Source of the DNA: Bacillota bacterium
GTDB taxonomy: Bacteria > Bacillota > Clostridia > Saccharofermentanales > UBA5734
Reading direction: 5' to 3'
Length of the DNA stretch: 49,614 bases
NCBI GenBank assembly: GCA_033549405.1
Contig: JAWSUP010000001.1
Coordinates: 1 to 49,614 of the forward strand
The notes under the pieces were generated by a model, which did no database searches, was not told where the DNA came from, and saw nothing but the letters and a program-made list of their open reading frames with translations. Shown one piece after another: positions 1 to 49,614 of this stretch. Each line of letters begins with the position of its first letter. Position 1 is the first letter of the stretch. Made by a program: the position numbers and the translations under genes.

Positions 1-1445
1 GTCCGCTCCATCTGCCCCTGGCCATATAGTGTCCAGGGCGACTGGCTGTTGTCTGGATCACTGCCGGCAACCAGCGCCCCCTCCTGAATGGTCAGACTGG
101 TCTTTTCCAGGAAGATGATATCACCGGACAAATACTGGCTGTCTTTCAGCGGGCTGTCCAGCTGTATCTCGGCAACGAGCTGAGCCAGGCCCAGCTGTCC
201 GGCGTCGTCTGCACTCAGCACTTTATCTTTACCGGCCAGATCGATCACGCGGCTGTGCATGCCAGTCCTGATACCGGACAGCCGCCAGCTCTGGCCGCTG
301 TCATTTGAGACCAGAAACTCTCCATTGTCATCAAGGATAATGATTTGCTGGTGCGAAAGCATGACCACATCCACGCAGTTTGTATCGGTCAGTTGCTGCA
401 ACATGCGAAATGTTATGCCATCATCGCTGGTCAGGACTGAACCCGAGCGGCCGACGATGACAAAATGTCCGTCACGAAAATCAATGGCCTGCCAGTCATC
501 TGCTTGCTCCAAATCAGCTTTGCGCCAGATCAATCCATTTTTTGAGGTCAAAATCGTTCCACGTGTACCGACTGCCACAAAGGTTTCATGACCATAGGCG
601 ATATCCGTCAAATCCGCCTGGGTAACCGGTCTTATGGCCATCGCTGCATCATCATGGCCAACAACTATGCTGCCTGCAGCACCTACGGCGACAGCCACAA
701 ACTGGTCAGAGATCGCAATCGCCTGCAGCTGTTTTCTCTCACCCGGAGAAGACAAGCTCCATTGTCGGCCATCTGTCGACAGCAGCAGGTCGCCATCTGC
801 GCTGCAGGCAGCGAGATAGTTATCAGAAGCGCACACGCCGGTCAAGTCAACAGACAAACCGGTCTCAACAACTTCTGGCGTCTGTCCGGTCAGATTTCGG
901 ATGATCAGACCTTGTTCGCCGACACCAACGGATATGTCACCTTGTCGGACGAAGTCGAGGAATGCAACGCCGGCCGGCATATCGCCCGGCAGAATAACCG
1001 GCTGGAATACACCGACACGATTAATACCATAATGAACGACACGAGCGACCTTTTTCAAGACAAGTCCACTCTCTGTTCGCGTCATGACACGGGCAGAAGC
1101 CTGGTCAAAAAACCCGTCCCCGTAAAGACCCTGGCCTGCTTCTTCTGATGATACTGTCAATGTCGTCGTATCACCACTGTAAATCATCAGTGACTGGCGG
1201 AAGACAAGCGGTTCAAAAGACGCATCCTGAATCAGGTTGCCGCTTTCTGCCGCAGCCAGAGAGATTCCCGCTCCAAAAACAGGTGCGGCGGTTTCTGACA
1301 CCCTGACAGAGAACCGGTTCAGCACACCTGTTCCCGAAAGGCTGGAAGCAAGCAACATGATCATGCCGCCGACAATAAGGACCGCTGCCATTGTCAGGCC
1401 GGTCACCACAAAAAATCGTTTATGCACGCGATTGGGTGGTCTCAT
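1..1445 (-). CDS. membrane-anchored beta-propeller protein with BNR/Ycf48-like repeats (3' end outside window)
   Basis: Absent from the ORF track because it is open at the window edge. My reverse translation from the ATG at 1443-1445 reads MRPPNRVHKRFFVVTGLTMAAVLIVGGMIMLLASS... with no stop down to position 1. It has an N-terminal TM helix followed by repeated S-x-D-G-x-x-W-like motifs (STDGRQWS, SKNGLIWR, SDDGITF, SNDSGQSW). Confidence 0.6.
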   Translation of the reverse strand, partial: MRPPNRVHKRFFVVTGLTMAAVLIVGGMIMLLASSLSGTGVLNRFSVRVSETAAPVFGAGISLAAAESGNLIQDASFEPLVFRQSLMIYSGDTTTLTVSSEEAGQGLYGDGFFDQASARVMTRTESGLVLKKVARVVHYGINRVGVFQPVILPGDMPAGVAFLDFVRQGDISVGVGEQGLIIRNLTGQTPEVVETGLSVDLTGVCASDNYLAACSADGDLLLSTDGRQWSLSSPGERKQLQAIAISDQFVAVAVGAAGSIVVGHDDAAMAIRPVTQADLTDIAYGHETFVAVGTRGTILTSKNGLIWRKADLEQADDWQAIDFRDGHFVIVGRSGSVLTSDDGITFRMLQQLTDTNCVDVVMLSHQQIIILDDNGEFLVSNDSGQSWRLSGIRTGMHSRVIDLAGKDKVLSADDAGQLGLAQLVAEIQLDSPLKDSQYLSGDIIFLEKTSLTIQEGALVAGSDPDNSQSPWTLYGQGQMER

Positions 1446-1475
1446 TTTTCCTCACCCGATTTGGATACCGCTTGG

Positions 1476-2495
1476 TTACAACAAGTCAATGCCATGGTCC
1501 CGGCAATCCTTGATCATGCTGTCCGGCCAGACCGACGCCTGAACCTCGCCGATGTGTGCCTTGTCCAGAAAATACATGCAGATACGGGACTGGCCGATGC
1601 CGCCGCCGGTTGTCAACGGCAGTTTATCTTCCAGAACCATCCGATGGAATTCCAGATTTTTCCGGTCCGTGCAGCCGGCTTTTTCGAGCTGCTGATTCAT
1701 CGCGTCAGCGTCGACACGAATACCCATCGAGGAGACTTCAAAGGATCGCTCCAGTGTCGGATACCAGAACACGATATCTCCATTGAGCTGCCAGTCGTCA
1801 TAGTCCGGCGCCCGGCCATCGTGCGGCTTGCCGCTCTGGAGTTTATCGCCGATTCTCTCGATGAACACAGCTCCGAGCAGGCGACAGATCGCATGTTCAC
1901 GGTCCCGTGGCTCGAGCTCAGGATACCGGTCCTCCAATTCTTGTGACGTAATAAAATGGATCTCGGGCGGCAGTTTGCGCGAGAGGCAGGGATAATGCCG
2001 CAGCAGATGGTTTTCTGTGCGGCAGAAACAACGATAGATCTCGCGGACAATGCCATGCAGCGTCGCGCGACTGCGTTCGTCACGTCTGATGATTTTTTCC
2101 CAGTCCCACTGGTCAACATAGACAGAATGCAGGTTGTCGAGTGTTTCGTCGCGACGAATGGCGTTCATGTCTGTATATAGCCCTTCACCGGGACTCAAAC
2201 CATATCTTGCCAGGGCCATGCGTTTCCATTTGGCCAGAGACTGGACAATCTCAACGTGGGCAGACAGATCCTGGATGTCAAAATCGACCGGCCGTTCGAT
2301 ACCATTGAGATTGTCATTTAGACCTGTTTCCGGCCGGACAAACAGCGGTGCGGACACACGCAGCAAATTCAGCGTATCGGCAAGCTGGGACTCAAACTGG
2401 TCTTTGAGCAGCTTAATGGCTGTTTCAGTCTCCCTGATGTCGAGTTTTGACCGATAGCCGGTCGGGATTGCGATGTTTCTCTGCATGACGATCAT
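1476..2495 (-). CDS. asnA: aspartate--ammonia ligase (asparagine synthetase A)
   Basis: Collinear with E. coli AsnA: HSLAKWKR-like [46 protein letters not shown]. Confidence 0.93.
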
Positions 2496-2516
2496 AAGTT
2501 ACGCTCCAAAAAAAAA

Positions 2517-3497
2517 TCATTGTGCCGCAGCGGGTTCCTGCTGCGTCCGGCGAGTATGATAGAGGTAGATCAGGCACAGGATGCCGATGACAATGAACAC
2601 CAGTTCACTGATGCCGACAATCTGGGCCAGCACTTCATCTTCTCCGATCAGAGCCGGCAGAACACTGCCAAGGAAATTAAACACGATATGCATGGCAATC
2701 GGCACCCAGAGAGAGCGTGTCCAGGCATACAATAAACCCAGCAGCAAGCCCGGTAACAGAACATAACTGATCTGGATGGGCTGCCAGTGGAATGCGGCAA
2801 ATATGACGCCCTGGATCACAACGGCAGCCCATTCTGGCATGGCTTTGCGCAATTCACCCTGAATGATGCCGCGAAAGAGCAGTTCTTCGGCGATCGGTGT
2901 CAAGATACTGATGCCCAGAATCAACCAGAAATAGCCGATCACAGGACTGAAGGCGCCGGCTACCTCGATGTATTCCTGCATGAGCCGGTCGACCAGCTGA
3001 TTCGACTCGCTAAGCCAGGTCAGCAAGTTAAACCAGAGATTGATCAGTCCCAATAGGCCCACTGTGATCGCCAGCGCCGGAAACAGCTGGCGTCCTTCTG
3101 CTCTGTTCAGCCAAACCGTACGACTGTCCTGACGCTTCTGCAGATACAGATACAAGATATACAGGGGGATCAATAAAGCTGAATAGATAACACTGATAGC
3201 CGGATATTGTTCGTTCAGCACCTGGGTCATTTTGTCCAGGTCACCCAGCAGATCCAGCGGATTTACAGCACCGTCCTGTACAAAAGCGTAAACAACGATA
3301 TAAAAAGTTGCTGTCAGGTTGATGGCCAGCCAATGAAGCCCCAAGAACAGGAGCGGAATTAAAACCGTCCGAACCCGGAAGCGATTTTTTGATCCAGGCA
3401 GGATCGGATCCGGTTCTGCCTGCCAGGAAGCAGCTGCATATGGTTCTTGTCCGTCCATCTCCTGTACCCCCTTACATTCTGTGTAATAGCGCTTCAT
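2517..3497 (-). CDS. CPBP family intramembrane glutamic endopeptidase (CAAX protease-like)
   Basis: Multi-TM protein with the CPBP motifs EELLFRG, FAAFH and HIVFNF. Confidence 0.85.
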   Translation of the reverse strand: MKRYYTECKGVQEMDGQEPYAAASWQAEPDPILPGSKNRFRVRTVLIPLLFLGLHWLAINLTATFYIVVYAFVQDGAVNPLDLLGDLDKMTQVLNEQYPAISVIYSALLIPLYILYLYLQKRQDSRTVWLNRAEGRQLFPALAITVGLLGLINLWFNLLTWLSESNQLVDRLMQEYIEVAGAFSPVIGYFWLILGISILTPIAEELLFRGIIQGELRKAMPEWAAVVIQGVIFAAFHWQPIQISYVLLPGLLLGLLYAWTRSLWVPIAMHIVFNFLGSVLPALIGEDEVLAQIVGISELVFIVIGILCLIYLYHTRRTQQEPAAAQ

Positions 3498-4389
3498 ACT
3501 TATGAATCAGGCGAATCGGTCCATACGATTCTTTTGCCTTGCGCAATCCGGCGATACCCATGTCCTCTTCACGGTTGACCCATCTCGCCTCCGGAAAAGC
3601 ATGGTCCAGAACCAGCTTGTTGATGGCTGCATAGAGGCCGTCATATATTGCTTCTGCTTTTTCAAAATGAATCACCGCCGTGTCGCCATTCAATAAAGAC
3701 CCAAGGGCAAACGCGACCAGTCGGCCATCAATACGAATACTGCCGCCTCTGACATCCAGGCTGGGCATATCGTGGAATAATTGCCGTACAGCACGAAAAT
3801 CACTGCTGCACAGGTTCAAACAGTCAACTGCTTTTTCATCACACCATGCCTGAACCAGTGCCAGGGCTTCTTTTTGGTCGTCCTGCGTGATCGGGTGATA
3901 TTCATATTGCGGGTATAGACGACTAAACTTATTGAAGTGATTCCGTTTACGGTGCATGGTTTTGCCGCTCAAGCTGCGTAGATGATCTGCTTCATATAAA
4001 TAATCACTGTAGTCCGGATTATAACTGATGCTCGCCGTGTAATGCGGGAGCGCCTTTACCAGAGGGAGCACCGCTTCGTCAAGATACATCAGTCGCAGCG
4101 GCCAGCCCCGTGAGGTAAACGCCGGCAGAACTTCATCCAGTATCGCCTCCAGCTTCTGTGCTGTCACTCTGCCCAGCGGCCATGTCACATGCGGGGTCGT
4201 AAAAACCCCGCCATTGCTGACCAGGCAAAAGCAATCTTCGATCAGCATCTTCTGATAATAAAAGCCTGCATTCCAGGCAATTCGACTGTTGAGACAGTGG
4301 TCAGACAATTCTGATCCGCTCAGACTATGGCAACGATTGTAGTCAGGGCCGTCTTGTATGGAAAACAAGGTGCACCCGTCACATTGCAT
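3472..4389 (-). CDS. DUF2156 (lysyl-phosphatidylglycerol synthase C-terminal-like) domain protein
   Basis: About 300 aa soluble protein. Its N-terminal pattern (SELSDHCLNSRIAWNAGFYY...VTWPLG) resembles the DUF2156 family. By-eye call only. Confidence 0.55.
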   Translation of the reverse strand: MQCDGCTLFSIQDGPDYNRCHSLSGSELSDHCLNSRIAWNAGFYYQKMLIEDCFCLVSNGGVFTTPHVTWPLGRVTAQKLEAILDEVLPAFTSRGWPLRLMYLDEAVLPLVKALPHYTASISYNPDYSDYLYEADHLRSLSGKTMHRKRNHFNKFSRLYPQYEYHPITQDDQKEALALVQAWCDEKAVDCLNLCSSDFRAVRQLFHDMPSLDVRGGSIRIDGRLVAFALGSLLNGDTAVIHFEKAEAIYDGLYAAINKLVLDHAFPEARWVNREEDMGIAGLRKAKESYGPIRLIHKYEALLHRM

Positions 4390-4410
4390 GGCAGACTCCT
4401 CTTCAGGCCA

Positions 4411-4806
4411 TCACTGGGAGCTGGAATCTTCGAAGCGCCGGAAAAAATGATTAAAGGAAGCTTCCAGTTCCTGCCTGTTCTTGATTGACAAAAAGTATTG
4501 CTCGCCATTATCGTGGCGCATGGATCGAAGGATTGTCAGCTCGGGGTTGGCATGTCGGCCGTCATCCGGTTCATATGGATACATGACGACATACTCGCGT
4601 CCATTTAGTTGAAAAGCATCGATAAAGGACATGTAGTATTCATGTCCATTATCGATGTCAACCAGAACGGCCAGGACATTCTCGCGAGATGCCCGGTCAT
4701 CACGAACTGCGTGGCCGGGATCAGTCCTCTTCCTCGTCGTCCTCTTCTTCATCATCTTCCTCACAGAGGCGTTCATATTCAGCGTAAACCTGGTCGTACT
4801 CGTCAT
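4411..4806 (-). CDS. DUF1292 family protein (YrzB-like); true start probably the internal MMKKR
   Basis: DUF1292-like core: LAVLVDIDNGHEYYMSFIDAFQLNGREYVVMYPYEPDD. Lies in the conserved ireB-ruvX-yrzB neighbourhood. The ORF 5' end overlaps the upstream gene. Confidence 0.65.
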   Translation of the reverse strand: MTSTTRFTLNMNASVRKMMKKRTTRKRTDPGHAVRDDRASRENVLAVLVDIDNGHEYYMSFIDAFQLNGREYVVMYPYEPDDGRHANPELTILRSMRHDNGEQYFLSIKNRQELEASFNHFFRRFEDSSSQ

Positions 4807-5122
4807 CGTCCAGGCTCATCAGACCTTCGGTTCCGTCTTCCATGGTCACGACGCGCGTGATCACCATCTCCGGTTCCTGATCTTTGTCGTCAGCGGTGAC
4901 CAGAACACAGTAATGTTCGTCCTGGTACATGAAATCATCCGCCAGTATGAATGAATATTCCTGGCCGGTTTCAGTATCTGTCATTGTAATGACGCCAGTT
5001 CCGTGGTCATGGCCTTCTCCACAGCCGTCACAGCCACAGCCACAACCGCTGTTGCAGTCACAATCATCGTCGCTTTGGTTATCCGACCCGCAGCAGCAGG
5101 CATCTTCATCTTGGTAATACAT
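4721..5122 (-). CDS. DUF1292 family protein with Cys/His-rich N-terminus and poly-acidic tail
   Basis: Core ITMTDTETGQEYSFILADDFMYQDEHYCVLV. N-terminus ACCCGSDNQSDDDCDCNSGCGCGCDGCGEGHDHG. C-terminus EEDDEEEDDEEED. Confidence 0.65.
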   Translation of the reverse strand: MYYQDEDACCCGSDNQSDDDCDCNSGCGCGCDGCGEGHDHGTGVITMTDTETGQEYSFILADDFMYQDEHYCVLVTADDKDQEPEMVITRVVTMEDGTEGLMSLDDDEYDQVYAEYERLCEEDDEEEDDEEED

Positions 5123-5208
5123 GTGGTTCCTCCTGAGTTAACTGGATTATCCAGTCTAATGCCCCCGGGTTTCTCGACCCATCAAGGACTTCTGCACATT
5201 ATATCATA

Positions 5209-5655
5209 TCATTGCAACGCTTTGCGACGACTTTCGAGGTACTCCTGTAAGATTATTTCAGCGGCGACTTGATCGATGACCGGTTTTTGTCGCTTTGCCT
5301 TGACACCGCTTTCCTGCAGCTTGCGACGAGCCATGACGGTTGTGAAGCGCTCATCGCGCAAAAGAACCGGAACACCGGTCACCTGTTCCAGTTCAGCGGC
5401 CAGGTCCCGGACCATTCCGGTCAAGCTCGCCTGCTTGCCATCTGTACGACTGGGATAGCCCATAACTATGCCCTGCACATTCTGCTGCTTGACGAGATAA
5501 ACAAGACGCTCCTTAATCGAGTCTGCGTCACGGCCGTTCCAGCGGATTGTTTCCAGCCCATTGGCCAAAATCCCGAGAGGATCGCTGACCGCCACGCCGA
5601 TTCTGGCCAGTCCAAAATCGACGCCCATCCATTTTCCTGTCTGTGTGAGCATCAC
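5209..5655 (-). CDS. ruvX: Holliday junction resolvase-like pre-16S rRNA nuclease RuvX/YqgF
   Basis: GVDFGLARIGVAVSD N-terminal motif, about 140 aa, directly downstream of ireB. Confidence 0.9.
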   Translation of the reverse strand: MMLTQTGKWMGVDFGLARIGVAVSDPLGILANGLETIRWNGRDADSIKERLVYLVKQQNVQGIVMGYPSRTDGKQASLTGMVRDLAAELEQVTGVPVLLRDERFTTVMARRKLQESGVKAKRQKPVIDQVAAEIILQEYLESRRKALQ

Positions 5656-5659
5656 GCGC

Positions 5660-5911
5660 CTATAGACTGCTGATGTAGTCTTTAATAATCATCTCCAAAA
5701 GCTCATCGCGCTCCATGCGCCTGATAACCGCCCTGGCAGATTTATGGTTTGTGATATATGTCGGATCGCCTGACAGAAAATAACCAACCAGCTGATTGAC
5801 GGGATTGTATCCTTTCTCCCGCAAGGCGGCCAGCACCTCAGCCATGATGGCGCGTGCTTCGCGATTGTGATCAGCGCCCATCTCAAACCGTGCTGTCTCA
5901 TTACCGACCAT
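5660..5911 (-). CDS. ireB: IreB family regulatory phosphoprotein (UPF0297/YrzL)
   Basis: EKGYNPVNQLVGYFLSGDPTYITNHKSARAVIRRMERDELLE closely matches B. subtilis YrzL. Confidence 0.87.
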   Translation of the reverse strand: MVGNETARFEMGADHNREARAIMAEVLAALREKGYNPVNQLVGYFLSGDPTYITNHKSARAVIRRMERDELLEMIIKDYISSL

Positions 5912-5987
5912 GTGAACACCTCCTGCATTCGGACTACCTTGGCTTCATAAATTTAATACCTGGTCCTATCATAGCATGAATCAGTGG

Positions 5988-7328
5988 TCATGTCTGTGTG
6001 CCAAGCAAAAAATCCGCTTCCGCCCTGGTACCGGCAACCTGGACAATAGCACCGGGCGCAAGGTCTGTGTGTGCCTGGAATCGCATGGGAACATAGGCCG
6101 GTGTATAACCTTCGAAGAGTCCATCATCTCTCATTTTCTCAACCAGCACAGCGTGTGTCTTACCGACTTGTCGGCCATGGTAACAGGCAGACAGATCTGT
6201 GGCCAGGCTGATCATCCGCTGGCTGCGTCGGGCAATTTCATCAGTTGGAACCACGTCAGACATCCGGGCGGCAGCCGTTCTGTCACGCGGCGAAAAACGG
6301 AAAACATGCATCCTCGAAAACGCCATTTCGGCGCAAAAAGACAGGCTTTCAGCGAAATCGGTTTCGGTTTCACCAGGAAATCCCACGATCAGGTCCGTCG
6401 TGATGCCGGGGTCTGGAAAACTGCTGCGCAAAGCCGCAACCACCTGACGGAAATCGTCGGTCACGTACTGCCGGTTCATCCTGTTCAGAATCCGGTCACT
6501 GCCACTCTGCAGGGAAAGATGAAAGTGCGGGCACAAACATGGGTTTTCAGCAGCAAGACGGATAAATGTGTCTGTCACAAAGCGCGGTTCCAGGGAGCCG
6601 AGCCGGATGCGTTCGATTCCAGTTATCCCGGCCAGTTCCAGGGCCAACTCCATGACGGCATGGCCGGGCAGATCTCTGTCGGCGCCATACGAACAAATGT
6701 GAATGCCTGTCAGGACAATTTCCTTGTATCCGGCTGCTGCCAGCGCTTCTGCTTCCCTGATGATCAGGCTTTGGCTGCGACTGCGGACGCGGCCACGAGC
6801 CAGCGGAATCACACAATAAGAACAAAACTGGTTGCATCCATCCTCGATTTTGATGTATGCCCGCGTTTCAGACTGTCGCGAGACTGGCCCGAACTCATCA
6901 AAATCGATCTTTTTCAGATCAGGATGGATTGCATCAGCCTGGATGTGATCAACATGGAGCGGCTGATCCGGTGCCGCTGCCGGTTCACGATCCGCAAGAT
7001 ATGCCAGGACACGCTGTACGGCCAAACGCTTGCAGTCATTGTCAATGACAAGATCAGCCCAGGCGGCGGCATCACCGATCGTCGCCTGACAGCCCATCGC
7101 AACCACCAGCGCCTGGGCGTTTGATTGTCGGGCCCGGCGCAGCATCTGGCGCGATTTTCGATCCGCTTCTGCTGTCACGGTACAGGTATTGACCAGGTAG
7201 ATATCGGCCGGCTCAGTGAATGGAACCAATTCAAAGCCGGCTGCCGCAAACTGCATCTTGACAGCATCAGTTTCGTAATGATTGGTCTTGCAGCCCAATG
7301 TGTGAAAGGCTGCCCGCTGTTTCTTCAT
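5988..7328 (-). CDS. mtaB: tRNA (N6-threonylcarbamoyladenosine37) methylthiotransferase MtaB (radical SAM, MiaB-like)
   Basis: FHTLGCKTNHYET (UPF0004 domain) and the radical SAM box CNQFCSYC. Start set at the internal MKKQR (ATG 7326-7328). Confidence 0.85.
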   Translation of the reverse strand: MKKQRAAFHTLGCKTNHYETDAVKMQFAAAGFELVPFTEPADIYLVNTCTVTAEADRKSRQMLRRARQSNAQALVVAMGCQATIGDAAAWADLVIDNDCKRLAVQRVLAYLADREPAAAPDQPLHVDHIQADAIHPDLKKIDFDEFGPVSRQSETRAYIKIEDGCNQFCSYCVIPLARGRVRSRSQSLIIREAEALAAAGYKEIVLTGIHICSYGADRDLPGHAVMELALELAGITGIERIRLGSLEPRFVTDTFIRLAAENPCLCPHFHLSLQSGSDRILNRMNRQYVTDDFRQVVAALRSSFPDPGITTDLIVGFPGETETDFAESLSFCAEMAFSRMHVFRFSPRDRTAAARMSDVVPTDEIARRSQRMISLATDLSACYHGRQVGKTHAVLVEKMRDDGLFEGYTPAYVPMRFQAHTDLAPGAIVQVAGTRAEADFLLGTQT

Positions 7329-7498
7329 GTGTTCGTTTTCCCTTCCGGCCTGTTGACAGAGTGATGACATCTATTGCACAATCTTGGTAAAGCACCTGTC
7401 ATGCGACTTTTCGGTCAGCAAACAGTATCATTCGCTTCTGCACTCAGACTCAGTCCGACAGAGCAAATTTGTTCTGTTTACCATAAAGGAGATCATTC

Positions 7499-7726
7499 AT
7501 GTATAAATTCCAAGTCCATCTGAAATCGATTAATGACGTGAAGGAATTTGTCCGTATCGTCAATGAGTTCCCATACGATGTCGACCTGGCTTCGGGACGT
7601 TACATTGTCGATGCAAAATCGATCATGGGCATCTTCAGTCTCGATCTGGCTCGTCCGATCGAAGTGGAAATCCACAGTCAGAACTGCTCTGATCTCACAG
7701 AACGCCTGAAGCCCTTCATAATCTGA
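7499..7726 (+). CDS. HPr-family phosphocarrier-like small protein
   Basis: 75 aa with GRYIVDAKSIMGIFSLDL, typical of the short clostridial HPr-like family. AGGAG lies upstream of the ATG. Confidence 0.7.
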   Translation: MYKFQVHLKSINDVKEFVRIVNEFPYDVDLASGRYIVDAKSIMGIFSLDLARPIEVEIHSQNCSDLTERLKPFII

Positions 7727-7740
7727 TTATCCTTTTGGAT

Positions 7741-7775
7741 AAACAAAGACAGAGGCATCAGGCAACACCTCTGTC
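7741..7775 (-). terminator. rho-independent terminator downstream of secG
   Basis: GACAGAGG (7748-7755) pairs with CCTCTGTC (7768-7775), giving an 8-bp stem. On the minus strand it is followed by TTTGTTT. Confidence 0.55.
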
Positions 7776-7833
7776 AGATCGATTAAAAGCCATGGAGTTT
7801 CAGCCTGTCCGGATGCTCAAGTCACAGACAGGA

Positions 7834-8082
7834 TCAGACGCCGCGACCGGTCAACAGGTACAGCAGGATTGTCAGAAAGCCAAAGACGACAGCCGCTACA
7901 GTCGTCAGCTTCTTCAAGATTCGATCCATGCTGCGGCCTTTGGATTTACCAAAGAATGTATCGGCGCCGCCGCCGATGACGCCAAGCCCCTTGGCATTTC
8001 CCTCTTGGAAGATGACCAGCACGACTAGCCCGATACATACCAGAATGTCAAAGATAGCAATAATGATGTGAAACGCATTCAT
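7834..8082 (-). CDS. secG: preprotein translocase subunit SecG
   Basis: Two TM helices and the GGGADTFFG motif. Start set at MNAFH, preceded by GGAGGTG. Confidence 0.85.
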   Translation of the reverse strand: MNAFHIIIAIFDILVCIGLVVLVIFQEGNAKGLGVIGGGADTFFGKSKGRSMDRILKKLTTVAAVVFGFLTILLYLLTGRGV

Positions 8083-8181
8083 ATGGACTACACCTCCGTT
8101 TGCCACCCGGATCTAGCGACAATCCCGGCAGCATGGGCATTCTATCACATCGACAGCCGATTGACAAGCATTTATGTAATC

Positions 8182-10881
8182 TCATGCTGCTGTTTTTTTG
8201 CGCCTTCCCAACCATTTGACGATCTCAGCCACAACAAAAGGAACCAGGGCCAGCGGCAGCATGACCAGCCAGTCAATGAGGGCCAGCGGTCTGGTTGTAA
8301 AGATCGGGTTGAGAAACGGCACATAAACAACCAGCAGCATCAGCGCCATTGAAAGGAGCACGGCCTTGTTCAGAATCTTGTTGCGGAAAAGGCCGATGGC
8401 CAGAACTGGATAACGCTCTGAGCGGGCACTGAATGAGCGCAGCAACTCAGCCATGATCAACGTGACAAACGCGATGGAGCGCGCACCGACGCTGGCTTCA
8501 CCATCAGCCGGATAGCGCATCAGGCCGATCTGGAAAGCCGCAAAGACCGCTGCAAAAATCGCGATGCTCTGGCTGATAATCGTGAATATCATCTGCCTGT
8601 TCATGATCGGTTCGCTTTTTCTGCGCGGTTTCTGTTTCATGGTGTCCGGTTCACCTTGCTCCTGCCCGAGTGCCAGAGCCGGGAAACTGTCGGTAACCAG
8701 GTTGAGCCAGAGCAGTTGAATCGGCAGCAAAGGAACATAGCGCGGTCCAAGCAACAAGGTGCTGAGGAAGATAATCAGAATTTCTCCGACATTGCATGAC
8801 AGCAGAAAAGCGACAAATTTACGGATATTGCTGTAAATGATGCGCCCCTCACGAACAGCCGAAACGATGGTAGCGAAATTGTCATCAGTCAGGATCATAT
8901 CGGCTGATCCTTTGGCGACATCCGTGCCTGTAATACCCATGGCGACACCGATATCAGCGCTCTTCAACGCCATGGCGTCATTGACGCCATCCCCAGTCAT
9001 GGAAGCGATGTGGCCGATGTCACGCAGAGCGGTCACAATCCGGACTTTGTGATCTGGCGACACGCGCGCGTAAACTGCCGTTGTGTCGACAGACTGCTTC
9101 AACTCTTCTTCGGACAGCCGGTCGATTTCTGCACCGGCCAGGACGCGGTCATGCTCGCCCATCATGCCGAGGTCCTGCGCAATGGCTACTGCGGTCTCAC
9201 GATAATCGCCCGTTATCATAATCGCCCTGATGCCGGCGCTGTTGCACAATTGGATGGCATCGCGAACTTCAGGTCTGGGTGGGTCTATCATCCCCATCAG
9301 GCCAACGAAGATCATGTCAGTCTCTGCGTCGGAGGCTTTACTATCATGCGTTTTGTAGGCGAAAGACAAAACGCGCAGGGCAGATGAAGCCAGCTTGCGG
9401 TTTGCCTCCAGAGCCATTTTTTTCATGTCGTCAGTGAACGGTCTGACCCCTGCTTCGGTCAAACAACTGATGCAGCGGGTAATGACGATGTCAGGCGCGC
9501 CTTTAGTCAGGCTCAACAAGGCAGCTTCGGCAAAGCCACTGTGAACGGTCGTCATCATCTTCCTTTCAGAATCAAAGGGAAGATCTGAAACCCGCGGGTA
9601 GGTCTGTTGCTGTTTATCCTGAGCCAGACCTGCCTTTGCCGCAGCCACGACCAGGGCAGCTTCTGTCGGATCGCCCAGAATCGTCGCTTCATCCTGTTCA
9701 TCGACACGCAAAGCTGCATCGTTGCAGAGCAGGCCGATATGGAGCAGCCGCTCAAGCACCGGATCTTCTGCGACAGACACAGGTTTATCGTCCAGCAGCA
9801 GCTGGCCCACCGGCTTATAACCATGCGCTTCGACCGTTATCAGCCGGTCAGGCATATACAAACGGGTAACCGTCATCTCATTCTGTGTCAGGGTACCGGT
9901 TTTATCTGAACAGATGACATCGACAGAACCGAGTGTTTCAACGGCCAGCAGCCGTTTGACGATCGCATGTCTGTCTGCCATTCGCTTCATGCCAAGTGCC
10001 AGTACAATGGTGACGACTGCAGGCAGGCCTTCAGGGATCGCAGCGACGGCCAGGCTGACCGCAGTCATGAACATGGGCAGAAAATCACCGCCCAGCAATA
10101 TGCCCTCGCCAAATACAATGGCGCATACAGCCAGGCAGATGATGCCCAGCCATTTCCCGAGCTGGTTAAGGTTGCTCTGCAATGGTGTCAGCTCATCCTT
10201 GATCGATTGCAGCTTGTCGGCAATTTTACCGATCTCTGTCTGGCTGCCGGTGGCATAGACGATCCCCCGACCATGGCCGTAGGTGACAGGGGTACTCATG
10301 AACAGCAGATTTGCCCGGTCGCCAAGCGGAACATCATCTGAGAAGTGTGCATCCGCATCTTTTTCGACCGGTTGTGATTCGCCAGTTAATGATGCTTCCT
10401 CAGCTTTAAGCATGGCACTTTCTACCAGACGGATATCAGCCGGCACGAGATCGCCGGCCTGAGTCAGGATCAGGTCGCCAGGCACAATTTCAGCTGCTTC
10501 GATGATCTGCTGCTGTCCGTCGCGTATCACCCGGGCCTGCGGTGCAGTCATTTTCTGCAGCGCTTCGATCGCTCTCTCAGCCTTTCCTTCTTGAACCAGG
10601 CCCAGAATGGCGTTGACGATAACGATTGCCAGAATGACAAGTGCATCGATCCATTCGCCAAGTGCAGCCGATACGATACTGGCTGCGATCAGGATCAGGA
10701 CCATGACATCCTTCAACTGGATGAGCAGTTTTTCGAACCAGGATTGCCGTTTCTTTTCCTGCAGGCTGTTTGGGCCATACTGCAACAATCTTTCGGCAGC
10801 CTGCGCCGCTGTCAGGCCGCTGTCAGGATCAGTCTGCAGCTCTGCCAGGACTTGGGCGATCTTCTTTTTGTAAACGTCCAT
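8182..10881 (-). CDS. P-type (type IIA) calcium-translocating ATPase
   Basis: Motifs DKTGTLT, TGES, MITGD and TGDGVNDA, with 10-TM architecture. Start set at MDVYKK, preceded by AGGAGG. Confidence 0.9.
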   Translation of the reverse strand: MDVYKKKIAQVLAELQTDPDSGLTAAQAAERLLQYGPNSLQEKKRQSWFEKLLIQLKDVMVLILIAASIVSAALGEWIDALVILAIVIVNAILGLVQEGKAERAIEALQKMTAPQARVIRDGQQQIIEAAEIVPGDLILTQAGDLVPADIRLVESAMLKAEEASLTGESQPVEKDADAHFSDDVPLGDRANLLFMSTPVTYGHGRGIVYATGSQTEIGKIADKLQSIKDELTPLQSNLNQLGKWLGIICLAVCAIVFGEGILLGGDFLPMFMTAVSLAVAAIPEGLPAVVTIVLALGMKRMADRHAIVKRLLAVETLGSVDVICSDKTGTLTQNEMTVTRLYMPDRLITVEAHGYKPVGQLLLDDKPVSVAEDPVLERLLHIGLLCNDAALRVDEQDEATILGDPTEAALVVAAAKAGLAQDKQQQTYPRVSDLPFDSERKMMTTVHSGFAEAALLSLTKGAPDIVITRCISCLTEAGVRPFTDDMKKMALEANRKLASSALRVLSFAYKTHDSKASDAETDMIFVGLMGMIDPPRPEVRDAIQLCNSAGIRAIMITGDYRETAVAIAQDLGMMGEHDRVLAGAEIDRLSEEELKQSVDTTAVYARVSPDHKVRIVTALRDIGHIASMTGDGVNDAMALKSADIGVAMGITGTDVAKGSADMILTDDNFATIVSAVREGRIIYSNIRKFVAFLLSCNVGEILIIFLSTLLLGPRYVPLLPIQLLWLNLVTDSFPALALGQEQGEPDTMKQKPRRKSEPIMNRQMIFTIISQSIAIFAAVFAAFQIGLMRYPADGEASVGARSIAFVTLIMAELLRSFSARSERYPVLAIGLFRNKILNKAVLLSMALMLLVVYVPFLNPIFTTRPLALIDWLVMLPLALVPFVVAEIVKWLGRRKKTAA

Positions 10882-11077
10882 AGATGCCTCCTTGGGCATG
10901 CCCTGCCTAAATCGTCACCTTAAGCTGTTGTGTTAGCCTTTGCCGGATCAGCTCTTATCCAGGGTCATCAATCTTTTGGGACAAAGACCAGCAAGTTTAA
11001 CAACAGCTCCTTCCTATCATTTTCTTATAACCAGGATCAAAGGTCAAATAAAACCAGACTGTCATGCATGGAACAAC

Positions 11078-11107
11078 AGAAAACCCGGCAATCAACAGAT
11101 TGTCGGG
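11078..11107 (-). terminator. rho-independent terminator after the tRNA operon
   Basis: Minus-strand RNA reads CCCGACAAU-CUGUUG-AUUGCCGGG (one mismatch) followed by UUUUCUGUUGUU. Confidence 0.6.
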
Positions 11108-11110
11108 TCC

Positions 11111-11186
11111 TGGTGCCCAGAGCCGGAATCGAACCAGCCACACGAGGATTTTCAGTCCACTGCTCTACCGACTGAGCTATCTGGGC
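11111..11186 (-). tRNA. tRNA-Phe (GAA), CCA encoded
   Basis: The reverse complement GCCCAGATAGCTCAGTCGGTAGAGCAGTGGACTGAAAATCC...GGTTCGATTCCGGCTCTGGGCACCA folds as a cloverleaf. The anticodon loop is CTGAAAA. Confidence 0.95.
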
Positions 11187-11190
11187 AATA

Positions 11191-11267
11191 TGGCGACGCA
11201 GAAGGGGCTCGAACCCTCGACCTCCAGCGTGACAGGCTGGCATTCTAACCAACTGAACTACTGCGCC
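11191..11267 (-). tRNA. tRNA-Asp (GUC), CCA encoded
   Basis: Reverse complement GGCGCAGTAGTTCAGTTGGTTAGAATGCCAGCCTGTCACGCTGG...GGTTCGAGCCCCTTCTGCGTCGCCA. Confidence 0.95.
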
Positions 11268-11276
11268 GTAATGATG

Positions 11277-11352
11277 TGGTGGGAACTACAGGGCTCGAAC
11301 CTGTGACCCTCTGCTTGTAAGGCAGATGCTCTCCCAGCTGAGCTAAGCTCCC
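11277..11352 (-). tRNA. tRNA-Val (UAC), CCA encoded
   Basis: Reverse complement GGGAGCTTAGCTCAGCTGGGAGAGCATCTGCCTTACAAGCAGAGG...GGTTCGAGCCCTGTAGTTCCCACCA. Confidence 0.95.
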
Positions 11353-11385
11353 GACCCGTATCGCACTCTAGCGAGCGCAAGTGAA

Positions 11386-11414
11386 AGTATAATAGATAGC
11401 CCGAATCTTGTCAA
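11386..11414 (-). promoter_or_regulatory. sigma-A type promoter of the tRNA Val-Asp-Phe operon
   Basis: Minus strand: TTGACA, a 17-nt spacer, then TATACT. The -10 box ends about 33 nt upstream of the tRNA-Val 5' end. Confidence 0.6.
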
Positions 11415-11528
11415 CTGCAATTTTTAACCCCGATGACGCAAAAATGCCAAAGCAAATGCAATTATCAACAGAGGGGTTAGGCGATAAGTCTGGCATAGAC
11501 GACAGCGGGTATAATAACGGCAGGCATA

Positions 11529-12404
11529 TCATGTCCGCGAAGAAGTTGCCAATCCACAACCACAATCCGAAAGCCCAAACAGGCGGCATGCATTGGCTGT
11601 CGTTTGCCTTGCCGTTTCAGCGACCGTGACACCTTGAATTTCGGCGATCCTGGCCCCGATCAGCGGCAGATAAGCCGGTTCATTGCGTTTTCCGCGGTAC
11701 GGAACCGGCGTCAGATAGGGGCTGTCTGTTTCAATCAGCAACCTGTCCGGAGGACATTGCTCTACAACCGAAACAGGCTTTCTGGCGTTCTTGAATGTTA
11801 CAGGACCGTCAAACCCGAGATAAAAGCCCATTGACAAAACGATCTTGGCTGTCTCAACACTGCCGGAAAAGCAGTGAAACACACCAGGCAATTTACGCAA
11901 GAGCCCGTCTGACGCTGCCTGTTCCAGTATCTTCAGGCAATCCGCTGTCGCTTCGCGCTCATGAATGATGACCGGCAGGTCCAGCTCACCGGCCAACTCC
12001 AGCTGATCACGGAATACGCGACGCTGTGTTTCCCGCGGTGAAAAATCATAATGGTAGTCCAATCCGATTTCGCCGATAGCGACGATGGGCGCCTGGCGAT
12101 GGGACTCGACCAGCATAACCCAAGTGTCACGCGACCAGGCATCATATCCATCGGCTTCATGCGGGTGACAGCCAACCGCACAGATCAGCCGGTCGTCCGA
12201 CTCAGTCAGACTGACAGCCTGGCAGGCATCCTCATAGGCGGATGACGGCAGCAGAATCCTGCATACCTGCCGGCTCAACGCTCTGTTGAGAACCATTTCA
12301 CGATCAGCAGCATACGCCTTGTCCTGCAGATGAGCATGCGAATCAAACCAGACCGGATCAGGCAACTGGTAAGGATCAGGATCTGGTTTTTGCGAAAGAG
12401 TCAT
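11529..12404 (-). CDS. tatD: TatD family metal-dependent DNase/hydrolase
   Basis: WFDSHAHL, GEIGLDYHY, VIIHEREA and ETDSPYL motifs. Start set at MTLSQ, 23 nt after the metG stop. Confidence 0.87.
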   Translation of the reverse strand: MTLSQKPDPDPYQLPDPVWFDSHAHLQDKAYAADREMVLNRALSRQVCRILLPSSAYEDACQAVSLTESDDRLICAVGCHPHEADGYDAWSRDTWVMLVESHRQAPIVAIGEIGLDYHYDFSPRETQRRVFRDQLELAGELDLPVIIHEREATADCLKILEQAASDGLLRKLPGVFHCFSGSVETAKIVLSMGFYLGFDGPVTFKNARKPVSVVEQCPPDRLLIETDSPYLTPVPYRGKRNEPAYLPLIGARIAEIQGVTVAETARQTTANACRLFGLSDCGCGLATSSRT

Positions 12405-12426
12405 CACACAACCCCCGGATGCCGGT

Positions 12427-14457
12427 TCAACTGACTTCGGAGCCAGGCTCTGCCTCACCGTCAACGGTCAAGAGACGATAACCCTCTTTTGTTGTTGCGC
12501 ACAGCAGCATCCCTTCGGACAAATTACCCCGGATCTTACGCGGTTTCAGGTTTGTGACCACAATGACGAGACGGCCGGGCATCTCTTCAGGCTGATAAGA
12601 CTCAGCGATCCCGGAGACGATCTGCCGAACGGCCCCTCCCATATCGATTTGCGAACAAAGCAGTTTGTCGGATCCCTTGACTTTCTCACAACTGATAATC
12701 CGACCGACCCGCAAAGACACTTTGAGAAAATCAGCAAACTCGATCTGAGCGATGCCCTCTTCTATTGCCTCTACGGTTGCCGGCTGCTTCGTGTCATCTG
12801 GCACAGGATCCTGGGCTGTCGGCGTCGAGTCTGGCTGTTCAGCAGGTTTTGTCGTCTCCTGGTTGGTTTCCTGGCCCTTTTCCGCCGATTCTTCTGCCAG
12901 CAAGGTGCTATGATTCGCCAGTTCTTTATCCAGATCCAGGCGAGGAAAGATGGGTTCGCCTTTACTGATACCGCCAGAACGAAACAGGCCAAACGAACCG
13001 GCTGCAGACCACTCGGTCAGTTCGGGCTGGTCAATGCCCAGAAAACGCCAGATTTTAGCCGGTGTTGCGGGCATGAACGGCTGCAGCAATACGGATATGA
13101 TGCGGATCGCTTCAGCCAGGTTGTATAGCACTGTTGCCAGTCTGATGCTCTTCTCTGGCGAACGGGCCAGAATCCACGGCGTCGTCTCATCAATATATTT
13201 ATTGCTGCGGCCGACGACTTTCCAGATTTCAGTCAAAGCCAGGCTGAACTGCAATTGTTCCATTCCTGCTTCCACGCTGCCCTTGAGCTGCAGACAAGCA
13301 TCAATCAATTCCTGGTCTATGACGTCCGTATCGCGTTCTGCCGGCATGCCATCCGGGAAATACCGGTCGATCATGGCCGCAGTCCTGCTAACCAGGTTGC
13401 CCAGATCATTGGCCAGATCCGAGTTGATCCGACTGATCAGGGCTTCATTAGAGAAGTTGCCATCGGAACCGAACGGCACCTCACGCAGCAGGAAATAACG
13501 GATTGCATCGACACCATACTGATTACACAAGACAACAGGATCAATGACATTGCCGCGGGACTTAGACATTTTACCGTCTTTAAACAACAGCCAGCCGTGC
13601 CCATAAACCTGCTTCGGCATTGGCAGATCCAGCGCCATCAGCATGGCAGGCCAGATGATCGTATGGAAGCGGACAATCTCCTTGCCGACAAGCTGGACAT
13701 CGGCCGGCCAGTAACGGGTAAATAAATCCGCCTGATCCGGATACCCCAGAGCGGTTATGTAGTTGGACAAGGCATCAATCCAGACATAGACAACATGCTT
13801 CGGGTCAAATGGGACCGGCACACCCCAGTTGAATGTCGTCCGCGAAACGCAGAGATCGTCAAGACCCGGACGCAGGAAATTATTGAGCATTTCATTGGCC
13901 CGGCTGGGTGGCTGGATGAATTCAGGATTGTTCTCAAAAAGATCAATCAATTTCTGCTGATAGCGCGACAACCGGAAAAAGTAGCTTTCCTCCCGGGTCA
14001 GCTCGACCGGCCGGCCGCAGTCAGGACATTTCTGGTCGACCAGTTGTGTCTGCGTCCAGAACGATTCACAGGGGGTGCAATACCACCCTTCATATTCACT
14101 TTTGTAAATATCACCTTTGTCGTACAAGGTCTGAAAAATATATTGAATGGCCTTTTCGTGAGCTTTGTCTGTCGTCCGGATAAAGCGGTCATATGAGATA
14201 TCGAGCAATTGCCACAAATCTTTGATGCCATCGACAATTTCATCAACATAAGCCTGCGGGGTCATGCCGATGCTTTCCGCTTTGCGCTGGATCTTCTGAC
14301 CATGTTCATCGGTTCCTGTCAAAAACATGACATCATAGCCCCGCAGGCGCTTGTAGCGCGCCATGGCATCTGCGGCGACCGTTGTATAAGAGTGTCCGAT
14401 ATGCAGTTTACCGCTTGGGTAATAAATGGGTGTTGTGATGTAAAAAGTTGGTTTCAT
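12427..14457 (-). CDS. metG: methionine--tRNA ligase with C-terminal tRNA-binding (Trbp111/EMAP-like) domain
   Basis: HIGH box (KLHIGH), KMSKS box and a CPDCG zinc knuckle. Start at MKPTFYITTPIYY, preceded by GGAGGAG. Confidence 0.94.
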   Translation of the reverse strand: MKPTFYITTPIYYPSGKLHIGHSYTTVAADAMARYKRLRGYDVMFLTGTDEHGQKIQRKAESIGMTPQAYVDEIVDGIKDLWQLLDISYDRFIRTTDKAHEKAIQYIFQTLYDKGDIYKSEYEGWYCTPCESFWTQTQLVDQKCPDCGRPVELTREESYFFRLSRYQQKLIDLFENNPEFIQPPSRANEMLNNFLRPGLDDLCVSRTTFNWGVPVPFDPKHVVYVWIDALSNYITALGYPDQADLFTRYWPADVQLVGKEIVRFHTIIWPAMLMALDLPMPKQVYGHGWLLFKDGKMSKSRGNVIDPVVLCNQYGVDAIRYFLLREVPFGSDGNFSNEALISRINSDLANDLGNLVSRTAAMIDRYFPDGMPAERDTDVIDQELIDACLQLKGSVEAGMEQLQFSLALTEIWKVVGRSNKYIDETTPWILARSPEKSIRLATVLYNLAEAIRIISVLLQPFMPATPAKIWRFLGIDQPELTEWSAAGSFGLFRSGGISKGEPIFPRLDLDKELANHSTLLAEESAEKGQETNQETTKPAEQPDSTPTAQDPVPDDTKQPATVEAIEEGIAQIEFADFLKVSLRVGRIISCEKVKGSDKLLCSQIDMGGAVRQIVSGIAESYQPEEMPGRLVIVVTNLKPRKIRGNLSEGMLLCATTKEGYRLLTVDGEAEPGSEVS

Positions 14458-14523
14458 GAACATCTCCTCCTGGTCTGGCTGTCCGTTCGCCATCGTCTGG
14501 ATCATCGGACAGGTTCATCCGCC

Positions 14524-14552
14524 ATTATAGCAGGATACGGGCAGCACGCCAA
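14524..14552 (-). promoter_or_regulatory. candidate extended -10 promoter for metG-tatD
   Basis: Minus strand: TTGGCG, a 17-nt spacer, then TATAAT with an upstream TGc. Sits about 65 nt ahead of the metG ATG. Confidence 0.5.
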
Positions 14553-14565
14553 CCGGACCGGTCCT

Positions 14566-15567
14566 TTAGGGTTCTTCTGTCGATGGTTCTCCTGTCTGGT
14601 CTGTGCCAGTCAGATCCTGCAACTCTTCAGTGAGCTGTAAAGCCAGCGCATAGAGATCATTTCTGCTCCGGCCACTGGAGATGGCCAGTTTCCTGACCGC
14701 ATCCTTGATCGACAAGCCTTGCGTCAGCAGATCTTTCATCTGTCCGGCATCCTGATCTTCCGTGAGCTGCACAGGAGCAGCAGGACAGCGCCGGTTATAG
14801 GCATCCATCCCTTCCAGAACCAGAGCAAATTCACCGCGCATTTCAATCTGGTCAGGCTGCGCGCAGACCGCTGCAACAGTTGTTCTGTAATACGACTCAA
14901 AACGCTTGGTCAGCTCGCGGGCTATTGTCAGTTTGCGATCGGACATGCCTGCCTGACGCAGCTCTTCGAGCGTTTTTATCAGGCGGTGCGGCGCTTCATA
15001 AAGTATGACTGTTCTCTTTTCCGCCACAATCTCCCGGATGCTCTCTTTGCGCGCTTTCCCGGACGAAGGAATAAACCCCTCGAATGCGAACCGGTCTGTC
15101 GCCAGTCCCGAGGCAGCCAGTGCGACAAATGCAGCTGACGGACCGGGAATTACAGTCACCTCAATGCCTTCTGCGAGGCAGGCAGCAACAATTTCCGCAC
15201 CCGGGTCTGAAATGCCGGGCATACCCGCATCTGAAACAAGGGCCAACCGTTGACCATTGCGCAAAATGGCGAGCAGGCTTGCCTCACGCTGTCGTTGATT
15301 GTGCTGATGGTAGCTGATCAGGCGCTTCTTCAAACTCAGGTGATTCAGCAGTTTCATCGTTCGCCGGGTATCTTCTGCGGCGATCCAGTCTGCTTCTGCA
15401 AGGATGGCAGCAGCCCGCGGTGACAGATCGCCGAGGTTGCCGATCGGCGTGCCGACGATATATAAAACACCAGGCTGCATCGCAGACTTCAGTTCGTTCT
15501 CTGCAACATCAGCAGAATCGTCATTGTCTGGGGCGATGCCAAATCCTCTGCCGGTCTGTCTGTCCAT
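14566..15567 (-). CDS. rsmI: 16S rRNA (cytidine1402-2'-O)-methyltransferase RsmI
   Basis: LYIVGTPIGNLGDLSPRA and the tetrapyrrole-methylase fold pattern. Carries a C-terminal extension. Confidence 0.88.
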   Translation of the reverse strand: MDRQTGRGFGIAPDNDDSADVAENELKSAMQPGVLYIVGTPIGNLGDLSPRAAAILAEADWIAAEDTRRTMKLLNHLSLKKRLISYHQHNQRQREASLLAILRNGQRLALVSDAGMPGISDPGAEIVAACLAEGIEVTVIPGPSAAFVALAASGLATDRFAFEGFIPSSGKARKESIREIVAEKRTVILYEAPHRLIKTLEELRQAGMSDRKLTIARELTKRFESYYRTTVAAVCAQPDQIEMRGEFALVLEGMDAYNRRCPAAPVQLTEDQDAGQMKDLLTQGLSIKDAVRKLAISSGRSRNDLYALALQLTEELQDLTGTDQTGEPSTEEP

Positions 15568-15633
15568 CGAACTGTCTCCCTCCGCATCTTTATTTTATAA
15601 AGTGTCATCGCCTGACACAGCATTCAACCACAG

Positions 15634-16770
<1,137 letters not shown>

Positions 16771-17877
16771 CTAGCCAGCCGGCGAATCAGACCCTTGCGG
16801 TTTTCCTCCCGGCCGGCCACGCCGGCGGCTGCCGGAGCCCCGACGGCCGGAGCGCCTTTTCTTGGGACGAACCTCGCTGTCTGCAGCGATTTGTAAATCA
16901 TCTGCAAGCACGTTATCCAAAACGCCAGCTTTTTGACTATCATCCGGTTCTTGATCGGATGCTCCTGATGCTCGTTCTGCTGTCTGCACAACCTCTGCCG
17001 CTGCAGCCGGAGCCGGAACCGGAGCTGTCCTGGACCCGCCAGACGGAAAACGCTTGCCCATTCGGTTGCCACCGATAACAGTCGCTGCTGCATAGGGCAC
17101 CGTGATCAGATCGGCTTCTCCGCCCCGATCCAGTCGGACCGTAGCTGTCTCCTTGAGCAGATTGACGCTTTCGATATAACCCTGCCCTTCATCCGTCATC
17201 ACGATCGATCCCTGGCGCGGCATGCGGCTGTGCGCATCCTCATAGGCGGCCTGCTCATATTTAAGGCAACACATCAGGCGTCCGCAGTTTCCTGATATTT
17301 TCGCCGGATTCATGGACAGATTCTGAACTTTGGCCATCTTGATGGAAACCGGTACGAAATCAGTCAGGTATGAACAGCAACAGAGTTCGCGGCCGCAAAT
17401 ACCCAGTCCGCCGATCATACGGGCTTCATCGCGGACACCGATCTGGCGCAGTTCAATGCGCGTATGAAAAACAGAAGCCAGATCTTTGACCAATTCGCGG
17501 AAATCGACACGCCCGTCAGCAGTAAAGTAAAAAATTACCTTGCGGCTGTCAAATGAGCATTCAACGTCCACCAGCCGCATATCCAGTCCGCGGCTGGCGA
17601 TTTTGTCACTGCAGACCCGGAATGCTTCCTTTTCTTTTTGATTGTTTTCCTCAAATCGGATCAGATCATTTGTGTCCGCGATCCTGATGATCACTTTCAA
17701 TGGGGCAAACAGCTTCTCATCAGGTATATCGATCGCCTCTTCAGCGATAATGCCAAGTTCAATTCCCTGGGTTGTTTCAACGATAACCGCGTCACCGTTG
17801 TGCAGGGAAAATGAACCTGGATCAAAATGATAGGCTTTTCCGGTTCCATGGAACCGGACGCCGACAACTTTAGGCAT
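16771..17877 (-). CDS. ricT: PSP1-domain regulatory protein RicT/YaaT with Arg-rich C-terminal extension
   Basis: VVGVRF...KAYHFD, the CGRELCC/CGRLMCC cysteine motifs, and its position downstream of holB. Confidence 0.86.
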   Translation of the reverse strand: MPKVVGVRFHGTGKAYHFDPGSFSLHNGDAVIVETTQGIELGIIAEEAIDIPDEKLFAPLKVIIRIADTNDLIRFEENNQKEKEAFRVCSDKIASRGLDMRLVDVECSFDSRKVIFYFTADGRVDFRELVKDLASVFHTRIELRQIGVRDEARMIGGLGICGRELCCCSYLTDFVPVSIKMAKVQNLSMNPAKISGNCGRLMCCLKYEQAAYEDAHSRMPRQGSIVMTDEGQGYIESVNLLKETATVRLDRGGEADLITVPYAAATVIGGNRMGKRFPSGGSRTAPVPAPAAAAEVVQTAERASGASDQEPDDSQKAGVLDNVLADDLQIAADSEVRPKKRRSGRRGSGSRRRGRPGGKPQGSDSPAG

Positions 17878-18886
17878 AGGATAGCTCCTTTCGCAGGGCA
17901 AGCATCAGGTTGCAAGCCAGCCCTTCAAAGCTGGCGTTAAGGGCGAGACCGCGGCGGGCGGCCAGAATGGCGGACCAGGCAAGGCCGAGATTACGGCGCA
18001 CTTTTTCCGGTCCGGTGTATTCAGATAGAAAACTGTTCAGCTCGGCGGCGTGATCGTCATTGATCAGGTGTTCCCTGCCGCCGTTACCTGCCAGAACAAG
18101 AAGATCGCGGATCAGGCTTCCCATGACATTAAGGATATCGCCCAGATGCTGCCGGTTCGCGTCACAAAACTGGAAGCCGGTTGTCAGCAGATCAGACCTG
18201 GACATGCGTGGTATGCCGGTGAAAAAACGGATCGTATCTTTGCGCAAGTCGCTGAACCAGTCATTTCCAGCCAGTTCGATGGCTGTCCCCGGCAAGCCTT
18301 TGCTGAAACGAACAAAAAAGTTAACCGCATCATTCTTGTCCAGACCTTTGTCGTGTAATATAGCCATGATCTCGTCTGGTGAGCGCCTGCTGACAATATG
18401 AAGTACGGCGCGCGATACGATGGTGGGCAACAGGTGGTCAGCCCCGCTGGCCGTCAGCAGGAAGATGGCATAGGGCGGCGGTTCTTCCAACGATTTCAGC
18501 AAGGCATTCTGACCTTGTTCATTCAGGTCATCCGCTGCGATCAGGTAGACCTTGCGCTGCCCGAGCTGTGGCTGCATGTATAAATCGGCGCCGATCTGCC
18601 GGCGAACAGATTCGACAGGAATTACTTTTTCTTTGCCCTGCAGTTGCAGCTCCCTGTAATCCGGATGCACCTGCTGTTGAAAATACCGACAGGATGAACA
18701 AACGCCGCATGCGCCATCCGATCCGGGTTGTCGACACAGCAAGGCGGCAGCGAACGTACGAGCGATCCAGGTCCGCCCGACACCCTTCGGTCCGATAAAA
18801 ATATAAGCATGCCCCGGATTGCCCGTCAGGGCCTGACCGAGGCGCTGCTTGAGTTCATTTTGGCCAACAATGGAGGAAAATGACAT
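17870..18886 (-). CDS. holB: DNA polymerase III subunit delta'
   Basis: HAYIFIGPKGVGRT Walker-like box, CGVCSSC zinc module and SLEEPP motif. Start at MSFSS. Confidence 0.86.
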   Translation of the reverse strand: MSFSSIVGQNELKQRLGQALTGNPGHAYIFIGPKGVGRTWIARTFAAALLCRQPGSDGACGVCSSCRYFQQQVHPDYRELQLQGKEKVIPVESVRRQIGADLYMQPQLGQRKVYLIAADDLNEQGQNALLKSLEEPPPYAIFLLTASGADHLLPTIVSRAVLHIVSRRSPDEIMAILHDKGLDKNDAVNFFVRFSKGLPGTAIELAGNDWFSDLRKDTIRFFTGIPRMSRSDLLTTGFQFCDANRQHLGDILNVMGSLIRDLLVLAGNGGREHLINDDHAAELNSFLSEYTGPEKVRRNLGLAWSAILAARRGLALNASFEGLACNLMLALRKELSYA

Positions 18887-18887
18887 G

Positions 18888-19217
18888 TTACATCTTCTCG
18901 AAGTGCTCGACATTTAACACAAAGACTGTCGCGCCTCCGACCATTACCTCAACAGGATAGGGGATATAGGATCCGCCCATTGACGAGGGGGTGACATTGG
19001 TATTGATCGCCGCCTGCCTGCTGCTGGAATACTTGCGGATGATACTAAGCACATCATCCAGTTGATCATCGTCGACAACAATCATTAACGTCGTGTTACC
19101 GGACCGGAGAAAACCACCGGTTGAATTGAGTTTTGTTACCCGGTAACCGGCACGGTTCAATTCAGCCATCAGGCGCGGGCTGTCCTCATCGTGTACAATT
19201 GCGAATATCAGTTTCAT
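18888..19217 (-). CDS. darA: cyclic-di-AMP receptor, PII-like (DarA/YaaQ)
   Basis: Near-collinear with B. subtilis YaaQ: MKLIFAIV.D.DS, RVTKL.STGGFLRSGNTT, PYPVEV.VGGATVFVL. Confidence 0.85.
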   Translation of the reverse strand: MKLIFAIVHDEDSPRLMAELNRAGYRVTKLNSTGGFLRSGNTTLMIVVDDDQLDDVLSIIRKYSSSRQAAINTNVTPSSMGGSYIPYPVEVMVGGATVFVLNVEHFEKM

Positions 19218-19891
19218 ATGCCAAGGCCCTCCCTAATCTTGTGGTATATCTGCTCTGCAAGTACCTCTTCCGGCTGTGCTGCGTCCAGGACAGTGATGCG
19301 TTCTGGCTCCGAGGCAGCCAATTGGCGATAACCGTCACGTGTTCGCTGCATAAACGAAACACTTTCATGATCGAGACGGTCCTGCTTGTGCCGGCGTCCC
19401 GACAGGCGATCCAAAGCACTTTCAACCGGCAGATCAAGAAGGATCGTGATGTCCGGTCGGCAAGCGCCGATAGCCAGCTGGTTGAGTGATCGGATTACAG
19501 TCTGATCCAACGATCGGCCAAATCCCTGGTAGGCAGCCGTTGAGTCAAAAAAGCGATCGCAGATCACCCATTTTCCTGATTCCAGGTTCGGCAGAATGAC
19601 TTCGCGCACCAGTTGCGCCCTGGCTGCTGCGAAAAGCAGTAGTTCTGTTTCCATGCACATACCCGTATGCTCTTTATCCAGCAAGATCCTGCGTATAGCT
19701 TCTCCGATCGGTGTTCCGCCCGGTTCGCGCAGAACCCGGACCTCTTTACCCTTATCGGTCAATCTTGCGGACAAACGCTTAATCTGTGTCGTTTTGCCTG
19801 ATCCATCGATTCCTTCGAAGGTGATCAGGCGGCCTGGCATGGAAAATTGAGTCTGCTGCCCATCTGTCGGCTTATGTTCATTATACATCAT
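19214..19891 (-). CDS. tmk: dTMP kinase
   Basis: FEGIDGSGKTTQ P-loop and LREPGGT. Start set at MMYNEH, preceded by GGGAG. Confidence 0.9.
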   Translation of the reverse strand: MMYNEHKPTDGQQTQFSMPGRLITFEGIDGSGKTTQIKRLSARLTDKGKEVRVLREPGGTPIGEAIRRILLDKEHTGMCMETELLLFAAARAQLVREVILPNLESGKWVICDRFFDSTAAYQGFGRSLDQTVIRSLNQLAIGACRPDITILLDLPVESALDRLSGRRHKQDRLDHESVSFMQRTRDGYRQLAASEPERITVLDAAQPEEVLAEQIYHKIREGLGI

Positions 19892-19913
19892 ATCGGCTCC
19901 CGATGGAATCAGA

Positions 19914-21497
19914 TCAGGCAAAGACTTGCACCTTTCCCGCATCTATTCCGCTTATACTGATATTATTCTCTAATAATTGGCGCACAAAATCAACTCTGTC
20001 CTGATCGACTCTTTCTCCAGGCCAGATCAGGGCGATGCCAGGCGGGTAAGGCGCGACTGAGCGGGCAGCAATCAATCCAACAGCTTCTTCCAGGGTCAAC
20101 TGCCGTATTGGGCGTTTTGCCAGCAGCGCTTCCTGTAAGGGCATCGCCTGTTGCAGCGGTTGCCAGGATGTGCGCCAGTTCGCCTCGAGCGCCAGCAGCT
20201 TGCGGCTGCGTTCGCAACTTGACCGGTCGGCGACCTGCAAAGTCGCAGCAGCAATATTCAGAATGCCCGACAGCTGATTCCAATCGCTTTCCTGCTGCCA
20301 CAGAGAAGGGATCAGGACAAGTCTGGTCAAGTCGGCAAATTCAATGTCAACACCGTTGTCAAAGAGCTGCCGGGTCAAAAAGGGCGTCACTGTAACATCA
20401 TCTTCATCACTCATTGTGATCACAATCCGCAACGGGTCGCGATCAAGGCCGCTGCTTCCGGGATGCCCCGCTTCGGCTGTCGGGATGCGCCGGTCTGGCT
20501 GGCAAGTAAGCCGGCTGTTCAGCCTGCCACGAAAAGCGGCCAGATGAGCCAGCTGCTGACTGATGCGCGCAGCGCCTGTTTCTGTCAGCAGCTTTCTCGC
20601 ATAGTCAAGGCTGGCAGCGATCGGAAAAGGCGGACTCGATGTCTGGAAAACCGCTGTGAGCCGATCCAGTCTGGCAGCTATCAGGCAGTCATTGGTAACA
20701 GCAGCCCGGCCGAAATGCAGAAAAGCGCCGCCGGTCAGAACAGGCAATGTCTTATGGCCGCTCTGCGCACAGGCATCTGCACCTGAAGCCAGAGCCGATA
20801 CTGGCAATCGATGATCACGATCATATGACAGGTGGGCCCCATGTGCCTCGTCGACGAGCAGCAGGGCGCCCCTGCGATGGACAACCTGAGCGATCGCCCG
20901 GGTTGCGGCACACCCGCCATAATAATCGGGAGAAGTCAGCAAAACGGCCTGGCACTGGGGGTTTTCGGCCAGCGCTTTATCCACGTCTGCTGCAGTCGCC
21001 TGAGGCAGCAGGGTCAATCTTGGTTGTTGTGTAAACTCATCCGGCGGGGGAAAACCGGTCTGCTGCAATGGCAGAATCGTCAGATTCAACAGCGCAGCCG
21101 CGTGCAGAACGGATCGATGGCAGGTGCGGGCAACCATCAGTGTCCCGCCAAAGCCAACTGCGCAAGCCAGCATAATATGGATTGCGGTTGTCGATCCGCC
21201 TGTGATGAAACGTGTCAGACCGGCACCACAGACCTCTGCAGCCAGTGCCATCGCCCGGTTGGCAGGACCGGTCGGCCGGTTCAAGTCATCGGTTGTTGGC
21301 AGTTCAGTCAAGTCAATATCGGCCAGGCAATGACGGAACCAGGCCGGCCAGGCTTGTCCGGCGCTGTGGCCAGGCGTATGCCAGCTGCTCCGACCGCTCC
21401 GGGCATGTGCCAGCAGGGCATCAAGTAAAGGTGTTTGCCCATCTGGAAATTGATCTGTCATTGTCGTCACCGTTCTTGTTGAAAAGAGAGCCGGCAT
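19914..21497 (-). CDS. Orn/Lys/Arg decarboxylase family PLP enzyme (YaaO-like)
   Basis: HTPGHSAG and SGHKTLP (PLP lysine) motifs. Lies upstream of tmk, in the conserved position. Confidence 0.8.
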   Translation of the reverse strand: MPALFSTRTVTTMTDQFPDGQTPLLDALLAHARSGRSSWHTPGHSAGQAWPAWFRHCLADIDLTELPTTDDLNRPTGPANRAMALAAEVCGAGLTRFITGGSTTAIHIMLACAVGFGGTLMVARTCHRSVLHAAALLNLTILPLQQTGFPPPDEFTQQPRLTLLPQATAADVDKALAENPQCQAVLLTSPDYYGGCAATRAIAQVVHRRGALLLVDEAHGAHLSYDRDHRLPVSALASGADACAQSGHKTLPVLTGGAFLHFGRAAVTNDCLIAARLDRLTAVFQTSSPPFPIAASLDYARKLLTETGAARISQQLAHLAAFRGRLNSRLTCQPDRRIPTAEAGHPGSSGLDRDPLRIVITMSDEDDVTVTPFLTRQLFDNGVDIEFADLTRLVLIPSLWQQESDWNQLSGILNIAAATLQVADRSSCERSRKLLALEANWRTSWQPLQQAMPLQEALLAKRPIRQLTLEEAVGLIAARSVAPYPPGIALIWPGERVDQDRVDFVRQLLENNISISGIDAGKVQVFA

Positions 21498-21519
21498 AAC
21501 CGGCTCTCAAGTGCTCTGA

Positions 21520-22173
21520 TCAATAATCGAGTTTGATTGTGTGCAGTCCGGCTATTTCCAGCCAGATCTCTTTTTCGATACGGTCAATATCCTTGCGGAT
21601 ATCTTCATAGGTTTCTTCAGCCTGTATTCTTCGGTCCCAGCGTGAAGATCGATCACTGCCGGCTGTTTTTCGGTTTTGCCGCATCTGCTGATCCGCTCGC
21701 ACCGGCTTCTCCCTGGGGGGCTGGCTCTGTCTATTGACGTGCTGTGCAGTCTTTTCCACCGGGGCTGTTTCTGCACGTTCGGGTGCTCTGGCGGCTGCCA
21801 CCGTCGCATCTGACTGATTTCGGCTCTGCGGCCGGTTCTGGCTGCTGCGATTGCGCCGATTCTTATTGGATCGCGTATTGCTCCGATTGCCAGATGCCGC
21901 TGTTTTTTGTTGATTAGGATTGCTTTTCGCGCCAGCCTCTGCACTGCGCACACCGGTCTCCCGGTTTACCGGTTCACGATGCACACTTTGGTTCTCTTGT
22001 CTTTGTTCGACCGGGCCAGTGCGAACATTAGCCTGCTGCGCCGGTTTATTCACTTGATCACCAGATGCGCCGGCAGGTCCGAAATGGCGGTAGTTGCGCT
22101 TGCGGCGATTCGTTCCGCCTGATTTTCCGGAATCAGCATTCGCTGAATTTCCGATATTGCCCGTATTACTCAT
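21520..22173 (-). CDS. hypothetical low-complexity basic protein with short structured C-terminus
   Basis: About 190 aa rich in N/R/Q/S/P, ending in EETYEDIRKDIDRIEKEIWLEIAGLHTIKLDY. No recognisable domain. Confidence 0.45.
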   Translation of the reverse strand: MSNTGNIGNSANADSGKSGGTNRRKRNYRHFGPAGASGDQVNKPAQQANVRTGPVEQRQENQSVHREPVNRETGVRSAEAGAKSNPNQQKTAASGNRSNTRSNKNRRNRSSQNRPQSRNQSDATVAAARAPERAETAPVEKTAQHVNRQSQPPREKPVRADQQMRQNRKTAGSDRSSRWDRRIQAEETYEDIRKDIDRIEKEIWLEIAGLHTIKLDY

Positions 22174-22243
22174 TCATGTACCTCCTGCTTCCAGATCAGT
22201 CAGGCTGATCTGGCAAACCCCGACTTTATGGGGTCGCACCTGT

Positions 22244-22777
22244 TCATTTTAACGTGTTTTGCATGTGATGACAAGTCGGATACCATTCTGACCGGACTAA
22301 TCTGACACCGGCTGATGTCCCGATCGTGCCGTCCGTCAGTTCCCTGAGCGGGATCATGACAAATTGCCGGTCCTGCATGCGCGGATGGGGCAAAATAAGG
22401 TGCGGGTCAGATAACTGCAGCTGGCCGTAGGTCAAGATGTCGATGTCGATGGTACGGGGACCCCAGCGGATCCGCCGTTCTCGCCCGAGTTCCCGCTCAA
22501 CTGCCTGACAGGTCTGTAACAGCTCATCTGGCGACAACGTCGTCATAATCTTGACAACACAGTTGTAAAAGGCTGGCTGTTCTGTTAACCCGACCGGGTC
22601 CGTTTCATAAAGCGATGACACGGCGTCGATTTCGATACCGTCGATACCGGCCAGCTTATGCACGGCAAAAACCAGATAACCAATTCTGTCGCCCAGGTTG
22701 GAGCCAAGTGACAGAAACACGGCTACCGGTTTACCCGGATTGATGTGATCAGGCATTTTATCTGTTGGGTTGCTCAT
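22244..22777 (-). CDS. folK: 2-amino-4-hydroxy-6-hydroxymethyldihydropteridine diphosphokinase
   Basis: LSLGSNLGDR and WGPRTIDIDIL motifs. Confidence 0.88.
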   Translation of the reverse strand: MSNPTDKMPDHINPGKPVAVFLSLGSNLGDRIGYLVFAVHKLAGIDGIEIDAVSSLYETDPVGLTEQPAFYNCVVKIMTTLSPDELLQTCQAVERELGRERRIRWGPRTIDIDILTYGQLQLSDPHLILPHPRMQDRQFVMIPLRELTDGTIGTSAGVRLVRSEWYPTCHHMQNTLK

Positions 22778-23154
22778 CTGTTCCGCTGCCTGTATATCCG
22801 GACGGCCATGTAGTCAAATTGACCTTCAATCGGTGCTTCCGGCTTGCGGACTGTCACATCGACAGCTTCAGCGATCTGATAGGTTTGCAGAAGCGTGTCG
22901 GCCACGGCGCCGGCCAACCGCTCGATCAAATCATAGGATGCCTGCTCGACAATCTCTTTGATCACTAAATAAGCCTGGCCGTAATCAATCGTCTGCGCCA
23001 GGAGATCAGTTGCTGTCGCAGGCAGACGATCGCAGTGGAAAATGACATCCAGAATAAAGTTCTGACCGTTTTTCTTCTCTTCCGGCAATACACCGACATG
23101 GCTGAAAAAGACCATGCCGCTCATGATGACCTGGTCACTCAATGCTGGACTCAC
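22774..23154 (-). CDS. folB: dihydroneopterin aldolase
   Basis: GVLPEEKKNGQNFILDV and DYGQ motifs. 4-nt overlaps with both folP and folK. Confidence 0.85.
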   Translation of the reverse strand: MSPALSDQVIMSGMVFFSHVGVLPEEKKNGQNFILDVIFHCDRLPATATDLLAQTIDYGQAYLVIKEIVEQASYDLIERLAGAVADTLLQTYQIAEAVDVTVRKPEAPIEGQFDYMAVRIYRQRNR

Positions 23155-24023
23155 GTTGATTCCTCCCTACGGCTGCGGCAGATCGCATCTGCCATCCGGA
23201 CAACCGGTGCCAGTTCCTGAACATCGTGGACGCGTACAAAGTCGGCGCCACGGGCTATAGCGACAGCCACGGCGGTCGCTGTCCCCATCAAACGCTCATC
23301 TACAGGCGCCTGCAGAATTTCACCGATGAAGCGCTTGCGCGAAGGCCCGACCAGAATTGGCAATTCGAAGGTTTGCAACTCTGGGAGGCGCCGGATCATA
23401 GCCAAAGATTCAGCTGTAGTCACCCCAAATCCGATACCCGGGTCAAGGATGATCTGGTCTGGCGCCAGACCAGCCTGAAATGCCAATGTCAGGCTGCTGT
23501 GTAAAAAAGCTGTCATGGCGGATATGATATCATGTCGGTCATCTTGATTGTTTTCCCGATAGAGCCGCGCATTGTGCATGATCACGACACCAGCCTGTGC
23601 TTCGGCTGCCACCTGCGCCATCGATCCGCCTGATTGCAGCCCCATGACATCATTAACGATACTCGCGCCAGCTTCCAGGGCGGCCCGGGCAATCTCAGGC
23701 TTAGAGGTATCGATCGATATCGGGCAGCCAAACCGCTTCGCGATACCTGCAACGACCGGCAGGATCCGACGCAGCTCTTCGTCGGCGCTAACCGGTTCTC
23801 CGCCAGGACGCGTTGATTCGCCGCCAACATCAATGATATCAGCACCGGCAGTCAACATAGCTTCAGTCTGGCGCAGGGCATCGTTCGGCACGGCAAATAG
23901 GCCGCCGTCAGAGAAAGAATCAGGCGTCACATTGACAATACCCATGATATAGGTCCGATTGCCGATGGGAAACCGGTGCTGTCTGCAGCGGAAAACGACT
24001 TGCGGACCTGCTGTCTCAATCAC
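23151..24023 (-). CDS. folP: dihydropteroate synthase
   Basis: IMGIVNVTPDSFSDGG, DVGGESTRPG, DPGIGFG and RVHDV motifs. Confidence 0.92.
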   Translation of the reverse strand: MIETAGPQVVFRCRQHRFPIGNRTYIMGIVNVTPDSFSDGGLFAVPNDALRQTEAMLTAGADIIDVGGESTRPGGEPVSADEELRRILPVVAGIAKRFGCPISIDTSKPEIARAALEAGASIVNDVMGLQSGGSMAQVAAEAQAGVVIMHNARLYRENNQDDRHDIISAMTAFLHSSLTLAFQAGLAPDQIILDPGIGFGVTTAESLAMIRRLPELQTFELPILVGPSRKRFIGEILQAPVDERLMGTATAVAVAIARGADFVRVHDVQELAPVVRMADAICRSRREEST

Positions 24024-24043
24024 TTTTGCTTCACCTCATGCAT

Positions 24044-24691
24044 TTATCGGCGCCTATTGATCAACGACATGGCCTCTGCCCGCGAACGGGCATCGCTTTT
24101 GCACAATCCGCGTAAAGCTGATGTGACCGTCAGTGAACCAGGTTTGCGGATCCCGCGCATGGTCATGCAAAGGTGCTCTGCTTCAACAATGACAGCCACA
24201 CCCATCGGTTTGACAGCTGCGACAAGCGTATCGGCAATCTGGGAGGTCAGCCTTTCCTGTAGCTGCGGCTTTCTGGACATAACGTCGACAATGCGGGCAA
24301 TTTTGCTCAGACCGACGATTCTGCCTTCACGAGGGATGTATACGACATGTGCCCGCCCGATAAATGGCAGCAGGTGATGCTCACACATGGAATAAAAAGG
24401 TATGTCGCCGACCATGATCATTTCGTCGTGATCCTTTTCATGAAAAACCTTGATCACGTCGTGCACATCGATGTGAAGCCCTGCAAACAGCTCTTCGTAC
24501 ATACGCGCCACACGTGCAGGCGTTTCCAGCAGACCTTCGCGGTCAGGGTTTTCGCCAATTGCATACAAGATCTCGCGAACAGCCCGTTCTATGCGGGGCA
24601 GATCGACAGCAGTCGGCTCATCATCAGGTTTGCCGCCGGTCTGAGCCAGTTCCTGGTCATCAGCCGACTGATTCAATTCAGTTGAATTCAC
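24044..24691 (-). CDS. folE: GTP cyclohydrolase I
   Basis: [12 protein letters not shown] and HLCMTMRG motifs. Confidence 0.92.
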
Positions 24692-25680
24692 CGTATATTC
24701 CCTTTCTTATCTGCCAGTATCTGGCGGCGGTACTGCATGGGTGTCATGCCAATGTGTTTTCTGAATGCTGCATTGAAACGCTGCGGACTGGAAAAACCAA
24801 CCTGGGTCGCAATGCCGCTGACCTTGATATCCTGCTGCTCCAGCAACTTGCAGGCATGATCGACACGGACCTGCATCAAAAAAGTCATCGGGTTCATACC
24901 GGTTTCATCCCGGAAAGCGCGGGCAAAATAACCCTGGCTGAGAAAAACATAACCGGCTACATCAGCGATCGACAAATCATGGTCGTGGTTTTCGACAATA
25001 TAGTCACGGGCGATCTTGACCAGTTCACGCGCCTTGCCGCTGCGTACCCGCAAGCTCTCTTCCCATTCTTCGCGCAGGCCGCGTGCCAGTACAACCAGAA
25101 GTTCCATCGCCAGAAGCTGCATCATCAGCTCGCGCCCATACGCTTCTTTGCGGTTCTCCCGCAGAATACGCTCGGTCAACGTCGCGATATCCTGGCGGCT
25201 TTTACCGCGCAGCAAAAGATACGGATCATCCACTTTGCCGGCTCTGCCAGAATCGCTGCCATAGGCAAAATTGATGAATTGTTCCAGCGTTTGTGGTGCA
25301 ATATCGGTCGTTTTCTGCATTTGAAAATCCGGCAACGAGGCGTCCCTGTCAGTTCCAGTCATGCCATGGTGAGCAAAACCGAAATACAAGACCATCATGT
25401 CGGCCGCGCCTTCAAGAATGCGGATACTGTGAGAGCTGCGCGGGCGGATTACAAGGGTCGCCCCTTTCTCGATCAGAACTCGGCGTCCTTCGATGAGAAA
25501 CTCAGCTTTCCCGTTGCGCATGTATGTCAGCTCGTGGTAATCGTGTCGGCTCGGATTCGTCATGGTCGCAGATCTTTCAAAGGAACGTTCAATCCCTTTA
25601 AAAACAACCGGTATGGAACCGGCTGCATCCATGATACCTCTTTCAACTGCTGGCAACAGATCTTCAAACATCAGCATCAC
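24688..25680 (-). CDS. AraC family transcriptional regulator (cupin sensor plus HTH_18)
   Basis: C-terminal [20 protein letters not shown]...GMTPMQYRR. The stop overlaps the folE ATG by 4 nt. Confidence 0.82.
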
Positions 25681-25773
25681 CCGCCACCATCATAGCAGAA
25701 ATAACTGAGGTTGTAAAAATAAGCCAGGGGGACATCCATATTGTCCCACCCGAAGTGGAACAGGCATGCAAGT

Positions 25774-26415
25774 TCAGGGCAGCGGTGCACAAGAGTCACT
25801 GACAGCCGCTATTTTCAAGCTATACCAGGTCTCAGCAGCAGCCAGAAGGATCGCCTCTTCTGGTGACAGATCAAGGCAGATCAGCAGGTCGCTTCCCTGC
25901 GACTCATAACTAAAACCGGTTGATTCCGCCTGACCCATGATTTTCAGGATCCGGACACCGGCCAGCATCTGGATTTCCTGGTCTGTCGGGGAACTGGGCA
26001 CGAGATAAATGTCCACCAGAGAACCCTCTGCCAGCCAATAGCCATTCGCAGCGGCTGCGTCGAGCCTGATGGTCATGAGGCGTCGGCCGGGTTCTGTTCC
26101 CGGATAGAGCAAACCGGCAGACTGGCCGGTTATTCGATTGCCAAGCAGGATCTCTCCCTCCGAAAGATCTGTGGTGCAGATAAGGCCGATAGCCATTTGG
26201 GCATCGGTCACCCAGTCTGCCCGCACGAGCTTAGCCGGCACTTCAACGATGCCAAGATCAGATGAATCCAGCTGACTGCCGGCTTCGATCTCCCGCAACA
26301 CGACAACCACAGGGGTCGTCTGAATTTTATCTCGCGACCGCCCGGCATACCAGGCCAGACCGACCAGGACGACTGTCAGCACGATTGTCAATGTCACCTG
26401 CTTTGAGTGGCGCAT
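25774..26415 (-). CDS. cpaB: Flp pilus assembly protein CpaB/RcpC-like (TM anchor plus SAF domain)
   Basis: N-terminal TM, then VVVVLREIEAGSQLDSSDLGIVEVPAKLV (SAF-like). It is the last gene of the tad-like cluster. Confidence 0.62.
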   Translation of the reverse strand: MRHSKQVTLTIVLTVVLVGLAWYAGRSRDKIQTTPVVVVLREIEAGSQLDSSDLGIVEVPAKLVRADWVTDAQMAIGLICTTDLSEGEILLGNRITGQSAGLLYPGTEPGRRLMTIRLDAAAANGYWLAEGSLVDIYLVPSSPTDQEIQMLAGVRILKIMGQAESTGFSYESQGSDLLICLDLSPEEAILLAAAETWYSLKIAAVSDSCAPLP

Positions 26416-26426
26416 GTCAAGCTCCT

Positions 26427-26454
26427 TTCGCGTGGTGGGAAAGTTGTATTCTTA
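26427..26454. repeat. 28-bp direct repeat, copy 1 (immediately upstream of the cpaB RBS)
   Basis: TTCGCGTGGTGGGAAAGTTGTATTCTTA is identical to 26565-26592. Confidence 0.9.
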
Positions 26455-26469
26455 ACATACCTTTCCCAC

Positions 26470-26558
26470 AGGCTTTTCGGCGCTTTCTCCCGCTACGCGG
26501 GCTGTCTGACTGCGGAGCAAGCTCCTCAGCTTGTCAGACAGCAGCGCCTGAAAAGCCT
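26470..26558 (-). ncRNA. long branched hairpin (candidate cis-regulatory RNA or small mobile hairpin element) inside the pilus operon
   Basis: Nested complementary arms: AGGCTTTTCGGCGC/GCGCCTGAAAAGCCT, GCTGTCTGAC/GTCAGACAGC, GGAGC/GCTCC. A side stem CCCGC-TAC-GCGGG branches off. A second hairpin, GTGGGAAAG...CTTTCCCAC (26434-26469), adjoins it. Confidence 0.45.
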
Positions 26559-26564
26559 ACCCGC

Positions 26565-26592
26565 TTCGCGTGGTGGGAAAGTTGTATTCTTA
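26565..26592. repeat. 28-bp direct repeat, copy 2 (overlaps the stop codon of the TadE-like gene)
   Basis: Identical to 26427-26454. Confidence 0.9.
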
Positions 26593-27081
26593 GTCTATAA
26601 ATATTTCCAGTGAGTGGACAATCGGCACATCCTGTCCATCCTGTAGCGTCAAAACGGCTTCGATCACTACAATCGGCTGATTTTCAGGCTGACGGTCGCC
26701 CATCCAGTGGTCTGGATCATACGGCAGCAGCCGCGTCGTGAAGCGAATCTGCTGCAGTTCCAGGCAGTCTGCCAGAATGACAGGGCAATGATCCATGAAA
26801 TGTCTGGCCAGCATGGTCCGCGTTGAAATGGTCTGCATTTTTGCATGTCCGACAGACAAGTCGCCTAGATTCAGTCCGGTACAGGCTGCCGGTAAAACCT
26901 GCTGGACATATTGATGCGCGCGCCTGACCAAAAGCCATTCATAGATCCGTTCGATGCAGCCTGTGCCGATCGGTACGATAAGCAAAGCGGTGATCATGAA
27001 TATCACCAGTGCTGTAGCTATGGAACCGCGTCGAAAGCCTGCAGTATGCGGCAAACCATACTGGCTTCGTAGACGAAACAT
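26590..27081 (-). CDS. TadE/TadG-like pseudopilin-type membrane protein
   Basis: The N-terminus RRGSIATALVIFMITALLIVPIGTG resembles the TadE N-terminal motif. Supported by pilus-locus context. Confidence 0.5.
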   Translation of the reverse strand: MFRLRSQYGLPHTAGFRRGSIATALVIFMITALLIVPIGTGCIERIYEWLLVRRAHQYVQQVLPAACTGLNLGDLSVGHAKMQTISTRTMLARHFMDHCPVILADCLELQQIRFTTRLLPYDPDHWMGDRQPENQPIVVIEAVLTLQDGQDVPIVHSLEIFID

Positions 27082-27410
27082 GCGTTTACTTCCTCCATCT
27101 GCAGCGCCATTGTCAGGCGCATGTCAGTAAATGTCGCCTGAACAGTCATGGTCATGATGTCACCGTATGCGGCCTGCTCAGGCGCCTGTACGACCGTGAC
27201 GGTGAAGTGGCGGTCTTGCAGTGTCTGAACCAGGTTTGCGGCGGCTGTTCCGGTCAGTCCGCCGCTCTGGTCCATCAGGAGCGCATACTGGTGACAGACA
27301 GCGTCAAATTCAATCCGGCGAAACAGGGGCAGGCAGCACAAGAGCAGCTGCACGCTGATAGCTGTCATCAAGACCATGCCGATGACCATAACCAGTAATC
27401 TGTCGATCAT
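27018..27410 (-). CDS. pilus-locus membrane-anchored protein (DUF4320-like)
   Basis: An N-terminal TM followed by a small soluble domain, a pattern similar to DUF4320 proteins of Firmicutes Flp loci. By-eye call. Confidence 0.4.
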   Translation of the reverse strand: MIDRLLVMVIGMVLMTAISVQLLLCCLPLFRRIEFDAVCHQYALLMDQSGGLTGTAAANLVQTLQDRHFTVTVVQAPEQAAYGDIMTMTVQATFTDMRLTMALQMEEVNACFVYEASMVCRILQAFDAVP

Positions 27411-27518
27411 AGCGATTCCCCCATTTCATCACATCAGATTCGAACGGTCCAGAATGACACATTGCAATCAAGCTTGTTGCTTAAGATCGCAAATATGGTC
27501 ATTGCGCTTAAATCAGTT

Positions 27519-27746
27519 TTATCCGACAGTCGTCGCAAATATGGATGATGACATGCTGGTCCACCAGCTTTGCAGATTGCTGATCAGGCTCGATGCAAAG
27601 GTCTGCAGACCTGGAATGACGATAACCGCCGCGATGATGATACCTGCGGCGATGCCGATAACCTCATTCAGGCCAAATCCGCGCCGCCCGGCCAGTTGCT
27701 TCTCACCCTTGTTCTTTCGGACCTTTCTGTTGCTTGTTTTCTTCAT
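27519..27746 (-). CDS. Flp1-like / type IV-like pilin precursor
   Basis: MKKTSNRKVRKNKGEKQLAGRRG|FGLNEVIGIAAGIIIAAVIV: a basic leader, then Gly, a hydrophobic stretch and Glu at +5. Start set at MKK, preceded by GAGGAGG. Confidence 0.6.
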   Translation of the reverse strand: MKKTSNRKVRKNKGEKQLAGRRGFGLNEVIGIAAGIIIAAVIVIPGLQTFASSLISNLQSWWTSMSSSIFATTVG

Positions 27747-27792
27747 CTTCAAGACCTCCTCGTCATATTTGCCGGCAGCCATGTGGCTGCGA

Positions 27793-28641
27793 TCAGCCAA
27801 AGATCGATTGCAGAGCGCCTGCAGCGCTATGCAGCATCGGATATAAAAACAAAATCATGAGCGGGACCAGTCCGCCTGCCACAGTCAGTGTCAGGAAAGT
27901 GCGGATTCGCCGTGTTTCTTCCTGCATCAGGCCAAACGTGCGCGCAAACAGCAGCTCTTCCATACGAACCATGCTTTTTCCGGCCACACCCGACTGCAGA
28001 CACTGATGTACATGGACGGACAAAAGGTCGCAGTCCTGGCTGTGGAACAGCCGACGCAGGACATCAAATGCACGGTCACTGTCGAGCGTAACCTCGTAGA
28101 TGGCAGTAAACTGCACCAGAGCCGGGTAAACCACAGGATCACGAACCGCTGTGGAGAGCCCCCGCAAAGCATCGGTTGCGGCGACACCTGACGATATCTG
28201 TCCATCAAGAAAGCGGTAGATTTTATACAGACTGCGGACGAACGCCTTTTTGCGCTCACTGGCTCTGCGTCGCAGCATGCGGTTGACCAGAACCGCCAGT
28301 AACACGGACCCGGCGAGTGTCTGCAGATTCTGTGTGCCGCTAAGCAAGCCAAAGATGAGGATCAATCCCGGGATACCGCATTGAATCAGAAGATAGATTT
28401 TCAATGCCACAGTCCGTGTGAAGCCTGCCTGGTTCAACTGGCAGCGGCTTTTGTCGACCAGGACGGATAACACTTTGGCAAACCGGCTCTTCTTCCTATG
28501 CAATGGCAGATGCTGATGCCGGCTCAGCGCAGCCTGGGACAGCTGACGGTTTATCCGGCAAGCCAGTACCGGCAAGAGCAAATAGAGGCAGGCAGCTGCG
28601 ATGACGGTAACAGTCAAGATTGTCCAGATATGCATATGCAT
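27793..28641 (-). CDS. tadC: type II secretion system F family protein (TadC-like)
   Basis: TM-flanked T2SSF-type helical domain. Position follows TadB. Confidence 0.62.
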   Translation of the reverse strand: MHMHIWTILTVTVIAAACLYLLLPVLACRINRQLSQAALSRHQHLPLHRKKSRFAKVLSVLVDKSRCQLNQAGFTRTVALKIYLLIQCGIPGLILIFGLLSGTQNLQTLAGSVLLAVLVNRMLRRRASERKKAFVRSLYKIYRFLDGQISSGVAATDALRGLSTAVRDPVVYPALVQFTAIYEVTLDSDRAFDVLRRLFHSQDCDLLSVHVHQCLQSGVAGKSMVRMEELLFARTFGLMQEETRRIRTFLTLTVAGGLVPLMILFLYPMLHSAAGALQSIFG

Positions 28642-28657
28642 CCTTTCTGTTGACCCC

Positions 28658-29236
28658 TTAATCGTTTATCTTCTTCTGGATCAGAATAAAGGTGACAACG
28701 GATAAAAGATAAATAACTGTTCCTGCACCTGCCAGTGCCAGACCAGGACCAGTTTGGACAAAGAGTCGACTGCCGGCTGGATTTCCCCACAAACGCAGTG
28801 CGCAACAGATCGGCACCGCGATCATAATGATCGCCGTAACTGTTCGGTCGTGCGCATTGGAAAGTTTGCGCCGGGTATATTCTTCCTCGATCCGGTTCAT
28901 CTGCCATTCGAGATGCTCCAGCAGAGATGGCAGGTCGCCCCGGTAATGCAGGTTGAAACGTATGGAGGCGACAAAATCCTGAAAATGTTCGTGCTCAAGG
29001 CTTTTCTGCATCAGATCCAGAGCCTGGTCTATGGCCATGCCGCCGCGCACGCGGGTCAGGAACGCCTCAATGACCGATCTGAGCGGTTGATCCAATCCAC
29101 CGTCTATACACTTTTGAAAAGCATAGAGCAGGTCTTCACGCACCTGGCACCAGCGGTTCATTGAACTGAGCAATTGCAGGGTCTGTTTGCGGATCTTGCC
29201 CGATCTGCCAAATGCACTCCAGATCATAATGTTCAT
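28658..29236 (-). CDS. tadB: type II secretion system F family protein (TadB-like)
   Basis: LLYAFQKCIDGGLDQPLRSVIEAFLTRVRGGMAIDQALDLM (T2SSF-like) plus C-terminal TMs. GGGAGGAAG precedes the ATG at 29236, which gives a 101-nt overlap with tadA. Confidence 0.55.
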   Translation of the reverse strand: MNIMIWSAFGRSGKIRKQTLQLLSSMNRWCQVREDLLYAFQKCIDGGLDQPLRSVIEAFLTRVRGGMAIDQALDLMQKSLEHEHFQDFVASIRFNLHYRGDLPSLLEHLEWQMNRIEEEYTRRKLSNAHDRTVTAIIMIAVPICCALRLWGNPAGSRLFVQTGPGLALAGAGTVIYLLSVVTFILIQKKIND

Positions 29237-30440
29237 CTTCCTCCCGATAGCCGTGCACGGCCAGGATCTCGCAGATCTTGAAATCGCGCAGGCAGATAAT
29301 CAGGTCCATGCAGCGGCCGATCATCCGCCGCAGCGTCTCATCCGCTTCGCCCCGCGATACCGGTCGGGCCAGGGCGAGCAGGCGGTCGGGAACATCAGCT
29401 GCCCGGTCTGCGTGGATTGTAGCCAGGCAACGATGTCCGGAGAAGGCCGCACTGATGAAGGCCATTGCTTCGTCACCGACGATTTCTCCAACGCAGTAAG
29501 TGTCCAGCGACATGGTCAGGCCGTCGCGCACCAGATCGAGCAGGCTGACCGGCCGGCCGCCCTCATAGGGTTTCTTGATGCGCTGCTGCAGACAGCAAGG
29601 CTTTTCAGGATACAGTTCACTATCGCTTTCAGCGATCAGGACGCGTTCGAGTTCGGGCAGCTCTTCGATGAAAGCGCGCAGTAAGGTCGTTTTGCCGGCC
29701 GCCCCCTTGCCGCAGAACAAAACAGTCCGGTCAGAAGCAGCCCAGTCCCGCAGCATGGCGGCAATCTTATGGTTCAACATGCCGACAGTGACCAGGTCAG
29801 CGAGGCGCAGTGATTTCCGACTGTGTTTCCGGATGCTGATCGCAGGATACCGGATGCTGCGTGGCGGTACAGTTACATTGATGCGCAGGCGATATTGATC
29901 ATCAGTGACACGGCAATGACTGTCATTTTCATTGATGACACCACCGTTTCTGATAATCAATAAACGGCAGAATGCGTCGTATGAGCGTTCATCGGGAAAC
30001 GCGAGTGACAGGGCACGCCTGGTTCCGCCGGTTTTGATCGTAAATGCAGTCGGTCCGATCCCGTCGATATCGGATATAGTCTCGTCTGCAACATAGGGCT
30101 GCAGGGGTCCATACCCGAATAAAAAGTCCATGACCTGCTGCTGCAGGTCCCTGCGGAAGAATCCGGCCCTGACACTGACCTGTTCAGCCGTCCGCGCGAT
30201 CAGGTCCAGCAAAACCTGCCTGGGAACCTGGCGGGCGGCAACCCCTGCTACAGTTGCCGCGTCTGTCTGCAGAATCTGGCTGCAAATTGTGGCTACCAGC
30301 TCCTGCAGATCCGGTGCAGCCGGTTCACTGTGCTCAGGGTTGTCATCGTCCTGGAGCAACAAGCCCAATGTCATCTGGTCCTCGAGCCTGTATTGCTTCA
30401 GCTTTTCAGATAACAAGGCGTGCGATTGAACAACTGGCAT
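29136..30440 (-). CDS. tadA: CpaF/TadA family type IV pilus/secretion ATPase
   Basis: Walker A FCGKGAAGKTTLL, Walker B/Asp box LIAESDSEL, and a His box region (CLATIHA). Confidence 0.88.
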   Translation of the reverse strand: MPVVQSHALLSEKLKQYRLEDQMTLGLLLQDDDNPEHSEPAAPDLQELVATICSQILQTDAATVAGVAARQVPRQVLLDLIARTAEQVSVRAGFFRRDLQQQVMDFLFGYGPLQPYVADETISDIDGIGPTAFTIKTGGTRRALSLAFPDERSYDAFCRLLIIRNGGVINENDSHCRVTDDQYRLRINVTVPPRSIRYPAISIRKHSRKSLRLADLVTVGMLNHKIAAMLRDWAASDRTVLFCGKGAAGKTTLLRAFIEELPELERVLIAESDSELYPEKPCCLQQRIKKPYEGGRPVSLLDLVRDGLTMSLDTYCVGEIVGDEAMAFISAAFSGHRCLATIHADRAADVPDRLLALARPVSRGEADETLRRMIGRCMDLIICLRDFKICEILAVHGYREEDEHYDLECIWQIGQDPQTDPAIAQFNEPLVPGA

Positions 30441-30441
30441 G

Positions 30442-32094
30442 TCAATCTCCTTTTCTCTCCTGACGCAACAAGTCGAACTGCGCGATCAGTGATCTGTACT
30501 CCTTTTTATTGGCATCACTCAGGCAGGCAGCGTATGGAACAGCGCCACAGCCGCGCAAACGCCTTTGCCGCTGTTCAGAAATTACACCTGCCAGGCGTCC
30601 GTCACTGAGTTCATTCATGGTTCCCCTGCTGAGATCGGTCTGCTTGTTGTAGGGAAAGGCAACAAAAGCGAGCCGGTTCTGCTCCAGATAATTCCTGGCA
30701 GATAAAAACTCCAGAGATCGTTTGACTTCGCGAAATGAGCCGACATCTCCCGCCAGCGGGATGACGACTTTGTCAGCGGCCAACAGGCACAGACAGGTGA
30801 ATGCGTCAAATACACTGCGGGTACAGAGCACAATGACCAGATCGGCAATCAACCGCGCCCATTTGAGCGTTTGATGAAGTGAGTCCAGATGACAATATTC
30901 ATAGTCATCCAGCTGATTCGTGCAATCAAGCAGCCTGACCCGGGAAACGCTGGTGTCTCTGGCCAGTGTCGTGAGCAGCTGTGGTGTTAAGCGCCCCTGC
31001 TGTTCTGCCTGCATGGCCAGATCGAGACCGTTCAGCCGAATTTTTGACTGATCACGATAAAACCGATGGGGATGACCCAGCAGCAAGTCAGCCCGCGGGT
31101 TCAAGAGATTGGCGTCGATGACCAGAACCGAGTGTCGTTCAGCCAGAACCGCTGCCAGCTCGCAGCCGCAGGCTGCGCCATCCCAGACACAGAGCAACGG
31201 CGCCGGCAAACGCTCTTCGCGGACTTGTCCGTCTGCAGCACCTTTTGCACTGATCTGCACCCCTGACTGTCCGTCTTGCTGCACCCCTTTGTCGTCTATT
31301 TTCAGGTCGCACGCGTTATCAGTCTGTTCGATTTTCAACTGATCGTAAATCATTTTCAGATCACTGATCAGCGCGTCTGCCTGGTTGTAGCGCATGGCCG
31401 GATCTGAGTGCAGGCATTTGCCGATCAAGGTCTGCAGTGCTGCAGGTTGGCCCGAAACACTGGCGCTAAGCGGTTTGTCACGGCACTCTTCAGGCTTTTT
31501 GCCGGTCAACAGCACCAGCATGACCAGTCCCAGCGCAAACAGGTCGCTGCCAGGGCAAGGTGTTCCTGCCACCAGTTCCGGTGCGGCATAATTCATCGTC
31601 ATTGCCTGTTTACCTTTGAGCGGACCGGAGCATTCCCGGCCGTCCAGGAGACGGGCCGCGCCAAAATCGATCAGGCCGACATCACTTTGCCGGTCAACAA
31701 TCAGGTTGGCAGGTTTGATGTCCAGATGGACCAGGGGGAATTCCCTCTGCAAGTGGAGATACGACAGCATTTGCGACCATTGGATCATCCAGGGCAGCCA
31801 TACGCCGGGGTCGATGCCACCTGGATTATGGTTGATCGTATCTGTCAGCGGCACCCCATTAATGTATTCAAAAATACAATACGCCGTGCCATCCTCGTCA
31901 ACGGTCTGTCCCAGGCAGCGGGGTATGCCGGCATGCCAGACATCAGCCAACTGCTCCGGAACAGCCGGATCGACAAACGACACAATCGGCTTATGTACAT
32001 ACCGCATGCCGTCCTGGATATCCCGGACCAGACAGCCGCTGCACAACCGCGTTTCAAGTTCATATCTTGTCCGATCGATGGTTGCCAAAGCCAT
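30442..32094 (-). CDS. fusion protein: N-terminal Ser/Thr protein kinase-like domain plus C-terminal TadZ/CpaE (ParA/MinD-fold) domain lacking Walker A
   Basis: Kinase motifs HLDIKPANLIV, IDFGAA, YAAPELV and SDLFALGLVM. The C-terminal half reads LLCVWDGAACGCELAAVLA...VLVIDANLLNP...DLVIVLCTR...ADKVVIPL, which is ParA-like but has DGAACGCE where KGGxGK[ST] would be. Start set at MALATI (ATG 32092-32094, AGGAG 8 nt upstream). Upstream of that, the ORF track's TTG-initiated extension runs through a terminator hairpin. Confidence 0.7.
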   Translation of the reverse strand: MALATIDRTRYELETRLCSGCLVRDIQDGMRYVHKPIVSFVDPAVPEQLADVWHAGIPRCLGQTVDEDGTAYCIFEYINGVPLTDTINHNPGGIDPGVWLPWMIQWSQMLSYLHLQREFPLVHLDIKPANLIVDRQSDVGLIDFGAARLLDGRECSGPLKGKQAMTMNYAAPELVAGTPCPGSDLFALGLVMLVLLTGKKPEECRDKPLSASVSGQPAALQTLIGKCLHSDPAMRYNQADALISDLKMIYDQLKIEQTDNACDLKIDDKGVQQDGQSGVQISAKGAADGQVREERLPAPLLCVWDGAACGCELAAVLAERHSVLVIDANLLNPRADLLLGHPHRFYRDQSKIRLNGLDLAMQAEQQGRLTPQLLTTLARDTSVSRVRLLDCTNQLDDYEYCHLDSLHQTLKWARLIADLVIVLCTRSVFDAFTCLCLLAADKVVIPLAGDVGSFREVKRSLEFLSARNYLEQNRLAFVAFPYNKQTDLSRGTMNELSDGRLAGVISEQRQRRLRGCGAVPYAACLSDANKKEYRSLIAQFDLLRQERKGD

Positions 32095-32139
32095 GGTTGC
32101 TGCTCCTGTCCATATTTGTTCCGACAGAGACAAGCATAA

Positions 32140-32168
32140 CGAAAAAGAGCACCCCTGTGGGTGCTCTT
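32140..32168 (-). terminator. rho-independent terminator of clpX
   Basis: Minus strand: AGAGCACCC-ACAG-GGGTGCTCT followed by TTTTTCGTT. A second hairpin, CAGGAC-N6-GTCCTG, lies at 32191-32208. Confidence 0.75.
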
Positions 32169-32220
32169 CATGCGACAAAAGGCGACAAAACAGGACGTAA
32201 AGGTCCTGCCAGTCAATTGA

Positions 32221-33609
32221 TCAGGCTGTCTTTTCTGGCTTTAAGACAACCTCCGGCGGCTTTTTGTCTTTCACGCTGGTTTTGGTGATGATGCAGCGCG
32301 CGACATCGTCCCGTGAGGGCAGTTCGAACATGATGTCCATCATGATTTCTTCCAGGATCGAGCGGAGGCCACGCGCCCCTGTATTGCGCTCAAGTGCCTG
32401 GCGGGCGATTTCCTGGACAGCATCCGGGTCGAACGACAGTTCGACGCCATCGTAGTCAAAGAGTTTTTTGTACTGTTTGACCAAGGCATTGCGCGGTTCC
32501 TGGAGAATGCGCACCAGCATGTCCTCGGTCAAGCCTTCAAGCGGGACAATAACCGGCAGACGGCCGATGAACTCCGGTATCAGGCCGAATTTGAGCAAAT
32601 CCTGAGGCATGATGTCCGCCAGGATCTGACCGACATCCTTTTCCTTACGGCTCTCAACAATAGCGCCAAACCCGATTGATTTCTTTCCGGTCCGATTCTG
32701 GATGATTTTCTCCAGTCCGTCAAAAGCACCGCCGCAGATGAAGAGGATATGCGTTGTGTCAATCTGAATAAATTCCTGGTGTGGATGCTTGCGGCCACCC
32801 TGTGGCGGCACATTGGCAATCGAACTCTCCAGGATCTTCAGAAGCGCCTGTTGGACACCTTCACCGCTGACATCGCGGGTAATGGAGGGATTATCGGATT
32901 TGCGGGTAATCTTGTCAATTTCATCGATATAAATAATGCCGCGCTGTGCCCGTTCGATGTCAAAGTCAGCATTCTGGATCAGCTTGAGCAGAATGTTTTC
33001 GACATCCTCACCAACATAGCCGGCTTCGGTCAGCGCTGTTGCATCGGCAATGGCAAACGGCACGTCAAGAATTCTGGCCAAAGTCTGGGCCAGCAAAGTT
33101 TTACCGCTGCCGGTCGGTCCGATCAGCAGAATATTGCTTTTGGTCAGTTCGACCTCTTCCTCAGATGCTTTGCTGTTCTTTTTACTTTTACCCTGGTCCT
33201 TACCTGGTTTCTGCCCCGACACTGGCGGCGGGTTCTCGGCATAGACCCGCTTATAGTGGTTGTACACAGCAACAGCAAGGGCGCGCTTTGCCTTTTCCTG
33301 GCCGATCACATACTGGTCGAGAGCTTCTTTGATCCTGGCCGGTGACATCAATTCAATCGCTTTGTCCTGATCGGCTTGTTCGAAGCCCTGGTCATCGAGC
33401 CCCTCCTGCAAGATATCATCGCACAAGGCGACGCATTCATTACAGATAAAGACACCTGGCCCGGCGATCAGGCGGGCGACCTGCCGATCAGTCTTGCCGC
33501 AGAACGAGCAGCTTACCGGCGTGTACAGCTCATCGCTGTCACCGGGACGTTTACCACCGGTTTTGCTGCCGCGGCTGCCGCTTTTACCTTTGTTGTTTCC
33601 ATCTGCCAT
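32221..33609 (-). CDS. clpX: ATP-dependent Clp protease ATP-binding subunit ClpX
   Basis: CSFCGK...CNEC zinc finger, GPTGSGKT Walker A, and IIYIDEIDK. Confidence 0.96.
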
Positions 33610-33611
33610 GA

Positions 33612-34196
33612 TCAGACCCTCTTATCCATGACCTGGTCGATAATGCCATAGGAGATGGCTTCTTCTACAGTCATCCAATTATCCCGCTCGGTATCGAGGG
33701 CAACCTTTTCAAGGGGCTGCTTGCAGCGTTCGGCCAGGATTTTGTTCAGGCGCTCGCGCATGCGGATGATATGTTCGGCGGCGATGCGGATGTCAGATGC
33801 CTGACCCTGGGCTCCGCCTGATGGCTGGTGGATCATGATTTCAGCGTTGGGCAAAGCAAAGCGCTTGCCCGGCGTACCTGCGGCAAGCAGGAATGCGCCC
33901 ATGCTGGCGGCCATGCCCATGCAGATCGTCTGCACGTCAGCCTTGATGTACTGCATGGTATCGTAGATCATGAGTCCGGAAGAAACCTCTCCGCCGGGGC
34001 TGTTGATGTAGAGTTGAATATCTTTGTCCGGATCCTCAGCTTCCAGAAACAGAAGCTGGGCCGTTATCAGGCTGGCAGTGACCGAGTTAACCTCGTCGCT
34101 GAGAATAATGATCCGCTCTTTGAGCAGCCGGGAAAAAATGTCATAAGATCGCTCGCCGCGATTCGTCTGTTCAACGACAATTGGTACGAGGCTCAT
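33612..34196 (-). CDS. clpP: ATP-dependent Clp protease proteolytic subunit
   Basis: [30 protein letters not shown], catalytic GMAASMG, and IMIHQP. Start set at MSLVP. Confidence 0.94.
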
Positions 34197-34290
34197 ATGC
34201 ATAGACTCCTTTCCTGAAATGGCAGGTGCCACCATCGGTACACCTTGCTTATGGGCTGATTTCTGACCAGTCATTCTGGACTTCTCCTGA

Positions 34291-35706
34291 TCAGTCTTTC
34301 TGCGTGGCGTCAGTTGCTGCTACTGGCTCAGTTGCCGCTTCAGCTTCTGGCACAATTACTTCATCTGAACCGGTCACTTCCTTTGCCTCGACCGGATCTT
34401 CTGCAAGTTCCGGCGGCGGTGCTACAGGAATCGCTTTAGCAACGAGCAATTCGACGGTTTTCCTGCGGATGATCGTTTCCGTGACGAAATTGTCTTTCTC
34501 ATCGGTGATCCGGGATTTGATATCTTCGGCTTTCATGTTATACGTGGTGGCCATTTTCTCAATCTCGGCTTCAATCTCTTCCTCAGATGCCGCAACAGCC
34601 TCTTCTTTGGCTATTTTTTCCAGAACAAGGCGCGTGCGGACACGGTCCTCGGCCGGCTCATGCATCTGCTCTTTAAAGGTATCGATGGTCTGGCCCATAT
34701 AACTGAGGTACTGTTCCAGTTCAAATCCCTGGTAACGCATCTGGTTACGCTGTTCTTCGATCATCTGCTCAATCTCATGGTCAACCATTATATGCGGAAT
34801 GTCAACTGTCGCGTTGGCGGCAACAGCCTTGATGACATTCTCTTCGAAGATGCCGTTGGCACGGTTTACTGCATTGGTCTCCTGCTTTTTGCGCAGGTCT
34901 TCTTTATATGCGTCCAGGGTCTCGAATTCGCTGACATCCTTGGCAAATTCGTCATCGAGCTCCGGCAGTTCAGTCATCTTGACCGAATTTATCGTCACAG
35001 CAAACGTCGCCTCTTTGCCGGCGAGCTCTTCGTTGCCGTATTCAGCGGGGAACTGGACCTGGATATCAAAAGACTCACCGCTGTTATGACCGATCATCTG
35101 CGCTTCGAATCCAGGGATAAAGGTGTTGGAACCAATTTTGAGGTCGTATGAAGCACCTTTTCCGCCCTCGAACGGCACACCATCGACGGAGCCTTCATAA
35201 TCGATATTGGCGGTATCACCATCCTGGATCGGACGGTCTTCCACAGGGATCATGCGGCTGTTGCGCTCCTGGACGCGTTTGAGTTCAGCTTCGATCGCGG
35301 CGTCTTCAACGGGGAATTCAGGCTTCACAGCTTCTACTTCAAGGTATTGACCCAAGGTCACTTCAGGCTTGACCGTCACTGTTACAGTGAATTTCAGTCC
35401 CTTTTCGCGCCCGATATCGACGATATCGATTTCCGGCTGCGATACCGGTTCGATGCCCTGCTCTTCAACGGCAGCGGCATAGGCCGGGTTGGCGGCAAAG
35501 TCAATGGCGTCTTCATACAAGACACCTTCGCCGTAATACTTGGTCACCAGGTTCATCGGTGCTTTGCCTTTACGAAAGCCGGGGATCATGAACCGGTTGA
35601 CATTCTTCCGAAACGAACGCTGCAGCGCTTCGCCAAATGCCTCGGGTGTTACATCAATGGTCAGCATGACCACATTATCTTCCTTTTTCTCCAGCACAGA
35701 AGCCAT
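34291..35706 (-). CDS. tig: trigger factor
   Basis: GFRKGKAP ribosome-binding loop and an FKBP-type middle domain. Start set at MASVLEKK, preceded by GGAGGAA. Carries an acidic/Ala-Pro C-terminal tail. Confidence 0.92.
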
Positions 35707-35938
35707 TATCAATTTCCTCCCATACGACACATGCGTGCCTATCTTCCAAATGCTACAAAATTCTAACACAGCCATCTGGTCTTGTAAAGGAACACACGTG
35801 ACCGTAATCTGGACTTTTCCAGACTTTTTCGGCATATTTACGGTCTGTAAAAGATCACCTGGTCTTTTTCCCGCAGGATTGACGTGCTAAAATAGCTGTA
35901 TTGCGCTGACACATTGTGAGCGCGGGCAGGAGATCGGC

Positions 35939-36763
35939 ATGTCTGACTTGTTTTGGGTCTTGTATCGAACCATCGTAGCGGGCTTGTTCGGGCTCCTGAT
36001 CGGCAGTTTTCTCAACGTCTGCATCTATCGCCTGCCGCGCGGTGAAACAATCGCCAAAGGCCGCTCCTACTGTCCGCGCTGCCGTCATGAGCTGGCCGGC
36101 GCCGACCTGGTGCCGGTTTTCAGTTATCTCTTGCTGCATAAGCGCTGTCGCTACTGCAGTCAGCCTATTGCGCCACGATACGCACGCATTGAGTCCGTGA
36201 CCGGGATCTATTTCGCTCTGGCCGTCTGGCTCTGGGGCAACGGGCCGTTGTCACCGGCACAGGACGGACGCCCCGGGCTGTTTCTTGACTGGCCGGATCC
36301 TGTTTATAATGCAGCGGTGCTCTTTTGCATCTTACTCGCCTTCTGTGCGCTGCTGGTCTGGGCCATGATCCTTTTTGACCGGCAAATACCGCCGCGGGCA
36401 ATCTACTGGTTCATTGCGCTACCGGTCCTGGCCAGGCTCGCGCTGCAGCCGGATCGCCTGCTCCTGCATCTGGCAGCCGCCCTGTTCGCTGTGGCTTTCT
36501 GGTGGCTGATCCACATCCTGAACCTGATCCGCGAAGAAGACCGGCTCCGACGAAACCACATCACAGCAGGCTTTCTGTTGCTCGGGCTTATAACCGGCCT
36601 TTTTGTCATCCAGCCGGTCATGGCGATACTCCTGACCATGACGCTTCTCCAGATTCTCTGGCTCGATAAAAAGCAAGGCCGGTCAGAACAACTTCGATCA
36701 CTGATCAACGCGCTGCAACCGGTTGCAGTTCTGGTCGGGTTTGTATTTATGCTGTTCGGCTGA
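35939..36763 (+). CDS. A24-family prepilin peptidase-like membrane protein
   Basis: N-terminal LIGSFLNVCIYRLP and CPRC...CRYC zinc motif (DiS-P-DiS domain). A candidate first Asp lies in FDRQIPP. The canonical GxGD[VI]KL box is not recognisable. Confidence 0.68.
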   Translation: MSDLFWVLYRTIVAGLFGLLIGSFLNVCIYRLPRGETIAKGRSYCPRCRHELAGADLVPVFSYLLLHKRCRYCSQPIAPRYARIESVTGIYFALAVWLWGNGPLSPAQDGRPGLFLDWPDPVYNAAVLFCILLAFCALLVWAMILFDRQIPPRAIYWFIALPVLARLALQPDRLLLHLAAALFAVAFWWLIHILNLIREEDRLRRNHITAGFLLLGLITGLFVIQPVMAILLTMTLLQILWLDKKQGRSEQLRSLINALQPVAVLVGFVFMLFG

Positions 36764-36857
36764 ATGCGAACCAATCGTAACCAATTTTTAAGCCTGATAG
36801 GCACAGGCATGCAATATCCGTTATAATGAGCCAGATTCTCATTTAATCGCGAGGAGT

Positions 36858-38135
36858 ATGCCTGCCATGATCAAACCCAGCAATGAGAACTACCGCCGAT
36901 CGGTCATCCTTTATATGGTTGTCCTTGCCCTTGCTGCTCTAGGTGCGGGATTGTCCGATACAGTTCTGTCCAACTATTTCAAAGACGCCTACCAGGTCAC
37001 AGCGCTCCAGCGCGGCCTGATCGAGATCCCGCGCGAAATACCAGGATTTATCGGTGTCTTTATTGTCTCGTGGCTGGCATTTCTCGGCGATCTGCGCATT
37101 GCCATCCTGGCCCAGACGCTCATGGTGATCGGGCTTTTATTGCTCGGTTTGCTGACGCCGGCATTTTCTGTCATGCTCGTCTTCATCTTCATCCATTCGC
37201 TGGGCGGCCACCTCTGGTACCCGCTGCAGGATACACTCGGCCTGCACATGATCCGGGACAACGGCACGGCCGGCAAGCTGATCGGACGTTTCAAAGGAAT
37301 CAGCACAGCCTTCGGCATGGTGGCCGGCATTATCGTCTATATCGGTTTTCGCAGCAACATTTTTAGTTTTACAACCCCGGTCAAGACAATCTTCATCATC
37401 GCCATGGTGCTGTTCTCAGCCGTCCTGTTTTTTCTGTTTCTGCTCAAACGGCAAATGCCTGATGAACGGGCCGCCAATGCTGAAGGAGAACCGCTCAGTC
37501 GGCGATTCGGCATGAAAAGCCGGCGGATCCGGCTGGTCTTTCACCGGGAATACCGTTTTTATTACGCCCTGGCAGTCGTTTTCGGCGTGCAAAAGCAGAT
37601 CATGTTTGTCTTCGCTCCCTGGGTCCTGATCGATCTGCTCAACAAAAAGGCCGACACCCTGGCCTTGCTGACCATCGCCGGCTCATTTATCGGCATCTTT
37701 TTCATCCCGGCACTCGGTCGCTGGGTTGACCGCTTCGGTATCAAGAAAATGCTATACGTCGACGCGTTCTCGTTCATTATGGTCTATATCCTCTATGGTC
37801 TGGTCAGTGCCGGCTTTCATACCGGCTTTCTGGCGAAAACCGGCTTGCCGGTCATCCTGGCATTCATCCTCTTCGTCATCGACCGCATGTCCATGCAGAT
37901 GGGGCTGATTCGGTCGCTCTACCTGCGCAACATCGCCATCCGGCCTGAAGACATCGCGCCGACACTGACCCTCGGCCAGAGCATGGACCATGTCGTCTCC
38001 ATCACCTGCGCCGCCCTGGGCGGACTGGTCTGGAGCATCTGGGGACCGCAATACGTCTTTTTCCTGGCTGCAATGCTCTCCGTGATCAACTACATCGTCG
38101 CCCGCATGGCGGTCATTCGCGAAACGCCGGCCTGA
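36858..38135 (+). CDS. MFS transporter
   Basis: About 12 TM helices in a two-halves arrangement with a basic central loop. Confidence 0.75.
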   Translation: MPAMIKPSNENYRRSVILYMVVLALAALGAGLSDTVLSNYFKDAYQVTALQRGLIEIPREIPGFIGVFIVSWLAFLGDLRIAILAQTLMVIGLLLLGLLTPAFSVMLVFIFIHSLGGHLWYPLQDTLGLHMIRDNGTAGKLIGRFKGISTAFGMVAGIIVYIGFRSNIFSFTTPVKTIFIIAMVLFSAVLFFLFLLKRQMPDERAANAEGEPLSRRFGMKSRRIRLVFHREYRFYYALAVVFGVQKQIMFVFAPWVLIDLLNKKADTLALLTIAGSFIGIFFIPALGRWVDRFGIKKMLYVDAFSFIMVYILYGLVSAGFHTGFLAKTGLPVILAFILFVIDRMSMQMGLIRSLYLRNIAIRPEDIAPTLTLGQSMDHVVSITCAALGGLVWSIWGPQYVFFLAAMLSVINYIVARMAVIRETPA

Positions 38136-38138
38136 TTT

Positions 38139-38475
38139 GTGAAACTTATTGAGCAGGCTACTTTATGACAACAACCAACGTCAGCGATGTGCCATCTTCA
38201 GGCTTTGCTCTTGTAACTAATCTCAGAAAACAGCTTGAGCTTCTCAACATCTATACTTTTACCGATGATGAATGGAATCAATTTTAAAATTAACGAATCG
38301 CCAGCAGCAATGAAGGCTTAGTTGAGAAAACGCGTAAAATTCAGACTGATCATGTGCAGATCTTGCGGCGTGATGATGACTCAACCAAAAACATCTATCT
38401 AATTGATAAGAAGAACATTCATAACAACCGGCTTCAAGTCATCAACCAATACGAAGAAGCTGGCGGCTCACATGA
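38139..38475 (+). pseudogene. hsdR: type I (IC, EcoR124I-like) restriction enzyme HsdR N-terminal fragment
   Basis: [94 protein letters not shown] is collinear with EcoR124I HsdR residues about 70-160 (ANVREQLQNLNGVVFNDSEWRRF...DKTRKIHIDY...[28 protein letters not shown]). There are two in-frame TAA codons (38285, 38291), an upstream frameshift, and truncation at both ends. Confidence 0.75.
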
Positions 38476-38540
38476 TACACCCTGTCTATACTCTTGCATT
38501 GCTTGCAACTTTTAATAGCCACATAATGGTAGACTTATAC

Positions 38541-39437
38541 TCAAGTCCAAATAGTTTCATAGATATCTGCATAATCATCAACATCTATCACTTCAAATCC
38601 AACCCTCTCAAGAAAAAACTTTTTACCTTGGTCTATTTCATTATTGCTTCGAGTATTTATATACCAGCCTTTATGTTTTCTGTCCGGAAACCTTCTGAAA
38701 TATTTAATCCTTTCAATGAGAATCCACCTTAAAAATGTTTCGTTCTCTTCAAGACCTAATCCAAAAACAAATAGAGATTTATTAAAGATAGTATGCAACC
38801 AGGTTTTGTAACCTTTCCAATTTGATTTGTCTTTTCCCGAAAAAAGTATTTCTTCACTTCCTTTGTGTATTAAATTTCTTGCTCTTTCAACACTGCCCAT
38901 ATAATCGCTTAATCCTAAACGAATACTCCTATGATAGTTTATCATTCCATTTATATACCAGATTCCGAACCCATCTGTGGGCATTTTAAGTTGTTTTATT
39001 CCATGATATGTGCTCCATGGATAAAAATCTGTAAAACCTTCTTGTTCGATCCTAAATTGTTGAAAATCAAATACTCGGGCAAGTGACTCCTCGTAATTCG
39101 TGGTTAGTATTGGACAATCTAGATCTTTTATACGGTTTATGATTTTTGAATGATGAGATAGGGGGTCCCATTCTCCCATTAAGTTTGATATTTCTTTTTT
39201 TAGATTTATTCCTTGTTCATTTTCAAGTTCTAGGATATCAAAAAACTCAGTGGTTGAAATTCCTTTGGGTCTTACTGTAAGTGTTTGAAACGATACCCTT
39301 TCCCATAATTGTATTAATAAATCATCCCATGAAAGTACATTTGGATTATTTGGATACCTATTAATTCCATTACCAATTATAAAAGCGATATCATTTTTGT
39401 TGCGCTCTATAATTCTTCTTATCTCATTAGTTGTCAT
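38541..39437 (-). CDS. short SIR2_2-like (ThsA-type SIR2 fold) protein
   Basis: Motif order matches the SIR2_2 domain of ThsA: FIIGNGINRY (GxG loop), ILTTNYEESLARVF (TTNYD-like), IWYINGM...LGLSDY (at the position of xxHG...DY), and LFVFGLGLEENETFLRWIL (FVGFSFTDPN-like). Start set at MTTNEI, preceded by GAGGAG. Confidence 0.68.
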   Translation of the reverse strand: MTTNEIRRIIERNKNDIAFIIGNGINRYPNNPNVLSWDDLLIQLWERVSFQTLTVRPKGISTTEFFDILELENEQGINLKKEISNLMGEWDPLSHHSKIINRIKDLDCPILTTNYEESLARVFDFQQFRIEQEGFTDFYPWSTYHGIKQLKMPTDGFGIWYINGMINYHRSIRLGLSDYMGSVERARNLIHKGSEEILFSGKDKSNWKGYKTWLHTIFNKSLFVFGLGLEENETFLRWILIERIKYFRRFPDRKHKGWYINTRSNNEIDQGKKFFLERVGFEVIDVDDYADIYETIWT

Positions 39438-39554
39438 CTTAACACTCCTCACACTTCAATTTTTGTTTATAACTCCACTGGATCACTATTTAAGATTGAG
39501 ACACAACTAAGCTTATTCGTAGCCGCTAAGAAAATACGACAGATCAACTAATTA

Positions 39555-40064
39555 TTATTGATACAATGCAATTATTTCCAATTGATATACGGGCTTGTCG
39601 TGGATTGATGCAATTGCACTCGCCTCGAAATCAAATATGTTTCCATCGGCAAAACTACTCATTGCCTCTATGAAATCTTTTTTGGCTCTAGGATCTTTAA
39701 TTTTTGTAAAAATGGTATTTTTCATCAATTCTGTACCTTCGGGGTAAATGCGCTTAACCTGAGCTAAGCAATTAAGTTGTGTTCCGATAATATCAGCCCT
39801 AGACGCTTGATATAGATTTGCATCTACTATATTGCTAATGACAGCATATCCTTTTGTCTCATACAGTATTTCCTCCCCATTGAAAATCACAGATGGATTG
39901 CCTGTCTGTTTACCGGTAAAAGCTTCGGTGTATTTCTTTTCTACCAGATCCCAGGGGATGATCTGAGTCATTTTGACCCAGCGGTTACCCTGAAATATCC
40001 GAGCGCCATGGAAACCACTTGGCCAGTCATGGAACGTAAGCTGTTTGGTGCGTTTCTTGATCAT
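39555..40064 (-). CDS. chimeric ORF: IS transposase N-terminal fragment fused in frame to the AT-rich unknown partner ORF of the SIR2 gene
   Basis: Residues 1-57 (QLTFHDW...NRWVKMTQIIPWDLVEKKYTEAFTGKQTGNP) match the DUF772-type N-terminus of IS5/IS1182-family transposases. From about 39893 downward the composition switches to AT-rich and the sequence has no recognisable motif. Confidence 0.5.
   Translation of the reverse strand: MIKKRTKQLTFHDWPSGFHGARIFQGNRWVKMTQIIPWDLVEKKYTEAFTGKQTGNPSVIFNGEEILYETKGYAVISNIVDANLYQASRADIIGTQLNCLAQVKRIYPEGTELMKNTIFTKIKDPRAKKDFIEAMSSFADGNIFDFEASAIASIHDKPVYQLEIIALYQ
39894..40064 (-). mobile_element. IS5/IS1182-family transposase gene fragment (first ~57 codons only)
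   Basis: Same evidence as the chimeric ORF. The catalytic DDE part is absent. Confidence 0.6.
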
Positions 40065-40255
40065 GATAGCTCTCCAAGTGCAAGGATTTTGGCCGTATTC
40101 TGATGCTTTTTATGCATTTCATTATACTATATTTTAGCCAAAATCGCCTGTTGCCAGACCTTGCCGGCTGCGGCAGCAGCCCCTAAATATCATCAAAAAA
40201 GAAATTCTTCTTAGTCAATTGAAAATATTTCTCTCCTTGGGTTTAAAAATCACTC

Positions 40256-40280
40256 AAAAATGTCACGGTATATGAGAGAT
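40256..40280 (+). repeat. direct repeat R1 (AAAAATGTCACGGTATATGAGAGA)
   Basis: Shares AAAATGTCAsGGyTATrwGAGRG with R2 and R3. Confidence 0.8.
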
Positions 40281-40376
40281 AGTTTTCCTCTCGTTGAAAT
40301 AGACAACCAAAATCAAGAACGCAAGAACGTTTGTTTATTTTGACGATTTTTGAAAATGACCCCCTACAAATGGCCA

Positions 40377-40401
40377 AAAAATGTCAGGGCTTATGAGAGG
40401 T
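40377..40401 (+). repeat. direct repeat R2 (AAAAATGTCAGGGCTTATGAGAGG)
   Basis: Degenerate copy of R1/R3. Confidence 0.7.
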
Positions 40402-40432
40402 AATTTTTCAGAGGGCATTAACTATTGACCTG

Positions 40433-40457
40433 AAAATGTCACGGTATATAAGAGGAA
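40433..40457 (+). repeat. direct repeat R3 (AAAATGTCACGGTATATAAGAGGA), preceded by TTGACC
   Basis: Nearly identical to R1. TTGACC plus a 16-17 nt spacer plus TATAAG/ATAAGA could form a promoter for the xis-like gene. Confidence 0.75.
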
Positions 40458-40515
40458 CTTTATTTCTCACACCACACCTTGAAAACCAAATAGAGAAAAA
40501 GGAGAAAGCAAAACG

Positions 40516-40734
40516 ATGACTACATCCGAAAACACACCTAAGAAGAATGACACCTACCGCGTGGATCATCCCAGATTCATGAGCGCTGATGAGATCGCCC
40601 AGACCTGTGGCATCTCTCGCTCCAACGCCTACCGACTGATCCGCAAGCTCAACCTTCAGCTTGAGCAGAAGAACAAAATCACAGTCGCCGGTAAAATCAG
40701 CCGCTGCTACTTCGAAGAAATGGCGGAGCTTTGA
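40516..40734 (+). CDS. xis: excisionase-family / MerR-AlpA-like HTH DNA-binding protein
   Basis: MSADEIAQTCGISRSNAYRLIRKLN...ITVAGKISRCYFEE is the typical pattern for the small HTH gene preceding tyrosine integrases of Firmicutes integrative elements. GGAGAAAG RBS. Confidence 0.68.
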   Translation: MTTSENTPKKNDTYRVDHPRFMSADEIAQTCGISRSNAYRLIRKLNLQLEQKNKITVAGKISRCYFEEMAEL

Positions 40735-40805
40735 TTGATGAACAAACAGCCGGAGACAATCATCACGATAACACTAGATTACAGTAAACAGAAAGGACTT
40801 AGCTG

Positions 40806-41044
40806 ATGCCGGTATATAAGAACGAAGAAAAGGGCACTGGTTTTGTGCTTTCTATTACACCGACTGGATGGGCAATCACAAGAAGATGAAAAAGGAAGGA
40901 TTCAGGACGCTGCGTGAGGCGAAAGCCTATGAGCGCTATTTCCTTGAGAAGGCAGCTGCCCGGCCTAACATGAGCTTCAGTACACTGGTCGCGATCTATA
41001 TGGAGGACTGCAAGACCCGGCTCAAGCAGACGACTGGTGTATGA
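40806..41044 (+). pseudogene. int: tyrosine integrase (Tn916/phage-type) N-terminal remnant, frameshifted and truncated
   Basis: MPVYKNEEKG, then a 1-nt frame slip near 40836, then WFCAFYYTDWMGNHKKMKKEGFRTLREAKAYERYFLEKAAARPNMSFSTLVAIYMEDCKTRLKQTT. This is the arm-binding/SAM-like N-terminus. The catalytic domain is absent. Confidence 0.7.
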
Positions 41045-41263
41045 TAACCTTAGTAATATTCGATACAAGAAATTCGGAATGTGACATCAATGTGAGTAGT
41101 GGCTGTACGCAACTGGTTAATAAGCATTATAGAAAATAAAAATATACCAACCAAGAATTGAGATGGCTGAGGCATTGTCGTCCGCTACTCTATGTGTTTC
41201 AACTTGTGGGTATTGCTCTGGTCATACAGTATTTATGAAATACCAATCTTATTTTTCATTCAA

Positions 41264-41533
41264 TCACTCAAATAAATCACTATGCGTTCCTGTGCGCTCA
41301 AACACAATAATGCCATTTCCAACTTGATAAATCAGTAACCAGTCTGGTTTTATATGGCACTCACGACAACCCTCAAATCCTCCGGACAAGGCATGGTCTT
41401 TATGCTTAGCATCCAAGGGATGTTCATTTATCAGGTTACGGATTATAGCGTCAATCAACGAAATGTTATAATTCCGCTTGGCAGCCAGTTTGTAATCCTT
41501 CTTAAATCTGCCTGTATAGTCAGGAGTCAGCAT
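41264..41533 (-). CDS. yafQ: type II toxin-antitoxin toxin, YafQ/RelE family mRNA interferase
   Basis: TGRFKKDYKLAAKRN...HPLDAKHKDHALSG...RECHIKPDWLLIY...FERTGTHSDLF. Confidence 0.87.
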   Translation of the reverse strand: MLTPDYTGRFKKDYKLAAKRNYNISLIDAIIRNLINEHPLDAKHKDHALSGGFEGCRECHIKPDWLLIYQVGNGIIVFERTGTHSDLFE

Positions 41534-41805
41534 CAGCGTTTCAATTCCTTTAACATATCGTTGGCGCCGCTAAACCGAACTTTACCGGACTTGATGATTT
41601 CGTCACCTTCTTTTATTGCTTCCAGCGTTTCAGCGTTAGGCGCAGGGGGACGCAAATCAAATGGAAGTCCGCCAACAATCCTTGATGTGTAAAGGAACAC
41701 ATTGATCGCATCGGTAATACTCATGCCGTATCGAGAATAAATTGTTTCAACTTCTGCTTTTACTTGCGGATCGATACGAATATACATGCTTGCACTTTTA
41801 GCCAC
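41533..41805 (-). CDS. dinJ: type II antitoxin, RelB/DinJ family
   Basis: IRIDPQVKAEVETIYSRYGMSITDAINVFL...GGLPFDL. A GTG start at 41805 is preceded by AGAGGTGA. The stop overlaps the yafQ ATG. Confidence 0.85.
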   Translation of the reverse strand: MAKSASMYIRIDPQVKAEVETIYSRYGMSITDAINVFLYTSRIVGGLPFDLRPPAPNAETLEAIKEGDEIIKSGKVRFSGANDMLKELKR

Positions 41806-41913
41806 TCTAATCACCTCTTTCAGGACACATTTGATCATATCACATATTATGTACAAATGCAATACATTGTGATCTAAATATGCTCTTATCACGGAAAGAG
41901 AAAAAGAGCCTGA

Positions 41914-42162
41914 TCATTTCTTCTCTTTACGCTCGAAAAACGACAAGATCAGCGACAAAGCGCAAAGACCTATGGCGAGGTAGATCCAGGGACGGTTTGA
42001 CGTCAATGGACAAGTGCCTGCCGGCGCCCTGTTGAAAATATACATATCAGCCAAAAGATAGATGACAATGGCCAGCGACAAACCGAGCAGGACATTGCCA
42101 ATGATCTTCAGTGCTTTTTGGTCGCCTGCGCCACTTACCGGTTTTTTTATATAGCGGTTCAT
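41914..42162 (-). CDS. small two-TM membrane protein, unknown function
   Basis: Two hydrophobic helices. Overlaps the fucosidase stop by 4 nt. Confidence 0.45.
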   Translation of the reverse strand: MNRYIKKPVSGAGDQKALKIIGNVLLGLSLAIVIYLLADMYIFNRAPAGTCPLTSNRPWIYLAIGLCALSLILSFFERKEKK

Positions 42163-43403
42163 CGGAAGACTCCAACCTGCTTCAGGCGTGCTGTTTTGCC
42201 TGGTCTGCTGATCAGCCTGATCTCAAGGGCACGGGCGTACAGCGACGGCAGGCGGATGATGTGCTTGTGCCCGATCGATCCGCCGCGGCAAACCTCAACC
42301 TGCAGCGGACCCTGGATATGCCCGGGCGAGAACAGAACCTGGTAGCCTGCCACCGCCTGACCCTCTGTCAGATCTTCTTGCAGAACCAGCGTGCCGATCA
42401 TTTCCGGTGATGCAAACGCAATCTGGACACGGTCCTCTTCATCGGTGACAGCGGTATTGATCGGCCTGGCAAAGCGATGGCGCAGAGCCTGGCCGAATTC
42501 ATCCAGACGGGCGACGTCGGCATCCGGCAAAGCGCCGCGTCTGTCAGGCGGTATATTCATCAGAAAATTGCAACCACGACCGACCGAATAATCATAGATG
42601 CCCATCAGCTCATCGACAGTCTTGATGGTGTGTTCATCGCAGTCAGAATAAAACCAGTTGCGCCCGCGCAGGCGGAAATCGCATTCGGCCGGCAGGAAGC
42701 GGACCACCGGCTGGTCGATCTGCGGGAAATGGCTGTCATCTGCCGGATAAGAGACGAGATAGTCGAGATTCGGCGGGGCAAATCCCTCTTCATTGCCGAT
42801 CCAGCGGACATCGTGATCCCACATGCCAAACAGCAGAAGATCCGGCTGCAGTGACCGCATGGTTCGGACAATCCGCGCCGTGTCATATTGGTGCCCTTCA
42901 GAGCCGCAGCCGTCAAACCACAAGTAATCGATCTTGCTGTAATTGGACAGAAGCTCCGATATCTGGTTGACAAAAAAGTCATCGTGCTCCTGAGCTGTCC
43001 GTTTACCCGTTTTCATGGCGGCATCGGCCGGTGAATAGTAAAGGCCGATCTTGATCCCATAGGTGCGGCAGGCATCGGTGAAAGCACGTACGACATCACC
43101 CTGGCCATTTTCCCAGGAACTTGACGCGACCGAATAATCCGAGTAGCGTGTCGGCCAGTTGGCGAATCCGTCATGATGCTTGCAGGTAAGGATGGCATAG
43201 GTCATCCCGGCCGCCTTGATGGCGCGCATCCACTGGCCGCAATCCAGCTGTGTCGGATTGAATCCGGCGGCAGGCATCGGTCGCCCGTCCCAGTCGCGAT
43301 GGCCTTCATAAAATGTACGGATGCCGAAATGGAAAAAAGCGCCCATCTCCCAATCCATAAAAGCAAGTTGTGCCGCTGTCGGTTTTTGTCTTACCAGATC
43401 CAT
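42159..43403 (-). CDS. alpha-L-fucosidase (GH29)
   Basis: FFHFGIRTF, TCKHHDGFANWPT and YLWFDG motifs. Start set at MDLVRQ, preceded by GGAGGA. Confidence 0.85.
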   Translation of the reverse strand: MDLVRQKPTAAQLAFMDWEMGAFFHFGIRTFYEGHRDWDGRPMPAAGFNPTQLDCGQWMRAIKAAGMTYAILTCKHHDGFANWPTRYSDYSVASSSWENGQGDVVRAFTDACRTYGIKIGLYYSPADAAMKTGKRTAQEHDDFFVNQISELLSNYSKIDYLWFDGCGSEGHQYDTARIVRTMRSLQPDLLLFGMWDHDVRWIGNEEGFAPPNLDYLVSYPADDSHFPQIDQPVVRFLPAECDFRLRGRNWFYSDCDEHTIKTVDELMGIYDYSVGRGCNFLMNIPPDRRGALPDADVARLDEFGQALRHRFARPINTAVTDEEDRVQIAFASPEMIGTLVLQEDLTEGQAVAGYQVLFSPGHIQGPLQVEVCRGGSIGHKHIIRLPSLYARALEIRLISRPGKTARLKQVGVFR

Positions 43404-43446
43404 CTTGTCCTCCATTACTCCAGGACTCAGCCCGGCTAATAAGTTG

Positions 43447-43980
43447 TTATGTAATTGATACATCCGACTCGATCGTGACCCAGGTCGGTGTATGTCCGGT
43501 TGACTGCAGAAACGATCCAAAAAAATCCCGGCCTGCCATGACCAGGCTGGCCGTATTGACACAGGGATGAAAACTCAGCTTCTCAGAGTTTTGCAGATCG
43601 CGGTCGACCAGCAGTTGGACATGGTTCACCGCGTCAAACATCAGACCAAGCGGCGAGATACCGCCGGGCTTCGTCTGCAGATGCTTCCAGAGCAGTTCGG
43701 GTCCGGCAAAAGAAAGCCGGGCAACACCAAGCTGTTTGGATACGGAAGCTGTCCGGAAAGCCTTGTGGCCGGCCAGCAGCAACAGGTAGAAGGTGGTCTG
43801 CTGGCGGTTGCACAGGAACAGGTTTTTCGGATGGTCCGCGCCCAATTCACGATCGACAGCCGCAAGGTCATCCATCGTCATGGCCGGTTCATGGTGCATG
43901 AGGCGGTAAGAGATGCCCAGGTGGCCCAGGGCGTTCAAAACGGTGTTTTCAACCTGATCGATTGGCCTGACTTCTTTCAT
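43447..43980 (-). CDS. YbaK/ProX-type aminoacyl-tRNA editing domain protein
   Basis: KNLFLCNRQQTTFYLLLL.GHK, GGISPLGL and SFHPCVNTA motifs. Confidence 0.78.
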   Translation of the reverse strand: MKEVRPIDQVENTVLNALGHLGISYRLMHHEPAMTMDDLAAVDRELGADHPKNLFLCNRQQTTFYLLLLAGHKAFRTASVSKQLGVARLSFAGPELLWKHLQTKPGGISPLGLMFDAVNHVQLLVDRDLQNSEKLSFHPCVNTASLVMAGRDFFGSFLQSTGHTPTWVTIESDVSIT

Positions 43981-44086
43981 TTTGCACCTATCATCTCATC
44001 TTGACACCTTTCATCGTAACCGAAGTCCAAACAACATTGTCATCCATTCGGTACAGACGCTCAGGCAGCATAAGCAGTTGTCGCCA

Positions 44087-44515
44087 TTATAGCGCATCTG
44101 CCTGGAAACGGTCGAGCAGGCGCCTGACCGTTTTGCTCTCTTCATCCGTCAGTCGGATGGCGGCTTCGACGGCCTGGGGGATATGCGCAGCCTGGTGTTT
44201 GAGCAGTCGACCTTGTGCCGTCAAGTGGACCAGCACAGAACGCTCGTCATCAGGATTACGCCGGCGCCTGATCAGGCTCTGTTTTTCCAGTATCTTCAGG
44301 ACTGGACTCAGCGTTCCGGTATCCAGATACAGTTTGTCTCCGATAGCTTTGACTGGGATATCGTCCTTTTCCCAAAGCACCAGCAAGGTTATGTACTGGG
44401 TATAGGTCAAGCCCAGTGGTTCAAGCAGCGGCACATAAAGACGCATGATCATACGCGCGGCCACATACAGCGGAAAGCACGGTTGCCGGTCCAGTCTCAA
44501 TGCATCGTCCGGCAT
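44087..44515 (-). CDS. MarR family (OhrR-like) transcriptional regulator
   Basis: Winged-helix pattern LGLTYTQYITLLVLWE...IGDKLYLDTGTLSPVLKILE...LIRRRRNPDDERSV, with a conserved N-terminal Cys (QPCFPLY). Confidence 0.82.
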   Translation of the reverse strand: MPDDALRLDRQPCFPLYVAARMIMRLYVPLLEPLGLTYTQYITLLVLWEKDDIPVKAIGDKLYLDTGTLSPVLKILEKQSLIRRRRNPDDERSVLVHLTAQGRLLKHQAAHIPQAVEAAIRLTDEESKTVRRLLDRFQADAL

Positions 44516-44525
44516 CAGCAGATCC

Positions 44526-45059
44526 TCAAAGCAGCTGCCTGATAAAAGGTTCGATCGCTTCCGGCTTAACGGATGGTGCATACCGGCCGGCAACCTGACC
44601 TTGACGGTCGATCAGGAACTTCGTAAAGTTCCACTTGATATCCTGCCCGGTCAGTGCCCGGGTCATTTTTTTTACAGCCTTCTTGATTGCACCAGATTCA
44701 GACAAGTCAGCATCAACGGGCGCTTGCTCCTTGAGATAGACATAGAGCGGATCCGCCGTTTTCCCGTTGACATTGATCTTGGCAAAAGTCTTGAAAGTCA
44801 CGCCAAAATTGACCTGGCAAAAATTGACGATCTCCTCTTCAGTGCCGGGCGCCTGGTTCATGAACTGATTGCAGGGAAAGTCGAGAATTTCAAAGCCCTG
44901 ATCCTTATAGCGGTCATAAAGCTCCTGCAGTCCGCGATATTGCGGTGTAAAGCCGCAGCCGGTCGCTGTGTTGACGATCATGAGGACTTTTCCTTTGTAG
45001 TCGGACAGATTGACGTTGAACTGATAGGCATCTTTGACAATAAAATCATACAGATCCAT
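44526..45059 (-). CDS. gpx: glutathione peroxidase (Cys-type)
   Basis: [19 protein letters not shown] and WNFTKFL motifs. Confidence 0.9.
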
Positions 45060-45125
45060 ATTGACAATCTCCTGTTCTCTTGTTTCTCAAGACAGCTTGA
45101 GCCTTGAGAATGGCTGATGCTCGAT

Positions 45126-45186
45126 GATTACAATAAATTTGCATTGTATCAAACTATATTGTATCAAATGTATATGCAATTATCAA
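45126..45186 (-). promoter_or_regulatory. candidate promoter plus MarR operator of the gpx-marR operon
   Basis: Minus strand: TTGATA, a 17-nt spacer, then TACAAT. The 11-bp direct repeat TTTGATACAAT occurs twice (45143-45153, 45158-45168), and an inverted partner ATTGTAATC lies at 45126-45134. Confidence 0.45.
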
Positions 45187-45217
45187 TGCGAAAATGGAAA
45201 AACGATACCATTACAGT

Positions 45218-45904
45218 TCAGGCTAACAGGGTTATCAGTGATTCCAGACGGTCGATTTCATAGGTTGGCCGGATCAGGCTGTCTTGCGTCAGATGGCGGG
45301 GATTGTACCAGCAGGTGTCGATTCCGGCGTTGATCCCGCCCAAGATATCAGCTGTCAATGAATCGCCGATCACCAGGGCAGACTTGCGATCTTTGATCTG
45401 GAGCGCGTCCAGGACATGCGCGAAGAACTCGGTCTGCGGCTTCTGGTAACCGATTTCCTCGGAGATAAATAGATCGCTGATAATCGCTGCCAATGGTGAC
45501 TTTTCGAATCGGGGATATTGAACGCCGGCAATACCGTTGGTGATGATGGCCAGTTTGAAATCAGCGGCCAGCCGGCGGCAGATGTCTTCGGCGTCATCAA
45601 ACAGGAAACCACAGCGACCCAGCTCCTTCACATAGGATGCATTGATCACTTCAGGATCCCCCGCCAGCGGAACTTGCTGCAACAGGCGTCTGAACCGCTC
45701 GGTCTGCAGGCGGTCCTTATCGATCAGGCCTTGCTCGAATTCCTGCCACAAATTCTGGTTGATGTCGCGGTACAAGTCTCGCGTTCTGCCGCTCCACGGC
45801 AAATCGTGGTGTTGCAGCGTCTGTTTCAGAGCCTCTCCTTCAGCGCGGTCGAAATCAAACAGGGTTCCATCAGCATCAAATAATAAATAGCGATATGGAT
45901 TCAT
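45218..45904 (-). CDS. HAD-IA hydrolase, YjjG-like noncanonical pyrimidine nucleotidase
   Basis: LLFDADGTLFDF, ITNG and GDSLTADILGG motifs. Start set at MNPYRY, preceded by GGAGGAA. Confidence 0.8.
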   Translation of the reverse strand: MNPYRYLLFDADGTLFDFDRAEGEALKQTLQHHDLPWSGRTRDLYRDINQNLWQEFEQGLIDKDRLQTERFRRLLQQVPLAGDPEVINASYVKELGRCGFLFDDAEDICRRLAADFKLAIITNGIAGVQYPRFEKSPLAAIISDLFISEEIGYQKPQTEFFAHVLDALQIKDRKSALVIGDSLTADILGGINAGIDTCWYNPRHLTQDSLIRPTYEIDRLESLITLLA

Positions 45905-45941
45905 GATGTTCCTCCATTGGTCTGATCGGTTGAGCACTGCA

Positions 45942-46874
45942 TCACAGGCCCAAAACAAACAGCAGCAAGCTGATCATGACGGGTAGCGTCACCAGGCTGT
46001 AAAGGTGTGAGACAAAACAGAGCTGTGCGCCTTCTGTGCTGTCACCGCCATTCGTCTGGGGAAAGATGACGCTGTTGAGCCCAAATGGCATCGACAATAA
46101 AATGACAGCCAGCAAAATAGTTTCGGAATCGATCTTAAGCAGCCACATAATAACGAATACGATCAAGGGAATTGCCAGCAGCCGGATCCAGGATGCAACA
46201 TGCACTTTCCGCTTCAAGATCAGCTGTTTGGGCGTAAATGCGCCGAGGACAAATCCCGTCAGGATCATGGCGATCGGCGCCATGCAGTTGGCTGCCAGAT
46301 CCAAGATTTCCATGGCAATGGTCGGAATCCTGATCTCTGTCATGCCGGCAGCAATGCCCAGAAACAGAGCGATCATGGATGGGTTGATCACGGACTTGAA
46401 ATTCCAGGCCTGTTTGGGATTCAGGATGTAGATACCAATTGTATAGATAAAGATCTGGTACGGGATTGCGTACACCATATAGCGGAAAAGCATCAATTCG
46501 CCGAAGAGCGCAAGAACCAGCGGATAGCCGAGATATCCCATGTTTGGAATTGTATAGGAGTAGGAATACACTTCCCGGATATCGCGATTATCGGAAAATC
46601 GTCTGGCCAGAAGGCGCGAGATAAGGAACGTGATCGTGATCACAGCCAACGACACGAGGATCATCGATCCCTGTTCCTGAATGACTTGCAGGCGGAAGTT
46701 ACGCACCATGGTCATGAAGCACAGCGCCGGTAAAAAAAGCAACACTTCAAGCTTCGACAGCACCACGCCAGTCTGGTCCGGTAACAGCGCTTTGCGGCGC
46801 AGAAAATAGCCAAAGGCAATCAGGGCGAAAAACTTCGCCAGCTGCAGGGCTGTGACAATCAACTGGTCAAGCAA
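45942..46874 (-). CDS. AEC (auxin efflux carrier) family transporter
   Basis: About 10 TM helices in an AEC-like two-repeat layout. A TTG start is proposed at 46874 (AAAGGAAG upstream); the longest ORF runs to 46934. Confidence 0.72.
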   Translation of the reverse strand: MLDQLIVTALQLAKFFALIAFGYFLRRKALLPDQTGVVLSKLEVLLFLPALCFMTMVRNFRLQVIQEQGSMILVSLAVITITFLISRLLARRFSDNRDIREVYSYSYTIPNMGYLGYPLVLALFGELMLFRYMVYAIPYQIFIYTIGIYILNPKQAWNFKSVINPSMIALFLGIAAGMTEIRIPTIAMEILDLAANCMAPIAMILTGFVLGAFTPKQLILKRKVHVASWIRLLAIPLIVFVIMWLLKIDSETILLAVILLSMPFGLNSVIFPQTNGGDSTEGAQLCFVSHLYSLVTLPVMISLLLFVLGL

Positions 46875-47159
46875 CGGCACTTCCTTTCTGTACACAATGT
46901 GGTACGACAAGACTTGTTTAACAGGCCAGTGCACTCTATGTTAGCGCATCATCGCGGTGGCCGCAACAGGCGGGTTGTTGCCACATTGCTGAATTTTTCA
47001 GCATTATTTACATCCCACTTGCCCGCTTTTTACCGTATAATGAAAAACAGGCAGGTGAATTGACTGGAGCGGATATCACGCGCCTATCCGGTCAATCCGT
47101 CAGGCTTTCACTAAAACAACAAACACACGATGGGGCTGTCTGCCCGGGAGGATGCATCT

Positions 47160-49614
47160 ATGAACCAGACACACGATTATGGAGACCACCAGATCCACCT
47201 GATCGGCAGCGCCCATATCGATCCGGTCTGGCTGTGGACCTGGACCGACGGGTACAGCGAAGTCAAGGCTACATTTCAGTCGGCCCTGGACCGGATTGAC
47301 GAATACCCCGACTTCGTATTCACCTGCGCCGGCGCCTGCTATTATCAATGGGTCGAGCAAAGTGATCCGGTGATGTTCGAGAAGATCAGGAAGGCTGTGC
47401 AAAAAGGGCAATGGGTTCCGGTCAACGGCTGGTTTATCCAGCCGGATTGCAACATCCCCTGCGGCGAGTCTTTTGCCCGGCACGGGCTTTATTCCCAGCG
47501 TTATTATCTGGAAAAATTCGGTATCCTGTGTGATACCGGCTACAATGTCGATTCATTCGGCCACAACGGCATGCTGCCGCAGATCCTCCGGCTGAGCGGC
47601 ATGAACCACTATGTCTTTTCCCGGCCTTCAGATAAGGAAAAGCCAGGTGTCGCCAACGTGTTCAACTGGCAAAGCGCCGATGGCAGCACGGTCCTGGCTT
47701 ATAAAATCCCGTTCAGCTACAACCATGAACAGCCAGAGACGCTCGCTGACAAGATCGTACAGGTGGCCCGGATCGGGCAGACGCTCGATACCGACATGAT
47801 GGTCTTCTACGGCGTCGGCAACCATGGAGGCGGACCGACCATCGCGCTGCTGGAGCAAATCGAGAAACTGCGCGGACAACCCGGCTTTATCAAATTCCGC
47901 TACAGCTCACCCCCTGCTGCCATGAAGGCCATGCGCCACAATGAACAGTCCCTCCAGGTTGTCAAGGACGATCTCCAGTATCATGCGATCGGCTGTTACA
48001 GCGCCATGCTGCAGGTCAAGCAGCAGAATCGGCAGGCTGAGATCCGTCTCCTGTCCGCTGAACGCTTCGATACACTGGCCTGCAGCCTTTTGGGGGGAAC
48101 CGGGCAGACTGCCGCACTCAAAAAAGCCTGGGAAAAAGTCATGTTCAACCAATTCCACGACATCCTCGCCGGCTGCAGCCTCAAGGCCGCTTACGCCGAT
48201 GCGGCTAATCTCTACGGCTATGCCTTGTGCACCGCCGGCGAGGTTATGAACCAGGCTATCCAGAAAATTTCCTGGTCGATTGACACCATGGGACGGGATG
48301 GACTGCCGCGCACCAAAGAAGAAGACTGGAAACTATGGGGCCAGGCGGCCAAGGGTACACCGCTGGTCGTGTTCAATCCCCTGCCCTTTGCCGTCACAGT
48401 GCCGGTTGAAGCCTGCGGCGATCTGCATGCTGTCGTGAGAACGCCTCAATCAGAAGCCATCGGACCAGATCTGCTCGCGGTCACCGATGCGGATGGCAAC
48501 CAGCTGGCTATCCAGCAGGTCCGCAGCACCATCAGCAACGGCAAAAACGGCCGCTGGAACACTTTGTTCCTGGCCCGGCTGCCGGCTCTCGGTTATGCAA
48601 CGTTCTGGCTGCATAAGCATGTTTTACCCGACAATATAACGTCTGGCAGCCAGCCTGCAGATCAACTCAGCCAGTCCAAGGATCAATCCGGCCAGACATG
48701 CCGCGTCGACCTGTCGGATAACGGCGCCTGCATGGAAAATGATTTCGTGTCAGTCCTCTTTTCAGCACAGGAAGGCTTCACGGGCATTTACGACAAAAGA
48801 CTCGGCAAGCAGCTCCTGAAGAGTCCGGCATTAGCCCTGGTCATCGATGAAACGCACAGCGACACCTGGGGTCACGGGCTTAAGGAGTACCGCGACGTAA
48901 TCGGCCAATTCGGCAACGGCAGACTTCAGGTTATCGAGAACGGGCCTGTCCGCTGTGCAGTCCGGCTGACAACAAGCTGGCAGCAGTCTCAGATTGATCA
49001 GGACTTCTACCTTCTGGCTGATCGCCCTGAGATCGAAGTACGCGTCAAGGTTTTCTGGCGGGAAAAACATCGCATGCTCAAAATGGAGTTCCCCTTGCAG
49101 ATTCCGGATGCCAAGACAAGTGCCGAGATACCCTACGGCTTTATCGAAAGGGTGATGGACGGGGCAGAAAAGCCCATCCAGCAATGGGTCGATGTCAGCA
49201 ATGACCAGTTCGGTGTCTCGATTCTCAACGATTCCTCCTATGCTGTCGATGTGAAAGACAGCGCGGTGCGCATGACCGTCCTGCGCGGTGCCGCTTTTGC
49301 CGATCATTATGGGGTGCGCGATGATCGCTGCGACTACATGGAACAGGGTGAAAGCTTTGTCAAATATGTCATTTCACCTCATGCCGGCAGCTGGAAGACT
49401 GCAAAAACCGTACAGAAGGCACAGGCACTGAATACCCCCATACCGATCGTCTATGAGACCTACCATCAGGGTCCTTTGCCTCTGTCAGACAGCGGTCTGG
49501 GAATCAACAGCGACACCGTCGTCATGACGGTTTTCAAGCTGGCCGAAGATGGGGACGGCTATATCCTGCGCTGTTATGAGAGTGCCGGTATGGCCACCCA
49601 TACCGAAATCAGCC
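47160..49614 (+). CDS. GH38 alpha-mannosidase (3' end outside window)
   Basis: Absent from the ORF track because it is open at the window edge. My translation from the ATG at 47160 (GGGAGGA upstream) reads HLIGSAHIDPVWLWTW, QPDCNIPCGESF, YNVDSFGH and FNQFHDILAGCS, with no stop to the end of the window. Confidence 0.87.
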   Translation, partial: MNQTHDYGDHQIHLIGSAHIDPVWLWTWTDGYSEVKATFQSALDRIDEYPDFVFTCAGACYYQWVEQSDPVMFEKIRKAVQKGQWVPVNGWFIQPDCNIPCGESFARHGLYSQRYYLEKFGILCDTGYNVDSFGHNGMLPQILRLSGMNHYVFSRPSDKEKPGVANVFNWQSADGSTVLAYKIPFSYNHEQPETLADKIVQVARIGQTLDTDMMVFYGVGNHGGGPTIALLEQIEKLRGQPGFIKFRYSSPPAAMKAMRHNEQSLQVVKDDLQYHAIGCYSAMLQVKQQNRQAEIRLLSAERFDTLACSLLGGTGQTAALKKAWEKVMFNQFHDILAGCSLKAAYADAANLYGYALCTAGEVMNQAIQKISWSIDTMGRDGLPRTKEEDWKLWGQAAKGTPLVVFNPLPFAVTVPVEACGDLHAVVRTPQSEAIGPDLLAVTDADGNQLAIQQVRSTISNGKNGRWNTLFLARLPALGYATFWLHKHVLPDNITSGSQPADQLSQSKDQSGQTCRVDLSDNGACMENDFVSVLFSAQEGFTGIYDKRLGKQLLKSPALALVIDETHSDTWGHGLKEYRDVIGQFGNGRLQVIENGPVRCAVRLTTSWQQSQIDQDFYLLADRPEIEVRVKVFWREKHRMLKMEFPLQIPDAKTSAEIPYGFIERVMDGAEKPIQQWVDVSNDQFGVSILNDSSYAVDVKDSAVRMTVLRGAAFADHYGVRDDRCDYMEQGESFVKYVISPHAGSWKTAKTVQKAQALNTPIPIVYETYHQGPLPLSDSGLGINSDTVVMTVFKLAEDGDGYILRCYESAGMATHTEIS

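Follow-up and report, generated by a model that had tools for sequence, protein, structure and literature searches.

The window analyzed here is a 49,614-nt stretch of a metagenome-assembled genome from an uncultured Clostridia bacterium. It contains a tad pilus operon on the minus strand, which opens with a gene encoding a kinase domain fused to a MinD-like domain (the fusion gene). The features of the locus, in the order of transcription and followed by one gene on the opposite strand, are as follows.

32144..32169, minus strand: intrinsic terminator after clpX (11-pair stem, then a T-run), the upstream limit of the tad operon
30442..32094, minus strand: fusion gene (kinase domain, linker and P-loop-less MinD-like domain), from the ORF list and its translation
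29136..30440, minus strand: cpaF/tadA, the pilus motor ATPase (Pfam T2SSE, 4.6e-22; NCBIfam TadA family, 3e-37)
28658..29236, minus strand: tadB-like platform protein (Pfam T2SSF, 1.5e-5; syntenic in the surveyed loci)
27793..28641, minus strand: tadC-like platform protein, so called from position and conservation (no Pfam match; after tadB in ~55 loci)
27519..27746, minus strand: Flp-like pilin candidate, MKKTSN...RRG/FGLNEVIGIAAGIIIAAVIV... (no Pfam match)
27018..27410, minus strand: 130-aa gene with an N-terminal hydrophobic segment at the tadE/pseudopilin position (no Pfam match; ~45 loci)
26590..27081, minus strand: conserved 163-aa operon gene (no Pfam match; syntenic in the window's clade)
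25774..26415, minus strand: cpaB/rcpC (NCBIfam TIGR03177, 5.8e-21; Pfam SAF and RcpC)
24688..25680, minus strand: AraC-family regulator with cupin and HTH_18 domains (Pfam), the end of the locus
35939..36763, plus strand: prepilin-peptidase-like gene, upstream of tig (Pfam A24_N_bact, 1.4e-31)

The initial annotation had placed the fusion gene first in the pilus locus, and this holds: the terminator separates it from clpX, and the ATG of cpaF lies 1 nt beyond its stop codon. The Shine-Dalgarno sequence of cpaF is located within the 3' end of the fusion gene, and the two genes are translationally coupled. The proposed adjacency to cpaF is also general, with the gene of the C-domain family directly upstream of cpaF in all ~68 genomes that provide enough flanking DNA. 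The conserved order after a fusion-type gene is cpaF-tadB-tadC-pilin-tadE-like-cpaB-araC. A small pilin-candidate ORF is kept between tadC and the following gene in 46 loci, and the 130-aa gene is probably tadE-like, a function assigned from its position. An orthologue of the AraC regulator is found in 39 loci drawn from both kinase clades of the family (for example L044, 35% identity, E=8e-67). The prepilin-peptidase-like gene has a conserved position in the window's clade, on the strand opposite to the tad operon.

The product of the fusion gene is 550 aa long, from an ATG at 32094 to a stop codon at 30444-30442 on the minus strand, with a GGAG 8 nt 5' of the start. A longer start, a TTG at 32178, was rejected; it is located within the terminator hairpin of clpX and lacks support from the homologues, which begin with MALA(T/I)ID. 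The GenBank entry MDW7655573.1 (P0001 in our set) is identical to this protein and carries the sole label "protein kinase". The AlphaFold2 model of the full-length protein has a mean pLDDT of 86, and the domains and motifs can be delimited on the minus strand as follows.

31309..32094, minus strand: Hanks-type kinase domain, residues 1-262, with a complete C-lobe and an N-lobe whose Gly-rich loop is deleted (Pfam, Foldseek, alignments)
31660..31728, minus strand: catalytic loop HLDIKPAN (H123, D125, K127, N130) through DFG (D143-G145), from the translation
31210..31308, minus strand: interdomain linker, residues 263-295, Asp/Gln/Gly-rich and disordered (pLDDT, alignment, translation)
30445..31209, minus strand: MinD/ParA-fold domain, residues 296-550, without Walker A and Walker B (model, Foldseek, profiles)
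31159..31185, minus strand: P-loop remnant WDGAACGCE, W304-E312 (translation, family motif, alignment)

All of the motifs quoted in the initial annotation, namely YVHK, HLDIKPANLIV, DFG, APE, DLFALG, the Q/D/G-rich linker and WDGAACGCE, were recovered by translation. In the linker, the pLDDT is below 50 over residues 268-295, giving a disordered segment of ~30 residues, and both its sequence and its length vary among the homologues of the family alignment. A metagenome-assembled genome as the source and a low-complexity linker could speak for an incidental fusion, with two genes joined by an assembly error or a frameshift, or for a generic kinase that merely lies beside tad genes. Against this, the single ORF recurs in independent assemblies (well over 100 protein clusters and ~60 genomes; 54 full-length clusters of the window type, more than 100 of the canonical type, and ~60 GTDB species), cpaF adjoins the gene at every locus with downstream DNA, and the kinase and the C-terminal domain (C-domain) are colinear in alignments across clades. 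The fusion is thus a single gene, as had been assumed, and an incidental origin, refuted by the homologue survey, is no longer credible.

The window protein is no one-off but a member of a widespread, uncharacterized family of hundreds of clusters. Clustering of the C-domain at 50% identity gave 335 clusters, for which the database labels are "protein kinase" or "kinase/BcsQ"; no cultured host of a kinase form emerged from look-ups of the clusters, whereas the receiver form is present in Lutispora thermophila DSM 19022. Literature searches found no published description of a kinase-TadZ fusion. The same P-loop-less C-domain is located behind three kinds of N-terminus, which are a receiver-like domain, a canonical kinase (the sister clade) and a kinase with a deleted G-loop (the window's clade). 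The receiver-type relatives (L060, L061, L062, L065 and others) carry a REC-like N-domain; a profile of this non-kinase domain (A5) matched the response regulator 3a0u (E=1.2e-5) and, weakly, CpaE2 4myr (E=0.39), and a phmmer search of one such relative against the PDB gave nothing meaningful. Since these non-kinase relatives have a receiver-like domain at the very position of the kinase, the idea put forward earlier, that a kinase was swapped in for a receiver domain, is directly supported. A rough neighbour-joining tree of the C-domains suggests ~10 kinase gains or losses; as truncated gene calls probably account for some of them, the figure carries no weight here.

A Foldseek search with the full-length model gave kinases only and no match for the C-half. 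The C-domain was therefore best seen when modelled separately (pLDDT 88, pTM 0.88). Its best match was then 6riq_C (E=3.2e-10), with TM-scores of 0.7-0.79 to MinD/ParA structures, and other matches included 1g3q (TMt 0.79), 3ea0, 4v02, ParA, McdA, Soj, FlhG, FleN and BcsQ. At the sequence level, the C-half had no Pfam or NCBIfam match. A profile of close homologues (A2) gave sub-threshold matches to PDB sequences, the best at E=0.019, of which 14 out of 14 were MinD/ParA-type; a more diverse profile (A4) reached MinD 4v03 at E=2.2e-7, and the Pfam family AAA_31 matched 17 of 62 relatives (best 3.7e-7). The domain thus shares with the SIMIBI proteins MinD, ParA, FlhG, FleN and BcsQ their fold, a colinear secondary structure, the VLVIDAD segment and a sequence homology that is remote yet significant at the family level. 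Of the ParA/MinD/TadZ layout attributed to the C-half, the MinD/ParA fold is supported. None of the TadZ_N, CpaE and Ssd models of Pfam and NCBIfam matched the window protein at E<=0.1, and the E. rectale TadZ structure 3fkq was only the 48th Foldseek match to the C-domain (E=1.1e-6, TMq 0.59). Consequently, the term "TadZ-like" is based on gene position and architecture rather than on sequence membership, and the C-domain is generically MinD-like.

Unlike these SIMIBI proteins, the domain has no signature Lys, no Walker A Lys and no Walker B Asp. The position of the Walker A Lys is taken by Cys311 and that of the following Ser/Thr by Glu312. Across ~70 species the loop motif is W-[DG]-[GN]-[AP]-x-[FC]-G-C-E, with zero Lys in the loop. 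A Walker-A-retaining relative, P0235, reads WGTNGAGKS, and its GKS aligns with GCE of the window protein; P0235 matches the C-domain profile (2.4e-20), MinD (1.7e-13), BcsQ (6e-9) and CpaE/Ssd (8e-8). It comes from a 1.4 kb contig, whose partial downstream ORF showed no similarity to CpaF. The absence of Walker A noted at the outset is therefore borne out by the family motif and by the alignment with P0235. Walker B, on which the initial annotation made no claim, is lost too: the position of its Asp is Cys424 in the window protein (VIVLC, compared with (I/V)xxD in MinD) and Asn in the wider family. Judged by its motifs, the C-domain is a pseudo-ATPase, and since the nucleotide-site motifs are missing, ATP-dependent sandwich dimerization of this domain is unlikely. 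A six-frame motif scan of the window for another ParA/MinD Walker A of the KGGxGK[ST] type found none.

Two other readings of the C-domain have to be weighed here. The first is a BY-kinase-like P-loop tyrosine kinase of the Wzc/CapB type, which would make the protein a dual kinase. Weak profile matches to Etk, Wzc and CapB (E=0.019 to 1e-4) and matches of NCBIfam tyrosine-autokinase models to some relatives point in this direction. However, BY-kinases cannot do without Walker A and Walker B, both of which are missing here, the window protein has no C-terminal Tyr cluster, and MinD/ParA structures are better Foldseek matches than BY-kinases. The missing Walker A Lys argues strongly against such an enzyme, and we rejected this reading as highly improbable.

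The second is that the old nucleotide pocket has been re-purposed as a sensor of another ligand, a metal or the redox state through Cys311, Glu312 and Cys424, which would couple pilus assembly to a signal. The loop has kept its length, W304, G310, C311 and E312 are strongly conserved, and Glu312 is conserved at >=90% across the whole family. In addition, the switch-I-like segment VLVIDAD/N is retained with an invariant D327, and according to the alignment the two conserved Cys residues would flank the Mg/γ-phosphate site of MinD. On the other hand, the Cys residues are not family-wide, since Walker A variants such as ACE, ASE, AAE and AYE and an Asn in the Walker B position are found in relatives, and the tools applied predicted no ligand. 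We regard a sensor function as unlikely.

In the N-terminal half, the Pfam kinase family PF00069 scored 82.1 bits (cutoff 31.7; E=5.7e-23) over residues 63-241. The bilobal fold was modelled with a pLDDT above 90 across residues 1-150, and the closest structure was PknB 1o6y (Foldseek E=1.2e-14, TMt 0.72, ~280 aligned columns). The kinase and ParA/MinD folds proposed initially for the two halves are therefore backed by AlphaFold and Foldseek, and for the N-half by Pfam as well. In common with PknB-type kinases, the domain has HxDxKxxN (within HLDIKPANLIV, residues 123-133), DFG (143-145), APE (171-173), the Asp of subdomain IX and the Arg of subdomain XI. In contrast to them, the Gly-rich loop is deleted, the kinase is non-RD, with Leu in place of the Arg of HRD (HLD), and the αC Glu is not conserved in the clade; moreover, the protein is soluble, with a MinD-like fusion and no transmembrane helix or PASTA sensor.

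The degeneration is concentrated in the N-lobe. The initial annotation had called the glycine-rich loop degenerate; in the family alignment and in the model, GxGxxG is in fact deleted throughout the window's clade. The window protein reads RLCSGCL, a deletion of ~5-6 residues relative to LGQGGMGTVYLA of the sister clade, and the β1-β2 turn of the model consists of two residues. The PF00069 alignment is limited to HMM positions 65-257, so the N-lobe goes unrecognized by Pfam. The β3 Lys is K35 (YVHK) in the window protein and Lys or Arg across its clade; E47 lies in the predicted αC helix, and K35 and E47 may form a Lys-Glu pair. Within the clade, His can stand in place of the catalytic-loop Asn (N130) and the Gly of DFG varies, while HxDxKP, DF and APE are kept. 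By comparison, the sister-clade kinase is fully canonical (LGxGGMGxVYLA, WAIKE, YRDxKPSN, DFG and GTRGYAAPE). For the kinase domain of the window protein, the kinases of canonical fusions gave higher scores than did the best generic kinases, as would fit one fusion event with degeneration afterwards.

These features imply that the sister-clade kinase is probably an active enzyme resident in the machine, and that the kinase of the window's clade may be weakly active or a pseudokinase. Owing to the degenerate N-lobe, the link to phosphorylation is less certain in the window's clade than in the sister clade. For the former, we consider it most likely that the domain serves mainly in oligomerization or regulation, with phosphotransfer that is weak or atypical.

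It is also conceivable, if doubtful, that the kinase has kept its full activity in the window's clade as well and that the MinD-like domain merely targets it to the Tad motor. CpaF, TadB/C, the pilin or the kinase itself would then be phosphorylated, and assembly, extension or retraction would be switched. The C-lobe residues H123, D125, K127, D143, F144, A171-P172-E173, D184 and R235 do not vary among 47 homologues of 30-78% identity, and such constancy at identities as low as 30% speaks for retained catalysis and not for a pure scaffold. K35, N130 and a complete DFG in the window protein, the textbook active-site set of the sister clade and the translational coupling to cpaF are in line with this. 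Full activity is difficult to reconcile, however, with the shortened loop and tight β1-β2 turn, with the substitutions at the β3 Lys, αC Glu, catalytic-loop Asn and DFG Gly in the clade, and with an N-lobe beyond the reach of Pfam. A survey of 25 canonical-kinase loci, confined to that clade, showed no PP2C phosphatase or FHA protein as a conserved neighbour (selected ORFs of the window were domain-scanned); this too could be held against an active kinase, but the outcome is neutral on phospho-signalling.

TadZ/CpaE is the ParA/MinD-family organizer of Tad pili. The window gene resembles tadZ/cpaE in that it lies directly upstream of cpaF/tadA and encodes two domains, the C-terminal one of MinD type. 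Relatives with the same C-domain show the classical TadZ layout with a receiver-like N-domain, and a basic amphipathic tail at the C-terminus, similar to that of CpaE, is present in most relatives; the window protein and its clade are devoid of this tail or helix. The window protein differs from TadZ/CpaE in having a Hanks kinase instead of an atypical receiver (ARD/REC) and an ATPase domain without Walker A and Walker B. TadZ has been described as a hub for recruitment whose ATPase activity is low (PMC6668835), and six CpaE dimers surround CpaF, CpaE/TadZ having recently been placed as a ring round the motor (PMC13170226). By analogy, the best reading of the window protein is a motor-ring or hub protein that would no longer depend on nucleotide.

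It is on balance an even call whether the window protein is the component at the TadZ/CpaE position of a monoderm Tad (type IVc) pilus, with its receiver swapped for a kinase and its P-loop and Walker B lost. Counting against it are the absence of a match to any TadZ/CpaE-specific model, the mid-ranking position of 3fkq and the missing amphipathic tail, which leaves membrane association without an explanation in the window's clade. According to this proposal, the ancestral receiver-like N-domain would have been replaced by a Hanks Ser/Thr-kinase domain, and the MinD-type domain of the fusion would have lost its P-loop and Walker B. By analogy with Caulobacter CpaE, the MinD-like domain might then act as an ATP-independent docking and ring-forming module round the CpaF hexamer, and the kinase domain could take the place of the REC domains that join adjacent CpaE dimers. 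In the window's clade, the kinase would tune the recruitment or activity of CpaF rather than carry out classical signalling.

A precedent for a kinase fold in such a setting is the pseudokinase EssB, which belongs to the structure of the T7SSb secretion machine (PMC11217815). Both are kinase-fold domains in a Firmicutes envelope nanomachine with a presumed structural or regulatory role. EssB, however, is membrane-anchored and lacks the catalytic residues, whereas the C-lobe catalytic set of the window protein is intact and its kinase is fused to a MinD-like domain.

A further and more speculative suggestion, which we put forward only tentatively, is that Clostridia have turned the TadZ/CpaE motor ring into a machine-resident Ser/Thr-kinase platform that gates pilus extension and retraction. 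The ATP-independent pseudo-MinD domain would hold six or twelve kinase domains round the CpaF hexamer, and gating would proceed by phosphorylation in the canonical clade or by phosphorylation-like conformational switching in the window's clade, whose degenerate protein may be a double pseudoenzyme. If true, this would be a control principle undescribed for any type IV filament system.

In Tad pili, the single ATPase CpaF drives both extension and retraction, and how this motor is recruited and switched is the question on which the fusion family bears. The natural series in which one P-loop-less module follows a receiver-like domain, an intact kinase or a degenerate kinase lends support to three views: that a large lineage can dispense with the ATPase chemistry of TadZ, that regulatory modules can be exchanged as the outer domain of the ring, and that in abundant Clostridia of anaerobic digesters and the gut Ser/Thr phosphorylation may be built straight into a pilus motor. 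The family would also provide a clean case of stepwise pseudoenzyme evolution within one protein, with the ATPase lost first and the kinase possibly next. With regard to the wider surroundings of the family, the 25 canonical-kinase loci surveyed have late flagellar genes upstream and the AraC regulator downstream.

The fusion gene and the signal ahead of it, as read from the ORF and its translation, are as follows:

30442-32094, minus strand: fusion gene, ATG at 32094 to the stop codon at 30442-30444, 550 aa
32169-32144, minus strand: intrinsic terminator after clpX, 11-bp stem

A GGAG lies 8 nt 5' of the ATG at 32094. A longer reading from a TTG at 32178 was rejected, since this codon sits in the terminator and homologues share the N-terminus MALA(T/I)ID. 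At the other end, the ATG of cpaF is 1 nt past the stop codon, and its Shine-Dalgarno sequence, AAAGGAG, lies within the final codons of the fusion gene. Translation recovered every motif quoted in the initial annotation and gave their coordinates anew. The product is identical to GenBank MDW7655573.1, titled "MAG: protein kinase [Bacillota bacterium]"; database entries for the family carry generic labels only.

The proposal that the N-terminal half is a kinase was borne out by domain and structure searches. Pfam PF00069 scored 82 bits (cutoff 31.7), aligning over HMM positions 65-257 only. The full-length AlphaFold2 model, based on 47 homologues, has a mean pLDDT of 86 and is confident outside the linker (residues 268-295); in Foldseek, its top PDB match is to the catalytic domain of PknB (E=1.2e-14, TMt 0.72), with an alignment of ~280 columns covering both lobes. 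Throughout the 47 full-length homologues (30-78% identity), H123, D125 and K127 of HxDxK, D143 and F144 of DFG, A171-P172-E173 (APE), D184 and R235 are invariant. The N-lobe is degenerate: the window protein has no GxGxxG loop, its model showing a two-residue β1-β2 turn, and within its clade the β3 residue is Lys or Arg (Lys35 here), the αC Glu is unconserved, the Asn of the catalytic loop can be Asn or His, and HLD replaces HRD. Profile and fold place the window protein in the Hanks kinase superfamily, although one defining motif, the Gly-rich loop, is missing.

The missing loop argues for weak or atypical catalysis in this clade, and the invariant catalytic residues of the C-lobe argue against a pure scaffold role. 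The same residues would suit a fully active kinase resident in the machine; however, the loss of the loop makes this a less likely, second reading. EssB is a precedent for a pseudokinase that serves as a structural component of a secretion machine in Firmicutes (PMC11217815).

The C-terminal half (residues 296-550) alone has no Pfam or NCBIfam match. Its separate model is confident (pLDDT 88, pTM 0.88) and groups in Foldseek with MinD, ParA, McdA, Soj, FlhG, FleN and BcsQ (E down to 3e-10, TM 0.7-0.79); the E. rectale TadZ structure 3fkq ranks 48th. With a diverse profile of the domain, sequence homology became significant (MinD 4v03, E=2.2e-7; ParA 3ea0, E=8e-5), in agreement with the ParA/MinD layout read initially, and Pfam AAA_31 picks up 17 of 62 relatives (best E=3.7e-7). 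P0235, a 275-aa relative retaining WGTNGAGKS, matches the C-domain profile at 2.4e-20, as well as MinD (1.7e-13), BcsQ (6e-9) and CpaE/Ssd (8e-8). Aligned with it, the window protein has Cys311 for the Walker Lys and Glu312 for the Ser/Thr, and Cys424 occupies the Walker B Asp position. The loss of Walker A noticed at the outset extends to the family: the loop W-[DG]-[GN]-[AP]-x-[FC]-G-C-E is conserved in ~70 species, with no Lys in any of them, and Glu312 is at least 90% conserved family-wide. Having the MinD/ParA fold and remote homology but neither the defining Walker A nor Walker B, the C-terminal half is, judged by sequence and model, a pseudo-ATPase. In the 49.6-kb window, scanned for the motif in all six frames, there is no further ParA/MinD-type Walker A (KGGxGK[ST]).

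When the C-domain profile was run with HMMER against 1.84 billion representative proteins, 335 clusters (50% identity) came up at E<=1e-3 and 182 at E<=1e-10; family members come almost entirely from uncultured organisms. Among GTDB species genomes, 75 loci were found, almost all of them in Clostridia MAGs (Saccharofermentans, Mageeibacillus, Oscillospiraceae-labelled, Hungateiclostridiaceae, Acetivibrionales); one is from the isolate Lutispora thermophila DSM 19022. One locus (L017, JAQVSS010000246.1) is on a contig assigned to a Kiritimatiellae MAG; its proteins share 46-84% identity with those of the tad operon and the AraC regulator in the window, and it is probably a mis-binned Clostridia contig. 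The initial annotation had raised how frequent the fusion is and whether it always adjoins cpaF: cpaF, tadB and tadC lie directly 3' of the family gene in every locus with downstream DNA, usually followed by a Flp-like pilin (46 loci), a 130-aa gene at the tadE-like position, cpaB and an AraC-family regulator (39 loci). The fusion is genuine; it occurs widely and goes together with the pilus operon. This operon lies downstream of tig-clpP-clpX in the window's clade and, in the canonical-kinase clade (loci L028-L056), just downstream of the late flagellar genes flaG-fliD-fliS-flgN, which are found ~2-8 kb ahead of the kinase gene.

Three N-terminal architectures share this C-domain. The receiver-like form (~140-230 aa; for example L060, L061, L062, L066 and, in Lutispora, L065) has the classical TadZ/CpaE layout with the P-loop already missing; a profile of these N-domains picks up response-regulator receivers (3a0u, E=1.2e-5) and has a weak match to the CpaE2 N-domain (4myr, E=0.39). 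The canonical Hanks form, in more than 100 clusters, carries LGxGGMGxVYLA, WAIKE, the αC Glu, YRDxKPSN, DFG and GTRGYAAPE. The window's form has lost the G-loop and has a degenerate N-lobe. The window's kinase domain scores a median 86 bits against canonical-fusion kinases versus 69 bits against the best generic kinases database-wide, which fits a single fusion event with later degeneration. In a rough NJ tree of C-domains the degenerate forms fall in one large clade; canonical-kinase and receiver forms are intermixed, and domain exchange thus probably happened more than once.

TadZ/CpaE proteins are MinD-like hubs for Tad components; they have an atypical Walker A, bind ATP and are poor at hydrolysing it (PMC6668835; PMC11407121). 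In Caulobacter in situ, six ATP-dependent CpaE dimers were fitted as a ring around the CpaF hexamer, with a C-terminal amphipathic helix on the membrane and REC domains bridging adjacent dimers (PMC13170226). By analogy, the window protein would be the positional and architectural counterpart of this ring or hub, and would likewise form a ring and contact CpaF. Its MinD-like domain would have become a nucleotide-independent scaffold and its kinase domain would occupy the REC place; in the canonical clade, an active kinase would thereby be placed on the motor. As a whole, the best explanation, to which we give about an even chance, is a nucleotide-independent hub at the TadZ/CpaE position, with a kinase in the REC place and weak or atypical phosphotransfer. 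The window protein shares the TadZ/CpaE position, but it was not recognized by the sequence models and has neither receiver domain nor ATP site; it is therefore treated as an analogue in the TadZ position, probably a divergent homologue, and not as a TadZ family member. Neither a kinase-TadZ fusion nor a P-loop-less TadZ lineage was described in the literature searched.

A basic, amphipathic C-terminal tail of ~25 aa, resembling the membrane-targeting helix of MinD/CpaE, is present in 90% of canonical-kinase and 71% of receiver-like relatives (among L028-L072, for example L050 9842-11584, L051 and L037; L060 9560-10882; L065 204-1694). The window protein, like most members of its clade, has no such tail; it may reach the membrane entirely via CpaF and TadBC.

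Other pilus-related genes of the window are:

24688-25680, minus strand: AraC-family regulator (cupin + HTH_18), directly after cpaB
27519-27746, minus strand: small Flp-like pilin candidate (…RRG/FGLNEVIGIAAGIIIAAVIV…), flanked by tadC and the following gene
35939-36763, plus strand: prepilin-peptidase-like gene, A24 N-terminal domain (1.4e-31)

The regulator has orthologues at the same place in the 39 loci, with both kinase clades represented (against L044, 35% identity at E=8e-67), and probably regulates transcription of the tad operon. The pilin candidate, kept at this position in 46 loci, has no Pfam match; with numbering from the residue that follows the putative Gly cleavage site, +5 is Glu and +6 is Val instead of Tyr. 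Pfam does not recognize the catalytic A24 domain in the peptidase-like gene, which is located upstream of tig, on the other strand, a place kept in the window's clade. In the ORF list, cpaF and tadB overlap by ~100 nt (29136-29236), and tadB may in fact start further downstream; the window's TadB is short (192 aa, one T2SSF domain), and in the canonical-kinase clade the tadB match begins ~450 nt after cpaF.

Elsewhere, a low-GC island at 38000-42000 (GC 0.35-0.43 versus ~0.54), whose ORFs 38541-39452 and 39555-40064 (both minus strand) have no Pfam match, may be horizontally acquired. ORF 21520-22173 (minus strand), between housekeeping genes, encodes an extremely basic 217-aa protein of Asn/Arg/Gln/Ser-rich low complexity. 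A tRNA cluster, Phe(GAA)-Asp(GTC)-Val(TAC), lies at 11111-11352 (minus strand).

Follow-up and report, generated by a model that had tools for sequence, protein, structure and literature searches.

The locus analyzed here, within a stretch of 49,614 nucleotides of bacterial DNA (hereafter, the window), raises the question of whether a gene for a small SIR2-like protein and the ORF lying upstream of it form an undescribed two-gene module, as proposed in a sequence-only reading of the DNA, or whether the SIR2-like gene stands alone, and what its product may then do. The two ORFs lie where that reading had placed them, and its remarks on their AT-richness and on the gap between them (117 nt) also held. 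The features of the locus are listed in Table 1.

Table 1. Features of the low-GC island around the SIR2-like gene (window positions)
Feature	Position	Strand	Basis or remarks
hsdR 5′ remnant, type I restriction subunit, first 42 codons	38354..38479	(+)	Convergent with SIR2-like gene; tblastn
SIR2-like gene, stand-alone, intact	38541..39437	(-)	298 aa; SIR2_2/"SIRim"-type
Spacer, 117 nt, with GGAG ribosome-binding site	39438..39554	(-)	Between DUF6414 remnant and SIR2-like ATG
DUF6414 (DolA-family) 3′ remnant, last 111 codons plus stop	39555..39903	(-)	BLASTP, Pfam, nucleotide homology to L097
IS5-family transposase N-terminal fragment, ~57 codons	39891..40064	(-)	NCBIfam transpos_IS5_1
Integrative-element remnant	40185..41034	(+)	blastn, 85% to L001 975-1761, where the integrase is intact
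RelB-YafQ type II toxin-antitoxin pair, intact	41264..41892	(-)	Edge of low-GC island; Pfam

The SIR2-like ORF is a real, intact gene, since it has 1,041 relatives in a 90%-cluster database, belongs to a family of 1,192 representative clusters at 50% identity (a very large family without a name), and has a dN/dS of ~0.19 against two close copies. It starts with an ATG preceded by GGAG, and a GTG at position 39452 is an alternative start that would give a protein of 303 aa. No record of the exact window protein was found in the contig index. The spacer upstream moves with the SIR2-like gene and not with DUF6414, as indicated by the limits of homology to the loci L014 and L097 (see below). A promoter and terminator scan of the locus gave one weak promoter-like site (39581-39554), no better than shuffled sequence.

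The protein had been read as a SIR2_2-type, i.e., defense-type, SIR2 homologue of ~298 aa, and this identification was borne out by profile-profile alignment and fold, the Pfam match itself being subthreshold. Pfam SIR2_2 (PF13289) scored 16.9 bits (E 0.007), short of the cut-off of 24.5, and among the 120 closest relatives only 4 have a precomputed PF13289 match. When a profile built from 132 diverse members of the family was compared by hhalign with 120 PF13289-annotated proteins, the two families aligned with a probability of 96.5% (E 7.5e-10) over 236 columns, with all four motifs matched up. Two less diverse set-ups, a 34-sequence alignment compared with individual canonical SIR2 proteins and a profile of close relatives compared with the canonical family, gave low probabilities (0.4 to 72%) and wrongly placed the HG motif on RLGL-SDY; its alignment was resolved only with the diverse 132-member profile. 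The AF2 model of the protein (pLDDT 89, pTM 0.90) had ThsA (8bto) as its best Foldseek match, with an E of 8.4e-10 and a TM of 0.65, and ranks 1 to 17 were taken up by ThsA, KomC, DSR2, Avs5, FAM118B, and SPARSA (top E values, 8e-10 to 7e-5), while classical sirtuins appeared in the same search only at an E of ~5e-3. Searching PDB sequences with the family profile returned nothing relevant, and no convincing match came from a library of viral structures. By profile homology, predicted fold, and NAD-site motifs, the protein is thus a member of the defense-type SIR2 ("SIRim") superfamily. As the sequence-only reading had anticipated, it matches no named system in PADLOC, where the sole match was weak (PDC-S25, E 4.9e-4).

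The upstream ORF had been regarded as a partner of no recognized family, with the suspicion that it was 5′-truncated and fused. The suspicion was well founded; the family, on the other hand, can be named. The ORF (39555-40064, minus strand, 169 aa) is an in-frame chimera of ~57 codons of an IS5-family transposase and the last 111 codons of a DUF6414 gene, with the breakpoint between positions 39891 and 39903. Residues 25 to 58 match positions 15 to 47 of the 419 in the NCBIfam transpos_IS5_1 profile (E 4.8e-4); the window does not contain the remainder of the IS, and tblastn found no second copy there. Residues 59 to 169 are 77% identical by BLASTP to residues 176 to 286 of an intact 286-aa DUF6414 protein encoded at locus L001, and are ~96% identical at the amino acid level to the copy at L097, with nucleotide homology (95.8%) from 39903 to 39547. 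The Pfam DUF6414 profile scores 87 bits with the intact L001 protein and 18 bits with the remnant (cut-off, 25), which matches only positions 185 to 283 of the 283 in the profile.

DUF6414 is the Pfam family of DolA, a component of the Dodola system. The PADLOC DolA models nevertheless did not match the intact L001 protein, neither DolA nor DolB was detected among the recurrent neighbors up- and downstream of DUF6414 genes, and PADLOC matched the intact protein and these neighbors only weakly, to PDC-M37A and PDC-S11. AF2 modeled the intact protein poorly (pLDDT 58), the Foldseek matches of this model amounted to noise, and a PDB sequence search was empty.

Both ORFs lie in a decayed, low-GC island of ~38.1 to 42.1 kb, with a GC content of 0.35 to 0.43 versus ~0.55 in the flanks, and of 0.35 to 0.39 when set against a genome of ~0.55. 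The setting of relic restriction-modification (R-M), integrase, and toxin-antitoxin genes noted earlier was confirmed, with an hsdR stump, an integrase stump, and RelB/YafQ. The hsdR remnant is 95% identical by tblastn to residues 1 to 42 of a 901-aa protein of L014 that matches EcoR124 HsdR (E 6e-234), and by blastn window positions 38230 to 38483 match L014 5428 to 5175. The integrative-element remnant contains an HTH/excisionase-like ORF (40516-40734) and an integrase N-terminal fragment of 58 codons (40868-41044), with Pfam matches to Arm-DNA-bind_4 and HTH. The toxin-antitoxin pair (YafQ_toxin, E 6e-34; RelB, E 1e-12) is 92% identical at the nucleotide level to L097 1-859, where it precedes an intact DUF6414 gene. 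The island probably arose by independent cargo genes being brought side by side and then eroded.

To examine whether the two genes belong together, 76 nonredundant loci that carry a SIR2-like relative, from genomes or metagenomes, were surveyed. Only one of them, L001, has DUF6414 upstream of the SIR2-like gene. No conserved neighbor of the SIR2-like gene emerged from blastp clustering of 80 genome loci, and when 76 neighbors upstream and 78 downstream were scanned with Pfam, any one family was common to no more than 3 to 4 loci. The closest SIR2-like copy outside L001, that of L014 (90% identical), has no DUF6414 and no ORF upstream, while the closest DUF6414 copy, that of L097 (96%), has no SIR2-like gene downstream. 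The L014 homology covers window positions 38483 to 39557, including the spacer and leaving out DUF6414, and the L097 homology ends at 39547, so that the limits of the homology blocks fall at the DUF6414 stop codon, between the two genes. Divergence from L001 also differs, the SIR2-like gene having a dS of 0.19 and the DUF6414 part one of 0.65.

What could still be said for a pair is that DUF6414 and the SIR2-like gene lie side by side on one strand, separated by spacers of similar length (~115 nt), in two diverged lineages, the window and L001, whose diverged DUF6414 alleles could mean a lasting pairing. DolA, itself of the DUF6414 family, acts with a second gene in Dodola, and DUF6414 relatives adjoin variable genes in defense and R-M loci, an arrangement that would suit a modular component. 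One could thus imagine a lineage-specific system of a DolA-family sensor or adaptor and a SIR2-like effector, a Dodola variant in which SIR2 replaces the ClpB-like DolB, the window copy having been inactivated when an IS truncated the partner. We consider this very unlikely: the pairing occurs in a single SIR2-like locus of the 76 and in one of ~8 distinct DUF6414 contexts, each gene is found without the other at the locus of its closest relative, homology breaks exactly between the genes, their dS values are discordant, the supposed partner is broken while the SIR2-like gene stays intact, and the DolA models do not recognize the intact L001 protein. Judged from these sequence comparisons, the DUF6414 remnant is an unrelated neighbor and not a partner, and the two genes of the window came together by chance in an island undergoing decay. 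Because the upstream gene is an unrelated, IS-cut remnant of the DUF6414/DolA family, no evidence supports a two-gene system, and the proposed SIR2 module, for which a partner conserved immediately upstream in homologues was the expected mark, is not supported.

The remaining question is what the SIR2-like protein could do by itself. The motifs quoted in the sequence-only reading (FIIGNGIN, ILTTNYEE, IWYINGM, and FGLGLEENE) are all present. In window numbering, the relevant residues are the G22-N23-G24 loop and T112-T113-N114, which hhalign aligned to GSG and TTNFD of the canonical PF13289 family; N163-G164 at the His-Gly position, with FGIWYING placed on viKLHG; and G226…E233. T112, N114, and G164 are invariant in the 132 diverse representatives, G226 and E233 are found in 131 of them, and G22, N23, and G24 in ~97%. 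Where the xxHG motif has its catalytic His, the window copy has N163; the Asn suspected there by eye was confirmed by the 132-member profile alignment, with N163-G164 falling on H-G. Across the family this position is Asn in 86 representatives, His in 45, and Gln in 1, always followed by the invariant Gly. His is also missing from position 161 of the window copy, where 87% of the family carry it. Another candidate for the catalytic residue, H145 on the TYHG strand, was dismissed because its column is Tyr or Phe in 123 of the 132 representatives.

The equivalent of this His is required in ThsA, KomC, and FAM118: KomC H146A loses defense, and FAM118B H206A loses NAD processing. Without H163 and H161, the window copy could be weakly active or inactive, and the SIR2 fold might then be that of a catalytically dead protein, an NAD+- or nucleotide-binding pseudoenzyme serving as a sensor, regulator, or scaffold. 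In support of this, the Asn replaces a residue essential in ThsA-type proteins, a KomC H146N mutant served for a structure with NAD fragments (PDB 9xvc), and H161 is gone as well. We regard a pseudoenzyme as unlikely, however, given that the rest of the NAD site is very strongly constrained (N114, T112, and G164 in every representative), that Asn and His swap freely at position 163 within the same flanking residues, which suggests one activity, and that an amide at this position allows NAD+ cleavage and transfer in the class M sirtuins (SirTMs), whose Gln137 occupies the His position in what is still a robust ADP-ribosyltransferase (PMC4518038). As the Asn stands in place of the general-base His, the chemistry of the Asn-bearing protein probably differs from that of the ThsA/DSR2-type NADases, and by analogy it may resemble that of the Gln-bearing SirTMs.

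What SirTMs and the window family have in common is an amide at this position, which in one family member is likewise Gln. SirTMs have the classical sirtuin fold, with a macrodomain fused or in the operon, and modify the GcvH-L of the same operon, whereas the window family is nearest to the defense-type SIR2 fold and is not accompanied by a conserved operon partner.

Among the immune SIR2s, KomC of Kongming (KomABC) is similar in being small and SIR2 only, without a fused sensor (264 to 277 aa versus 298), and ranks second among the structural matches (8zsf, E 1.7e-8, TM 0.60 to 0.67), at an identity of ~15%. It is an NAD+-depleting, filament-forming effector that works with KomB (HAM1-like) and KomA (a deaminase), is switched on by dITP, and needs His146, where the window protein has Asn; no Pfam matches to KomA or KomB were found among the island ORFs of the window or among the 25 most frequent neighbor families on either side in the 76 loci. 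ThsA of Thoeris shares the G-x-G loop, the Asn of TTN(Y/F)D, and the strand-then-xG motif with the window protein, but binds its signal through a C-terminal SLOG (or Macro) domain and requires the TIR protein ThsB, while the window protein is SIR2 only and has Asn for the catalytic His of ThsA. TIR and SLOG matches were lacking among the island ORFs and the recurrent neighbors of relatives, and the earlier observation that the window has no SLOG, HerA, pAgo, TIR, or STAND domain in, or neighbor of, the protein was correct. The single-gene systems DSR2, DSR1, and Avs5 have a SIR2 effector fold that matches the window protein (8yg1, E 7e-8; 9nc9, E 4e-7), but measure 750 to 1,300 aa, with sensor or STAND regions, against ~300 aa for the window family. 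The adjacent HerA-type ATPase of SIR2-HerA (Nezha) has no counterpart in the window; a 560-aa gene two genes downstream at L001 gave weak matches to mad8 (E 1.5e-8) and HerA (E 0.005), in a region that L001 does not have in common with the window. As for Dodola (DolA, DUF6414; DolB, ClpB-like ATPase), the upstream remnant is of the DolA family but is only 111 residues long, no ClpB/AAA match was obtained among the island ORFs or the L001 genes tested, and relatives of this DUF6414 clade, in contrast to Dodola, lie in R-M loci beside unrelated genes.

The surroundings of the relatives are mixed. At least 16 of 154 immediate neighbors have PADLOC matches at an E of ≤1e-5 (a raw count), and neighbors include HsdR, an OLD-type nuclease, LmuA-like and DSR2-like proteins, AbiEii and RES toxins, HamB, Avs3, SduA, TmtA, and several PDC candidates. 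Relatives were also seen inside R-M and integrase islands. Many of the neighbors surveyed are housekeeping genes (carbamoyl-phosphate synthase, SSB, tRNA synthetase, epimerases). The family spans Bacteroidota, Pseudomonadota, Acidobacteriota, and an archaeal MAG, with 77 to 90% identity between unrelated hosts, and one member (P0465, 663 aa) is fused to LRR-like repeats, an extension that is rare in a family of ~300 aa. Low GC, cross-phylum spread, neighbors, and LRR fusion together are suggestive of mobility and a defense flavor.

The same housekeeping neighbors, with a near-absence from phages and rarity on plasmids (4 of 72,556 records), the lack of a sensor domain and of a partner, and the toxin-antitoxin modules close by, would also fit a gene with no role in defense that merely rides on islands, such as a mobile accessory enzyme (a protein or small-molecule ADP-ribosyltransferase, or a deacylase) or an interbacterial or plasmid-addiction toxin. 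That such a gene should have a fold nearest the immune SIR2s and not the sirtuin deacylases, lie inside R-M and integrase islands, include an LRR fusion, and count PADLOC matches among its immediate neighbors as often as recorded above makes this account improbable in our view.

The reading we favor, with some confidence, is that the window contains one intact single-gene cassette of a horizontally mobile SIR2-like family in a decayed island, encoding a predicted NAD+-processing effector, probably of defense. Such an effector would bind NAD+ through the retained G-x-G loop, the Asn of TTN(Y/F)(D/E), and the G…E motif, perhaps be activated by self-assembly, as in the filaments of ThsA, KomBC, Avs5, and FAM118B, and then cleave NAD+ or transfer its ADP-ribose, the resulting NAD+ depletion or target modification harming the invading phage or element. 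A separate observation, which speaks against an effector, is that constitutive activity would make a partner-less NADase toxic, and regulatory elements were not found. More tentatively, and with more doubt than conviction, the ~300-aa family may be an unrecognized, widespread clade of single-gene immune SIR2s, mostly with Asn for His, which would sense infection without a sensor domain or partner and use an NAD+ chemistry different from that of the ThsA/DSR2-type NADases, for example by ADP-ribosylating a target of the phage or host in the manner of the Gln-bearing SirTMs.

For the window itself, the practical message is a negative one, namely, that what was proposed as a two-gene system is two genes brought together by chance. 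As the family escapes both the Pfam thresholds and PADLOC, it is probably undercounted in defense censuses. If active, it would add a compact (~300 aa), partner-less SIR2 effector to the defense repertoire, and its natural His/Asn polymorphism would provide a handle on how immune SIR2s cleave NAD+, by hydrolysis or by ADP-ribose transfer.

Direct searches with the 298-aa SIR2-like protein returned little: Pfam SIR2_2 (PF13289) scored 16.9 bits, under the 24.5 cut-off, a PDB sequence search detected no chains, and PADLOC, through which a match to a named system was sought, gave only a weak PDC-S25 match. An AlphaFold2 model made from 34 relatives (pLDDT 89.4, pTM 0.90) had immune SIR2 proteins as all of its best 17 Foldseek matches in the PDB, i.e., ThsA 8bto (E = 8.4e-10), KomC 8zsf, DSR2, Avs5, human FAM118B, and SPARSA, with classical sirtuins at ~5e-3 at best. 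In a profile-profile comparison, 132 diverse representatives of the family aligned with a bona fide PF13289 family (probability 96.5%, E = 7.5e-10) that had been gathered from a canonical SIR2 gene present by chance in locus L031, with the pairs GNG/GSG, TTNYE/TTNFD, FGIWYING/viKLHG, and GLGLEENE/CGWSAEWD. The SIR2_2 assignment made in the sequence-only reading, whose quoted motifs were all accurately read and present in the ORF, hence falls short by Pfam score but is supported by the Foldseek and profile-profile comparisons. The model shows a predicted immune-type SIR2 fold and, together with the profile alignment, establishes the protein as a defence-type SIR2 homologue.

The profile alignment placed N163-G164 opposite the canonical His-Gly, bearing out the Asn noted by eye at the catalytic His. 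Of the 132 representatives, 86 have Asn in column 163, 45 have His, and one has Gln, His being commoner in members farthest from the window protein; Gly164, T112, N114, and Y179 are invariant. As judged from these alignments, the NAD-site signature is conserved except for the His, and the His-to-Asn replacement is a family property, not damage to the window copy. ThsA-type proteins need the His: defence is lost in KomC H146A (PMC13454610) and NAD processing in FAM118B H206A or N163A (PMC12700824). Of the family, 87% have His at position 161, which precedes 163 by two residues within one strand; in members with Asn at 163, this His could stand in as the base. The subfamily of the window protein has Tyr, Phe, or another residue there (Tyr in the window copy, which is among the ~8% of the family with His at neither 161 nor 163). 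The SIR2-like protein may be a pseudo-enzyme, especially in the window copy, which lacks both H161 and H163. SirTM sirtuins bear Gln at the His position, yet are robust ADP-ribosyltransferases (PMC4518038); an amide here is thus compatible with NAD+ cleavage, albeit by another mechanism.

The gene lies in an island of ~38.1-42.1 kb with a GC content of 0.35-0.43 versus ~0.55 in the rest of the window. Its minus-strand order is RelB-YafQ, a block homologous to L001 (a metagenomic contig with intact DUF6414 and SIR2-like genes), an IS5::DUF6414 chimera, and the SIR2-like gene, with an hsdR stump convergent to the latter.

Features of the low-GC island and its flanks
Feature	Position	Strand	Remarks
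MFS transporter gene	36858-38135	+	Island flank
hsdR stump, first 42 codons, EcoR124-like	38354-38479	+	Convergent with SIR2-like gene
SIR2-like gene, 298 aa, intact	38541-39437	-	ATG start, GGAG before ATG
Upstream ORF, 169 aa, IS5::DUF6414 chimera	39555-40064	-	BLASTP/Pfam/NCBIfam matches
L001-homologous block	40185-41034		Holds HTH gene and only first 58 codons of integrase
HTH/excisionase-like ORF and 58-codon integrase N-terminal stub	40516-41044	+	85% identical to L001 integrase end
RelB antitoxin/YafQ toxin pair, intact	41264-41892	-	Island edge; 92% nt identity to L097
alpha-L-fucosidase gene	42159-43562	-	Island flank, other side

The setting of relic restriction-modification (R-M), integrase, and toxin-antitoxin genes had been accurately described, the hsdR stump, integrase stump, and RelB-YafQ all being present. 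L014, the locus with the nearest SIR2-like copy outside L001, keeps a full 901-aa EcoR124-like hsdR (2599-5304, minus strand) and an adjoining 236-aa gene; the body of hsdR and the 236-aa gene are deleted in the window. Having lost its integrase, the region is an integrative or defence island in an eroded state, with the SIR2-like gene and the toxin-antitoxin pair as its only intact cargo. In L097, the locus with the nearest DUF6414 copy, the RelB-YafQ pair is directly upstream of an intact DUF6414 gene.

The upstream ORF, previously put forward as a partner of unknown type, is 5'-truncated and fused as suspected: its residues 25-58 correspond to the start of IS5-family transposases by NCBIfam (E = 4.8e-4), and residues 59-169 are 77% identical to residues 176-286 of the intact 286-aa L001 protein and ~96% identical to the L097 DUF6414 protein, with the breakpoint between 39891 and 39903. 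Pfam DUF6414 matches the intact L001 protein along the entire model at 87 bits. The DUF6414 gene is therefore broken in the window. Nor is its family unknown, because DUF6414 is the DolA family of Dodola, a two-gene system of DolA and a ClpB-like ATPase (bioRxiv 10.1101/2024.10.26.620412; PMC11514479).

Pairing was surveyed in 80 genome loci with 6-kb flanks plus metagenomic contexts. Blastp clustering of four genes on each side of the family member found no neighbour family common beyond close strain relatives, and in Pfam scans (76 neighbours upstream, 78 downstream) every family was confined to at most 3-4 loci. DUF6414 occurred once among the scanned neighbours, in L001, as borne out when all loci were searched by tblastn using the intact DUF6414 protein as query. 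Its relatives (57-74% identity) adjoin other genes: they lie between hsdS and hsdM in L096 (3-3067), after methylase/endonuclease (AlwI/HNH) genes in L094 (150-4861), L011 (1862-5852), and L007 (2904-5861), after RelB-YafQ in L097, and alone in L010, with no SIR2-like neighbour in any of these contexts. The DUF6414 genes of these R-M loci are often tightly coupled to an unannotated upstream gene of 250-305 aa, and PADLOC DolA models do not recognise the DUF6414 clade of L096, L094, L011, and L007.

The L014 SIR2-like gene is 90% identical to that of the window, with homology spanning 38483-39557, whole spacer included, and then ending; no ORF lies upstream of it. The L097 DUF6414 gene is 96% identical, its homology ending at 39547, ~8 nt beyond the stop codon, with different sequence thereafter. 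The junction of the two cassettes is thus located precisely between the genes. Compared with L001, the SIR2-like gene has a dS of 0.19 and the DUF6414 segment one of 0.65, and the two have separate histories; the dN/dS of the SIR2-like gene (~0.19) is consistent with purifying selection. The proposed two-gene SIR2 module is thus not upheld, since among the surveyed loci DUF6414 adjoins a family member only in L001, the closest copies of each gene lack the other, and the homologues have no conserved neighbour family. By these comparisons the SIR2-like gene stands alone, and it is horizontally mobile.

Relatives of the protein numbered 1041 among 90% clusters, and 1192 representative clusters at 50% identity matched at E<=1e-3, 261 of them reaching 1e-30. 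A pattern-limited genome scan gave 213 loci confirmed by tblastn, most in Bacteroidota and others in Sphingomonadales, Burkholderiales, Acidobacteriota, an Actinomycetota MAG, and a Thermoplasmatota MAG. Plasmids seldom carry a member (4 of 72,556 records). No genuine member was found in the phage collection, whose sole match was rejected as phage because the record is a 501-kb Salmonella enterica contig. Source names among the records seen were "hypothetical protein" or the generic "SIR2-like domain-containing protein." Members are usually ~300 aa long, some with a ~100-aa insertion in the helical subdomain. One of 663 aa (P0465) joins a SIR2-like domain, with His at 163, to a C-terminal LRR-like "GNxLTSLxGCPTxV" repeat array; such an effector plus repeat-sensor architecture is typical of immune receptors.

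Association with defence is suggestive. By raw count, at least 16 of 154 immediate neighbours match PADLOC models at E<=1e-5, namely mad2 (3 loci), HamB (2), PDC-M23B (2), Avs3a, PDC-S32, TmtA, SduA, PDC-M11B, PDC-S10, LmuA, and Csa3; many other surveyed neighbours are housekeeping genes by Pfam. Single contexts include HsdR, an OLD-type nuclease with an integrase, LmuA-like with DSR2-like genes, and AbiEii, DUF3883, and RES toxin genes. In L002 (7971-11834; Allomuricauda/marine contigs), a 1287-aa DSR2-like SIR2 protein, whose TTNYD and KLHG motifs are separated by a long coiled-coil insertion, is encoded two genes downstream of the family member, two different SIR2 genes thus sharing an island. 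Downstream of the intact L001 pair (4108-9967) are four co-oriented genes, absent from the window, encoding a 410-aa unknown protein, a 560-aa protein with weak mad8/HerA-like matches, a 522-aa HATPase_c_3 protein, and a product with a weak radical-SAM match; this run may be a separate uncharacterised defence operon.

The SIR2-like protein would bind NAD+ and, once triggered, cleave it or transfer ADP-ribose. Activation may be by self-assembly, as in the filament-forming structures of ThsA, KomBC, Avs5, and FAM118B, its best structural matches. Overall, the window gene is intact and belongs to a large SIR2-like family that is unnamed, acts as a putative single-gene unit, and bears a natural replacement of His by Asn; the biological role of the protein would be defence or another conflict function.
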